Positions 1 to 64,000 of a stretch of 64,000 nucleotides of DNA are shown here, piece after piece. This DNA comes from Eledone cirrhosa (taxonomy: Eukaryota). The position numbers and the translations under genes are program-made. The notes beneath the pieces are model-generated. The model saw only the letters and a program-made list of their open reading frames with translations. It did not search any database and was not told the DNA's origin. Every line of letters starts with the position of its first letter. Within the stretch, counting starts at the first letter, position 1. The DNA is taken from positions 62,001 to 126,000 of the forward strand of contig CAXHJY010000608.1 of the NCBI GenBank assembly GCA_964016885.1, written 5' to 3'.

Positions 1-1750
1 TGTTGGTTCGTCATTGTTATCAAAATCTGGGTAATTTTCATCCCCATCAATATCGTCATTTTCCTCATTTAAGTTGTTTTTGATGTTATTGTACTCCTCG
101 TTAATGTATTGATCGTAAAGATTGCTGTCGTTATTGCTGCTACTGTCGATTTTGTTATTGCTGTTGTCCTTTTCATTGATATCGACTTTGAGCAGATTTT
201 CGCCATCACCTTCGGCCACTGATTCACTTTCAAAGCCATGTTTGATGCCATAACCGGATTTGGTTATGTTATCATTTAACGCAATCGTGTATCGGCGATT
301 GTGTTTGATAGTCAAGATGTTTGAGCTGTTCCTGTTGTTTGTATTGTTTGTGCTGTTGTTGATATTGTTTATCTTATTATTGGACTTTCTGAACTTTGTG
401 ATGTTGCTTGTGGATTCTTTTATCTGTTTAGTAGATGTATCAACAATAAAACTAGAATTATTATTACTATTACTATTATTATTCGTGTGACTGTTACTTT
501 TAGTCTGTTGTGTTGATCTGTGACCAGTCAAATGTAACGATCTTGGAGGTTTTAAAATAGGAAAAACTTTCAAAGAAATGGTGTAGGACGGAGATGTATC
601 GATTGGAGGCGGGTTGGACAGATTTATTACACGGTTATAATCCACATTACTGTAATTTTTTAACGTTCTTGGCAATTGTGGTAAAAACGAACGCATAAGA
701 ATTTGTGTTTTTGGTGTCGCTTGTTGAGGCGGTGGTGAAGGTGACGGTGATGGCTGTGGTTGTAGGCTGGTTAAACCGGTGTTTATATGGTGTTGTAGCA
801 AGATGCGACGATAGGAATTTTGGAAGGATTGTTCCGCTCGGTGGCTATCAATGTCTAGCTGCATTCTATCTGCATCCACCACATTTTCTAATTGCAGTCT
901 GGCATTCACATTCGGTGTTTTAGATGTTAAGGTATTTGAGGTAGGGGTAGGGGTAGAGTGTAAAGAATAAGATGGCAGAGTTACTTCTGAAGACAAATGT
1001 GTTTTGCTTGGTGTTGTAGTTGGTGTTAATGTTGATGATGGTGATGATGATGGTAATAATGAAGAGGATGGTGATGAATATGCTGTTGATAATGTGGACG
1101 ATGATAATGGTGGTGGCAATGATAATGAGGGTTTATTATCAGTTGAACCATTTTCGACATATACAATCTTTGAATTAATAGAAAGTTTATCCTTTTGATC
1201 AGCATCCTTTTGATGATGAAGATGAGGAGGTGGAAAAGGAAGAGAATGGTGGTGTTCAGGGTGACGATGACATTTATGATGAGGGTCAGAGTAAAAAACA
1301 AAATGTTTTATAACATGTTGATTTATTTGTTGCTCTTTGGGTTCATGCTGTTGACCATGATGGTGATGGTGACGATGATGATGTCGTTGATGATGGAACT
1401 GTGTTTGTTTTTGTGGGTGTTGTTCTTGTTCTTGCAGATGTTGTCGATCTTGGTGATGAGGGTGTTGTTGATTATGCTGCTGGTGTTGATGATGTTGGGG
1501 ATGATGATGTTGATGATGTTGGATGTGGTGGTTGTGATGGTGGTGATTGGGATTGTGATGTTGCTGGTGTTGGTGGTGGTTTTGGTTGTGAGCAGGCAGA
1601 AGAGGGATCGTAAATGGACGATGGTGGTCCAAAAGGGGTCGCCTGAAAAGGGGAATGCCTCTAGCTGAAACACCAAAAAGCCAACAGTTGACAGTGATGA
1701 GGATGCAGTAGATGAACGCAGAAAGGGGCCAAGTGATCATCACGATATTC
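1..1750. repeat. Low-complexity cryptic trinucleotide region (GAT/GGT/GTT-rich)
   Basis: Short biased ORFs in several frames (D/G/V-rich or T/H/I-rich); none spans the region and there is no recognisable domain. Confidence 0.5.
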
Positions 1751-2416
1751 TGAAAGTTGCTCTGGGTTCTTCAGCATAACTATGAGAAAGTCGGCTGTAG
1801 AAACCTGCAGACAATCCTCTCCCGCTTACACTCCTCAATTCCGATACAAAGGCAGAGGAAATGCTTGGAAATATTTTCGTGGCAATTAAAAAATAATGTT
1901 AGCATTAGTAATAATAAATCTTGGTGTTCATACAAGTAGTCCATTATGGTACGAGAATGCTCGACTCGTAGTGCAAAAAATAAAACCCGAGTTAATGTTG
2001 TTCCTCGTAGAATCTAGAAAAAATAAAATAAAATAATATAAATAGATAAATAAAGTTAAACAATTTTAAATTTTGATTACATTTACATTTAGACTTGTTA
2101 GAAATTTTAAACATACATTAAGAAAGGAAACAACCTAAAAAGGAAAAATAATTTAACATTTCCTATTCTGTCAAGTATTTCTCCTCATTATAAATAATAT
2201 ATTAACATATGAATCTTAGATAAAATAAAAGAGAAAATATCAGAAGAAAAATAGTGATATTTTATTCGAAAACCATAAAGAAAATTTAAACTATTCTAAA
2301 CAATGGTAACTTGTAGTTAAAACGATAGAGGAAAAAAAGTAGTGTAAAAACATGTTCCGATGATTATATTTCCGTTTATCTAATATTATACTGTATTCAT
2401 ATCTGTGTGTGTCTGT

Positions 2417-2423
2417 GAGAGAG

Positions 2424-2513
<90 letters not shown>
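2417..2513. repeat. (GA)n microsatellite
   Basis: Direct reading. Confidence 0.95.
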
Positions 2514-2515
<2 letters not shown>

Positions 2516-2988
2516 TCTGTGTGTGTTTATAATAATGTAATTATGAGAATCTAACAGTTGTTTGTTTGGTGTTTCACGTATAGCATGGCATGTTAGAGAA
2601 CACATTACGATGGAGCCGATAATTATGAACTTATAGCCCAATAACTACAAATCCAATATTTTTACATTAAAATATATAATCTATATATGTAGTTTTCTAT
2701 CAATCTTGAAGAAAACAGATCTAGTCCAGTAAGTGTCACATTAGGCTCTTTACATTGTAAGTAGAATCACACCAGGATCAACTTTGCGTTTCGACTCCAC
2801 TAACTTCAATAAAATAAAGTTTTGAGTACTTATTATGATTATGGTTTCTTCATCGTTTTCAATCGATTAAATGTCAGCGACAAATGTTTATATATATATA
2901 TATATATATAAGTTATTAGATTGAATCGGAGCTAACCTAAGTAAGTAAGGTTCTCAATACATAGCAGAGTATAAGTGTATGAAGCTCT

Positions 2989-3042
<54 letters not shown>

Positions 3043-3153
3043 TTACATATATATATATATATATGTATATATCTATTTATATATGGATATATATATATAT
3101 GTATACATATATATATTTATATATGTATATGTATGTGTTTATATATATATTTA

Positions 3154-3192
<39 letters not shown>

Positions 3193-3325
3193 CTATGTAT
3201 TATATATGTGTATATATATATATATGTGTATATATATATATATTTATATATGTATATATATATATATGTATATATGTATATATATGTATCTATATATATA
3301 AATATATATATATATATTTACATAT

Positions 3326-3545
3326 GTGAAGGTGAGTAGCTGAGTGGCTAGAGATTTGGATTTGCAATTGTGAGGTTGTAAGTTCGATTCCCAGACCGGG
3401 CGATGCGTTATGTCCTTGAGCAAGACACTTTATTTTCTCGTTGCTACTTGTACCTGGAGTTGCGACCGATAGATAGTATTAGCAGTTGGAAAGAACAATA
3501 GAAACATCGTTTCCTAGGTCCGGTTTGAAAAAAGTCGATCGTTCC
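3326..3545 (+). mobile_element. tRNA-derived SINE
   Basis: A-box-like TAGCTGAGTGG, B-box GTTCGATTCCC, then the TGTCCTTGAGCAAGACACTT motif common to metazoan SINE bodies; flanked by TA tracts. Confidence 0.75.
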
Positions 3546-3567
3546 TTTATGTTTATATATGTACATG

Positions 3568-3611
<44 letters not shown>

Positions 3612-3949
3612 AGTATATATATATGCATGTATATATATATGCATGTATATATATATATATTTCTATGTATATATATATATATATATATATATTTGTATGC
3701 ATATATATAATAGTATGAATATATATATATATATCTATATATATTTATATATATATATATATGTATATATATATTAAGTAAGTATGTTTTGAAACAGAGA
3801 GCAATTTTGAAATTAGAAAATAGAAGCTTTCACCGTATTTTTTGACTAAAGAAATTTTAGCCTGATAGTGGGGTTTAGAACCCTCAGAGAAAAGGAAAGA
3901 TATATGTATATATATGTATATACATATATATGTATATATATATATATAC

Positions 3950-3980
<31 letters not shown>

Positions 3981-3990
3981 CATATATATG

Positions 3991-4066
<76 letters not shown>

Positions 4067-4068
4067 TA

Positions 4069-4180
<112 letters not shown>

Positions 4181-4334
4181 TGTATATATATATATATAAA
4201 TGAAAGTTAGAGTTAATAACTCAAACTGAAACCCTCTAATTAGCAAGCTCAAAGTATATATACTGAACATTATAACAATAATATATGTAGTAAGAAACAT
4301 GGTGATTCTTACTTCATATATATGTATATACATA

Positions 4335-4382
<48 letters not shown>

Positions 4383-4387
4383 TATGA

Positions 4388-4426
<39 letters not shown>

Positions 4427-4526
4427 TATGAATATATACATATATATATATATATATGAATATACATATATATATATATATATATGAATATACATATATA
4501 TGAATATATATATATGAATATATAAT

Positions 4527-4705
<179 letters not shown>

Positions 4706-4771
4706 TATATAATATATATATATATTATATATATATATAATATATATATATAATATATATATATATTATAT

Positions 4772-4818
<47 letters not shown>

Positions 4819-5505
4819 TTTATAATATATATATATATATATAATTGTTTCTACTTTTGGAACAAGGCCAGCATTTATACATTTATATATATATATACAT
4901 ATAAGTTTGTGTGGATACGTATATATATATATGTGTGTGTGTGTATATATATATATGTGTGTGTGTATATATATACATGTGTGTGCATATATATATATAT
5001 ATGTTTGTATATATATATATATTAGTGTATATATATATATATTGGATTAGTAAATGCATGTATATATATATATGTATGTGTGTGTGTGTACGTTTTAATA
5101 CATTTTATTGGTTATTGGTTATGACACAAGAATGAATGGTCAGGTGAAAACATGCCAACGTATAACATATAACATATTCCATAACTGGTAAGTACAAAGT
5201 TGTGTCTACATATCGATAATAATATACTTCTAAGTTAACATATGCATACATTCATATGTATTTCATAAATAGAGCTTATTAAGTGTTCTTAGATAATTCA
5301 ATATTAAATACATATCAAATATATCCATCAAATACAGTGGAACATTGAATTTATGTGTAAAAATATGTATATATATATGCATATAAATATAAAACATATA
5401 CATATAATTATATATATATAAATATATATATACAGACAAACATATATATATTTATATATATATATAAATATATATATGCATATACCTATATATATACAAA
5501 TATAC

Positions 5506-5563
<58 letters not shown>

Positions 5564-6083
5564 GCATCTATACATAAATACAATATATATATATATATAC
5601 AACTATAAATATCTACAATATACATAAATATATGTATATATATACATTTATATATATATATTTATATATACATATATAGTTTAAACACATATACATATAT
5701 ATATATATATACATACATATATATATATATACAATTATAAATATATACAATATACATAAATATATGTATATATATATATATACATGTATATATATATTTA
5801 TATATACATATATAGTTTATACACATATACATATATATATATATACATATATATATATACATATAGATATATATATACATATATATACATATATATATAT
5901 ACATATATACAATATACATAAATATATATATATATACATATAAATATATATTTATATATACACATATACATATATACACATATATATATATATACACATA
6001 TATATATATATACATATATACACATATACATATATATATACATAAATATATATATACATATATATACATATATACACATATAC

Positions 6084-6137
<54 letters not shown>

Positions 6138-6430
6138 GTATATATATATATACATATATATACATATATATAAAGACACATATACATATATATACATATA
6201 TATAAAGTCGCATATACATATATATATATACATATAGATATATATATACATATATATACATATATATATATACATATATAAAATATACATAAATATATAT
6301 ATATATACATATAAATATGTATTTATATATACACATATACATATATACACATATATATATATATACTTATATACACATATACATATATATATACATAAAT
6401 ATATATATACATATATATACATATATACAC

Positions 6431-6518
<88 letters not shown>

Positions 6519-6632
6519 GTATATATATATATACATATATATATACATATATATAAAGACACATATACATATATATATACATATATATAAAGTCGCATAT
6601 ACATATATATATATATACATATATATAAACAC

Positions 6633-6681
<49 letters not shown>

Positions 6682-6735
6682 ACTAAACATATATACAATA
6701 TTCATAAATATGTATATATATACATGAATATATGC

Positions 6736-6772
<37 letters not shown>

Positions 6773-6780
6773 TATACATA

Positions 6781-6918
6781 GTAATAATAATAAATTTGAA
6801 GACTAAAATCCAAAGAGGGCTCGATAAGGATAAATATATATCAAATATATAAGGTTCAGAAGATCCCGTTAAGGGTGAAAGCAGCGATTACTTGCTTAAA
6901 CTTTAATCTGTTATTATA

Positions 6919-6921
<3 letters not shown>
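6781..6921. mobile_element. PLE-type terminal repeat fragment, family B (inverted long arm + HHR-bearing short arm)
   Basis: 6781-6852 is the reverse complement of ~7876-7949; 6855-6921 matches ~7790-7858; inserted in TA. Confidence 0.7.
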
Positions 6922-6974
<53 letters not shown>

Positions 6975-7002
6975 TTATATACATATAAATACTTATATAC
7001 AA

Positions 7003-7265
7003 AAGTCAGCTCAAAAGTGACACAGAGGAGACTGAGGTTAGCTGGACATGCTCACCGACATCCAGAGTTGACTTTGCACTCAGTGCTCCTGTGGTAGCCC
7101 CTACATGGACACACTGGAAGAAGAAAGACCAAGGTTAACGTATGTTGATGCCCTAAGGACAGACACTGGTCTGTTGGAGACGAAGGACATTGCTACGATA
7201 ATGATGGACAGAAACCGCTGGAGAGAACTCGTCCATGGATCTAGGGAATTTTACCAGCCCTAGAA
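7003..7265 (+). mobile_element. 3' fragment of RTE-type LINE (degenerate RT C-terminus + A tail)
   Basis: Translates as QRRLRLAGHAHRHPELTLHSVLLW*PLHG...RPRLTYVDALRTDTG...[11 protein letters not shown], typical of an RTE/RTE-X ORF end. Confidence 0.7.
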
Positions 7266-7404
7266 AAAAAAAAATATATATACATACATATACATATATA
7301 TACTTACATATATATATATACATAGATATACATATATATATATACATACATATATATATATATATATATAGATATATATACATATATATATATACTTACA
7401 TATA

Positions 7405-7628
7405 TGGCGTTAAGCGACAGAGATTACAAGACTCCCCACTGGACAGGAAACCAGTCTATCGCAGGTTTAAGCCTCCAGCTATTGCTCGTACTCAATTTCA
7501 GATGAGTATACTGGAGCAACGTGAAATGAAGTGTTTTGCTGAAGAACATAACACGCAACCCAGGAATCCAACCCACGATATTATGATCGTAAATCCAAAC
7601 CCTTGCCACCAGGCCAGATGCTTCCCCA
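7405..7628 (-). mobile_element. tRNA-derived SINE
   Basis: Minus strand: TGGCCTGGTGG A-box, GGTTGGATTCC B-box-like, TGTTCTTCAGCAAAACACTT, AACCTGCGATAGACTGG...GTCCAG; related to the 3326 SINE. Confidence 0.7.
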
Positions 7629-7699
7629 TATATATACATATATACACACACACATATATATATATATACTGTATATATATATATTATATATATATATAT

Positions 7700-7950
7700 A
7701 TTTATTAAAATAACAGATTAAAGTTTAAGAAAAGAATCGCTGCTTTCACCCTTAACGGGATCTTCTGAAACTAACATAACTAGGTTAGTTTCAGAAGATC
7801 CCGTTAAGGGTGAAAGCAGCGATTCTTTGCTTAAACTTTAATCTGTTATTTTAATTAATATTTGCTCTACGGTTCTTATATATTTGATATATATATTTAT
7901 CCTTACCGAGCCCTCTTTGGATTTTAGTCTTCAAATTTATTATTATTACT
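7700..7950. mobile_element. Fold-back PLE-type terminal repeat, family B
   Basis: ~70-bp inverted arms centred at ~7780, with the long arm extending to ~7950; in TA tract. Confidence 0.75.
7787..7837 (+). ncRNA. Hammerhead-like motif, U4A core variant (other copies ~6853-6902 +, ~7722-7772 -)
   Basis: agttt-CAGAAGA-tccc gttaa gggt-GAAA-gca...tgc-TT-aaact. Confidence 0.5.
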
Positions 7951-8125
7951 ATATATATATACATGTGTGTGTGTGTGTGTATAATTATGAATAGTATTTT
8001 ATAGTAGCTCTCAGTTTAAACCAATTATAAGAATTACAGAAATAAAATATAAAGAAACCATAACATTTACCCACCTCAGTCTTACTGCTTGTTTTGTCGT
8101 GTTACTTTTTGTGAAACATATATAT

Positions 8126-8222
<97 letters not shown>

Positions 8223-8243
8223 TATATATATATATATAAATAA

Positions 8244-8302
<59 letters not shown>

Positions 8303-8387
8303 TATATATATATATAAATAAATATATATATATATATATATAAATAAATATATATATATATATAAATAAATATATATATATATATAA

Positions 8388-8438
<51 letters not shown>

Positions 8439-8530
8439 TATATATATTTATATTGTAAATTATCCCCTTACTCTGATAAACGTATGTGATGTATTATGTA
8501 CTCTATAACAAAAATACTCGCGTGAAACGG

Positions 8531-8611
8531 TGTGTATTTCAATGGATTTAAAATGGTGTATAACCCGAAGTAAAACCATTATACACGATTTTAAATCCAT
8601 TGAAATACACA
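8531..8611. repeat. Inverted repeat, ~33-bp arms (MITE-like hairpin)
   Basis: tgtgtatttcaatggatttaaaatggtgtataa ... ttatacacgattttaaatccattgaaatacaca. Confidence 0.7.
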
Positions 8612-11592
8612 TTAAAATAGATTTAAAATGTTGAATAAAAAAAATAAAACTAGTAGATATATCAATCCTTAAAAGTCACTGATAGCTTCTGTCTAGGTAT
8701 AAAACTCCCACTGTCTTGTTGTTTCTGACGCTTTTGTTTCACGTCTGTACTGATCCCAACGACTTGAACCGTATAGTCAACAACAGAAATAATAATTTTT
8801 TATGATTATTGTTATAGCTGTTCTTTAACAAACTGTTAAAATTCCCTACAGTAATGTGTTCTTGTTTAGCTATCGGCTACGATTTATACTGAATATTCTC
8901 GTCGTTGTTCTCGTGGTTATGTTTACTTAGTCTTAAGCTTTGAGTAGAGTTGTTTTTAACTTTCAAGGAAGTTATTTCAGTTAATATATCGAGGGGTGAT
9001 TTTCTCTATAAAATGTATCCTGTGTTGTTGCAGTGAGCGAGTGTGAGTGAGTTAGTGAATGTGAGTGAGTGAGTGACTGAGGAGTCGGTGAAAGGATAAT
9101 AACAATATAAAATCAAAGCTGTAAATAAAGAGATACTAGTAATAAACACACAAAAGATTTGCCAAAATGCTCATGAAAGATTGTATTATTGCATTATATT
9201 ATATTATTATTGTAAGCTCACCAGTTTGTAAACATTTCCAAATCCTTCTTTATGACGGTAGTAACATTTACTGCTGTTGCGGAGAGAGTGAGAGAGATAA
9301 GCGAGTAAAACGTATGTATTTGTGCGTTGCAAGCATGTATGTGTATTTCATGTATGTTGTCTATACGAATGTGTTTGTATGTAAGGTTGTCTTGACCATG
9401 TTTATCTCAATAAAACGTGGACTATGCATGTTATCCGGGAATTGGGAGAAGGAAGGGTGCAGCGACGGGAAGGAGCAAGCATTTTCAAATGATTCTACAC
9501 ATGTAGAAACATGCGGGTTGTTACATTTATTTTTATTTTTAAAATATAAGTGAATTTGCCAATTAATACTTATCAACTAAATATATTTTGTTGTTGGTTT
9601 ATTCATACATAAATATATCTTTTTTCGTTACCACATTTTTTAATAGATATTAAAGTCGATATTTGAAGTGTCCGTGTGCGATTCAAGTAACAGAATAGTA
9701 TTTATATAAAAATGATAAGAAAACATAAAGAATAATAAATCTTGTGAAATAATTTCCTTATAAAAATTACTATAGATAAATAGGTGTACGACAAATATTT
9801 TCTTTATGATATACAAAAGTGTTTGGTTTACTTCATGTTTTCTTTTCAAATTATTAATAAGATAATGATAATAAGGATGTTAATAATTGTTGATAAATAA
9901 TTAAGTACGGAAGGACGGTTTTAAAGCTATATTTATATATGCATAAATATATTTCTATTTCTTTCTGGAGAACATGCGTGGGTATTTTGCTTGTTTTTGT
10001 TTTTGTTTTTGTTCTATCACAGTCTCTTTACACGTTCGGCAAAATAAACCGAATCGTATCTCTCTCTCTATCTCTCTATTTGGTTGTTGGTATTCAAGTT
10101 CCCTGTAAACATTCAAAGTCTTTAAAAAGAAGCAGCAGCAGCGACGACGACAACATCAACAGCAGCATCATCGATAACATCAACAATGCCATCTTCCTGA
10201 CGAACGGAATCAACGAACATATCTACACTACCAACATGAATATCATTATTATTGTTATGGTCAAACATAACGCCGGAGAGCTGGTAGGTTGAGGGTATAG
10301 TGCAAGACTGCTTGTCTAACATTTTTACACACACAACAATCTGTAATGAAATGAAATGGCAAGATGTAGACGGTTGTTCGGTGTGCCCATAGTCTTTCTC
10401 TTTCTCACTCACTTATTCATTCACTCTCTCTCTCCTTCTTCTCCCATGTCTCTCTCTCGTTCTGTTAAATCGCTTAAGCACGCTGTGTGATGGATGATGA
10501 GGGTGTTGTGGGGTGGGGATGGGGAAGCCGGTGGTGGATTACGGAGGTGATAGTCGTTCGTTTCGTTGGCTGGTTGGATTGATGGTTGGCTGGTTGACTG
10601 ACTGGTAGCTTCGCTGGATCTTTGGTGCGATGGCTGGATGATTAGATAGATGGATGGATAGATGGATGAAAATATTGGTGGAGAAATAAATGAATGGCTA
10701 GATGAATGGATGGATGAATGGATGGAACGATAGAGAGATGGATACATGGACAGACAGATACATGTAATGACAGGTGTATATATAAATATATATATACATA
10801 TATTAATAAAGTAGATAGATAGAGAGAGGGATGGATAGAGAGATAGATGGAATGACAGGTACATATATATATGTATGTATCTATATATATATTAATAAAG
10901 TAGATAGGTAGATAGATGGAAGGATACATCGATGGGTGGAAGGTTAGTCGGATGAATGGATGGTAAAAGAAAGAGTGAAGCAATACAAGGCAAACCGAAA
11001 AGCCACGCCAAGCCTATAGGCATAGCACTTCGTATTATCTATATGCATATGTTTCTCTCTCTCTCTCTCTCTCTCTGTATGATTTTCTGTGTGAGTGAGT
11101 GTGTGGGGGGGGGGGGGTATGTGTGTGTGTGTGTCTGTTTATGTGCATAAAATGTTAACCATGTGTATGTATGTGTGTGTAAGGAAGAAAGAGGAAGACG
11201 GAAAAATAGAGGGTGAAGGATAAAGGCTAGGGGTGAATAAGATGTACCGAATGGGAAAATGATAGTTTTGTTATATTTGTAAAATCAGAGAAAAGGAGTG
11301 GGAACGAGACATAGTGAGTGAGAGAGAGATGGAGAAAAAGAGAGAAGAAGAAAAAAGAAAGAGAAGTAAAGAAAAAGAAAGAGCATGTGTGAATGGCAGA
11401 AAGTTAGGTTAGCTTATAAAGAGACCCAAGAAATGAGAACTGGGTAGTAAAAAAAGGAACGTGTGACGAAAGAGTAGACGAGGAGACAAATATATAAAAG
11501 AATGAATGAATGTATGAAGCGTGCAAACTGATGGGTGGACGACTTGCTGCATGTATGTATGTAGGTATAGATGGATGCATGTAGAAATATAT

Positions 11593-11750
11593 ATAGGAAA
11601 ATATTTAACACCGACGGCAGAGTTCAAGCCGTTTCGACGGCTATTTCTGGACTCGGGGTTAAACATTTTCCTATTACCCACTCTACTACCCTAAGTATTG
11701 AGTACTCTGGTGCGTTATGGTCATGCTGGTTCCTTACCACACTTCCATCG

Positions 11751-11751
<1 letters not shown>
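11593..11751. mobile_element. Fold-back PLE-type end, family C (inverted 3' half of HHR + long tail)
   Basis: 11608-11653 is the reverse complement of the 3' half of the HHR at ~51940-51985; the tail 11697-11751 recurs at ~22815-22871. Confidence 0.7.
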
Positions 11752-11828
<77 letters not shown>

Positions 11829-11862
11829 CCATTTATGCATGCATGTCTCTATTTATATATGA

Positions 11863-11912
<50 letters not shown>

Positions 11913-12078
11913 ATGTATATATATATATATATATATACATATATAGAGCTGGGGGGCCAAATATATATATAGAGAGAGATCCACTCTACATCTGCCCATG
12001 TATCGAGCACTCACATGTTTAGTTGTCTCCTCGGTCTCAGCACCGCAGACTCTCTCTCTCCCTCTCTCTCTCTTAATA

Positions 12079-12111
<33 letters not shown>

Positions 12112-12132
12112 CTCAATCTATCTATCTATCTA

Positions 12133-12170
<38 letters not shown>

Positions 12171-12539
12171 AGTACATGTGTATGTATGTGTGTATTTATG
12201 AGTGGATGGAAGGATGAGTGGATGTATAGCTAGATCGCTGGAAGGAAGGAAGTACGGTTAGACGAACGAATGAATTTCAGTGTCACAGAAGATTTGTGGC
12301 GGGGGAGAAAGCGACAGGAAGAGTAAGAGTAAGAAGGGAAGACGTATAGGAAAGGAAAGTGGTGGTGTTGCTGGTTGTGGTAAAGGAAGGGTAGCCCGCC
12401 CCCACAAACACACAAACACGCTGAAAGTAAGTGTTATTAAGTAGAATTATAGGGGTAGGCGGAATTAGAAAAATATTAGCCTGTAAATAAATAAATACAG
12501 ATAGAGTGTGTGTGTGTATTGTAGATGAAAGAGGGTAGC

Positions 12540-13900
12540 TCACCTAAATCGTCAGTTCTTTCCGGGATCTCGGCCATCATAGCCACCATCCTCTCTCCCG
12601 CTGTGTCTCATGAGGTGGATACTTGCTGTTCGGAGCCACCTTGCAATTGGATAGCCCCCGACAATACGCCCGCCATGACTCTTTGCAGTTCTTCCTTTCA
12701 CCACCTCTGGAGGTTCCGCTGTTAATTTAAACCTCTTTAGGTGGCCTAGCCTCTGATTTCTGTTGCCGACACCACAGTCGCATCTCATAAGTATATCGTC
12801 GATATAGGAATTGGTAGCATTTCTCAACGTGCCAACATTTCACAAGATGGCCTTCAGAATCGACGCTTAGATCTTCGATGCTGAATTCAACCCAAACTCT
12901 GGCCTGGTCAGACAGTACGTCTGGATCTTATAGCTTACCAGTCAATTTCAAATCAACGAGTGTGGTAGCCTCAGTCATGTGTCTCTCCTTTCTCGCAAGG
13001 TTTCTCCCGCAGACATCAGTAGCCTCACCTTTTATGTAGCTCGATATGTAGTCGTTCAACTCTCGATGTCCAGTACTGGCCTGACCTTCTTTTTCTTCGG
13101 CTGCACCACAGCTATTAACGGCAACACTGCTCTTTACCTCCTCCTCGAAGTGGATTAAAATGCCCGTCTCGATCCATCTTTCGGGACCTCCCTCGAACTC
13201 GCCTCTCAGAGTATGCTGATAGCAGATCACTTTATTTCTCAACTTTGTGGACTCTCCCTTTCAATAGCATTCAATTGTCCATCGCTGACCATCGAACACA
13301 GTCAGAAAATCATTGCCTTCAGTGATGTGTGCAGCCCATTTTACTTCGGTGATCTTCCATTTCTTTTGTTGTACACTCACTGTATATATTGCCCCTGAAC
13401 AACCAAACGTTAACGGTCCTGTTTAACAGGAACACCTCTTAAACGGCAGATCATATCCATGCCTTCGCCACATCAACACTATCCACCAAATGATCGATCA
13501 CCATTCTTCGCAGCCACATTCTCGTTCCCCGCACCACCATCTCCACTTCATGCTACCTCTACATCTAATCATTCTGCCATCAAATAGTCTTACTCTAGTC
13601 ATTCTGTTCCAAGCTTTAACCATTTCTTTACCCATGAGTACTCTTGACACCTGCTCTCCTACCAGAATCTCCTTTGTAGGCAACAACTACAGAAGCTTGC
13701 AAGGGTAGCTACCTGTGCCTAAGGGCCTTTTTAACCGTTGCAGACGTTGACCAGTTCCTTGTGAGTAAAATTTGATAGATTAAACCGAAGGACTCTCATT
13801 GTAGAACACGTAACCCTTTTTAGATTGTTGATTTAATCGGTCACGTGGTTAAATACCATCATCTCACCAATGGCTAACGTTACTGGAGTGCACATTCGTA
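12540..13900 (-). pseudogene. Decayed Gypsy-like LTR retrotransposon pol (RT) fragment
   Basis: Frameshifted motifs ERWIETGILI, VLPLIAVVQPKKKKVRPVLD..ELNDYI, ATNSYIDDIL; no LTRs identified; boundaries approximate. Confidence 0.6.
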
Positions 13901-14940
13901 CGAAGTCTCAACGACCAGAGGAAAATGTCTTTTCGCCACGTGACTCGAAAGTCATGCAAATTGTTAGTGATGCTGGCCTTTTCCACCTGACATAGTTATA
14001 TTATATTGTTGTGGCTGCATTTGTTGATTATACTGAGAATATCCTCCTTGCTGCTACACATATCCGGGTCCTCATTAAGATGAATTACAAGATACTGTAG
14101 CTGCTAACAATGTTTGCTTCGAAGACAAATCTTATTGGTCTTCTTATCAGTGGATCAATGGTTATTTTATTATCCTTGCAGAGTCAATGCAGCGCTGGGG
14201 TGTCATTATTCGAGGGTTGGAAATTGTTAGCCGTGCCCTTCATAGATCCTAAGGCATTTGACAACGTTATCCTGAGAGCGTTGGGGATTATCTCCTACTC
14301 CTCGAGTTCTTGGGTGTTTCTCTCGTGTAAATAATGTAAGTTTGTATTACCTTCATGTAATTCGGCAGGCTCTCTGTGGATATACTTCCTTACGTGTCTG
14401 TGGAGAAGGATACGATTTCTCCATTCCTAGTGACTTGAATTGGTATATGCAGGCCATCTTCAGATTTACTACGGAGTTGTCAGATCTCCCTGTCACCTTT
14501 TGTACTGTTCTAGAATCTGTTTTGGTTTCGTTCTAGCAATGGGGAACTGTGCGTCTCGAGCATCAAGAAGCACCCAGATGACTGAGGGTGAAAAGACCAT
14601 AGACCACAATGCCAGAAAAATATACGTATCCACATATGGACACAATATACGAACACATACACAAAGACACACACAGAAGAGGACACAAATACATTCACAT
14701 ACGTGGATAAGTAACAGAGAAAGACAAGATAGGGAAAATAAAATAAGACCATAAAGAATAGGTACAAAGGAAACCAAATAGTCAATGAGGAGGTCACGTT
14801 ATGTGTGAGGAAAGAAATATGACAAACTAACTGGATTATAAAGTTGAAGGAAAATTAAATAGTGTGTTTGCTTTTTAGTTGTATTACTGGCAAGGAGACT
14901 ATCCTCAAGCATAACAATATATATATATATATATATAGAT

Positions 14941-15000
<60 letters not shown>

Positions 15001-15001
<1 letters not shown>

Positions 15002-15895
15002 TAGCCGAAGTACCCGCGCCTTGTCTCGTTTCGCACATTTTTTTTTTTTTTGTAAGAAAATGACGATTGATTTTAAATCAGTGATATAATTTATGGAGAA
15101 AAACTGTGCATTTCAATATTACACAATGTAAAACGTAATGCTGGAAAAATTGGAAAACATCATTTTTTGTAATATATCAAATCAAAATTACATTATTAAA
15201 TCTTATTCTTATTGTGTTTCTTATAAATCATTTTTTTTTTAAATACCAATTCAAAACATAATCATTTCATTTTTGTCTAAAGCATTATATTCAAAGAAGG
15301 AATCCAAAGTTTAATTATTTATTTTTTAACATAATAAATACACGAAAATATATTTCATACTTTGTCCTAATGAAGAACTTCAGGGTAAATAACATTTCTT
15401 GATTGGCTAAAATGTAGGCATTTTTTGAAGTTCTAGTCCTTGAAACAGCCACATAACACATGCCATGACTGAAACATGGGTTTGTCAGATCTATACCAAT
15501 AGTTATGAAAGTTTGATCTTGACTCTTATTGATGTATATTGCAAAGCATGGCCTCACTGGGAACTGCATATTGGCCAAATTTTTCCCTATAGGAGGTTTA
15601 ACCACCATTAGGGGGTCTTAATATTATTGAAATTTGCTGAAATTTTGTGAATAGGCATCATATCTTGTCATTTACCTATGGTTTAAATTTCATATGAATC
15701 GAAGGGAAAACATTTTCAGCGGGGGTTTTGTGCCCCTGGAAACCCTTTGATTAAAATAAAATATACTTATCCAAGTACCCTGGGCAATGTAGTTTCAGAA
15801 TATATGTGGTTATGTGGGTCTATCTCCTAAACCATAGGAGGAATTCGTGAACAAACAAAAAAACAATCAAGCAGACAGGAACTACAACTTTATAT
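15001..15895 (-). mobile_element. Non-autonomous Helitron with a PIF1-like helicase fragment
   Basis: 3' CTAG at 15001-15004 next to an imperfect GC hairpin; ORF 15315-15608 QFPVRPCFAIYINKSQDQT...PCFSHGMCYVAVSR matches the C-terminal motifs of Helitron helicases. Confidence 0.75.
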
Positions 15896-15902
15896 ATATA
15901 TA

Positions 15903-16478
15903 TTGTTATACTTTGGGAGGGTCATGTTGCCAATAAGAAACACACGCACCAGTTGCTTTCACTTCAATTTAATTTATTATATATTTATAAATTTACAAAT
16001 TTATAAATTTCTGGTTGGTTGGTTGGTTCCACAACCAGATAGTTGTTTATATATATATAGTCATAGTTCTTTCGTCACACACTCTGTGACCTCTTCAGTG
16101 ACTGGGGATTTCTTTCTTCGTTTCTGTGCCTTTCCTTTCTTCTATCCTACGCCATTTTGTTTGACAAACAAAATGGCGTAGGATAGAAGAAAGGAAAGGC
16201 ACAGAAACGAAGAAAGAAATCCCCAGTCACTGAAGAGGTCACAGAGTGTGTGACGAAAGAACTATGACTATATATATATAAACAACTATCTGGTTGTGGA
16301 ACCAACCAACCAGAAATTTATAAATTTGTAAATTTATAAATATATAATAAATTAAATTGAAGTGAAAGCAACTGGTGCGTGTGTTTCTTATTGGCAACAT
16401 GACCCTCCCAAAGTATAACAATATCGGTTTCAACACACGATTTCAGATAAAGAATCTTGCTAAAGAAATTCAGAAACG

Positions 16479-16480
<2 letters not shown>
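15903..16480. mobile_element. Fold-back PLE pseudo-LTR, family A
   Basis: Near-perfect ~260-bp palindrome centred at 16164; right arm has a ~57-nt extra tail; HHRs at 16059-16103 (-) and 16225-16269 (+). Confidence 0.85.
16225..16269 (+). ncRNA. Minimal type I hammerhead, family A (8 copies: 16059-,16225+,17602+,20682-,22457+,26895-,27078+,43295-)
   Basis: agtca-CTGAAGA-g-gtcac agagtgt gtgac-GAAA-gaac-TA-tgact; helix III vestigial, as in PLE HHRs. Confidence 0.75.
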
Positions 16481-16526
<46 letters not shown>

Positions 16527-16528
<2 letters not shown>

Positions 16529-16883
16529 GTGTATAGTGGTAGCTATAGTGCTTCCATAGGCGGTATGCCAAAATTAGCACTCAATATTCATCACAATAGA
16601 GTGTAGATATTATAAAGAAAATGAAAAATCAGTGATGCATCTGGACTTAGTTTATTTCGTGTTACAAATGTTTCGCCGGCATGTAGCTTGAGTCATGGTG
16701 CTTGTATGGATCAGTGATAAAATTTGCTCCGGACATAACACCCGTGTCTGAAAGAACCCGCAGAAGCAGAATCAGCCAGATCCATACAAGCACCATGACT
16801 CAAGCTACATGCCGGCGAAACATTTGTAACACGAAATAAACTAAATCCAGATGCATCACTGATTTTTCGTTTTCTTTATAATA
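16527..16883. mobile_element. Fold-back PLE-type end, family D
   Basis: ~16610-16712 is the reverse complement of ~16779-16883; left arm has a ~80-nt extra tail; TA flanks. Confidence 0.75.
16743..16833 (+). ncRNA. Hammerhead-like motif with expanded stem II (family D)
   Basis: cgtgt-CTGAAAGA-[61 nt]-GAAAC attt GTA-acacg. Confidence 0.5.
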
Positions 16884-16892
16884 TATATATAT

Positions 16893-17797
16893 AGGGGTGA
16901 ATTAGCTTACAAATTCAGAAGGGCCCTAGATAAACATAAACTCAATATTAAGATAGTAGAAAGACCAGGTACTTCCATAAAATCACTTATTAGCAATACA
17001 TACCCTTTTCAAAGACCTCCCTGTATAGATAAGAAATGTATAATCTGTAAACCAAGCCCCCATATTAACTGTAAAACTAGAAATGTAGTATATAGCATAA
17101 GATGTACTGAAGGACAATGTAGAGATAAGAATATTGTACATAGGTGAGACAGCTCGTAGTATAAGAGAACGGATAAATGAACACTGGCAAGAGATTCAAG
17201 ATAGTAAAGAATCATCTGTACTCTACCAACATGCTAAAATAGAACATAAGGGTAAATTAAAGAACATAGAAATAAAAATAGAATCTACACACAGAAAAGA
17301 CGCAATGTTTAGACAAATCACAGAGGCAATAAATATAAATGAACTCCAACCAAAATTAAATAGAAAGCATGAAAGGAATAGCAACATCACAACTTACAAT
17401 TAAGGACAAAATTAAAACACACACACACATAGAACAAACAACCAACCAGTAACATGTAAACAAACAAATAAATAAACAAATATAAACACACACAGACACC
17501 CGGATGTAACACATGCGCAAACTAAGCACACAACACACACAAAAACAAGATCGCGCAGGACAGAACAAAGGAGAGGCACAAAAACAAAGAAAATAATTCC
17601 CAGTCACTGAAGAGGTCACATAATGTGTGACGAAAGCACTTTGACATTATATGAACAATCGTCTGGTTGTGGAACAACCAACCAACCGGAAATTTATAAA
17701 TTCCTAAATTTATTAATTTAATTTATAATAAATTGAAGTGAAAGCACCTGGTGCGTGTGTTTCTTATTGGCAACATGACCCTCCCAGAGTATAACAA
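16893..17797 (+). mobile_element. 5'-truncated PLE (family A, diverged subfamily): GIY-YIG remnant + 3' UTR + HHR
   Basis: NVVYSIRC...YIGETARSIRERINEH...RQITEAINI...LNRK; homologous to 21640-22657. Confidence 0.85.
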
Positions 17798-17833
<36 letters not shown>

Positions 17834-17842
17834 ATATATATA

Positions 17843-18644
17843 TTTGTGAAATGAGTGGTGGTTGAAATTCAAATGTGCACGGTTAAATGGTAGTTGATGT
17901 GGTCGGACGGACATGAAAATTTACACACCTTTGTAAAAAGTGCCAAGGAAGCAAATTTCAAATCTTTAACTTGAAAAATGTGGTCCCTAGGGCCCCCGAA
18001 CGGTCTATTTACTATCGCGTTCGGTGAGTTATTTCCCCCTATTCTGATACTTGGCTCAGTTATTTACAATTTCATACAAATGTTTAAACCCATCAACGTT
18101 CTTTCGCTGTTAACATACAGTACCAATAATTTGAAAAATATTATTGAAAATTTATTATAAAGAAGCAGTTTCAGGAAAAAGTGTAAACTATCATACAAAC
18201 CTTCATAATATGCATTTTTAAACTTGCATATCATCGACATTGCTATTTGGCTGTTAATAGACTATAATCCTTCTACATTTAACGATCATACAGTACCGTT
18301 TTATGAAATCAATTGTGATGTACGGTCACTGTTTTCCATCAAAAGAAATAAAACCCTTAAATTGCGAAGAACGGAAGCGTGTTTTTATTTTAATTCTAAT
18401 AAATGTTAACCACCACTAACAGTAAGTAGTATTTTTCAAATTGCATATCATCGACATTGCTATTTCGCTGTTAATAAACAACGCTTTTCACGTCGCTTCA
18501 CTTCTCATTGTACGCCGTCCAGCCCCAAGTGCATATTTCTATTTTTTCCTCAAACTGCTTCTTTATAATAAACTTTCAATAATATTTTTGAAATTATTAA
18601 CTTAATAAAAACTGGCCACGGGTGCAACCGGGCTCAGCTGCTAG
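17843..18644 (+). mobile_element. Putative non-autonomous Helitron
   Basis: Ends in an imperfect hairpin (cacgggtgcaaccggg) followed by CTAG|T; internal inverted segments ~18120-18180 / ~18545-18600. Confidence 0.55.
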
Positions 18645-19172
18645 TATATATATACAAGTGGAAGCTTAGTAAAATCGAAGCTTTTGCTGTGGCCAAGCAA
18701 AGCTGACTTACAATAAGGAATGAGTAGCAAACCACTTAATAAGGGTAGGTCCTTAGAGTAATAACATTACGTTTAAAAGCTTGACAAATTTTTAAATTGC
18801 GGTAGGCGAAACCCAACCATACAATACCAAAAACAACGAAAAAGCTGATCAGGTAAAACAACAGACCTGGACATGTCGAACGATATTCTGCAATACGTCC
18901 GATATGATTCTATAAATTCGAAATTATCTATCCAACTTACGTAACACATAAACTTGTGGTGTTCTATGATCGAACAGGGGATTCATTTCATCAACAGGGA
19001 TCCCGTTCTTTTGCTTCAAACTGATGTGACATTAACTAAATGCGACTGCCACAATAGACAGCCTTCAATCATTTCGTTGTCACGTGTTATTTCCAACAAG
19101 GGAAGCAACCCCCGTTTTTGGCGGGTAAATTCAAAATGTTAACAAAGGAAAAATATTTCCGTTCAGCATTCC

Positions 19173-19208
<36 letters not shown>

Positions 19209-19421
19209 TCATATATAAATATTTAGAAAGAAGAAACAGTTTTACTTATTCAACTGCACTTTATTGCCTTGCATCATGCGCGTTATGTTAAATCAGGGTG
19301 TAAATAGCTTTTACAAATGCATATTTTAGTGCTTTGGAAATGTACATAAAATGTATGATGTATGAGTGTTTACACCACTGTCAGTGGATTCCTTTGCTCA
19401 ACCAGCAGACACACATATGCA

Positions 19422-19485
<64 letters not shown>

Positions 19486-19560
19486 TCTCTCTCTCTCCCT
19501 CTCCCTCTCTCTATTTCTCTCTCTCTCTCTCTCTCTCACTATACATATATATATCAAAAA

Positions 19561-20288
19561 CCCGATCTGGATGCCATATACAAATGGCTGAGGACAACAA
19601 CATGCAGTTTAATGCTGTAAAATGTCAAGCCCTACAATACTAACATGTTAACACAAAGACAGTACAACACAGCTACACTGGACCAAGGATGATCGAAATT
19701 CCTGTGTCGAAATCGACACGAGATCTGGGGTTAGACATGAGCGACGATGCATCTTTTTCTTCACACATCATGAGGGTGTAGACAATGTGCATGCGACTCA
19801 CTGGTTGGATCTTGAGGATTTTCAGGACAAGAAACCGAGAGAATATGTCAATACAATGGAGGACATTTGTCCTGAGACAACTGGACTACTGCTCCCAAAT
19901 GTGGTCACGCCATAATATCAAACTAACCACGGTATTGAGAGCTGGACCAAATTCCGAACAGGACGTCAGTGTTTGGTACCAAACATCTAGAATAAGGAGC
20001 AGATATTCCAATAGACTGGGGTTCAAAAACCCTCAATCATTCAACAAGCTGCCAAGAAATTTGAGTGATCTTCCTGGTATGGACGTGGATGTTTTCAAGA
20101 AACATCTAGACACTCTGCTATCCGCGATGCCGGTTGATTCTACGGTATGGTACAAAGGTAACCTAAGTGAAGCAGCAACGAACACGCTGTTACACCAATG
20201 GCCAGGCAACACAGGCTGGAGACAGAACGTGAAGCAACAAGGGCGGTGCAACAGCATGGCCTCAGCTGGATAGCTGGAACAGGTAAAA
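19561..20288 (+). pseudogene. Degenerate 3' fragment of CR1/L2-clade LINE
   Basis: DLDAIYKWAEDNNMQFNAVKCQ; GWILRIFRTRNRE; LDYCSQMWS; FNKLPRNL...FKKHLD. Confidence 0.8.
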
Positions 20289-20487
20289 GAGAAAAACCAC
20301 AGACCCTCCATCTCAACTCACCTTTTGAAAAGCAGAAGAACTGCGAAACCGGTAAAGGAACCAAATAAATATATATATTTAAAAAAAAAATAAGACTCCA
20401 GTTGCATTTTCGATTGCATCTCTTTTTCTTTATACTTTCACTCGTGTGGGACACCTCGGTTATTTTTCATTTTGTAAAAAAAACCTC

Positions 20488-20497
<10 letters not shown>
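20289..20497 (+). mobile_element. HHR-bearing 3' end of non-coding element family E
   Basis: Matches ~45973-46177. Confidence 0.75.
20321..20358 (+). ncRNA. Minimal type I hammerhead with U3-A8 core (family E; copies 45182-45219 -, 46005-46043 +)
   Basis: cctt-TTGAAAA-gcag aagaa ctgc-GAAA-ccgg-TA-aagg; palindromic helix III ACCGGT. Confidence 0.75.
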
Positions 20498-20530
<33 letters not shown>

Positions 20531-21029
20531 CATACTTTGGGAGGGTCATGTTGCCAATAAGAAACACACGCACCAGTTGCTTTCACTTCAATTTATTATA
20601 TATTTATAAATTTATAAATCTACAAACTTATAAATTTCTGGTTGGTTGGTTGGTTCCACAACCAGATAGTTGTTTATATATAGTCATAGTCCTTTCGTCA
20701 CACACTCTGTGACCTCTTCAGTGACTGGGGATTCCTTTCCTTTGTTTCTGTGCCTTTCCTTTCTTCTATCCTACGCCATTTTGTTTCTGTGTGTGTGTTG
20801 TGTGCTCAGTTTGCGCATGCGCCACATCCGGGTGTCTGTGTGTGTTTGTGTTCATTTATCTATTTGTTTATTTATTTTATTTATTTATTGTTGGTTGGTT
20901 GTTTGTTCTATGTGTGTGTGTGTTTTCATTTTGTCCTGTGTGTGTTTTCATTTTGTTCTTAATTGTAAGTTGTTTGTTCTATGTGTGTGTGTGTTTTCAT
21001 TTTGTCCTGTGTGTGTTTTCATTTTGTCC

Positions 21030-21562
21030 TTAATTGTAAGTTGTGATGTTGCTGTTCCACTCATATTTTCTATTTAATTTTGGTTTTAATTCTTTTATGC
21101 TTACTGCCTCTGTAATTTGCCTAAACATTGCGTCTTTTCTGTGTGTGGATTCTATTTTTATTTCTATGTTCTCTAATCTACCCCTGTGTTCTATCTTAGC
21201 ATGTTGGTAGAGCACAGATGATTCTTTATTATCTTGGAGGTCTCGCCAGTGTTCATTTATTCGTTCCCCTATACTACGAGCTGTCTCACCTATGTACACT
21301 ATATTTTTGTTTCTACATTGTCCTTCTGTACATCTTATGCTATACACTACATTTCTAGTTTTACAGTTAATATGGGGGCTTATTTACAGGTTATACATTT
21401 CTTATCTATACATGAGGGTCTTTGGAACGGGTATGTCTTGCTAATAAGTGTTTTTACGGAGGTACCTGGTCTTTCTACTATCTTAATATTGAGATTATGT
21501 TTATTTAGGGCCCTTCTAAATTTGTAGGCTAGTTCGCCTCTAGGGGTTGTATTGATGAACAT
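21030..21562 (-). pseudogene. PLE C-terminus: Cys-rich linker + GIY-YIG endonuclease (Neptune/Nematis-like)
   Basis: FINTTPRGELA...IVERPG...CITCK*...NVVYSIRC..YIGETARSIGERINEH...LNRKYEW; internal stop. Confidence 0.85.
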
Positions 21563-21639
21563 TACACTCTGGTATTTATTGCTATCATACCATGAGTTTA
21601 TTCTATTGGCCTTGTTCCTAGTTCTTTCAATACAACCTC

Positions 21640-22153
21640 TAGAGGCGAACTAGCCTACAAATTTAGAAGGGCCCTAAATAAACATAATCTCAATATTAAG
21701 ATAGTAGAAAGACCAGGTACCTCCGTAAAAACACTTATTAGCAAGACATACCCGTTCCAAAGACCCTCATGTATAGATAAGAAATGTATAACCTGTAAAA
21801 TAAGCCCCCATATTAACTGTAAAACTAGAAATGTAGTGTATAGCATAAGATGTACAGAAGGACAATGTAGAAACAAAAATATAGTGTACATAGGTGAGAC
21901 AGCTCGTAGTATAGGGGAACGAATAAATGAACACTGGCGAGACCTCCAAGATAATAAAGAATCGTCTGTGCTCTACCAACATGCTAAGATAGAACACAGG
22001 GGTAGATTAGAGAACATAGAAATAAAAATAGCATCCACACACAGAAAAGACGCAATGTTTAGGCAAATTACAGAGGCAGTAAGCATAAAAGAATTAAAAC
22101 CAAAATTAAATAGAAAATATGAGTGGAACAGCAACATCACAACTTACAATTAA
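21640..22153 (+). pseudogene. PLE GIY-YIG endonuclease fragment (inverted copy)
   Basis: Same protein as the minus-strand arm, with one substitution in the 105-aa ORF (E>A). Confidence 0.85.
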
Positions 22154-22713
22154 GGACAAAATGAAAACACACACAGGACAAAATGAAAACACACACACAC
22201 ATAGAACAAACAACTTACAATTAAGAACAAAATGAAAACACACACAGGACAAAATGAAAACACACACACACATAGAACAAACAACCAACCAACAATAAAT
22301 AAATAAAATAAATAAACAAATAGATAAATGAACACAAACACACACAGACACCCGGATGTGGCGCATGCGCAAACTGAGCACACAACACACACACAGAAAC
22401 AAAATGGCGTAGGATAGAAGAAAGGAAAGGCACAGAAACAAAGGAAAGGAATCCCCAGTCACTGAAGAGGTCACAGAGTGTGTGACGAAAGGACTATGAC
22501 TATATATAAACAACTATCTGGTTGTGGAACCAACCAACCAACCAGAAATGTATAAGTTTGTAGATTTATAAATTTATAAATATATAATAAATTGAAGTGA
22601 AAGCAACTGGTGCGTGTGTTTCTTATTGGCAACATGACCCTCCCAAAGTATAACAATATCGGTTTCAACACACGATTTCAGATAAAGAATCTTGCTAAAC
22701 AAATTCAGAAACG

Positions 22714-22816
<103 letters not shown>

Positions 22817-22869
22817 TTGAGTAGTCTGGTGCGTTATGGTTCATCTGGTTCCTTACCACAATTCCTTTG

Positions 22870-22904
<35 letters not shown>

Positions 22905-24345
22905 GTATCAATGATATTAAATAAATGGAAACTATATTTATAAAACCATATTTATTCTATTATATATATTTCAAGAGTACCAAAACTTTGGTACGCTCTC
23001 ATAAGATAAAATACAAATATTGTTTTATAAATATTCCTGGAAATATGGTTCAAGTTTATCCAGGAAAAACTTGAACCGTTAAGATCTTCTTCCTGGATAT
23101 GTCACTATTTATAAAACAAACTTTGTATTTTATCTAATGAGTGCGTACCAAAGTTTTGGTACCCTTGAAATATATATAATAGAATAAATATGGTTTTATA
23201 ACTATATTTATCTGTTAGTAGTAATAAAAGGAAGATTAATAATTATTTCCAACTAATTAAATCACAACAGGGAGTAAACTTACATAGCAACATAGTACCA
23301 GAGAATTCTATTAGCAATAATAATAATGGTAAAAGCACTAATGAAATTAATAACAATGAGAACGATAACCATCATTACCCTAATGCTATCCATAACAACC
23401 ATGCATCTACACACCCTATTAACCAGCAAACAAACAACCAGAATAACTGTAACTGTAGAACAAATAGAACTTGTCCCTTAGGTAAAAATCGCTTAATCAA
23501 AGACATCATTTACTCATACACAGTCAACACAAACAACTCTTCAAAAACATATATCGGTTCTACTTCGAACTGCTTGAAGCCGAGATATAACTCGCATCTC
23601 CACACTTTCAAATATCGCAATCTAACCAACTACACTTCTTTATCTATCTACATACACTCTCTGAAAACTAGGAATAGACCATATACATTTCAATGGGAAG
23701 TAATAGATAGGCCCGCATCGTATAAACCACCGAATAAATTATGTAACCTCCGTCTTCTCGGCACCCGCACTATAATCTATTGTAAACTAGACCTCTTAAA
23801 TAGAAAATAAGAGATTTTTACCATGTGCCAACATAACTTTAAACCTAGCTGCTAGTATATAACAATGTCAGATCTGGATTCCTCACCATCATTAACAATT
23901 CACCTCTAGGTCTTATCAGCATATAATTACCCCCACAGCACCACACTCTATGATCAGCTCATTCCTCTACTTAACTCATATTTATATCTAACCTTATATT
24001 CTACAATAACTATTAGGAATAAACATAAGGTTACCACCATTTAATATAACTACTATAGCTTACTTGTATAATAGTCAGTAATGGATAGATAATAATACAA
24101 TGAGACCTTTAATGTATTATAGGAAAATAAATTATATTTATAATTAAATATATAAATTAATACCATTATATATAAGGGATTCACTTATAACATAGTATAA
24201 TGTATATTAATAACACAAGAGATTTAACTAATTGGACCTGTAAATAACTATACATTTTTTCTATAGTTTACTTATATTTTATTCAGTAATGGATAGATAA
24301 CAATATAATGAGACCTTTAATGTAGTATAGGAAAATAGATTATAT

Positions 24346-24453
24346 TCAAATCCCGCCGAGGTTAACTTTGCCTTTCATCCTTACGGGGTCGATAAAATAA
24401 AGTACCAGTAATGCACTGGGTAATTGTTGGCCTTGTGCCAAAAGTAGAAACAA
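24346..24453 (+). mobile_element. SINE fragment (resembles the abundant octopus SINE)
   Basis: caaatcccgccgaggttaactttgcctttcatccttacggggtcgataaaataagtaccagt...; recognised from memory; related pieces at ~2770-2830 and ~4845-4875. Confidence 0.65.
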
Positions 24454-24494
24454 TTATATAAAAGGGATTCACTTGAAGCACAATATAAATCATA

Positions 24495-24881
24495 CTAGCA
24501 GATTTACCCAGCGTTGCTCGGGTTTTGAAATAATGCTAAGAATATACAGCTAGGAGGTAAAAGAAGAACATTATTTGTCCCCAACCTGTCAAAATAAGCA
24601 GTCTCATTATAAGGATTGTCAATAAAGTTGGTTATTTCCCTTTTTTTATAAGGATTGTCAATAAAGTTGGTTATCTCCCTTACATCAATTTTGCTCCCGA
24701 TAATTTTGATATTGATTTTTTATTGCTCAACGTGGAGCGATTGGAAAAATGTTTGTGATGTGACCATCTTAGCGACCTGTGGAACGTGCACAGACAATTT
24801 GGTCAATTTCGGTTGGTAATTGTAAAAGCCTTAGGTATCCAAAGTTGTACACACACCACCTCGCTTTTATATATATAAAGA
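24495..24881 (-). mobile_element. Non-autonomous Helitron (~387 bp)
   Basis: Minus strand begins TC and ends CCCGAGCAACGCTGGG hairpin + CTAG; inserted A|T with no TSD, judged against the paralogous empty site at ~24205. Confidence 0.8.
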
Positions 24882-25839
24882 TTAGCAAAAGGAATTTAAC
24901 TAATTGGAGCTGTAAACAACTATACATTTTTTTCTATTTTTTTCTATGATATACAAATTAATCGCTAATTACCTCCCCTTTCAAATTAACTCCCCTTAAT
25001 ATAGATCTCAAACTCACTTCCGGAAATTAAACCGTTAGAAGAATCACTCCATAAAAACTCGAACCCGGGATAGCAGTAAAATAGGACCAATATACAATCT
25101 ATAGCTGTATCTTATTAAAAACTTTCACTAAAATAAAATATAACCAATGTAATGGAAAAGATAACCATAATAATAATAATACTCTCAACACATACACAAT
25201 TTAAAATTACAGAAACAATTGTCACACTACATCCACCATAAACTCATAATTTTAATACACAAACATCTTTGCCTGCATGATATGCTTGTAAACCTATGTT
25301 ATTTTATGTGATACCTTTGCCATGCAATAATTATATATGCCTAATACCATTGCTTCTTTCCTACCGAACTCTCCTGTATATGCCTAACGCATTTGCACTC
25401 TCTATACTGCTTTAATAATGATACTATTCTCTTGTAATCTCTGTCACATGCATTGCACTCTCTACCTCTTTAATTATTATACAATTCTCTTGTAATCTCT
25501 GTCACATACATTCCACTCTGTAAATACCAAACTGTTGATGACAACATTAATATCCATATATCGATATAATTGTTTAGTTGAATAGGAAGTTAATTTTATG
25601 TCCAAATTTTGCTAGCGCTCCGAGCCACCCAAACGAAAGTCTGGAAGGAACGATTGTCAGCAATAAAATGATTTGAACATAGGTTTGATTATTGAGTAAT
25701 TTATATTCCTGCTCTGTAAAACATCTGATGTATTTACATTGAGCTATATTCTTATTGGTAATAAGGTAATAATAAATTACTGACGTTTACTAGTTATAGT
25801 TGTATAATGTGTATATATATAACAATAAATAATATGATT

Positions 25840-25870
25840 ATTATATATATATATAAATATGTATATATAA

Positions 25871-25909
<39 letters not shown>

Positions 25910-25910
25910 A

Positions 25911-25943
<33 letters not shown>

Positions 25944-25970
25944 AATATGTATATATACATATATATATAC

Positions 25971-26035
<65 letters not shown>

Positions 26036-26218
26036 TATATATAAATATGTATATATATACGTATATATATATAAATATGTATATATACGTATATATATAT
26101 ATATATATATGAATATGTATATATATATATAAATATGTGTATATACATATATATATATAAATATGTATATATACATATATATATATATAAATATGTATAT
26201 ATACAAATATATATATAA

Positions 26219-26265
<47 letters not shown>

Positions 26266-26527
26266 TATATATAAATATGTATATATACATATATATATAT
26301 ATAAATATGTATATATACATATATATATATAAATATGTATATATACATATATATATATAAATATGTATATATACATATATATATATAAATATGTATATAT
26401 ACATATATATATATAAATATGTATGTATACATATATATATATAAATATCTATATATACATATATATATATAATATGTATATATACATATATATATATAAA
26501 TAAGTATATATACATATATATATATAA

Positions 26528-26602
<75 letters not shown>

Positions 26603-26684
26603 CATATTTATATATATATATATATATGTATATATTTATATATATATATATATTTATATATTTATATATATATATATATTTATA

Positions 26685-26737
<53 letters not shown>
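25840..26737. repeat. Compound TA microsatellite with ~26-30-bp higher-order unit
   Basis: Recurring ATAAATATGTATATATAC. Confidence 0.9.
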
Positions 26738-26743
<6 letters not shown>

Positions 26744-27336
26744 ATACTTTGGGAGGGTCATGTTGCCAATAAGAAACACACGCACCAGTTGCTTTCACTT
26801 CAATTTAATTTATTAAATATTTATAAATTTACAAATTTATAAATTTCTGGTTGGTTGGTTGGTTCCACAACCAGATAGTTGTTTATATATATATAGTCAT
26901 AGTTCTTTCGTCACACACTCTGTGACCTCTTCAGTGACTGGGGATTTCTTTCTTCGTTTCTGTGCCTTTCCTTTCTTCTATCCTTCGCCATTTTCTATCC
27001 TTTCTATCCTACGCCATTTTTGAAAATGGCGTAGGATAGAAGAAAGGAAAGGCACAGAAACGAAGAAAGAAATCCCCAGTCACTGAAGAGGTCACAGAGT
27101 GTGTGACGAAAGAACTATGACTATATATATATAAACAACTATCTGGTTGTGGAACCAACCAACCAACCAGAAATTTATAAATTTGTAAATTTATAAATAT
27201 TTAATAAATTAAATTGAAGTGAAAGCAACTGGTGCGTGTGTTTCTTATTGGCAACTTGACCCTCCCAAAGTATAACAATATCGGTTTCAACACACGATTT
27301 CAGATAAAGAATCTTGCTAAACAAATTCAGAAACGA
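26738..27336. mobile_element. Fold-back PLE pseudo-LTR, family A
   Basis: Same structure and end points as 15903-16480; small stutter duplication at the centre (~26980-27020). Confidence 0.85.
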
Positions 27337-27364
27337 TATATATATATATATGTATATATATATT

Positions 27365-27447
<83 letters not shown>

Positions 27448-27734
27448 GTATATATGTATATATATAAATTATGTATGTATATATTAGGTATATATCACCT
27501 TGATCAGATTGACCGACCAGTCAGTCGGGGCGCCAATCGGCGCCGCTGGACCCAGCATGTTGTGCTGTTTTAGCCATAGGATAACGCCATCCCACTGGCT
27601 GGGCGGGCAGGCCGATTAGATATACATATATATATATATTTAAATTATGTATGTATATATATATATAAATGATGTATGTATATATATATTAGGTATATCT
27701 CTATATATATATAAATTATGTATGTATATATATT

Positions 27735-27801
<67 letters not shown>

Positions 27802-27844
27802 TTATGTATGTATATATATATTAGGTATATATATATATATATGT

Positions 27845-28452
27845 CCGGTCACCAGTTGGTGTTACTGGTAACATGTATTCCCGTACAACCTGTAACATGG
27901 TCGGGTCGTTGGCGACTAAACTATCAATCCCACCAAGATTTCTTGGTGAAGAGGTTAACTTTGGAGATCCTGCAGGACTAAAAACAAAACATGTCAAAGG
28001 GCAAAGTAACTCTTAAGAGTCAATGGCCAACCAAAATCACCGGGAGGGATGACCCCTTAGCCTTTGTCAAGGCAGAATTCTAGGAGTAGGAAAACTCTGA
28101 TATAACACCTGCAACCCTGATGGTATCCAATGATGTTGATCTTTTCTTCTTTTTGGTAAATATCATCTTGGTTAAGAGAGTGGAACTGGCTTTGTGCAGT
28201 GCCTTTGCTCAGTATAAAAGCTTCACGGCACAGGCATTGCTTTATATATGTACATCTCTCTGCAATTGTGGTCACAAGGTACCATGGGCACAGCACTATG
28301 TGTAAATAATTGTCACAGGTGTAGTGTTTGTACCAGAGTTTTCAAGTGGCTGGCTGGACTAAAAAGTCACACTCGTTCAGCGCATCGGTAGGGGTTCTCC
28401 TACATGGATATAAAGTAGTTGCCGTACTCGAAAACGAGTTGGCAGCCACCCA

Positions 28453-28455
<3 letters not shown>
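27845..28455. mobile_element. Unclassified insertion, possibly an RTE-type 5' UTR fragment
   Basis: Non-repetitive island in TA; CTAGGAGTAGGAAAACTCTGA resembles RTE 5' UTR motifs (from memory only). Confidence 0.3.
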
Positions 28456-28499
<44 letters not shown>

Positions 28500-28516
28500 G
28501 TATGTATATATATATT

Positions 28517-28592
<76 letters not shown>

Positions 28593-28593
28593 G

Positions 28594-28704
<111 letters not shown>

Positions 28705-28731
28705 AGATATATATATGTATATATATATATG

Positions 28732-28803
<72 letters not shown>

Positions 28804-28828
28804 GTATGTATATATATATTAGGTATAC

Positions 28829-29316
28829 ATATATGTATGTACGTGTACATGTTTATATTTAATTGTCAGCCTTACTAAGAGTGAGAAAGGAAATATCATT
28901 TCTGTCTTTTATCGTTTTCGGTACGCCCGGCCGACTAACTCGCTCCATATGCAAATTAAGCTGCTCAGCCGTTAATATGCATAAGGAAAGTATATACTTT
29001 CGAACGTTCAATCGACTGACAGGAAGGTATACGATGCTGATGACAGCTAATAAGCTAGAAACTAGTTCATCGTTCCTTTGTCAGTGTTGAACAAAAGGGC
29101 CACGATGGTTGCCGAACAATATACGGCTTAATTCGGGTTGTTTGTTTACAAAGAAACCGAACATTAGAATAAATGTTCGGTAAAGCTATACGTACATATA
29201 TATGTGTGTATGTATATACATACTACTGTACGTCTGTATACATATATGTATGTACGTATACATGCTTATATTTAAGTTTCAACCTTACTAAGAGTGAGAA
29301 ATGAAATTTCATTTTT
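28829..29316 (+). mobile_element. Retrozyme-like element G: ~1.2 copies of a 413-bp unit
   Basis: Terminal direct repeat (28831-28903 vs 29244-29316, offset 413); contains an HHR; homologous to the 467-bp unit. Confidence 0.75.
29031..29073 (+). ncRNA. Minimal type I hammerhead (family G)
   Basis: acgatg-CTGATGA-cagct aata agcta-GAAA-ctag-TT-catcgt. Confidence 0.85.
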
Positions 29317-29328
29317 CCCAATTATATA

Positions 29329-30395
29329 TTTTATAATTTTCTTATTTTACGTCTCTCATATTATTGTTCTGCAACCCCATGCATTGAACCACAATATTAC
29401 TAAGACAAAACCTATATATTTGCTAGCATTGATATGCATCTGTATGTATATATATGTTACTAGATATTAATTCTTTATAATTATCTCCAAATTATTTGTC
29501 GAGCAATATTGGCCATGACTGCTGCTATGGTAGTAGGCAGGCCGCTGTCTTATTAGCAAACCACTTTCCACTGATTGACCTCGATGTCACGTGATTGATT
29601 CTTTTTGAATTTAGCACAGACGCAGTGGCAGTGATTTTCTCAATGGCTAGGAATTCAGTCCACGCTTTGCTATTTCCTATCCACTGAATTATTTTTTAAT
29701 AAGTTTCCAGAGTCCTCGCTTTGCCTGGAAACTTAGATGAGAATAGACTTCCCTGACGACGGAATGTTTCTTTGTATCTTCTTCGGAAAATATATTTACT
29801 CCATTCCAGAAACTAATTAGTTGGAAGTGATATTTTAGTAAGTAAGTTAATTTTATAATTTTCTTATTTTACGTCTCTCATATTATTGTTCTGCAACCCC
29901 ATGCATTGAACCACAATGTTACTAAGACAAAACCTATATATTTGCTAGCATTGATATGCATCTGTATGTATATATATGTTACTAGATATTAATTCTTTAT
30001 AATTATCTCCAAATTATTTGTCGAGCAATATTGGCCATGAGTGCTGCTATGGTAGTAGGCAGGCCGCTGTCTTATTAGCAAACCACTTTCCACTGATTGA
30101 CCTCGATGTCACGTGATTGATTCTTTTTGAATTTAGCACAGACGCAGTGGCAGTGATTTTCTCAATGGCTAGGAATTCAGTCCACGCTTTGCTATTTCCT
30201 ATCCACTGAATTATTTTTTAATAAGTTTCCAGAGTCCTCGCTTTGCCTGGAAACTTAGATGAGAATAGACTTCCCTAACGACGGAATGTTTCTCTGTATC
30301 TTCTTCGGAAAATATATTTACTCCATTCCAGAAACTAATTAGTTGGAAGTGATATTTTAGTAAGTAAGTTAATTTTATAATTTTCTTATTTTACG

Positions 30396-30404
<9 letters not shown>
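29329..30404 (+). mobile_element. Retrozyme-like element H: ~2.06 tandem copies of a 522-bp unit
   Basis: cttattttacgtctctc at 29341, 29863 and 30385; only 4 differences noticed between copies; one HHR per unit. Confidence 0.8.
29747..29828 (+). ncRNA. Type I hammerhead (family H); second copy 30269-30350 has G5A
   Basis: acttcc-CTGACGA-cggaatg...cattcca-GAAA-ctaattag-TT-ggaagt. Confidence 0.8.
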
Positions 30405-30438
<34 letters not shown>

Positions 30439-30484
30439 TATATATATATATATAGATATGTTATGTATGTATAAATATATGTAT

Positions 30485-30565
<81 letters not shown>

Positions 30566-30604
30566 TAGGTATATATATATATATGTTATGTATATATATT
30601 TTAT

Positions 30605-31680
30605 TTCATTTCATTTGAGTTTGAGTCCATGCTCAGGCCAAGTCGAAGACTCCACCCTCAGAGTCTGGTGTGGTTGCCAGTTTGGATTCTCTGTTTAACT
30701 TTGACATGTGTACGAGCGAGTTTGAGTCAGTTTGTGCTCGTTGTGTATATCCTGGGAGATGGGTTTATCTCTAATGGTGCTAAGTATCTATCCAGCTGCA
30801 ATTTGAATGATTCCACACTGCATCCTGATAGATTTCTGACATGTACCGGAATGGAGTTGAATAGTTGTGCCCCTCGAACCAACAGACTTGACTTTCGCAG
30901 GGTTTTTGCTGCCTGGCCAGCCCTTTTGTTGATTGGTGGTAGCTGGCAGCGCCTTCCGTGGCGCAGTGAGTGGTAGGTTTTGATACCAAAGTTTGGCACC
31001 TTTTGCTCTATCATTTTCCAAATGTATATAATTCGGTATCGCTCAAATCTTCTTTCTATTGAGTACATCTTTAAGGTTTTGAGTCTTTGCCAATAGTCCA
31101 GGTCCCTCGTTTCTGAGAAGTATGAGGTAAAATTTATTTGGAGCGATTCCATCTTAGATAGTTGGCCCTTTGTTGTTGGTGACCACAACTGAGAACAGTA
31201 GTCAATCCTCGGAAGTACCATACTGTTCCAGAGGGTTTTCATTGTTGAGGTATCTCTTGATTTGAAGGTGCGCAAGATCTACCCGCTCTACTTTCTTGCA
31301 GTAAGACAGACTGAGTCAAGGTGTTCTCAGAATTTTAGGCTGGTTCCCATGTGGATGCCTACATCTTTCACACACTGTTTTCCATTATTTGTTGTCCTGA
31401 TGCGTTTCTGTAGTTTGTTGTATTTTTCAGATCTTGATCTGTTCCGTAGCGAATTAGTTCAAACTTCTTATCATTGAACAACATGTTGTTTGTTTCCTGC
31501 CATTTGTATATGGTGGTTAGGTCCTTTTGTAAGGCCTCTGTATCTACCTCGTCTTTGATTTGTCTCATGACCCTGGTGTCATCAGCAAAGGATGATATGT
31601 TTTCTGGTTGTATCTTCATCTATGTCAGAGATGAGGATGAGAAACAGGATCGGGCCGAGTAATGTACCCTGAGGAACACT
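30605..31680 (-). pseudogene. 5'-truncated CR1/L2-clade LINE (RT C-terminal half)
   Basis: VPQGTLLGPILFLI; SSFADDTRV; RTFKSRD...PRIDYCSQLWSP...LKMYSIERRFERY; frameshifted. Confidence 0.9.
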
Positions 31681-31805
31681 ATATTTATTAGGAATATATA
31701 TATATATATTAGGTATATATATATATATATATATATTAGGTATATACATATATATTATATATATATATATATATTAGGTATATACATATATATATTATAT
31801 ATATA

Positions 31806-31907
<102 letters not shown>

Positions 31908-32095
31908 ATCTGGGCCTTGATAAGTATACCCAGCCATATTACCCTAGGGAACCGAGATTTACTCTTAAGGATAATAAGGTAGACTTCATTAGTAATCCTT
32001 CTGTTAGACTCATTAGTCCTTCTAAGACTGATATAGCTATAATTAGTAAGAAAATCCTTGACCTGATTATACCAGCCGTTAGGGAAAAGGTTCAT

Positions 32096-34084
32096 TTTAA
32101 TCTATGGAGGAACACTAAGGATGTTATAATTTGGTTCTCTGGTATTAATAAACTTGAGTTTAGTAGGTTTATCCAGTTTGATATTGATGCCTATTACACG
32201 TCGATTTCACCTATCCTCCTTAATAAAGCCTTAATTATGGCCATGCGAGTGCCTAGCCTTACACGACCGCAGATTGATGTTATACTAGCAGCCCGTAGGA
32301 CTATCATCAAATTCGAGGATACACTTTAGACGCGTAAAAACACACCCAACAACTTCGACGTTACAATGGGTTCGAGTGATTCGGCCCAGGTAACTGATCT
32401 TGTTGGGCTGTTCCTCCTAAATGAACTGTATGTTACCTTTCCGCACCTTAAAGGCGGACTTTATCGTGACGATGCATTGTTTGTGATAAACTCTAGCACC
32501 AATAACATTGAGCATAATAGGAAGAAACTTTATAATTTTTTAAAAAATGTTAACCTTTCGATCACGATTGATAGAAATGATAGAGCGGTCAACCTTTTAG
32601 ATGTGACTTTGGACTTGGTCACTAATAGTTATAAACCCTTCCATAAGCCAAATGAGATACTCTCTTATGTTAATCCCAATTCTAACCACCCCAAATCTAT
32701 GATTAGCTCTATAATTAACGGTGTATCTAATAGAATTTCCACACTCTCTAAGGATATAGGAATATTTAATTCACATGCGGAGTACTATAATAATGCCCTA
32801 GCTAACTCTGGTTACTCTGGTAAAATACGTTATAATGAGAACAACCTTAGAAAGTCTCCGTTTACCCATAATAATAATAACATAATATCCCATAATATGG
32901 CCATGAATGGGAGTAGAAAACATAAGAATCGTAGAAATCCCATAGGTGTATCCGAACCCATCCATAGGTTAAGCTACCGTAATCGTAATAGTGAGTCTAA
33001 TGGTACACTTTTCGGGATTAGTTCTAGGGAACAAGTTAGGCACTCTGATCGCTCACCCAGTGGGAATATTTTTACTAATTCTAATAATGTTGTTTCAACT
33101 GATCCTGGTAGTAACCCTAATCCTATTGACATGATTCCAGATAACAGTAGATATACTAAAGGTAGAAACAGAAGGAGACTCAATAGGGTTTTGGCTGCTT
33201 CTAATAATGTTGTTTCAACTAGTCCTCGTAGTAACCCTGATCCTATTAGTGGGATACTGGATAACGGTAGAGTTGGTAAGAATAGAAATAGGAGGAGACT
33301 CAATACTTATTTTAACCCGCATTATGATCATGAAGTATTAACTAACATCCCTAGATCTTTCTTTTCTATCTTAGAGAAAAATTTCCCTCCTTCTCATAAA
33401 TACCATGGTATTTTTAATAAAAATGTAATTAAACTATCATTCTCTACCACCCCTAATATTAGTTCTCATTTAGCTAGCACTAACAATAGGAAAATTAGGG
33501 ACAGCTACTCCTCTTTGCGTACTACTAGTCTTGATAGATCCATTAATGCCTTACCACCTGAGCAGACCTTATCTTATAATAACCCTAGGAGTGATGCATC
33601 ACTCATTCAGCCGGTCAATAGCACCAGGAAGTGTAACTGTAGAGTAAGTATTAACTGCCCTTTAAATGGTCACTGCCTCTCTAGGAACATTGTTTATGCT
33701 TGTGAAGTTAAGACTAATTCTTCTAATAGCACATATATAGGCTCCACATCTAATACTTTTAAAACTAGGTTTAATTCTCATATCTCTAATTTTAAGCATG
33801 TTAAGTTTAAGAACTCTACTTCTTTAGCACACCATATCTGGGATCTTAAAGGGGCAGGCATGCCATATAGCCTTAATTGGCGTATAGTAGTACGCTCTAA
33901 TAACCTATCAACACACACTAAATTCTGTAATCTCTGTATCCTAGAGACCCACTCTATAATTTTCTCTAGGGAAGTTTTGCTTAATAGAAAGTCTGAGATA
34001 TTTTCTTCCTGCCCCCATGCCATTTCTAATTCTTTCTTCTATTATAGACCTAAAAGTTCTGGTAGTTTAAATCGTATCAATTAG
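32096..34084 (+). pseudogene. 5'-truncated PLE RT + GIY-YIG ORF, YRDD type (possibly Hydra clade)
   Basis: FIQFDIDAYY; stop TAG at 32327 where the 62.6-kb homologue has W; MGSSDSAQVTDLVG; GGLYRDD; CNCR..CPL; NIVY..YIGST; CNLC..LLNRKSE..CPH. Confidence 0.92.
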
Positions 34085-34205
34085 CTGCTATATTTCCTTA
34101 TCTTTTTTGTTTAGGTTCATTTTGATTACCATCATGATTATTATTATTAGTCTTTTACAGCTTTTCGATTTTAGTTTCCATAGTCTTTTGGCTACCATAC
34201 CCTAT

Positions 34206-35609
34206 CTATCTCAGGATTTTGTGTTGGCAAGAGGAGAATATTTCCGATTTCCTGTTAAGCAGGTTCAGTTTAGAGTGTATTATAGCATGGCATTCCAGTA
34301 AACACAGGTCACAACTTCCGCTCTGCGGTCGGTGTTGCGTGGATCTAGTAAGCTTCCTCCAAAAAAGTTTGTATGGGGTACTATTATTTTTTAAAAAGGA
34401 GATGTATCCCGCCAGTGAGGTGGCATTCTTATGACTATCGTGTCTTAATTTTTTTTTCATATGCGCGTTAAATCTAGTTTTAAATGTATTGGACGTTGCT
34501 CCTATATATGTTTTGGTAGAGTTGTGTGTGGTTACGTCACATGCATATACTATGTTTTTCATGAGGCAATCCCCTCTTAGGGGACAGTTACTACTCCACC
34601 TACAATTGCAACTGCGGGTTCGATTAGTTAACTTACCTCCCGAAGTTTGGTTACTAGCATTATCACTAGGTGCCTCTATATCATTAGATGGCTCATTGAT
34701 GCTATTATGTTGCCCATTTTCCAGTGTAGTCGGTTGCTGGTGGTTGACTGCCATTTTAATTGCTTCGAAGCCTTCCCTAGTTTTCCTAATGTTCGTGCGT
34801 GCTAGGTGTGATGCGAGGTTAGGTGTGGTCGAATAGGATAATTTAATTACGTTTTTGTTAATTATGTTGCGATATAAATTGCATGGTGGGAAGTTTTTTC
34901 CCAATGATGAGAAGAATACTCTGGGGAGGTTAGTGAGGACCTCAGAGTTAAAAGGTGGGTTAAAATACATGTTTTTCCTTCTTCTATTTTTCTTATCTGT
35001 GGGGTGTGTCTCGCTACTGTGCGTACTATTTTGTAGGGTTCCGTTATTAACGTTAGTGGCGTTGTCTGTTTTGATTAAGCCCGGATGGTTTATATTCATG
35101 GCGTGATCATTTACTGTTTTAGAGTTGTGGTGAGGGACTCTAGTATAGTCTTTACGTGGTTTACATTTAGCTGGGTTACCGCCATTAGGGTTCTTACTAT
35201 TATTCTTGCCTCTAAGTTGGTTAAGCTTTGTGGCCATACTATGTGTGATTATGTTGGTAGGTTTCACGCTCATGGTTGGAGAGTCCTTATGTATATATCA
35301 TAATCTACTCCCGTAACCAGATTCTGCTAGGGCCTTGTCATAATACTCTGCATTGGAGTTGAAGATACTCTCATTACAGGACAGTCTGCTAATTCTATTG
35401 GGAATAGCGTTTAGGACTGATTTGGGGTGGTTAGAGCTGGCGTTTACATATGTTAGTCTATCGTTAGGTTTATGGTAGGGTGCAAATGTTTTACTTTCTA
35501 GGTCAAGGGTGGCGTCTAGGATGTTTACTGTTTTATCATTTGCATCTATGGTAATACTTAGATTAAAGTTTTTAAAGAACCTACGTAATTGTTCCCTGGT
35601 TCTTTCCAT
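34206..35609 (-). pseudogene. Second 5'-truncated YRDD-type PLE (thumb + GIY-YIG), convergent with the first
   Basis: VNILDATLDL..PYHKPN..YVNASSNHP; broken at ~35298; CNCR..CPL..NIVY..YIGAT..CDLC..LLNRKSE. Confidence 0.9.
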
Positions 35610-35616
35610 GTCCTCC

Positions 35617-35687
35617 TATTTTATCTGATGAAAACGCAAATGTTATTGCATGATGATATTTGTTTTTCAAATGCGCATAATAAAATA
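35617..35687 (+). ncRNA. Degenerate minimal hammerhead in the inverted pLTR of the 34.2-35.6 kb PLE
   Basis: tattttat-CTGATGA-aaacgcaaat...atttgttttt-cAAA-tgcgca-TA-ataaaata; G12 lost. Confidence 0.6.
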
Positions 35688-35717
35688 CATGGAACTCATT
35701 TAACCATCTATTGATCT

Positions 35718-35834
<117 letters not shown>

Positions 35835-35847
35835 CATATATATATAC

Positions 35848-35898
<51 letters not shown>

Positions 35899-35923
35899 CA
35901 TATATATATATACATATATATAC

Positions 35924-35954
<31 letters not shown>

Positions 35955-35960
35955 CATATA

Positions 35961-38900
35961 TATTCAGGTTTGAGGTTCACCACTGTATAGAGCTGGTCTA
36001 TTCCGTATGGTCAATCGTAATGCAATAATATAGAGAGTATTCAACGTAAAGCAGTTCAACCGTCTTTGTTTTTGTAGTTGGTGGTGCTATTACGGAGTTA
36101 AATATTATAATGAAATGACAGGAGGCTGGATTTGTGTAAATCCTTGAAAGATTTATTATACTATGATCATTTCAATGACCGGGTTCCGTATGAATCCGAT
36201 GATATCATCAGGTATTCGAAATATAATACGTGAATGTAATAGGTAAAATCCATGGGGCTGAAAATCGAGACCCGAGGGCGACCGCTATTCTGTTCCTTCA
36301 ACCTCAGCCGGTCGCCCTGGAGTGACGTGGCTAAAGTTTATAGTATGCTACTACCGGTCAGATAAACGAAAACAGAAAGGGATGGGAGCATAAGTTAACG
36401 TCGATCTCATGACACAAGGTAAAAGAAAGAAAGAAAGGAAGGAGAGAGAAGAAGGGGGAAGAAAGAAGAGAAGCCAGGGTTAATGTCAGCTAAAAGAAGA
36501 AAGGCAACTACTACCGGTCAGATATAGGCAAGCAAGAGGGGGAAGGAAGATAAGTCTGTGGGAGGAAGACAGGAGGAGGGGAGAAGAGAAGGAAGGGAAG
36601 AGAGAAGTAGAAAAGTAAGGGTTGATGGCTACAAGAAGGAAGATAGAAAGAAAAAGGAAGAAAGGTCGATATTAATGTCAGACCACAGTCAAGCCAGGAG
36701 TGGCGCAGAAAATGTTCACAGGGACCCGCATCTTAGCAGAGGTGAATATATTGGGAGTCAGTGTGTTACAGTGTTTAGACTTCTAGGATGAAGTTAAAAA
36801 AATAATAATCAATATTCAATATTAAAGATTTTAGAAAATTTTAAGTTCAACAGTTTAACATTTAATTATATAATAGTTCCGATTTGTTCTGTAATTTAAA
36901 GGTACTATGTGGCGCCTAAAACACCGGCCGCGCCCCGGGCCCCATGGCGAATTAAGCTACGCCGAGTATTTTCATTTACTGAAAGAAGGGGAAATTTATT
37001 TTTCCAAGCACTCCAGGTGAGCTCGTTCGCCACGGAGCTGGTCGCGCCGCCATTATAACCCACCCAACAGTCCGACAGAAAGTTGGAACTTTAAAATGTT
37101 GTTTAGAGAAGTGTGTACCCTTAGCACACGTCACTGGAATATCTCCCCCTGGGAACATAAATACCGCAACCTGAACTATATTGTATTTCTCCTGTGTCTT
37201 GAACTCTACATTTACTAGACAACGACTATTGTTTGTTTATCTATATCTTCACATCTTTGTTTGCTGTATTAATGTCTTTCCACGTACTCTACCTCTATAC
37301 ATCCATGTACTTTTTACTCCCCTTATTCGGACTTTTACTCGCGTGCACACTTAGCACACGACACAGGATTGCCCCCCCCCCCTCCCCGGGAACATAAATA
37401 CTGCAACCTGAACTATATTGTAAATTCTCCTATGTCCTGATTCCTCCATCTTACTCCAACACCACTCGTGTTGGTTTATTTACATGTTTATACCTATATA
37501 TTGATATGTTTATATATTTATACCTCTGCTGTACCAATGTGCTCTTCCACGTATACCACTTCTATGTATCCATGTATTTCTACTCCTCACATTGGGACCT
37601 GTACCCATTAGCACACGACACTAGAATGTCTCCTCATGAGAACAAAAATTAAACATTACACGACTATATCCCGTACTCTACATCCCACTAGGATAAATTA
37701 CAGATCTACATAATACAATTAACGTTTCTTCATAAAAGACTCTATTTAATAAAACCCCGCAACCCAAAACCTCATAGAAGTTATTTGAATGTTTAATCTT
37801 CAATTTTCTGTTTGTTCAATTCTCAATCTTCTTACTCCTTAGTTCTATAATGTTATTCTGAATTCTTTCAACTTCATCCGATAGAGTTAAGCAAAATTCT
37901 AAAGTTCCAACTTTTTGTCGGACCGTTGGGTGGGTTTTAGCGGCGGCGCGACCAGCTCCCTGGCGAACGGGCTCACCTGGAGTGCTTGGAAAAATAAATT
38001 TCCCCTTCTTTCGGTAAATGAAAATACTCGGCGTGGCTTAATTCGCCATGGGGCCCGGGGCGCGGCCGGTGTTTTAACCGCCAAATAGTACCTTTAAATT
38101 ACAGAACAAATCGGAACTATTAGATATGTCAACCTGAAACTGTTGAGCTTTAAATTTTCTAACCTCTTTAATATGGAATATTGATTATTAATTTTTTAAC
38201 TTCATCCTAAAAGTCTAAACATTGTAACACACTGACTCCCAATATATTCACCTCTGCTAAGATGCGAGTCCCTGTGAACATTTTTCGCGCCACTCCTGGC
38301 CCGACGGTGGTGTGACATTAATATCGACCTTCCTTCCTCTCTCTTTCTATCTTCCTTCTTGTAGCTATCAACTATTACTCTTTTACTTCTCTAAACAAAA
38401 TTTTAAAGTTCCAACTTTCTGTCGGACTGTTGGATGGGTTTTAATGACGGTGCGACCAGCTCCCTGGCGAACGAGCTCACCTGGAGTGCTTGGAAAAATA
38501 AATTTCCCCTTCTTTCAATAAATGAAAATACTCGGCGTAGCTTAATTCGCCATGTGGCCCGGGGCGCGGCCGGTGTTTTAACCGCCACATAGTACCTTTA
38601 AATTACAGAACAAATCGGAACTATTATATAATTAAATGTTAAACTGTTGAACTTTAAATTTTCTAACCTCTTTAATATTGTATATTGATTATTATTTTTT
38701 TAACTTCATCCTAGAAGTCTAAACATTGTAACACACTGACTCCCAATATATTCACCTCTGCTAAGATGCGGGTCCCTATGAACATTTTCTCGCGCCACTC
38801 CTGGCTTGACTGTGGTCTGACATTAATATCGACCTTTCTTCCTCTTTCTTTCTTTCTTCCTTCTTGTAGCCATCAACCCTTACTTTTCTACTTCTCTCTT

Positions 38901-41900
38901 CCCTTCCTTCTCTCCTCCCCTCCTCCTGTCTTCCTCCCGCAGACTTATCTTCCTTCCCCCTCTTGCTTGCCTATATCTGACCGGTAGTAGTTGCCTTTCT
39001 TCTTTTAGCTGACATTAACCCTGGCTTCTCTTCTTCTTTCTTCCCCCTTCTTCTCTCTCCTTCCTTTCTTTCTTTCTTTTACCTTGTGTCATGAGATCGA
39101 CGTTAACTTATGCTCCCATCCCTTTCTGTTTTCGTTTATCTGACCGGTAGTAGCATACTATAAACTTTAGCCACGTCACTCCAGGGCGACCGGCTGAGGT
39201 TGAAGGAACAGAATAGCGGTCGCCCTCGGGTCTCGATTTTCAGCCCCATGGATTTTACCTATTACATTCACGTATTATATTTCGAATACCTGATGATATC
39301 ACCGGATTCATACGGAACCCGGACATTGAAATGATCATAGTATAATAAATCTTTCAAGGATTTACACAAATCCAGCCTCCTGTCATTTCATTATAATATT
39401 TAACTCCGTAATAGCACCACCAACTACAAAAACAAAGACGGTTGAACTGCTTTACGTTGAGTATTCTCTATATTATTGCATTACGATTGACCATACGGAA
39501 TAGAGCAGCTCTATACAGTGGTGAACCTCAAACCTGAATAAATAATGCTCCTGAAAGTTGAGCACTTCAAAATGTAATAATCAACAGCGGCATGGGACTG
39601 AATATATCTAACCACAATTCGAACTTTGCCTACCCGGTGTTTTCGCCTGGCCCATTGCTAGTCCCCTGACAGAATATCCGAACTTCGACGAAACTCCACG
39701 GACTGGACCATAACATGTATTGTACTGCACTGTATTAACTAAATGGCTACCCTAAACTTCTGGGCATGTATAACTCACACTGAACTCCCAAACTCGAACA
39801 CACAGACTTCCACATCTATATGCATTATCTGACTGCAACTTGAACTATATTGTATTTCTCCTGCGTCTTGAACTCTCCATTTAATAGACAACGACTCTTG
39901 TTTGTTTATTTATATCTTAACATCTTTATTTGCTGTATTAATGCTCCTCCAGGTATTCTACCTCTATACATCCATGTACTTTCTACTTCCCTTATTCGGA
40001 CTTTTACTCGCGTGTACCCTTAGCACACGTCACTGGAATATCTCCCCTTGGGAACATAAATACCGCAACCTGAACTATATTGTATTTCTCCTGTGTCTTG
40101 AACTCTACATTTACTAGACAACGACTATTGTTTGTTTATCTATATCTTCACATCTTTGTTTGCTGTATTAATGTCTTTCCACGTACTCTACCTCTATACA
40201 TCCATGTACTTTTTACTCCCCTTATTCGGACTTTTACTCGCGTGCACCCTTAACACACGACACAGGATTGCCTCCCCCCCCCGGGAACATAAATACTGCA
40301 ACCTGAACTATATTGTAATTCTCCTATGTCCTGATTCCTCCATCTTACTCCAACACCACTCTTGTTGGTTTATTTACATGTTTATACCTATATATTGATA
40401 TGTTTATATATTTATACCTCTGCTGTACCAATATACTCTTCCACGTATTCCACTTCTATGTATCCATGTATTTCTACTCCTCACATTGGGACCTGTACCC
40501 ATTAGCACACGACACTAGAATGTCTCCTCCTGAGAACAAAAATTAAACATTATACGACTATATCCCGTACTCTACATCCCACTAGGATAAATTACAGATC
40601 TACATAATACAATTAACGTTTCTTCATAAAAGACTCTATTTAATTAAACCCCGCAACCCAAAACCTCATAGAGTTATTTGAATGTTTAATCTTCAATTTT
40701 CTGTTTGTTCAATTCTCAATCTTCATACTCCTTAGTTCTATAATGTTATTCTGAATTCTTTCAACTTCATCCGATAGAGTTAAGCAAAATTCTAAAGTTC
40801 CAACTTTTTGTCGGACCGTTGGGTGGGTTTTAGCGGCGGCGCGACCAGCTCCCTGGCGAACGGGCTCACCTGGAGTGCTTGGAAAAATAAATTTCCCCTT
40901 CTTTCGGTAAATGAAAATACTCGGCGTGGCTTAATTCGCCATGGGGCCCGGGGCGCGGCCGGTGATTTAACCGCCAAATAGTACCTTTAAATTACAGAAC
41001 AAATCGGAACTATTAGATATATCAACCTGAATCTGTTGAGTTTTAAATTTTCTAACCTCTTTAATATGGAATATTGATTATTAATTTTTTAACTTCATCC
41101 TATAAATCTAAACGTTGTAACACACTGACTCCCAATATATTCACCTCTGCTAAGATGCGAATCACTGTGAAAATTTTTCGCGCCACTCCTGGCCCGATGG
41201 TGGTGTGACATTAATATCGACCTTCCTTCCTCTCTCTTTCTAACTTCCTTCTTGTAGCTATCAACTATTACTCTTTTACTTCTCTAAACAAAATTTTAAA
41301 GTTCCAACTTTCTGTCGGACTGTTGGGTGGGTTTTAATGGCGGCGCGACCAGCTCCCTGGCGAACGAGCTCACCTGGAGTGCTTGAAAAAATAAATTTCC
41401 CCTTCTTTCAGTAAATGAAAATACTCGGCGTAGCTTAATTCGCCATGGGGCCCGGGGCGCAGCCGGTGTTTTAACCGACACATTGTACCTTTAAATTACA
41501 GAACAAATCGGAACTATTATATAATTAAATGTTAAACTGTTGAACTTTAAATTTTCTAACCTCTTTAATATTGAATATTGATTATTATTTTTTTAACTTC
41601 ATCCTAGAAGTCTCAACACTGTAACACACTGACTCCCAATATATTCACCTCTGCTAAGATGCGGGTCCCTGTCAACATTTTCTCGCGCCACTCCTGGCTT
41701 GACTGTGGTCTGATATTAATATCGACCTTTCTTCCTCTTTCTTTCTATCTTCCTTCTTGTAGCCATCAACCCTTACTTTTCTACTTCTCTCTTCCCTTCC
41801 TTCTCTTCTCCCCTCCTCCTGTCTTCCTCCCGCAGACTTATCTTCCTTCCCCTCTTGCTTGCCTATATCTGACCGGTAGTAGTTGCCTTTCTTCTTTTAG

Positions 41901-42290
41901 CTGACATTAACCCTGGCTTCTCTTCTTCTTTCTTCCCCCTTCTTCTCTCTCCTTCCTTTCTTTCTTTCTTTTACCTCGTGTCATGAGATCGACGTTAACT
42001 TATGCTCCCATCCCTTTCTGTTTTCGTTTATCTGACCGGTAGTAACATACTTTAAACTTTAGCCACGTCATTCCAGGGCCACCGGCTGAGGTTGAAGGAA
42101 CAGAATAGCGGTCGCCCTCGGTTCTCGATTTTCAGCCCCATGGATTTTACCTATTACATTCACGTATTATATTTCGAATACCTGATGATATCACCGGATT
42201 CATACGGAACCCGGTCATTGAAATGATCATAGTATAATAAACCTTTCAAGGATTTACACAAATCCAGCCTCCTGTCATTTCATTATAATA
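35961..42290. mobile_element. Non-coding HHR element J: inverted 1.15-kb arm + ~1.8 tandem copies of a ~2.89-kb unit
   Basis: 35961-37110 is the reverse complement of ~38385-39540; HHR cores at 39290 and 42182 (offset 2892); internal ~504-bp and ~230-bp duplications; no protein homology seen. Confidence 0.85.
39286..39343 (+). ncRNA. Minimal type I hammerhead (family J; copies 42178-42235 +, 36158-36215 -)
   Basis: atac-CTGATGA-tatcaccgg..ccggacatt-GAAA-tgatca-TA-gtat; palindromic helix III. Confidence 0.8.
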
Positions 42291-42295
42291 TATAC

Positions 42296-42452
<157 letters not shown>

Positions 42453-42477
42453 CATATATATGTATACATATATATAC

Positions 42478-42508
<31 letters not shown>

Positions 42509-42553
42509 CATATATATATATACATTTATATAAATATACATATATATATATAC

Positions 42554-42598
<45 letters not shown>

Positions 42599-42621
42599 CA
42601 TATATATATATACATATATAT

Positions 42622-42675
<54 letters not shown>

Positions 42676-42730
42676 TTATATATATATACATATATATATA
42701 TGTATATATATATATACATATATAATTATA

Positions 42731-42868
<138 letters not shown>

Positions 42869-42880
42869 GTATATATATAT

Positions 42881-42982
<102 letters not shown>

Positions 42983-42983
42983 G

Positions 42984-43629
<646 letters not shown>

Positions 43630-43732
43630 TATACATATATATATATATATACATATATATACATATATATATATACATATATATACATTATATATACATA
43701 TATATACATATATATATATACATATATATACA

Positions 43733-43828
<96 letters not shown>

Positions 43829-43837
43829 CATATGTAC

Positions 43838-43909
<72 letters not shown>

Positions 43910-43984
43910 GTACATATATATATATATGTATATATTTATATATATGTATATATATATATACATATATATATGTATATATATATG

Positions 43985-44022
<38 letters not shown>

Positions 44023-44029
44023 CATATAT

Positions 44030-45065
44030 AACTTTGAATAACTTTGAAATGTTTTGGCCAGTATTGGCCCAGGCCATGTCTAACTTAATAGCACCACCTG
44101 GCGACGTCTTTCAATTCAGGATTTGGGCACCATGGCCCATTCGAGAAGAGAATTACTGTTTGCGGAGACATATCCGGGTGTAGGTGGTTTGTCCGGGATT
44201 ACTTGGAGGAATTTGTCCAAAGACTTCTTGAATTTTGTGTGGTCAGTTTCTGTTTTGACGTGTCCTGGTGTGATGTTGAAGACAGCAGGGCCGATTGAGG
44301 TGAAATAATTGTGCCGTATTGTTGTTATGAGTTGCGATTTAGATTTTTGAATGGGACGGATTGCACGGGTCCCAAGCCTTGGGTGTATCTTGAAGGCGAT
44401 GCCAACATCATTTGGGCAGTGATGATGGAACATTTTCCACATTATGCAGATAATATAACGCTCACGGCGACGTTGGAGTGAGTAAAGTTTCAGATATTCT
44501 AGTCGACCCCAGTAGTCAAGGTCTGACATGCCATCTATCTTTTTCGTGATTGCCCTTTGAGGAGCTTCAAGTTTCATGATACTTTGTTTCGTGTGGGGAG
44601 ACCACAGTGGACAACAGTATTCAAGGTGTGGTCGGGCAAAAGTAGAGAAGAGAAGGATAATGGTGTGGGAATCTCCCGACTGGAAGGTTCTGAGGATCCA
44701 GGAACACATTCTGCGAGCCATGTCAACTTTGCTGCTTATATGCGTGGCCCAGCGTATGTTGCTGTCCACGGTTACTCCCAAGTCTCTGATGTTGTTAGAT
44801 GCCACGAGAGTTCCCCGGAGGGAAGGGAGTACGGGAGTTTCAGAGCATCCTCTTTTCCAAAGTGGATCAGTTCGAATTTGTCTTCGTTCAGTAACATGTT
44901 GTTCTTTTCCACCCATTGGGTAACAGCCAGTAGGTCTGACTGAAGGCTTATCCGGTCATCCACGCCATTGATGACCTTTTGGAGCTTGGAATCATCAGCG
45001 AAAATTGTAATGTTGCTGTGTTTGATGATGTCAGTGATGTCATTAATATAGATGATGAAGAACAT
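44030..45065 (-). pseudogene. 5'-truncated CR1/L2-clade LINE with short tandem 3' tail
   Basis: FIIYINDI..IFADDSKL; RDLGVTVD..WILRTF..RPHLEYCCPLWSP..YSLQRRRERY; tail (AACTTTGAAT)2. Confidence 0.9.
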
Positions 45066-45074
45066 ATATATATG

Positions 45075-45110
<36 letters not shown>

Positions 45111-45454
45111 AAGAAAAAGGGATGAAATCGAAAATGCAACTGAAGTCTTATTTTTTTTTAAATATATATATTTATTTGGTTCCTTTACCGGTTTCGCAGT
45201 TCTTCTGCTTTTCAAAAGGTGAGTTGAGATGGACGGTCTGTGGTTTTTCTCACATCTGGTTGGTCTCTAAATGTTACTTGTTTTATATGGAAAAACTGGC
45301 TCGAAAACCAGGTTTTTCGAGAAGTAATTTGATTGGTTTGTCAATAATTATAATAAATTTCGCGCCAGTTCGCGTTACAATAGTTCTTCAAATAGAGAGG
45401 GGGGGGGGGGGGGGTTGTCACGGGTTGTTTTTTCATATCTTCCAATACACACAT

Positions 45455-45487
<33 letters not shown>

Positions 45488-46177
45488 AGCACACAAATAA
45501 ACACATATCTTCAGTCTCAATAGAAAATCTGAACTCTGACACCTAAACTCTGACAGCTGGCCATATTCACTGAGCCAGAACATTTCTCCCAATCCCTTTT
45601 CCCTTGACCACTATCTCTCCACTGTCATAACATTCACTATAGACTACAGAATAGTTTTCCAAATAGGGGCGCAAAAATGTAATGAAAACTTGTTCACGTG
45701 ACAGCCAAATTTCATTTATAACCAACCAAAAAAAAGCCTTCGTGAGCCTCATTTTTTCAAGTAAAAAGAAATTCAAACACTCATATATGAAAAAAACAAC
45801 CTGTGACAACCCCCCCCCCCCCCCTCTCTTATTTGAAGAACTATTGTAACGCGAACTGGCGCGAAATTTATTATAATTATTGACAAACCAATCAAATTAC
45901 TTCTCGAAAAACCTGGTTTTCGAGCCAGTTTTTCCATATAAAACAAGTAACATTTAGAGACCAACCAGATGTGAGAAAAACCACAGACCCTCCATCTCAA
46001 CTCACCTTTTTGAAAAGCAGAAGAACTGCGAAACCGGTAAAGGAACCAAATAAATATATATATTTCTAAAAAATAAGACTTCAGTTGCATTTTCGATTTC
46101 ATCCTTTTTCTTTATACTTCCACTCGTGTAGGACACCTCGGTTATTTTTCATTTTGTAAAAAAAACCTCACTTTCTA
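45111..46177. mobile_element. Fold-back non-coding HHR element, family E
   Basis: ~330-bp inverted arms (~45111-45440 / ~45783-46113); right arm has a ~60-nt extra tail; U3-A8 HHR in both arms. Confidence 0.8.
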
Positions 46178-46197
46178 ATATATATCTATATATATAC

Positions 46198-46249
<52 letters not shown>

Positions 46250-46260
46250 TATAGATATCC

Positions 46261-46319
<59 letters not shown>

Positions 46320-46320
46320 G

Positions 46321-46351
<31 letters not shown>

Positions 46352-46366
46352 CATATATATATATAC

Positions 46367-46399
<33 letters not shown>

Positions 46400-46410
46400 C
46401 ATATATATAC

Positions 46411-46443
<33 letters not shown>

Positions 46444-46460
46444 CATATATATATATGTAC

Positions 46461-46568
<108 letters not shown>

Positions 46569-46622
46569 ATACATATATAATATATATATATTATATATAT
46601 ATACATATATATATATATACAA

Positions 46623-46682
<60 letters not shown>

Positions 46683-46684
46683 AC

Positions 46685-46749
<65 letters not shown>

Positions 46750-46788
46750 ACATATATAATATATATATATATATATATATTAGTATAC

Positions 46789-46827
<39 letters not shown>

Positions 46828-46829
46828 AC

Positions 46830-46929
<100 letters not shown>

Positions 46930-46941
46930 TATATACATATA

Positions 46942-47009
<68 letters not shown>

Positions 47010-47059
47010 CATATATATACATATATACATATACATATATATATATATATACATATACA

Positions 47060-47115
<56 letters not shown>

Positions 47116-47120
47116 CTATA

Positions 47121-47151
<31 letters not shown>

Positions 47152-47190
47152 CTATATATACATATATACATATACTATACATATATATAC

Positions 47191-47225
<35 letters not shown>

Positions 47226-47342
47226 CATGTATATATATATATATACATATATATAATGTATATATACATATATATAGTTAAAAGAATAGAGGTGTATATA
47301 TATATATATATATAATATACATATAAATATATATATATATAC

Positions 47343-47483
<141 letters not shown>

Positions 47484-47564
47484 TATATTTATATGTATGT
47501 ATATACATATACATATATATATATATAGATATATATATATGTATATATAATATATATATATATA

Positions 47565-47597
<33 letters not shown>

Positions 47598-47658
47598 TAT
47601 TTATATGTATGTATATACATATACATATATATATATATATAGATATATATATATATGT

Positions 47659-47718
<60 letters not shown>

Positions 47719-47776
47719 ATATATATATGTATATACATATACATATATATATATATAGATATAGATATATGTATAT

Positions 47777-47834
<58 letters not shown>

Positions 47835-47891
47835 TATATTATATATGTATAGATATATATATATTATATATATATACATATATATATATAT

Positions 47892-47925
<34 letters not shown>

Positions 47926-47964
47926 ATATATATAATATATATATATATATAATATATATATATA

Positions 47965-47995
<31 letters not shown>

Positions 47996-48134
47996 ATATA
48001 TATATATACATATATAAATATTTATATATATATAATATATATAATATATATACATACATATATATATATATATAATATATATATATATAATATATATATA
48101 TATACACATATATATATATAATATATATATATAC

Positions 48135-48183
<49 letters not shown>

Positions 48184-48199
48184 TATATATTATATATAT

Positions 48200-50492
48200 A
48201 ATGAAAAATTTGAACAGGAACAAAACAGAGAGCAGTACGAATCGTAATTAATTTCACGCTCTGGATAGTGGGTGGTGGCAGGGAACGACGTTTCGGGCAT
48301 AAGCCCTTCCTCAGGTGAGAAGTGTGTGGGAACAGAGTTCAAAGGGTGTGTAGGGGAGTGGTGGAGAGACATATAGCGAAAAAAAACGGTGCGAATGAAA
48401 TTAAAAATAAAAGTAAAAATAAAGCATGATCAAAATACAAGGAATGAAATAAAATGAAATATAAAAGCATGATCAAAATAAACTGAAATTAAAAAGGGGT
48501 AAAACAGGTGGTGGAAGGGTGTGGGGTGTGTAGGGGTGGTGGCGGGTGGAGTGGGGAGAGGGAGACGGGGTGTCCGAGCGGGGAGGGCTGAAGGTGGTGT
48601 GTGTGTGTAGGTGTACGTGTGTGTGTGTGTATGTGAAACTAAGGGTTGGGGGAAGAACGGGATTACATGTTCAGGAAGTGGTGTGTGCGTGGGGGGGGGG
48701 GTTGTAGGTCGGAATGTCAGTGCGTTTGTGGATAGAGGGATGGGGGGAGAGGAATCAGGAGGCTTAGGGTGTAAATATGTGGTGGAAAGCACGTGTGTGT
48801 GGGGGGTTTAAGCGTGTTGTGGGTGTAGGTGGCGTGTGGGAGAAAAAAATTGTTTGTGTGTGTGTGTGTGGGTGAGTTATATAGGTGATTCCGTAAGAGG
48901 ATGGTTGAAATGTTGGTAAGTTCCTATGATGTTTAGTGGACTCTGTGGTGGTCAAGTTCCGCCTACGAGTATACCATGAAGAGATGTTCGGAAGAGGAGA
49001 GATGTGGGGTGCGCGCGCAACAGGAAGTGGTCAAGCGGTGGGAGTACTGTGTGTCTGTTTGTGCTGGGAGGTGGTCAGTGGGCATAGCAGGAGTCGGTGG
49101 AATGGTAAAAGGGCGAGAATGGGTAGGTGTGAAAGTTGGAATGAGGCGGGTGTGTGTGTGTATTAGTAGAGGTGTTAGTGGGATGAGTGAGTGTGGGGCG
49201 AGGATGTGGGTGGAGCGGGAAGAGAAGGGTGTGTGTAGTTCTATGGAGGGAGTGTGGTGTACTGGTGTGTGTGTAGTTTGATGAAGGGGGTGTTAGTGGG
49301 TGTTAGTATACGGGAGGTGGGGAAGAGTTGAATGCAGATGTGTGAGGGTTAGTGGTGGTAGGATGAGTAGAGTTGGTGCGTGTGTTCGTGTGCTTGGGGT
49401 TAGGGGGCGTTAATGAGGTTAGTTGCGGGGTGGTGGGATGGAGGTGTGGAGGTGAGGGTTAGTGGTGGTAGTAGTGTTTGTGTTTAGTGTGAGCGCGTGT
49501 ATACATGTACCGGTGGGTGTGTGCGTGTGATAAGGAGGGGGTATTTAGGAGTAGAAGGGAGGGATGTTAGTTTGTTAGTTGGCGAAGGGTGGTCGGATGT
49601 GGGGGGGGGGTGAAAATGAGGGGTGTGTTAGTGGTGTTAGTGGGGGATAAGTGTGGGGGAGGGGGCGGTCGAAGGCTAAAGGAATAAGGGTGGGGAGTTC
49701 AGGCCGGGGGGGAGTGTGGGTCTGTAAGATGAAGATAGTTCTTTGTTCGACTCTAAGGCGATTGGCGGTTGTTCCGTGGCATTGGAGTAGACCACAGACT
49801 GTGAGATGGCGTGCGTAATGTCCAGGGCCACCAAAGTGGCGGGCGATGGCGGAACTACCACCGAGACGAATATCCCGGAGGTGCTCAGTGAATCGGTCCG
49901 CCAGGTGACGTCCCGTCTGTCCGACATAAGTCGCGCTGCGCGTAGACTAGGTTGAAGGTACTGCAGCGGAAGGCATGCCGGACAGAGAGAGAGTGGCCAT
50001 TGGGACCCTGGAAGGTGGTGGTGTTGGTGATGTGGGGACAGGTCTTGCAGCAGGGCCTAGAACAGGGAAAGGAACCGGGGGGGGGGAACAGAGCGTGGGT
50101 TGGGGCATAGGGAGCTGTGGACGAGGAGGGTGCGAAGATTGCGTGCGCGTTTGAATGAGGGGAGTGGTGGGGTTGCGAAGATGTGGAAGGTGGAGGGGTC
50201 GGACTGGAGGTGTTGGAAGAGGCGGCGGATGGTGCGGTGGAGGGGTAAGGTGGAGGTGTGGTAGGTGATGGGGAAGGGGAGACGGTGGGTGGGTGTGCGG
50301 TGGCGTGGGGTGAGGGTGGTGGAGCGGTGGACAGCACGGGCGCGGGTGAGAGCGGTGTGGACAAGAGAGGGGGGTAACCTCTGCGGATGAAATGGCTGAC
50401 TAGGGAAAGGGCCTGGGACTCGAAGTCAGCAGCTCGGCTACAGAGGCTGCGGATCCTGAGGAGTTGGGAGTAGGGAATGGAGTGTTTAGTGT

Positions 50493-50494
<2 letters not shown>
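48200..50494 (-). mobile_element. 5'-truncated Neptune-like PLE with C-rich 3' UTR and terminal HHR-like motif
   Basis: SIPYSQLLRIRSLCS..RGYP; PCSRPCCKTCPHI..CSTFNLVY; YVGQTGRHLADRFTEH; CTGAGGAAGGGCTTATGCCCGAAACGTC at ~48287-48314 (helix I weak). Confidence 0.85.
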
Positions 50495-50571
<77 letters not shown>

Positions 50572-50687
50572 ATCCTTATATATATATATATATATATTAT
50601 CTATATATATATATATATTATCTATATATATATATATATATTATCTATATATGTATATATATATATTATCTATATATATATATATTA

Positions 50688-50724
<37 letters not shown>

Positions 50725-51026
50725 TCTCTCTCTCTCTATATATATATATATTATCTATATATATATATATTATCTATATATATATATATATATATATTAT
50801 CTATATATATGTATATATATATTGTCTATATATATATATATATATTATCTATATATATATATATATATTATCTATCTATATATATATATATGTATATAGA
50901 TAATATATATATATATATATTATCTATATATATATATATATATATATATTATCTATATACATATATATATATATATATATTATCTATATATATATATATA
51001 TATATTATCTATATATGTATATATTA

Positions 51027-51062
<36 letters not shown>

Positions 51063-51210
51063 CTATATATACATATTATCTATATATATATATATATTAT
51101 CTATATATGTATATATTATCTATATATATATATATATATATATATATTATCTATATATATATATTATCTATATATATATATATATATCTTATCTATATAT
51201 ATATATTATC

Positions 51211-51255
<45 letters not shown>

Positions 51256-51289
51256 CTTCACTTTTATATATATATATATTACTTCACTA

Positions 51290-51998
51290 TTAGTTCACTT
51301 TGCTGCACTGGGTGGTTGCCGGAATTGTGCCCGGGATGGAAACCTTTATTGTTTATTTCGTGGTAGTCTCTTTAGTATTTTGGCCCCTTTTGTTAACCCG
51401 TCACCGTATCATTTACGTACTTATACCTCTTAAAAGGGTCCTCGCCTATTTCGTCCCACCTAGTTCTTTTACTTATTTCGTTATTTCTTTATTTCTTTCT
51501 TTACTTCTTTCTTTCTTTCTTTATTTATTTTTTCTAGACTAACAATAGCTACAGACCTAGGTCGTAGAATTTAATTTACTTTACTTTTTTCTTTACACTT
51601 ATTAGTTTTTCTTTACACTTATTTGCTTTTCTTCACTCTCAGTATTATTTCTACCCCCCCCCCCCCATTCTTCTACCTACCGTTCCGACTCCCCCCTCCC
51701 CCCCCCCCCTCCCCTGTATCTTCTTTGACCTCATGCCCAGCTGTAGCTGGCACTACAAACGCTTGATTGGGGCTACTCCACCCCCTCCCCTCTTTCTCCT
51801 ACTAGCAGGTTTAGCCACCATCTCCCCTACTAATTTGCAACCACAGAATTACTACTGAATTTTGACAATCACTTTGACCATATATGGAATTACCCCTTGA
51901 GAAGATCGGCTATTTAAATACCAGGATAAATTTTCATTTAGTCCAGAATTAGCCGTCGAAACGGCTTGAGCTCAGCTGTCGGGGTCTTACTGGTTCCT
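51290..51998 (+). mobile_element. Non-coding 3' part of family C element
   Basis: Island in TA tract ending ~13 nt after a complete HHR. Confidence 0.65.
51892..51985 (+). ncRNA. Full type I hammerhead with U3-A8 core (family C)
   Basis: acccc-TTGAGAA-gatcggcta...tagccgtc-GAAA-cggc ttgagctca gctg-TC-ggggt. Confidence 0.8.
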
Positions 51999-52144
51999 AT
52001 ATATATATTATCTATATATGTATATATTATCTATATATATATATATATATTATCTATATATATATAATATCTATATATATATATATCTATATATATTATC
52101 TATATATATATATATATATATTATCTATATATATATATATATAT

Positions 52145-52180
<36 letters not shown>

Positions 52181-52444
52181 CTATATATATATATATCTCT
52201 ATATATATATATATATTATCTATATATGTATATATTATCTATATATATATATATATATATATATTATCTATATATATATATATATAATCTAGATATATAT
52301 ATATTATATATATATATATTATTTATATATATATATATATATATTAACTATATATATATATATTATCTATCTATATATATATATATATATATATATTATT
52401 TATATATATATTTATATATATTATCTATATATCTATATATATAT

Positions 52445-55400
52445 TAAAAACAAATAACGAAACGAAATTAAATTTTGTTTCATTTGTAACTCACTTTTGT
52501 ATGACTGACGCTTAAACAATTAAGTTAAAGATGTACATCCATATATGTATACTGAAATACTAGTATGTATATGAATACACACACGTATACATATGTAGAT
52601 GTACCAAGTTTTTTCACTGGTCACTTTACTGTGAGTGGCCAGCTATTCTGTATGTAAACACACAGACAAACCGGTTTTTAGAGTCATACTGGTTTTTGAG
52701 GAAACACCTTTCCTCTATTCTCTAGAAAGCCAGACAAGGAATATTGAACTAGTTTCGTTGTTGTTACAACTCATCAGCAATATTTACCTATCTTCCGGCC
52801 TCTCTAGAGAATCGTAAAAGCACATATCGTTATATGCTTTTTGTATGAAAATTAGTAGTGGGCATACTAATTTGCATAGAGTGTGAGTAAGTACCGGTTC
52901 AACGGAGACGATAAAAACAAATAACGAAACGAAATTAAATTTTGTTTCATTTGTAACTCACTTTTGTATGACTGACGCTTAAACAATTAAGTTAAATATG
53001 TACATCCATATATGTATACTGAAATACTAGTATGTATATGAATACACACACGTATACATATGTAGATGTACCAAGTTTTTTCACTGGTCACTTTACTGTG
53101 AGTGGCCAGCTATTCTGTATGTAAACACACAGACAAACCGGTTTTTAGAGTCATACTGGTTTTTGAGGAAACACCTTTCCTCTATTCTCTAGAAAGCCAG
53201 ACAAGGAATATTGAACTAGTTTCGTTGTTGTTACAACTCATCAGCAATATTTACCTATCTTCCGGCCTCTCTAGAGAATCGTAAAAGCACATATCGTTAT
53301 ATGCTTTTTGTATGAAAATTAGTAGTGGGCATACTAATTTGCATAGAGTGTGAGTAAGTACCGGTTCAACGGAGACGATAAAAACAAATAACGAAACGAA
53401 ATTAAATTTTGTTTCATTTGTAACTCACTTTTGTATGACTGACGCTTAAACAATTAAGTTAAAGATGTACATCCATATATGTATACTGAAATACTAGTAT
53501 GTATATGAATACACACACGTATACATATGTAGATGTACCAAGTTTTTTCACTGGTCACTTTACTGTGAGTGGCCAGCTATTCTGTATGTAAACACACAGA
53601 CAAACCGGTTTTTAGAGTCATACTGGTTTTTGAGGAAACACCTTTCCTCTATTCTCTAGAAAGCCAGACAAGGAATATTGAACTAGTTTCGTTGTTGTTA
53701 CAACTCATCAGCAATATTTACCTATCTTCCGGCCTCTCTAGAGAATCGTAAAAGCACATATCGTTATATGCTTTTTGTATGAAAATTAGTAGTGGGCATA
53801 CTAATTTGCATAGAGTGTGAGTAAGTACCGGTTCAACGGAGACGATAAAAACAAATAACGAAACGAAATTAAATTTTGTTTCATTTGTAACTCACTTTTG
53901 TATGACTGACGCTTAAACAATTAAGTTAAAGATGTACATCCATATATGTATACTGAAATACTAGTATGTATATGAATACACACACGTATACATATGTAGA
54001 TGTACCAAGTTTTTTCACTGGTCACTTTACTGTGAGTGGCCAGCTATTCTGTATGTAAACACACAGACAAACCGGTTTTTAGAGTCATACTGGTTTTTGA
54101 GGAAACACCTTTCCTCTATTCTCTAGAAAGCCAGACAAGGAATATTGAACTAGTTTCGTTGTTGTTACAACTCATCAGCAATATTTACCTATCTTCCGGC
54201 CTCTCTAGAGAATCGTAAAAGCACATATCGTTATATGCTTTTTGTATGAAAATTAGTAGTGGGCATACTAATTTGCATAGAGTGTGAGTAAGTACCGGTT
54301 CAACGGAGACGATAAAAACAAATAACGAAACGAAATTAAATTTTGTTTCATTTGTAACTCACTTTTGTATGACTGACGCTTAAACAATTAAGTTAAAGGT
54401 GTACATCCATATATGTATACTGAAATACTAGTATGTATATGAATACACACACGTATACATATGTAGATGTACCAAGTTTTTTCACTGGTCACTTTACTGT
54501 GAGTGGCCAGCTATTCTGTATGTAAACACACAGACAAACCGGTTTTTAGAGTCATACTGGTTTTTGAGGAAACACCTTTCCTCTATTCTCTAGAAAGCCA
54601 GACAAGGAATATTGAACTAGTTTCGTTGTTGTTACAACTCATCAGCAATATTTACCTATCTTCCGGCCTCTCTAGAGAATCGTAAAAGCACATATCGTTA
54701 TATGCTTTTTGTATGAAAATTAGTAGTGGGCATACTAATTTGCATAGAGTGTGAGTAAGTACCGGTTCAACGGAGACGATAAAAACAAATAACGAAACGA
54801 AATTAAATTTTGTTTCATTTGTAACTCACTTTTGTATGACTGACGCTTAAACAATTAAGTTAAAGATGTACATCCATATATGTATACTGAAATACTAGTA
54901 TGTATATGAATACACACACGTATACATATGTATACATAGATAGGTAAATATTGCTGATGAGTTGTAACAACAACGAAACTAGTTCAATATTCCTTGTCTG
55001 GCTTTCTAGAGAATAGAGGAAAGGTGTTTCCTCAAAAACCAGTATGACTCTAAAAACCGGTTTGTCTGTGTGTTTACATACAGAATAGCTGGCCACTCAC
55101 AGTAAAGTGACCAGTGAAAAAACTTGGTACATCTACATATGTATACGTGTGTGTATTCATATACATACTAGTATTTCAGTATACATATATGGATGTACAT
55201 CTTTAACTTAATTGTTTAAGCGTCAGTCATACAAAAGTGAGTTACAAATGAAACAAAATTTAATTTCGTTTCGTTATTTGTTTTTATCGTCTCCGTTGAA
55301 CCGGTACTTACTCACACTCTATGCAAATTAGTATGCCCACTACTAATTTTCATACAAAAAGCATATAACGATATGTGCTTTTACGATTCTCTAGAGAGGC

Positions 55401-58400
55401 CGGAAGATAGGTAAATATTGCTGATGAGTTGTAACAACAACGAAACTAGTTCAATATTCCTTGTCTGGCTTTCTAGAGAATAGAGGAAAGGTGTTTCCTC
55501 AAAAACCAGTATGACTCTAAAAACCGGTTTGTCTGTGTGTTTACATACAGAATAGCTGGCCACTCACAGTAAAGTGACCAGTGAAAAAACTTGGTACATC
55601 TACATATGTATACGTGTGTGTATTCATATACATACTAGTATTTCAGTATACATATATGGATGTACATCTTTAACTTAATTGTTTAAGCGTCAGTCATACA
55701 AAAGTGAGTTACAAATGAAACAAAATTTAATTTCGTTTCGTTATTTGTTTTTATCGTCTCCGTTGAACCGGTACTTACTCACACTCTATGCAAATTAGTA
55801 TGCCCACTACTAATTTTCATACAAAAAGCATATAACGATATGTGCTTTTACGATTCTCTAGAGAGGCCGGAAGATAGGTAAATATTGCTGATGAGTTGTA
55901 ACAACAACGAAACTAGTTCAATATTCCTTGTCTGGCTTTCTAGAGAATAGAGGAAAGGTGTTTCCTCAAAAACCAGTATGACTCTAAAAACCGGTTTGTC
56001 TGTGTGTTTACATACAGAATAGCTGGCCACTCACAGTAAAGTGACCAGTGAAAAAACTTGGTACATCTACATATGTATACGTGTGTGTATTCATATACAT
56101 ACTAGTATTTCAGTATACATATATGGATGTACATCTTTAACTTAATTGTTTAAGCGTCAGTCATACAAAAGTGAGTTACAAATGAAACAAAATTTAATTT
56201 CGTTTCGTTATTTGTTTTTATCGTCTCCGTTGAACCGGTACTTACTCACACTCTATGCAAATTAGTATGCCCACTACTAATTTTCATACAAAAAGCATAT
56301 AACGATATGTGCTTTTACGATTCTCTAGAGAGGCCGGAAGATAGGTAAATATTGCTGATGAGTTGTAACAACAACGAAACTAGTTCAATATTCCTTGTCT
56401 GGCTTTCTAGAGAATAGAGGAAAGGTGTTTCCTCAAAAACCAGTATGACTCTAAAAACCGGTTTGTCTGTGTGTTTACATACAGAATAGCTGGCCACTCA
56501 CAGTAAAGTGACCAGTGAAAAAACTTGGTACATCTACATATGTATACGTGTGTGTATTCATATACATACTAGTATTTCAGTATACATATATGGATGTACA
56601 TCTTTAACTTAATTGTTTAAGCGTCAGTCATACAAAAGTGAGTTACAAATGAAACAAAATTTAATTTCGTTTCGTTATTTGTTTTTATCGTCTCCGTTGA
56701 ACCGGTACTTACTCACACTCTATGCAAATTAGTATGCCCACTACTAATTTTCATACAAAAAGCATATAACGATATGTGCTTTTACGATTCTCTAGAGAGG
56801 CCGGAAGATAGGTAAATATTGCTGATGAGTTGTAACAACAACGAAACTAGTTCAATATTCCTTGTCTGGCTTTCTAGAGAATAGAGGAAAGGTGTTTCCT
56901 CAAAAACCAGTATGACTCTAAAAACCGGTTTGTCTGTGTGTTTACATACAGAATAGCTGGCCACTCACAGTAAAGTGACCAGTGAAAAAACTTGGTACAT
57001 CTACATATGTATACGTGTGTGTATTCATATACATACTAGTATTTCAGTATACATATATGGATGTACATCTTTAACTTAATTGTTTAAGCGTCAGTCATAC
57101 AAAAGTGAGTTACAAATGAAACAAAATTTAATTTCGTTTCGTTATTTGTTTTTATCGTCTCCGTTGAACCGGTACTTACTCACACTCTATGCAAATTAGT
57201 ATGCCCACTACTAATTTTCATACAAAAAGCATATAACGATATGTGCTTTTACGATTCTCTAGAGAGGCCGGAAGATAGGTAAATATTGCTGATGAGTTGT
57301 AACAACAACGAAACTAGTTCAATATTCCTTGTCTGGCTTTCTAGAGAATAGAGGAAAGGTGTTTCCTCAAAAACCAGTATGACTCTAAAAACCGGTTTGT
57401 CTGTGTGTTTACATACAGAATAGCTGGCCACTCACAGTAAAGTGACCAGTGAAAAAACTTGGTACATCTACATATGTATACGTGTGTGTATTCATATACA
57501 TACTAGTATTTCAGTATACATATATGGATGTACATCTTTAACTTAATTGTTTAAGCGTCAGTCATACAAAAGTGAGTTACAAATGAAACAAAATTTAATT
57601 TCGTTTCGTTATTTGTTTTTATCGTCTCCGTTGAACCGGTACTTACTCACACTCTATGCAAATTAGTATGCCCACTACTAATTTTCATACAAAAAGCATA
57701 TAACGATATGTGCTTTTACGATTCTCTAGAGAGGCCGGAAGATAGGTAAATATTGCTGATGAGTTGTAACAACAACGAAACTAGTTCAATATTCCTTGTC
57801 TGGCTTTCTAGAGAATAGAGGAAAGGTGTTTCCTCAAAAACCAGTATGACTCTAAAAACCGGTTTGTCTGTGTGTTTACATACAGAATAGCTGGCCACTC
57901 ACAGTAAAGTGACCAGTGAAAAAACTTGGTACATCTACATATGTATACGTGTGTGTATTCATATACATACTAGTATTTCAGTATACATATATGGATGTAC
58001 ATCTTTAACTTAATTGTTTAAGCGTCAGTCATACAAAAGTGAGTTACAAATGAAACAAAATTTAATTTCGTTTCGTTATTTGTTTTTATCGTCTCCGTTG
58101 AACCGGTACTTACTCACACTCTATGCAAATTAGTATGCCCACTACTAATTTTCATACAAAAAGCATATAACGATATGTGCTTTTACGATTCTCTAGAGAG
58201 GCCGGAAGATAGGTAAATATTGCTGATGAGTTGTAACAACAACGAAACTAGTTCAATATTCCTTGTCTGGCTTTCTAGAGAATAGAGGAAAGGTGTTTCC
58301 TCAAAAACCAGTATGACTCTAAAAACCGGTTTGTCTGTGTGTTTACATACAGAATAGCTGGCCACTCACAGTAAAGTGACCAGTGAAAAAACTTGGTACA

Positions 58401-59885
58401 TCTACATATGTATACGTGTGTGTATTCATATACATACTAGTATTTCAGTATACATATATGGATGTACATCTTTAACTTAATTGTTTAAGCGTCAGTCATA
58501 CAAAAGTGAGTTACAAATGAAACAAAATTTAATTTCGTTTCGTTATTTGTTTTTATCGTCTCCGTTGAACCGGTACTTACTCACACTCTATGCAAATTAG
58601 TATGCCCACTACTAATTTTCATACAAAAAGCATATAACGATATGTGCTTTTACGATTCTCTAGAGAGGCCGGAAGATAGGTAAATATTGCTGATGAGTTG
58701 TAACAACAACGAAACTAGTTCAATATTCCTTGTCTGGCTTTCTAGAGAATAGAGGAAAGGTGTTTCCTCAAAAACCAGTATGACTCTAAAAACCGGTTTG
58801 TCTGTGTGTTTACATACAGAATAGCTGGCCACTCACAGTAAAGTGACCAGTGAAAAAACTTGGTACATCTACATATGTATACGTGTGTGTATTCATATAC
58901 ATACTAGTATTTCAGTATACATATATGGATGTACATCTTTAACTTAATTGTTTAAGCGTCAGTCATACAAAAGTGAGTTACAAATGAAACAAAATTTAAT
59001 TTCGTTTCGTTATTTGTTTTTATCGTCTCCGTTGAACCGGTACTTACTCACACTCTATGCAAATTAGTATGCCCACTACTAATTTTCATACAAAAAGCAT
59101 ATAACGATATGTGCTTTTACGATTCTCTAGAGAGGCCGGAAGATAGGTAAATATTGCTGATGAGTTGTAACAACAACGAAACTAGTTCAATATTCCTTGT
59201 CTGGCTTTATAGAGAATAGAGGAAAGGTGTTTCCTCAAAAACCAGTATGACTCTAAAAACCGGTTTGTCTGTGTGTTTACATACAGAATAGCTGGCCACT
59301 CACAGTAAAGTGACCAGTGAAAAAACTTGGTACATCTACATATGTATACGTGTGTGTATTCATATACATACTAGTATTTCAGTATACATATATGGATGTA
59401 CATCTTTAACTTAATTGTTTAAGCGTCAGTCATACAAAAGTGAGTTACAAATGAAACAAAATTTAATTTCGTTTCGTTATTTGTTTTTATCGTCTCCGTT
59501 GAACCGGTACTTACTCACACTCTATGCAAATTAGTATGCCCACTACTAATTTTCATACAAAAAGCATATAACGATATGTGCTTTTACGATTCTCTAGAGA
59601 GGCCGGAAGATAGGTAAATATTGCTGATGAGTTGTAACAACAACGAAACTAGTTCAATATTCCTTGTCTGGCTTTCTAGAGAATAGAGGAAAGGTGTTTC
59701 CTCAAAAACCAGTATGACTCTAAAAACCGGTTTGTCTGTGTGTTTACATACAGAATAGCTGGCCACTCACAGTAAAGTGACCAGTGAAAAAACTTGGTAC
59801 ATCTACATATGTATACGTGTGTGTATTCATATACATACTAGTATTTCAGTATACATATATGGATGTACATCTTTAACTTAATTGT
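52445..59885. mobile_element. Retrozyme-like tandem array L: 467-bp units, ~5.3 copies inverted against ~10.6 copies
   Basis: Exact 467 period (ORF track offsets); inversion junction 54932-54938; one HHR per unit (5 on -, 11 on +); TA flanks. Confidence 0.92.
55414..55458 (+). ncRNA. Minimal type I hammerhead of the 467-bp unit (representative; first copies 52740-52784 -, 54947-54991 +)
   Basis: aatattg-CTGATGA-gttg taacaa caac-GAAA-ctag-TT-caatatt; canonical core, palindromic helix III AACTAGTT. Confidence 0.9.
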
Positions 59886-60185
59886 ATATATATATTTATA
59901 TATATATATTATCAATATATCTATATATATTTATATATATATAATCTATATATCTTTATATCTATATATATATATATATATATATATTATCAATATATAT
60001 CTCTATATATATATGTATATATAATCTATATATCTATATATATATAATATATATATCTATATATATATTATCTTTATATATATCTATATATATCTATATA
60101 TATCTATATATTATCAATATATATATATTATCAATGTATATATATATATCTATATATATATATATATATATTATCAATGTATATA

Positions 60186-60220
<35 letters not shown>

Positions 60221-60225
60221 TATCA

Positions 60226-60298
<73 letters not shown>

Positions 60299-60361
60299 CT
60301 ATATATATATATAAATATATATATATATTATCTGTATATATATATATATTATCTCTCTCTC

Positions 60362-60485
<124 letters not shown>

Positions 60486-60642
60486 CTATAAATATATATA
60501 TATATCTATATATGCAAAGTTTTATTTAAATTGTTGGGTTACAACGAGTAAATATTTATAACTGATATAAAAGCACTCAACAAGTATTTGGAGTATATTT
60601 ACGATATTAAATAAATGGAAACTATATTTATAAAACCATATT

Positions 60643-60708
60643 TATTTCATTATATATATTTCAGGGATATCATATTAAAAATATGTTATGCCTTCTTCAG
60701 ACAAAATA
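60643..60708 (-). ncRNA. Minimal type I hammerhead in the 3' pLTR of the right-edge PLE (family F)
   Basis: tattttgt-CTGAAGA-agg cataacatat..atatg atat ccct-GAAA-tatata-TA-atgaaata; flanks match ~22913-22975. Confidence 0.75.
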
Positions 60709-62058
60709 CAATATAAACAGTCTTATAAATAGATAGATTTGACATACCTTTCAACTTCAACTTCCATTTAAAAAGTTGATTTGGTAGTGAAAATGTTAGG
60801 GACAGTTATAAAAAGAAAGAAAGAAAGAAAGAAAGAAAGAAAAAACGAAGAAAAAGAAGAAATGCATGCAACTAAATAGAGAGAGATAGATATAGAGAGA
60901 TATATAGAGAGAGGAATTCATGTAAAGAAACAGAGAGAGATATATAGAGAGGGGAAAAAACACAGAGGGAGATAGATAGAGAGAGAGATAGAGAGAGAGA
61001 AGAGAGAGAGAGAAAAAAAATAGAGAGAGATAGAGAGAAAGAAAATAGGTAGTTGGGCACCAGTTGAATGACGTATCAATGATATATTTATTTATTTATT
61101 TATTCATTTAATTCTAGTATTAATATAGAGAGAGATATATGTGGTTAGGAGAGAAAACAGCCGTTACATAGAGAGTAAAGAAAAATATCCAGACATAAAC
61201 GAGGCAGACTTAAAATGTTTCATCAATGTAAAAATATCAATTCGTATGAATCAGGCATTATAATGTAAATATCAGTATTCATGAATGAGACACGTATCAA
61301 TAATGTGTGAAAAATAATGATCATATGTCTAGTTTAAAATTCCTAGGTTTATATCAGAGTTGAGATAAAATAGAAGGTTATCCCAGATTCGATACTATAG
61401 ACATCCATGTGAATTTACGTGATCAACTCTGCAAATTCCTATTTCACACGAAAACATTCTCATCGTGCTATAAAAATTCTAGTATACATATATGTGTACA
61501 TACACACAAATATATATAGAGTCTACATTAAATTTAACAATACTATTCATGTCTTTACTCTACATGATTATCGTTCAAGCATAAGTAGAGAACAGATATC
61601 AATATATCAATAAAAATATCAGAAATAAAAATAAAAAAATAAAAAAATATAAAAATATGAAAAATAAAAATATTAAAATATTAAAAATAAAAAAATAAAA
61701 AATAAAAAATAGAACATAGTATGCCCCGCAAATCAACCACAGAGATCAACCTTCAAGGTTAATTGACAATATATTGCCAAGTTCGTTATAAGCATCAGAA
61801 TCAAAAGCAAACAAAACCAAAATTATTTACCAAAACCTGTCTAGCAGAAATCATTCCAAAAGTTTAGGATACCCATTTGATCTACAGATGGTCTTATATT
61901 TAATATAGAGGTTTATCTAGTGTAAAATTTATTCGATATATTTGGAGCATCAGCTTTTAGGGTAGTTTAATTATTCATGAAGAATGTTTAAAATAAAAAA
62001 TGAAATCGGAAGATTTATCGGCGAGTTTCATAAATAATTATAAATCAAGTTAAATATA

Positions 62059-64000
62059 TTACATTTTAAATTTATATTTATATTTAAAAGTTGAGTTCAA
62101 TCTATGTCTGCAGCAAGTGAATAAATTTGTTCGTAAATTAAGGGAATTTTTAGATTTTAGTATAAAGAATATCTCCTCCGCACAGAGGTCACATGTCTCA
62201 GAGGATGAATTAAAAGGAATCCCTCTTGAGACTATATTCCAAGCCGTCGAATATCCAACGTTATCATGCTTAAGTTGCCAGAGTAAGCCTGATAGTGATG
62301 TTGAAGATTTTTTGCTTGGATCTGTGAAAGAATTCTTGTGGTTATTATAGCGAAGTTTAAATTCTGTCGAGGTGGAACCAACATAGTTAAAATAATTTAA
62401 GTCCGTTTTAACATTACAGTTGTATATTATATTTTTAACTAAGCAATTGTTATTTAACGGACATTTAGATCTATCTCTACAGTTACATTTGTTTACTTGG
62501 ATATTATTTATGCTATTATCGCTAGGTTTTAAATTCCTATTATTTATTCTATTAATATTTTGTGCTAAATTTTTGGTGGATGAGTAAGTTAATTTTATAG
62601 TATGTCTATTGAAAATTGAGTGATACCTATGTGTTCTAGGGAAGCGATTATCAAGAGCATTAAAAAAATAGTTTAGCGATGTGGGTTTTAATGTTTAGTG
62701 AAAAAGGGGGGGCAAACCATATTATATTCCTAGTTCTATTTCTTTTTTGGCTTTTGGAATTATTGTAATGCTTTCTATTATAGTTTTTAAAGTTGTTGCC
62801 GTAATTAAAATTGTTGTTATTTTGGTTAGTTTGTCTATTATTATCTATGTACATAATTGTATCACTATATCCTGCTCTAGCTAACGCTTCATTGTAATAC
62901 TGGGCTTTTTCGTCGAAAATCTTTTTATTAGATGAGATTCTAGAGATACGTTTTTGAACAGAGTTTACTATAGTATTTTTAACAGATCTGGGGTGGTTAG
63001 AGTTAAAGCTGACATAGTTTAAGTTTTCATTCAACTTGTGAAATGGATAGTGAAGACATGTGTTGAGATTTAATGTTACATCTAGGAAATTGACTATTCT
63101 ATGGTTATTCTCAATTTCTATTTTTAGATTAAAATAATTAAAAAATTGTGTAATTTGTTTTCTTTTTCTATTTAGTTCAGAGTTATTATTTTCAATAAGT
63201 AAAAGCATGTCATCTCTATATAAACCTCCGGTAGCACCGGGTATTTTCCTATGCAGAGAATTGATTATAAATAGGCCCACAAGGTCAGTTACCTGAGCTG
63301 AGTCGGATGATCCCATAGTAATGTCGAAATTGTTATCTCTATCTGCTCTGGTCCATAGTTGGTCATTAAATTCTATCAATGTTTTCCTAGCCGATAATAT
63401 AATGTGCATTTCATTGCTAGTTAGGTCTGTATATTTGAATGCGTAATTTTGTGCCTTATTTAGTAGATTAGGGGTAATAGATGAATAATAGTTAGCTATA
63501 TCTAGTTGAATACATTTATTATTATTGTTATATTTTATTTCTTTAAACCACTCAATAACCTCTCCAGTTCCCTTCCACAAGCTCAAGGTAGGTAAACAAT
63601 TCAAGTTTTTAATTTGCTGTATCACCCTGTCTAGAATGTTTTTGATTAGTTTACCCAGGTCAGATTTTGATGGTGCAATCAATCTGACTGGCAGGTCATT
63701 TTCAAAATTTCTTTTATGATCTTTCATATTGATCTTCGGTTTCCTGGGCACGAAAGGTTGTGTTCTGTTCTCAATTTCCAACTCATCCATTATACAAGAT
63801 GCCTCAACATTCATTTTCTCAAGCTCAGCCTTATCTGCTACCTTGTACTTTTTCCTCAGTTCTTTCAGTATGAGGCCATTATACATGTCTTGTTGCACTC
63901 CATAGAGGTTGTTGGTCTTGTCAGATTTCACCAAGATCTTCTCAGTTTTCTCTAAGCTCTCAATATTATCCTTAATGCCTTTCAGATATTCCTGGCCTTT
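62059..64000 (-). CDS. PLE RT + GIY-YIG ORF (YRDD type); runs off the window; one frameshift in a T7 run
   Basis: KSDKT..KDHK..VRLI..QLDIANYY..MGSSDSAQVTDLVG..GGLYRDD..VNFLDV; removing one T at ~62665 continues in frame through CNCRDRSKCPL..NIIY..YVGST..CDLC..CCRH to TAA at 62059. Confidence 0.88.

Follow-up and report, generated by a model that had tools for sequence, protein, structure and literature searches.

Opposed hammerhead retrozyme arms with two fixed ends in the genome of Eledone cirrhosa

Introduction

Animal non-LTR retrozymes consist of tandem, non-coding units, every one with a single type I hammerhead (Cervera and de la Pena 2020, PMC7229834; Li et al. 10.64898/2026.07.22.740005). 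The array from Eledone cirrhosa described here resembles them in this respect and also in its GC content of about 34%, its highly paired circle, its short palindromic helix III and its co-occurrence with Penelope-like elements (PLEs), while its unit of 467 nt lies above the 170-400 nt given in PMC7229834 and within the 51-972 bp given in 10.64898/2026.07.22.740005. Synthesis of tandem cDNA from a circle has been hypothesised for this group (PMC7229834). The main text of PMC7229834 makes no mention of inverted arms, rolling or microsatellite targets, and 10.64898/2026.07.22.740005 describes no tail and no relevant inversion; neither covers the divergent arms, the pair of fixed priming sites, the (TA)n target or the duplication of 12 nt encountered in the present array.

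Several of these features have counterparts among the EN+ PLEs. Craig et al. (2021, PMC8557442) report inverted, 5'-truncated copies beside the 5' end, a tail at one end only and a bias towards microsatellites, including (TA)n for Naiads, and they term the cause of the tandem and inverted structures undefined and ascribe the tail to endonuclease resolution. Compared with the elements covered there, the retrozyme is without an ORF, both of its arms are multi-turn concatemers and its tail measures 72 nt rather than 30-40. That paper also includes MRC1 and other non-autonomous Chlamys elements, likewise PLE passengers with multicopy head-to-tail insertions, but these belong to green algae and to N-terminal-EN PLEs without canonical hammerheads, and the passage on them describes no inverted multimer arms. 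In vitro, Poseidon PAc, a predicted dimer, cuts and extends both strands at AT-rich DNA (Frangieh et al. 2024, PMC11167929), and its reverse transcription starts at two internal sites bounding the tail; circular templates, target-site duplications and retrozymes are not mentioned in that study. Already on record are retrozymes, the hypothesis that they are copied by rolling circle, and tailed inverted copies of PLEs; no published description was found of a retrozyme with a coupled two-arm footprint.

Layout of the array

The window comprises 64,000 nucleotides of contig CAXHJY010000608.1, and its relevant features are collected in Table 1. The array has a repeat period of 467 bp and contains 15.9 units, in which all 16 CUGAUGA hammerhead cores are intact and exactly three substitutions occur, in agreement with a preliminary description of about 16 near-identical units that had placed the substitutions at the same positions. 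The tandem 467-bp units of that description stand, but they do not form the one head-to-tail chain that it envisaged: two opposed arms are present instead, the left being the reverse complement of the right, with a 5-nt insert joining them and the hammerheads divided between the minus and plus strands. The most informative features of the array, this inversion and a pair of fixed priming sites, had both been missed. The left arm has its 3' end at site B (unit position 349) and its 5' end at unit position 197, and the right arm extends from unit position 1 at its 5' end to site A (unit position 278) at its 3' end. The central insert probably arose by local slip or templated fill-in. The left duplication copy sits at the end of a (TA)n run (51998-52444), with its last base common to the element end, and the duplication flanks the entire two-arm structure, in support of the one recent insertion proposed initially.

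Table 1. Coordinates of the retrozyme insertion and the comparison element within the window
Feature	Position	Strand	Remarks
PLE-W1, truncated autonomous-type Penelope-like element	20524..22716		Comparison element and candidate partner
Left target-site duplication copy, 12 nt	52434..52445		Identical 12-mer on both sides
Left arm, 5.33 retrozyme units	52445..54932	-	5 hammerheads; substitutions 52997 and 54399
Central junction, 5-nt insert	54933..54937		Repeats letters 10 nt upstream in left arm
Right arm, 10.60 retrozyme units	54938..59885	+	11 hammerheads; substitution 59209
Single type I hammerhead	54947..54991	+	Core CUGAUGA at 54954, recurring each 467 nt
A-to-B stretch of one unit, 72 nt	55216..55287	+	Equivalent of the PLE 'tail'
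Right target-site duplication copy, 12 nt	59885..59896		Opens (TA)n run 59885-60513

Family membership and genomic spread

The array is a non-autonomous, non-LTR retrozyme, and the original assignment to this class is upheld by a hammerhead in each unit, tandem non-coding units of low GC content (0.34), the lack of an LTR, dispersed copies and a self-paired monomer. No stop-to-stop frame of at least 120 aa lies inside the array, and the ORF with RT and GIY-YIG domains that marks an autonomous PLE is missing from it. Genome-wide, at least 9,265 exact matches to the hammerhead pattern and at least 2,058 B ends were counted, the reversed-pattern control yielding 0 in each case, and the unit is clearly not confined to this locus. 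Dispersed copies with permuted ends had been foreseen in the preliminary description, but random permutation is not seen: the 3' ends on the outside are constant, and variation is confined to the inner 5' ends.

The unit also occurs in six sequencing runs of unspecified kind from four studies, none of which is listed as RNA, and its presence at low depth in runs X4-X6 is given no weight. Contigs of four runs contain head-to-tail joints in 4/4 cases, which either tandem DNA or a circle would give, and no strand-change joint is found among the joints listed for these runs, 37 loose ends lying outside that listing.

Hammerhead and RNA fold

Every unit bears a hammerhead, as was recognised at the outset, comprised of a 7-bp helix I, a 5-bp helix II and a 2-bp helix III with the palindrome AACUAGUU, and cleavage is predicted at a GUU site between unit positions 47 and 48 (54984 and 54985 in the unit of Table 1). 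By the definition of PMC4209133 the motif counts as a canonical type I hammerhead whose helix III is short and palindromic, and the label of minimal HHR given to it earlier does not apply; the min-HHR of PLE pLTRs is without helix III and loop 3 and has a long helix II and a short helix I (PMC4209133). The match to Rfam Hammerhead_HH9 (E 5.3e-8, 37.7 bits) is below the gathering score of 52, and no Rfam family passes its gathering threshold anywhere within the whole window. Both sides change in 8 of the 22 hammerhead pairs and 93.7% of cells are paired, versus 32-50% in slid controls, a covariation that derives mostly from the split between two families and reflects few events.

The circular minimum free energy fold of the 467-mer (-140.8 kcal/mol, z -10, 66% paired) is matched in stability by none of 100 shuffles and includes the extended helix I and all four hairpins listed from the sequence initially; the antisense strand is likewise well folded (z -6.5). 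In a free cofold the palindromes pair between two molecules, and the predicted anatomy fits the dimer-dependent hammerhead suggested previously. The A-to-B stretch contains an imperfect hairpin immediately before site B and, folded by itself, is no better than shuffles (z 0.36). A viroid or viroid-like replicon, which copies RNA to RNA without a DNA form and bears ribozymes in both polarities, was considered and rejected, as the element exists as genomic DNA and the CUGAUGAG core is found on a single polarity of the unit.

Fixed ends and target site

Sites A (about 278) and B (about 350) of the unit are 72 nt apart. Inverted junctions, 73 in all, were located in 72 of the 90 loci examined, and 67 of them join an A end to a B end, the remainder being A/A in one case, B/B in none and of other kinds in five. 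In Poseidon PAc, by contrast, no difference in start site between the strands was seen in vitro (PMC11167929), which weighs against the mechanism proposed below. Where loci were not selected by end motif, 22 of the 23 that could be classified are A/B (p 3e-6 against 50:50).

Arms reach 14 kb in length, an apparent ceiling of 6 kb having vanished once longer sequences were retrieved, and neither arm is copied from the other, because the A arm is the longer in 24 loci and the B arm in 33. The predicted cut site is crossed by 112 of 146 arms in 363 passes, with 5 stops within unit positions 43-53 against 3.3 expected and 4 indels in 354 passes; the cleavage site is no barrier to copying. A cluster of stops at unit 255-265 (13 versus 3.9) was chosen after scanning 467 windows, includes short A arms and is given no weight. 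In L1 twin priming, both target ends prime one RNA and generate a 5' inversion inside one target duplication, the two parts being adjacent, non-overlapping pieces, whereas the retrozyme arms overlap completely, and the 5' end of one arm meets the 3' end of the other in only 7 of 73 junctions versus about 9.7 by chance. Foreign left arms from several different elements, seen in 6 of 40 A-anchored loci and in L045, imply either that cis coupling is not absolute or that neighbours were fused by deletions.

The flanks carry (TA)4 on both sides in 55 of 59 loci, and target duplications of 11-13 nt occur in 12 of the 16 of these 59 loci that are informative, while shuffled flank pairs gave a mean of 1.6 and a maximum of 5, none of 500 reaching 12. 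This anchored test was used after a looser one gave a weak result (17 versus 9-16). The target of the retrozyme is (TA)n and the cut has a stagger of about 12 nt, as shown in DNA, and the hallmarks of a PLE passenger are present as an inverted 5'-truncated copy, a tail at one end and an AT-rich target.

The search for a partner PLE

PLE-W1 bears a GIY-YIG end at 21596-22153 and a hammerhead-like motif at 22462, and has an inverted left arm and two ends 57 nt apart. Its end pairs obey the two-end rule in 13 of 14 cases, and duplications of 11 and 12 nt were found in the two that are informative. The full ORF has no Pfam match, and its look-alikes in the protein atlas bear HTH_animal, GIY-YIG or RVT_1. 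No PLE-W1 pLTR with homology to the retrozyme was found (best BLAST E 0.07), no PLE terminus homologous to A or B was present among the termini in 823 kb, and a profile of families 1 and 2 detected no homologous PLE terminus across all retrieved loci, which cover less than 0.05% of the genome. Two further leads were discarded: an autonomous PLE as the source of the excess of B ends, all 20 loci retrieved being retrozyme relatives, and L045, in which a stub of PLE-W1 is joined to a retrozyme arm, as a decisive partner link, the other foreign arms coming from several families.

Haplotypes of the two arms

The majority haplotype is common to both arms in 17 of 18 loci, versus 20 of 306 cross-locus pairs, and divergence across 56 loci is 0.0030 within a locus versus 0.0340 between loci, the partner arm being the closest match in only 44 of the 56. 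Twelve alleles, found in 7 of the 20 loci of at least five units, are fixed across all units of the two arms and in no other sampled locus. Long arms are near-uniform (identical monomers 17/19, 15/16, 12/12 and 6/6), but arm length in the position-ordered sets has medians of just 469 and 588 nt, so that length must be regenerated. Of 99 testable single-unit alleles, 90 are missing from the opposite arm, and the other 9 are minor alleles in both arms, at 3 of the 22 loci with testable alleles.

Mechanism and alternatives

A PLE RT-endonuclease pair probably copies this hammerhead-bearing, non-autonomous retroelement into both cut ends. Both strands are very likely primed at A and B on one RNA, and the usual template is fairly likely to be a monomer circle. 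Rolling-circle reverse transcription by a PLE enzyme, as put forward in the preliminary description, is the best reading, though unproven; the retrieved DNA yielded no PLE terminus with homology to A or B, so that the enzyme is inferred. Multimeric transcripts would self-cleave via dimeric hammerheads and the monomers would then be ligated, the lone hammerhead of the monomer circle presumably being inactive because its helix III loop is only 2 nt. The PLE RT/GIY-YIG protein pair would cut (TA)n with the ~12 nt stagger, the freed 3' ends would both prime on the same RNA, one at A and the other 72 nt away at B, and each RT would circle the RNA for a variable number of turns. Joining of the two cDNA ends centrally, by 0-3 nt of microhomology or a short patch, would leave two divergent concatemer arms of a single haplotype.

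Two-strand priming at A and B could instead use a long transcript, linear or else multimeric and circular, from a uniform source array, with no rolling on a monomer, which we regard as unlikely. At L040 one substitution is present in the A arm at unit 13 and in the B arm at unit 14, a pattern that departs from the prediction for a monomer circle and suits a longer template, and L031 and L110 likewise have minor alleles in both arms. GUU is less favoured than GUC as a hammerhead site, which counts on the same side. So do the dominance of uncleaved RNA as substrate in the PLE assay (PMC11167929), the multimeric retrozyme RNAs of the axolotl (PMC7229834) and the Xenopus dimers, 8 of 9 of which were without cleavage in vitro (10.64898/2026.07.22.740005). 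However, transcripts of up to 29 units would have to survive dimer-competent hammerheads, the confinement of 90 of 99 testable alleles to one arm is contrary to a shared long template, array-wide locus-specific alleles would still require a monomer bottleneck, and with median arms near one unit the arrays would shrink every generation.

Growth of short insertions in situ by unequal crossing-over, proposed in 10.64898/2026.07.22.740005, would make uniformity a product of concerted evolution and is distinctly improbable here. It accommodates L054, L031 and L047, where variant units lie in repeated blocks and where all 19 of the 62 minor alleles present in at least two units are found; the 14.3-kb arm of L054 has 11 distinct monomers of 18, with recurring alleles, and these repeats hint at mixed templates or expansion in place. 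Minor alleles are singletons, however, in the remaining 17 of the 20 loci, just 0-3 variants are spread over the 14-20 units of several of the longest loci, whose ends are intact, and inverted arms would have to expand separately while retaining one haplotype. Concatemers might also form if the RT, on reaching the 5' end of a cleaved linear monomer, jumped to the 3' end of another, as the mosaic loci L024, L031 and L047, with haplotype switches in intervals including the cut site, and chimeras with family 2 and other elements, which show switching or fusion, might suggest; this is highly improbable given that stops and indels are not in excess at the cut site and that 25 of 43 loci of at least three units are without any minor allele common to another locus. 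The window lies on a 155-kb contig, the array is known from assembled sequence, and error correction could flatten unit differences, but the chance of an assembly artefact (fold-back or collapsed reads) or of DNA inversion after insertion is negligible: the same layout recurs at 72 loci, many on contigs of more than 100 Mb, the arms are unequal in length, the fixed ends differ, the flanks are unmirrored and target duplications are intact. At unit positions 281 and 350, contigs of run X1 terminate by passing into (TA)n, with loose ends at 55218 and 55287, support that is method-independent at best, as X1 may be the source sample.

Significance

Priming of both cut ends on one RNA can be carried further, to a conjecture with an even chance of being correct: a PLE dimer would grip one circular RNA by the 72-nt element, with one fixed start for each strand of the 12-nt staggered cut and both active sites rolling through as many as about 30 turns, every insertion would document twin rolling-circle reverse transcription, and PLE inverted copies and one-sided tails generally would fall under the rule. 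For those tandem and inverted PLE structures with their one-sided tail, thousands of young insertions display the rule of one site per end and the 12-nt stagger. For the hypothesised writing of retrozymes from circle to genome (PMC7229834), genomic evidence comes from the common haplotype of the arms and from the absence of stopping at the cut site. The RNA is small, both of its start sites are mapped and its target is known, which makes it a ready in vitro substrate, and paired RTs able to write a circular RNA many times over into a double-strand cut might also be of interest to genome engineers. At the locus itself, read-through would yield a long hairpin RNA, which may act as a silencing trigger.

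Anatomy of the window array

Tandem Repeats Finder splits the retrozyme region of the window into two period-467 arrays, and exact comparison reveals the left to be the reverse complement of the unit found in the right. The preliminary description read a single head-to-tail concatemer here, which does not hold, as the left arm is inverted relative to the right and their hammerheads lie on opposite strands, with one set of cores per arm (5 minus, 11 plus) and a 5-nt insert between the arms. The three substitutions that it named proved by exact comparison to be the only ones in the array, and its claim of a single insertion is borne out by the 12-mer found on both flanks of the entire inverted structure. 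With unit positions numbered from window 54938, the unit limits of the arms place the 5′ ends centrally and direct the 3′ ends outward into (TA)n runs. The array is real and young, an ordinary representative of its known class, and the anatomy of its insertion tells more than was seen at first.

Features of the window, in window positions
Feature	Position	Strand	Remarks
Left arm	52445-54932	minus	unit 197 to 349
Right arm	54938-59885	plus	unit 1 to 278
12-mer target duplication	52434-52445 and 59885-59896		same sequence on both sides
Recurrent terminus	51895-51997		22 copies, 18 loci
PLE-W1	20524-22716		GIY-YIG end, Pfam E 1.2e-4
Short PLE-W1 insertions	15901-16479, 26737-27336, 43081-43507		(TA)n runs; just two inverted terminal arms
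Second two-arm element	35957-42294		inverted left arm 35957-37112
Remnants of another PLE-like family	31778-35297, 23202-23810, 62059-62694		C-terminal nuclease-like region
GIY-YIG-like remnant and three LINE-like RT fragments	49575-50425, 44116-44955, 30727-31278, 19782-20273		

The recurrent terminus adjoins the left (TA)n run of the array, and the PLE-like remnant at 62059-62694, with a hammerhead-like motif at 60700 (minus), terminates in the array's (TA)n run, making this microsatellite common to three different elements. A Pfam scan of the three pieces of this PLE-like family gave no match. The GIY-YIG-like remnant presumably resembles Neptune PLEs, and the three RT fragments are taken to be LINE-like. 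The second two-arm element shares the layout between (TA)n runs and has no long ORF; its left arm is joined to a partial tandem of ~2.9-kb period (97% alike), its two ends differ by about 140 nt, and it is possibly a larger non-autonomous PLE passenger.

Coupled ends across the family

Searching the animal's own genome (3.0 Gb) at the DNA level returned at least 307 matches, which come from the 38 candidates scored out of 258. Exact patterns, which give lower bounds, count at least 9,265 hammerheads genome-wide and at least 2,058 ends of type B leading into (TA)n, each with 0 control matches. Ninety loci were sampled: the window with 29 loci from the listed best matches, biased toward long, young arrays; 20 B-end loci in order along the sequence C1, excluding any for which an A end was already known close by; and 40 A-end loci in order along C1, excluding loci already in other samples.

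Inverted junctions, 73 in total, occur in 72 of the 90 loci, the other 18 presenting a lone arm, a few-base stub or a foreign arm. At the outer 3′ ends, 62 junctions pair an end at unit 272-283 (site A, ~278) with one at 342-351 (site B, ~350, 72 nt away), and 5 more proved A/B once longer sequence was read, for 67/73; the remainder comprise 1 A/A, 0 B/B and 5 with some other end. Because two of the three samples were picked by one end, the best-match sample is the fair test of pairing, and there A/B pairing holds for 22 of the 23 loci that could be classified (p 3e-6). Inner 5′ ends are scattered across the entire unit, and the 26 exactly mapped junctions show 1-3 nt of overlap (13), flush joins (2) or 2-31 nt inserts (11). 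Flanks break TA alternation in 16/59 A/B loci, and a duplication of 11-13 nt is present in 12 of 16 informative A/B loci, a count for which shuffles reach at most 5 (n=500). Contigs from the public run X1 leave the unit for (TA)n at positions 281 and 350.

A sister family ~70% alike (L028:6414-6525, L029:349-460, L032, L035, L094-L096) bears a GUA site and a U-U pair closing helix II, with A and B positions unchanged; its ends fall where B aligns and, in one case, where A aligns. An older subfamily, 86-88% alike (L057, L059, L061, L062, L064, L066), has a GUC site and an A-U replacing a U-A pair in helix II, the youngest having GUU. Chimeric insertions (L096, L103, L107, L095, L118, L045) pair a retrozyme arm with family 2, a third small hammerhead repeat or ends of four PLE-like families, and are proposed to arise by template switching or deletion between neighbours.

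The ribozyme and the template

The hammerhead comprises a 7-bp helix I with a long extension, a 5-bp helix II and a 2-bp helix III closed by a 2-nt loop within an 8-nt palindrome, with a predicted cut at unit 47|48, after GUU. The unit matches Rfam Hammerhead_HH9 at E 5.3e-8, with a score under the curated cut-off of that model. Among 18 sequences, 11 of the window's family and 7 of the ~70% sister family, both sides are altered in 8/22 named pairs, although most changes lie between the two families and so represent few events; paired cells amount to 93.7%, versus 32-50% with partners slid. PMC4209133 terms this build canonical and has it act as dimers, permitting cleavage in multimers and not in monomer circles. 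We infer that cleavage takes place in the Eledone cirrhosa retrozyme.

Both arms appear to share a template. A majority haplotype is common to both in 17/18 loci whose arms span one unit or more, versus 20/306 cross-locus pairs; mean arm divergence over 56 loci is 0.0030 within and 0.0340 between loci, and in 44 of them no arm is closer than the partner arm. In 7/20 loci of five or more units, every unit of both arms carries alleles that are not fixed at any other locus sampled, which calls for a monomer-sized bottleneck followed by multiplication. The arms pass through the cleavage site 363 times, and neither stops nor indels are in excess there, a result that speaks against a cleaved linear RNA template. 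An RT rolling round a circle would yield both the long arms (10.2, 13.7 and about 14.3 kb for the longest), often nearly uniform, and the typical arm of about one unit.

A uniform linear multimer is a less probable template. Counting against a rolling RT, minor alleles occur in both arms in 9 of 99 testable cases (3/22 loci), foremost in L040 (with L129, L134), where a substitution at unit 465 appears once per arm, with unit index 13 in one and 14 in the other when counted from the ends, and is unexplained by a monomer circle. Together with variant units recurring in L054, L031 and L047, these alleles hint at multimer templates or later local expansion in a minority of loci.

The putative partner enzyme

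Several PLE remnants lie in the window. PLE-W1, a truncated autonomous-type element with a hammerhead-like motif, has 150 scored copies at 98-100% identity (of 38,896 candidates) and stop-free frames of up to 1,280 aa that include an RT motif; its motifs presumably recall the Nematis clade. Its two ends are separated by 57 nt, shortly within the start of the ORF, and 13 of 14 divergent end pairs combine both types, one pair being counted twice and the lone exception running on into the tail; target duplications measure 11 and 12 nt in two informative cases. PLE-W1 shows that a PLE in this genome makes exactly this two-arm layout. Each of its three short insertions carries one end type per terminal arm. 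It is at most a candidate for the enzyme that serves the retrozyme: a search for homology between its pLTR and the retrozyme unit found none, and the foreign arms fused to retrozyme arms derive from several families.

Relation to known work

Components of this footprint are already known or hypothesised, each separately. PMC7229834 defines non-LTR retrozymes and proposes that PLE RT makes tandem cDNA from circles; preprint 10.64898/2026.07.22.740005 ties them to pLTRs and prefers amplification in place; PMC8557442 describes, for PLEs, inverted truncated copies, a tail on one side only and a bias toward microsatellites, calling the mechanism behind copies and tail undefined; and PMC11167929 reports in vitro that both strands are extended and that there are two start sites. 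The tail-bearing end may already be described in older Penelope papers cited by PMC8557442. A literature search covering few subscription papers found none that deals with retrozymes inserted as inverted arms or with start sites that are coupled. As far as that search reached, a footprint of two coupled sites, one shared template and many turns looks new, and it opens both the PLE mechanism and the circle hypothesis to testing.
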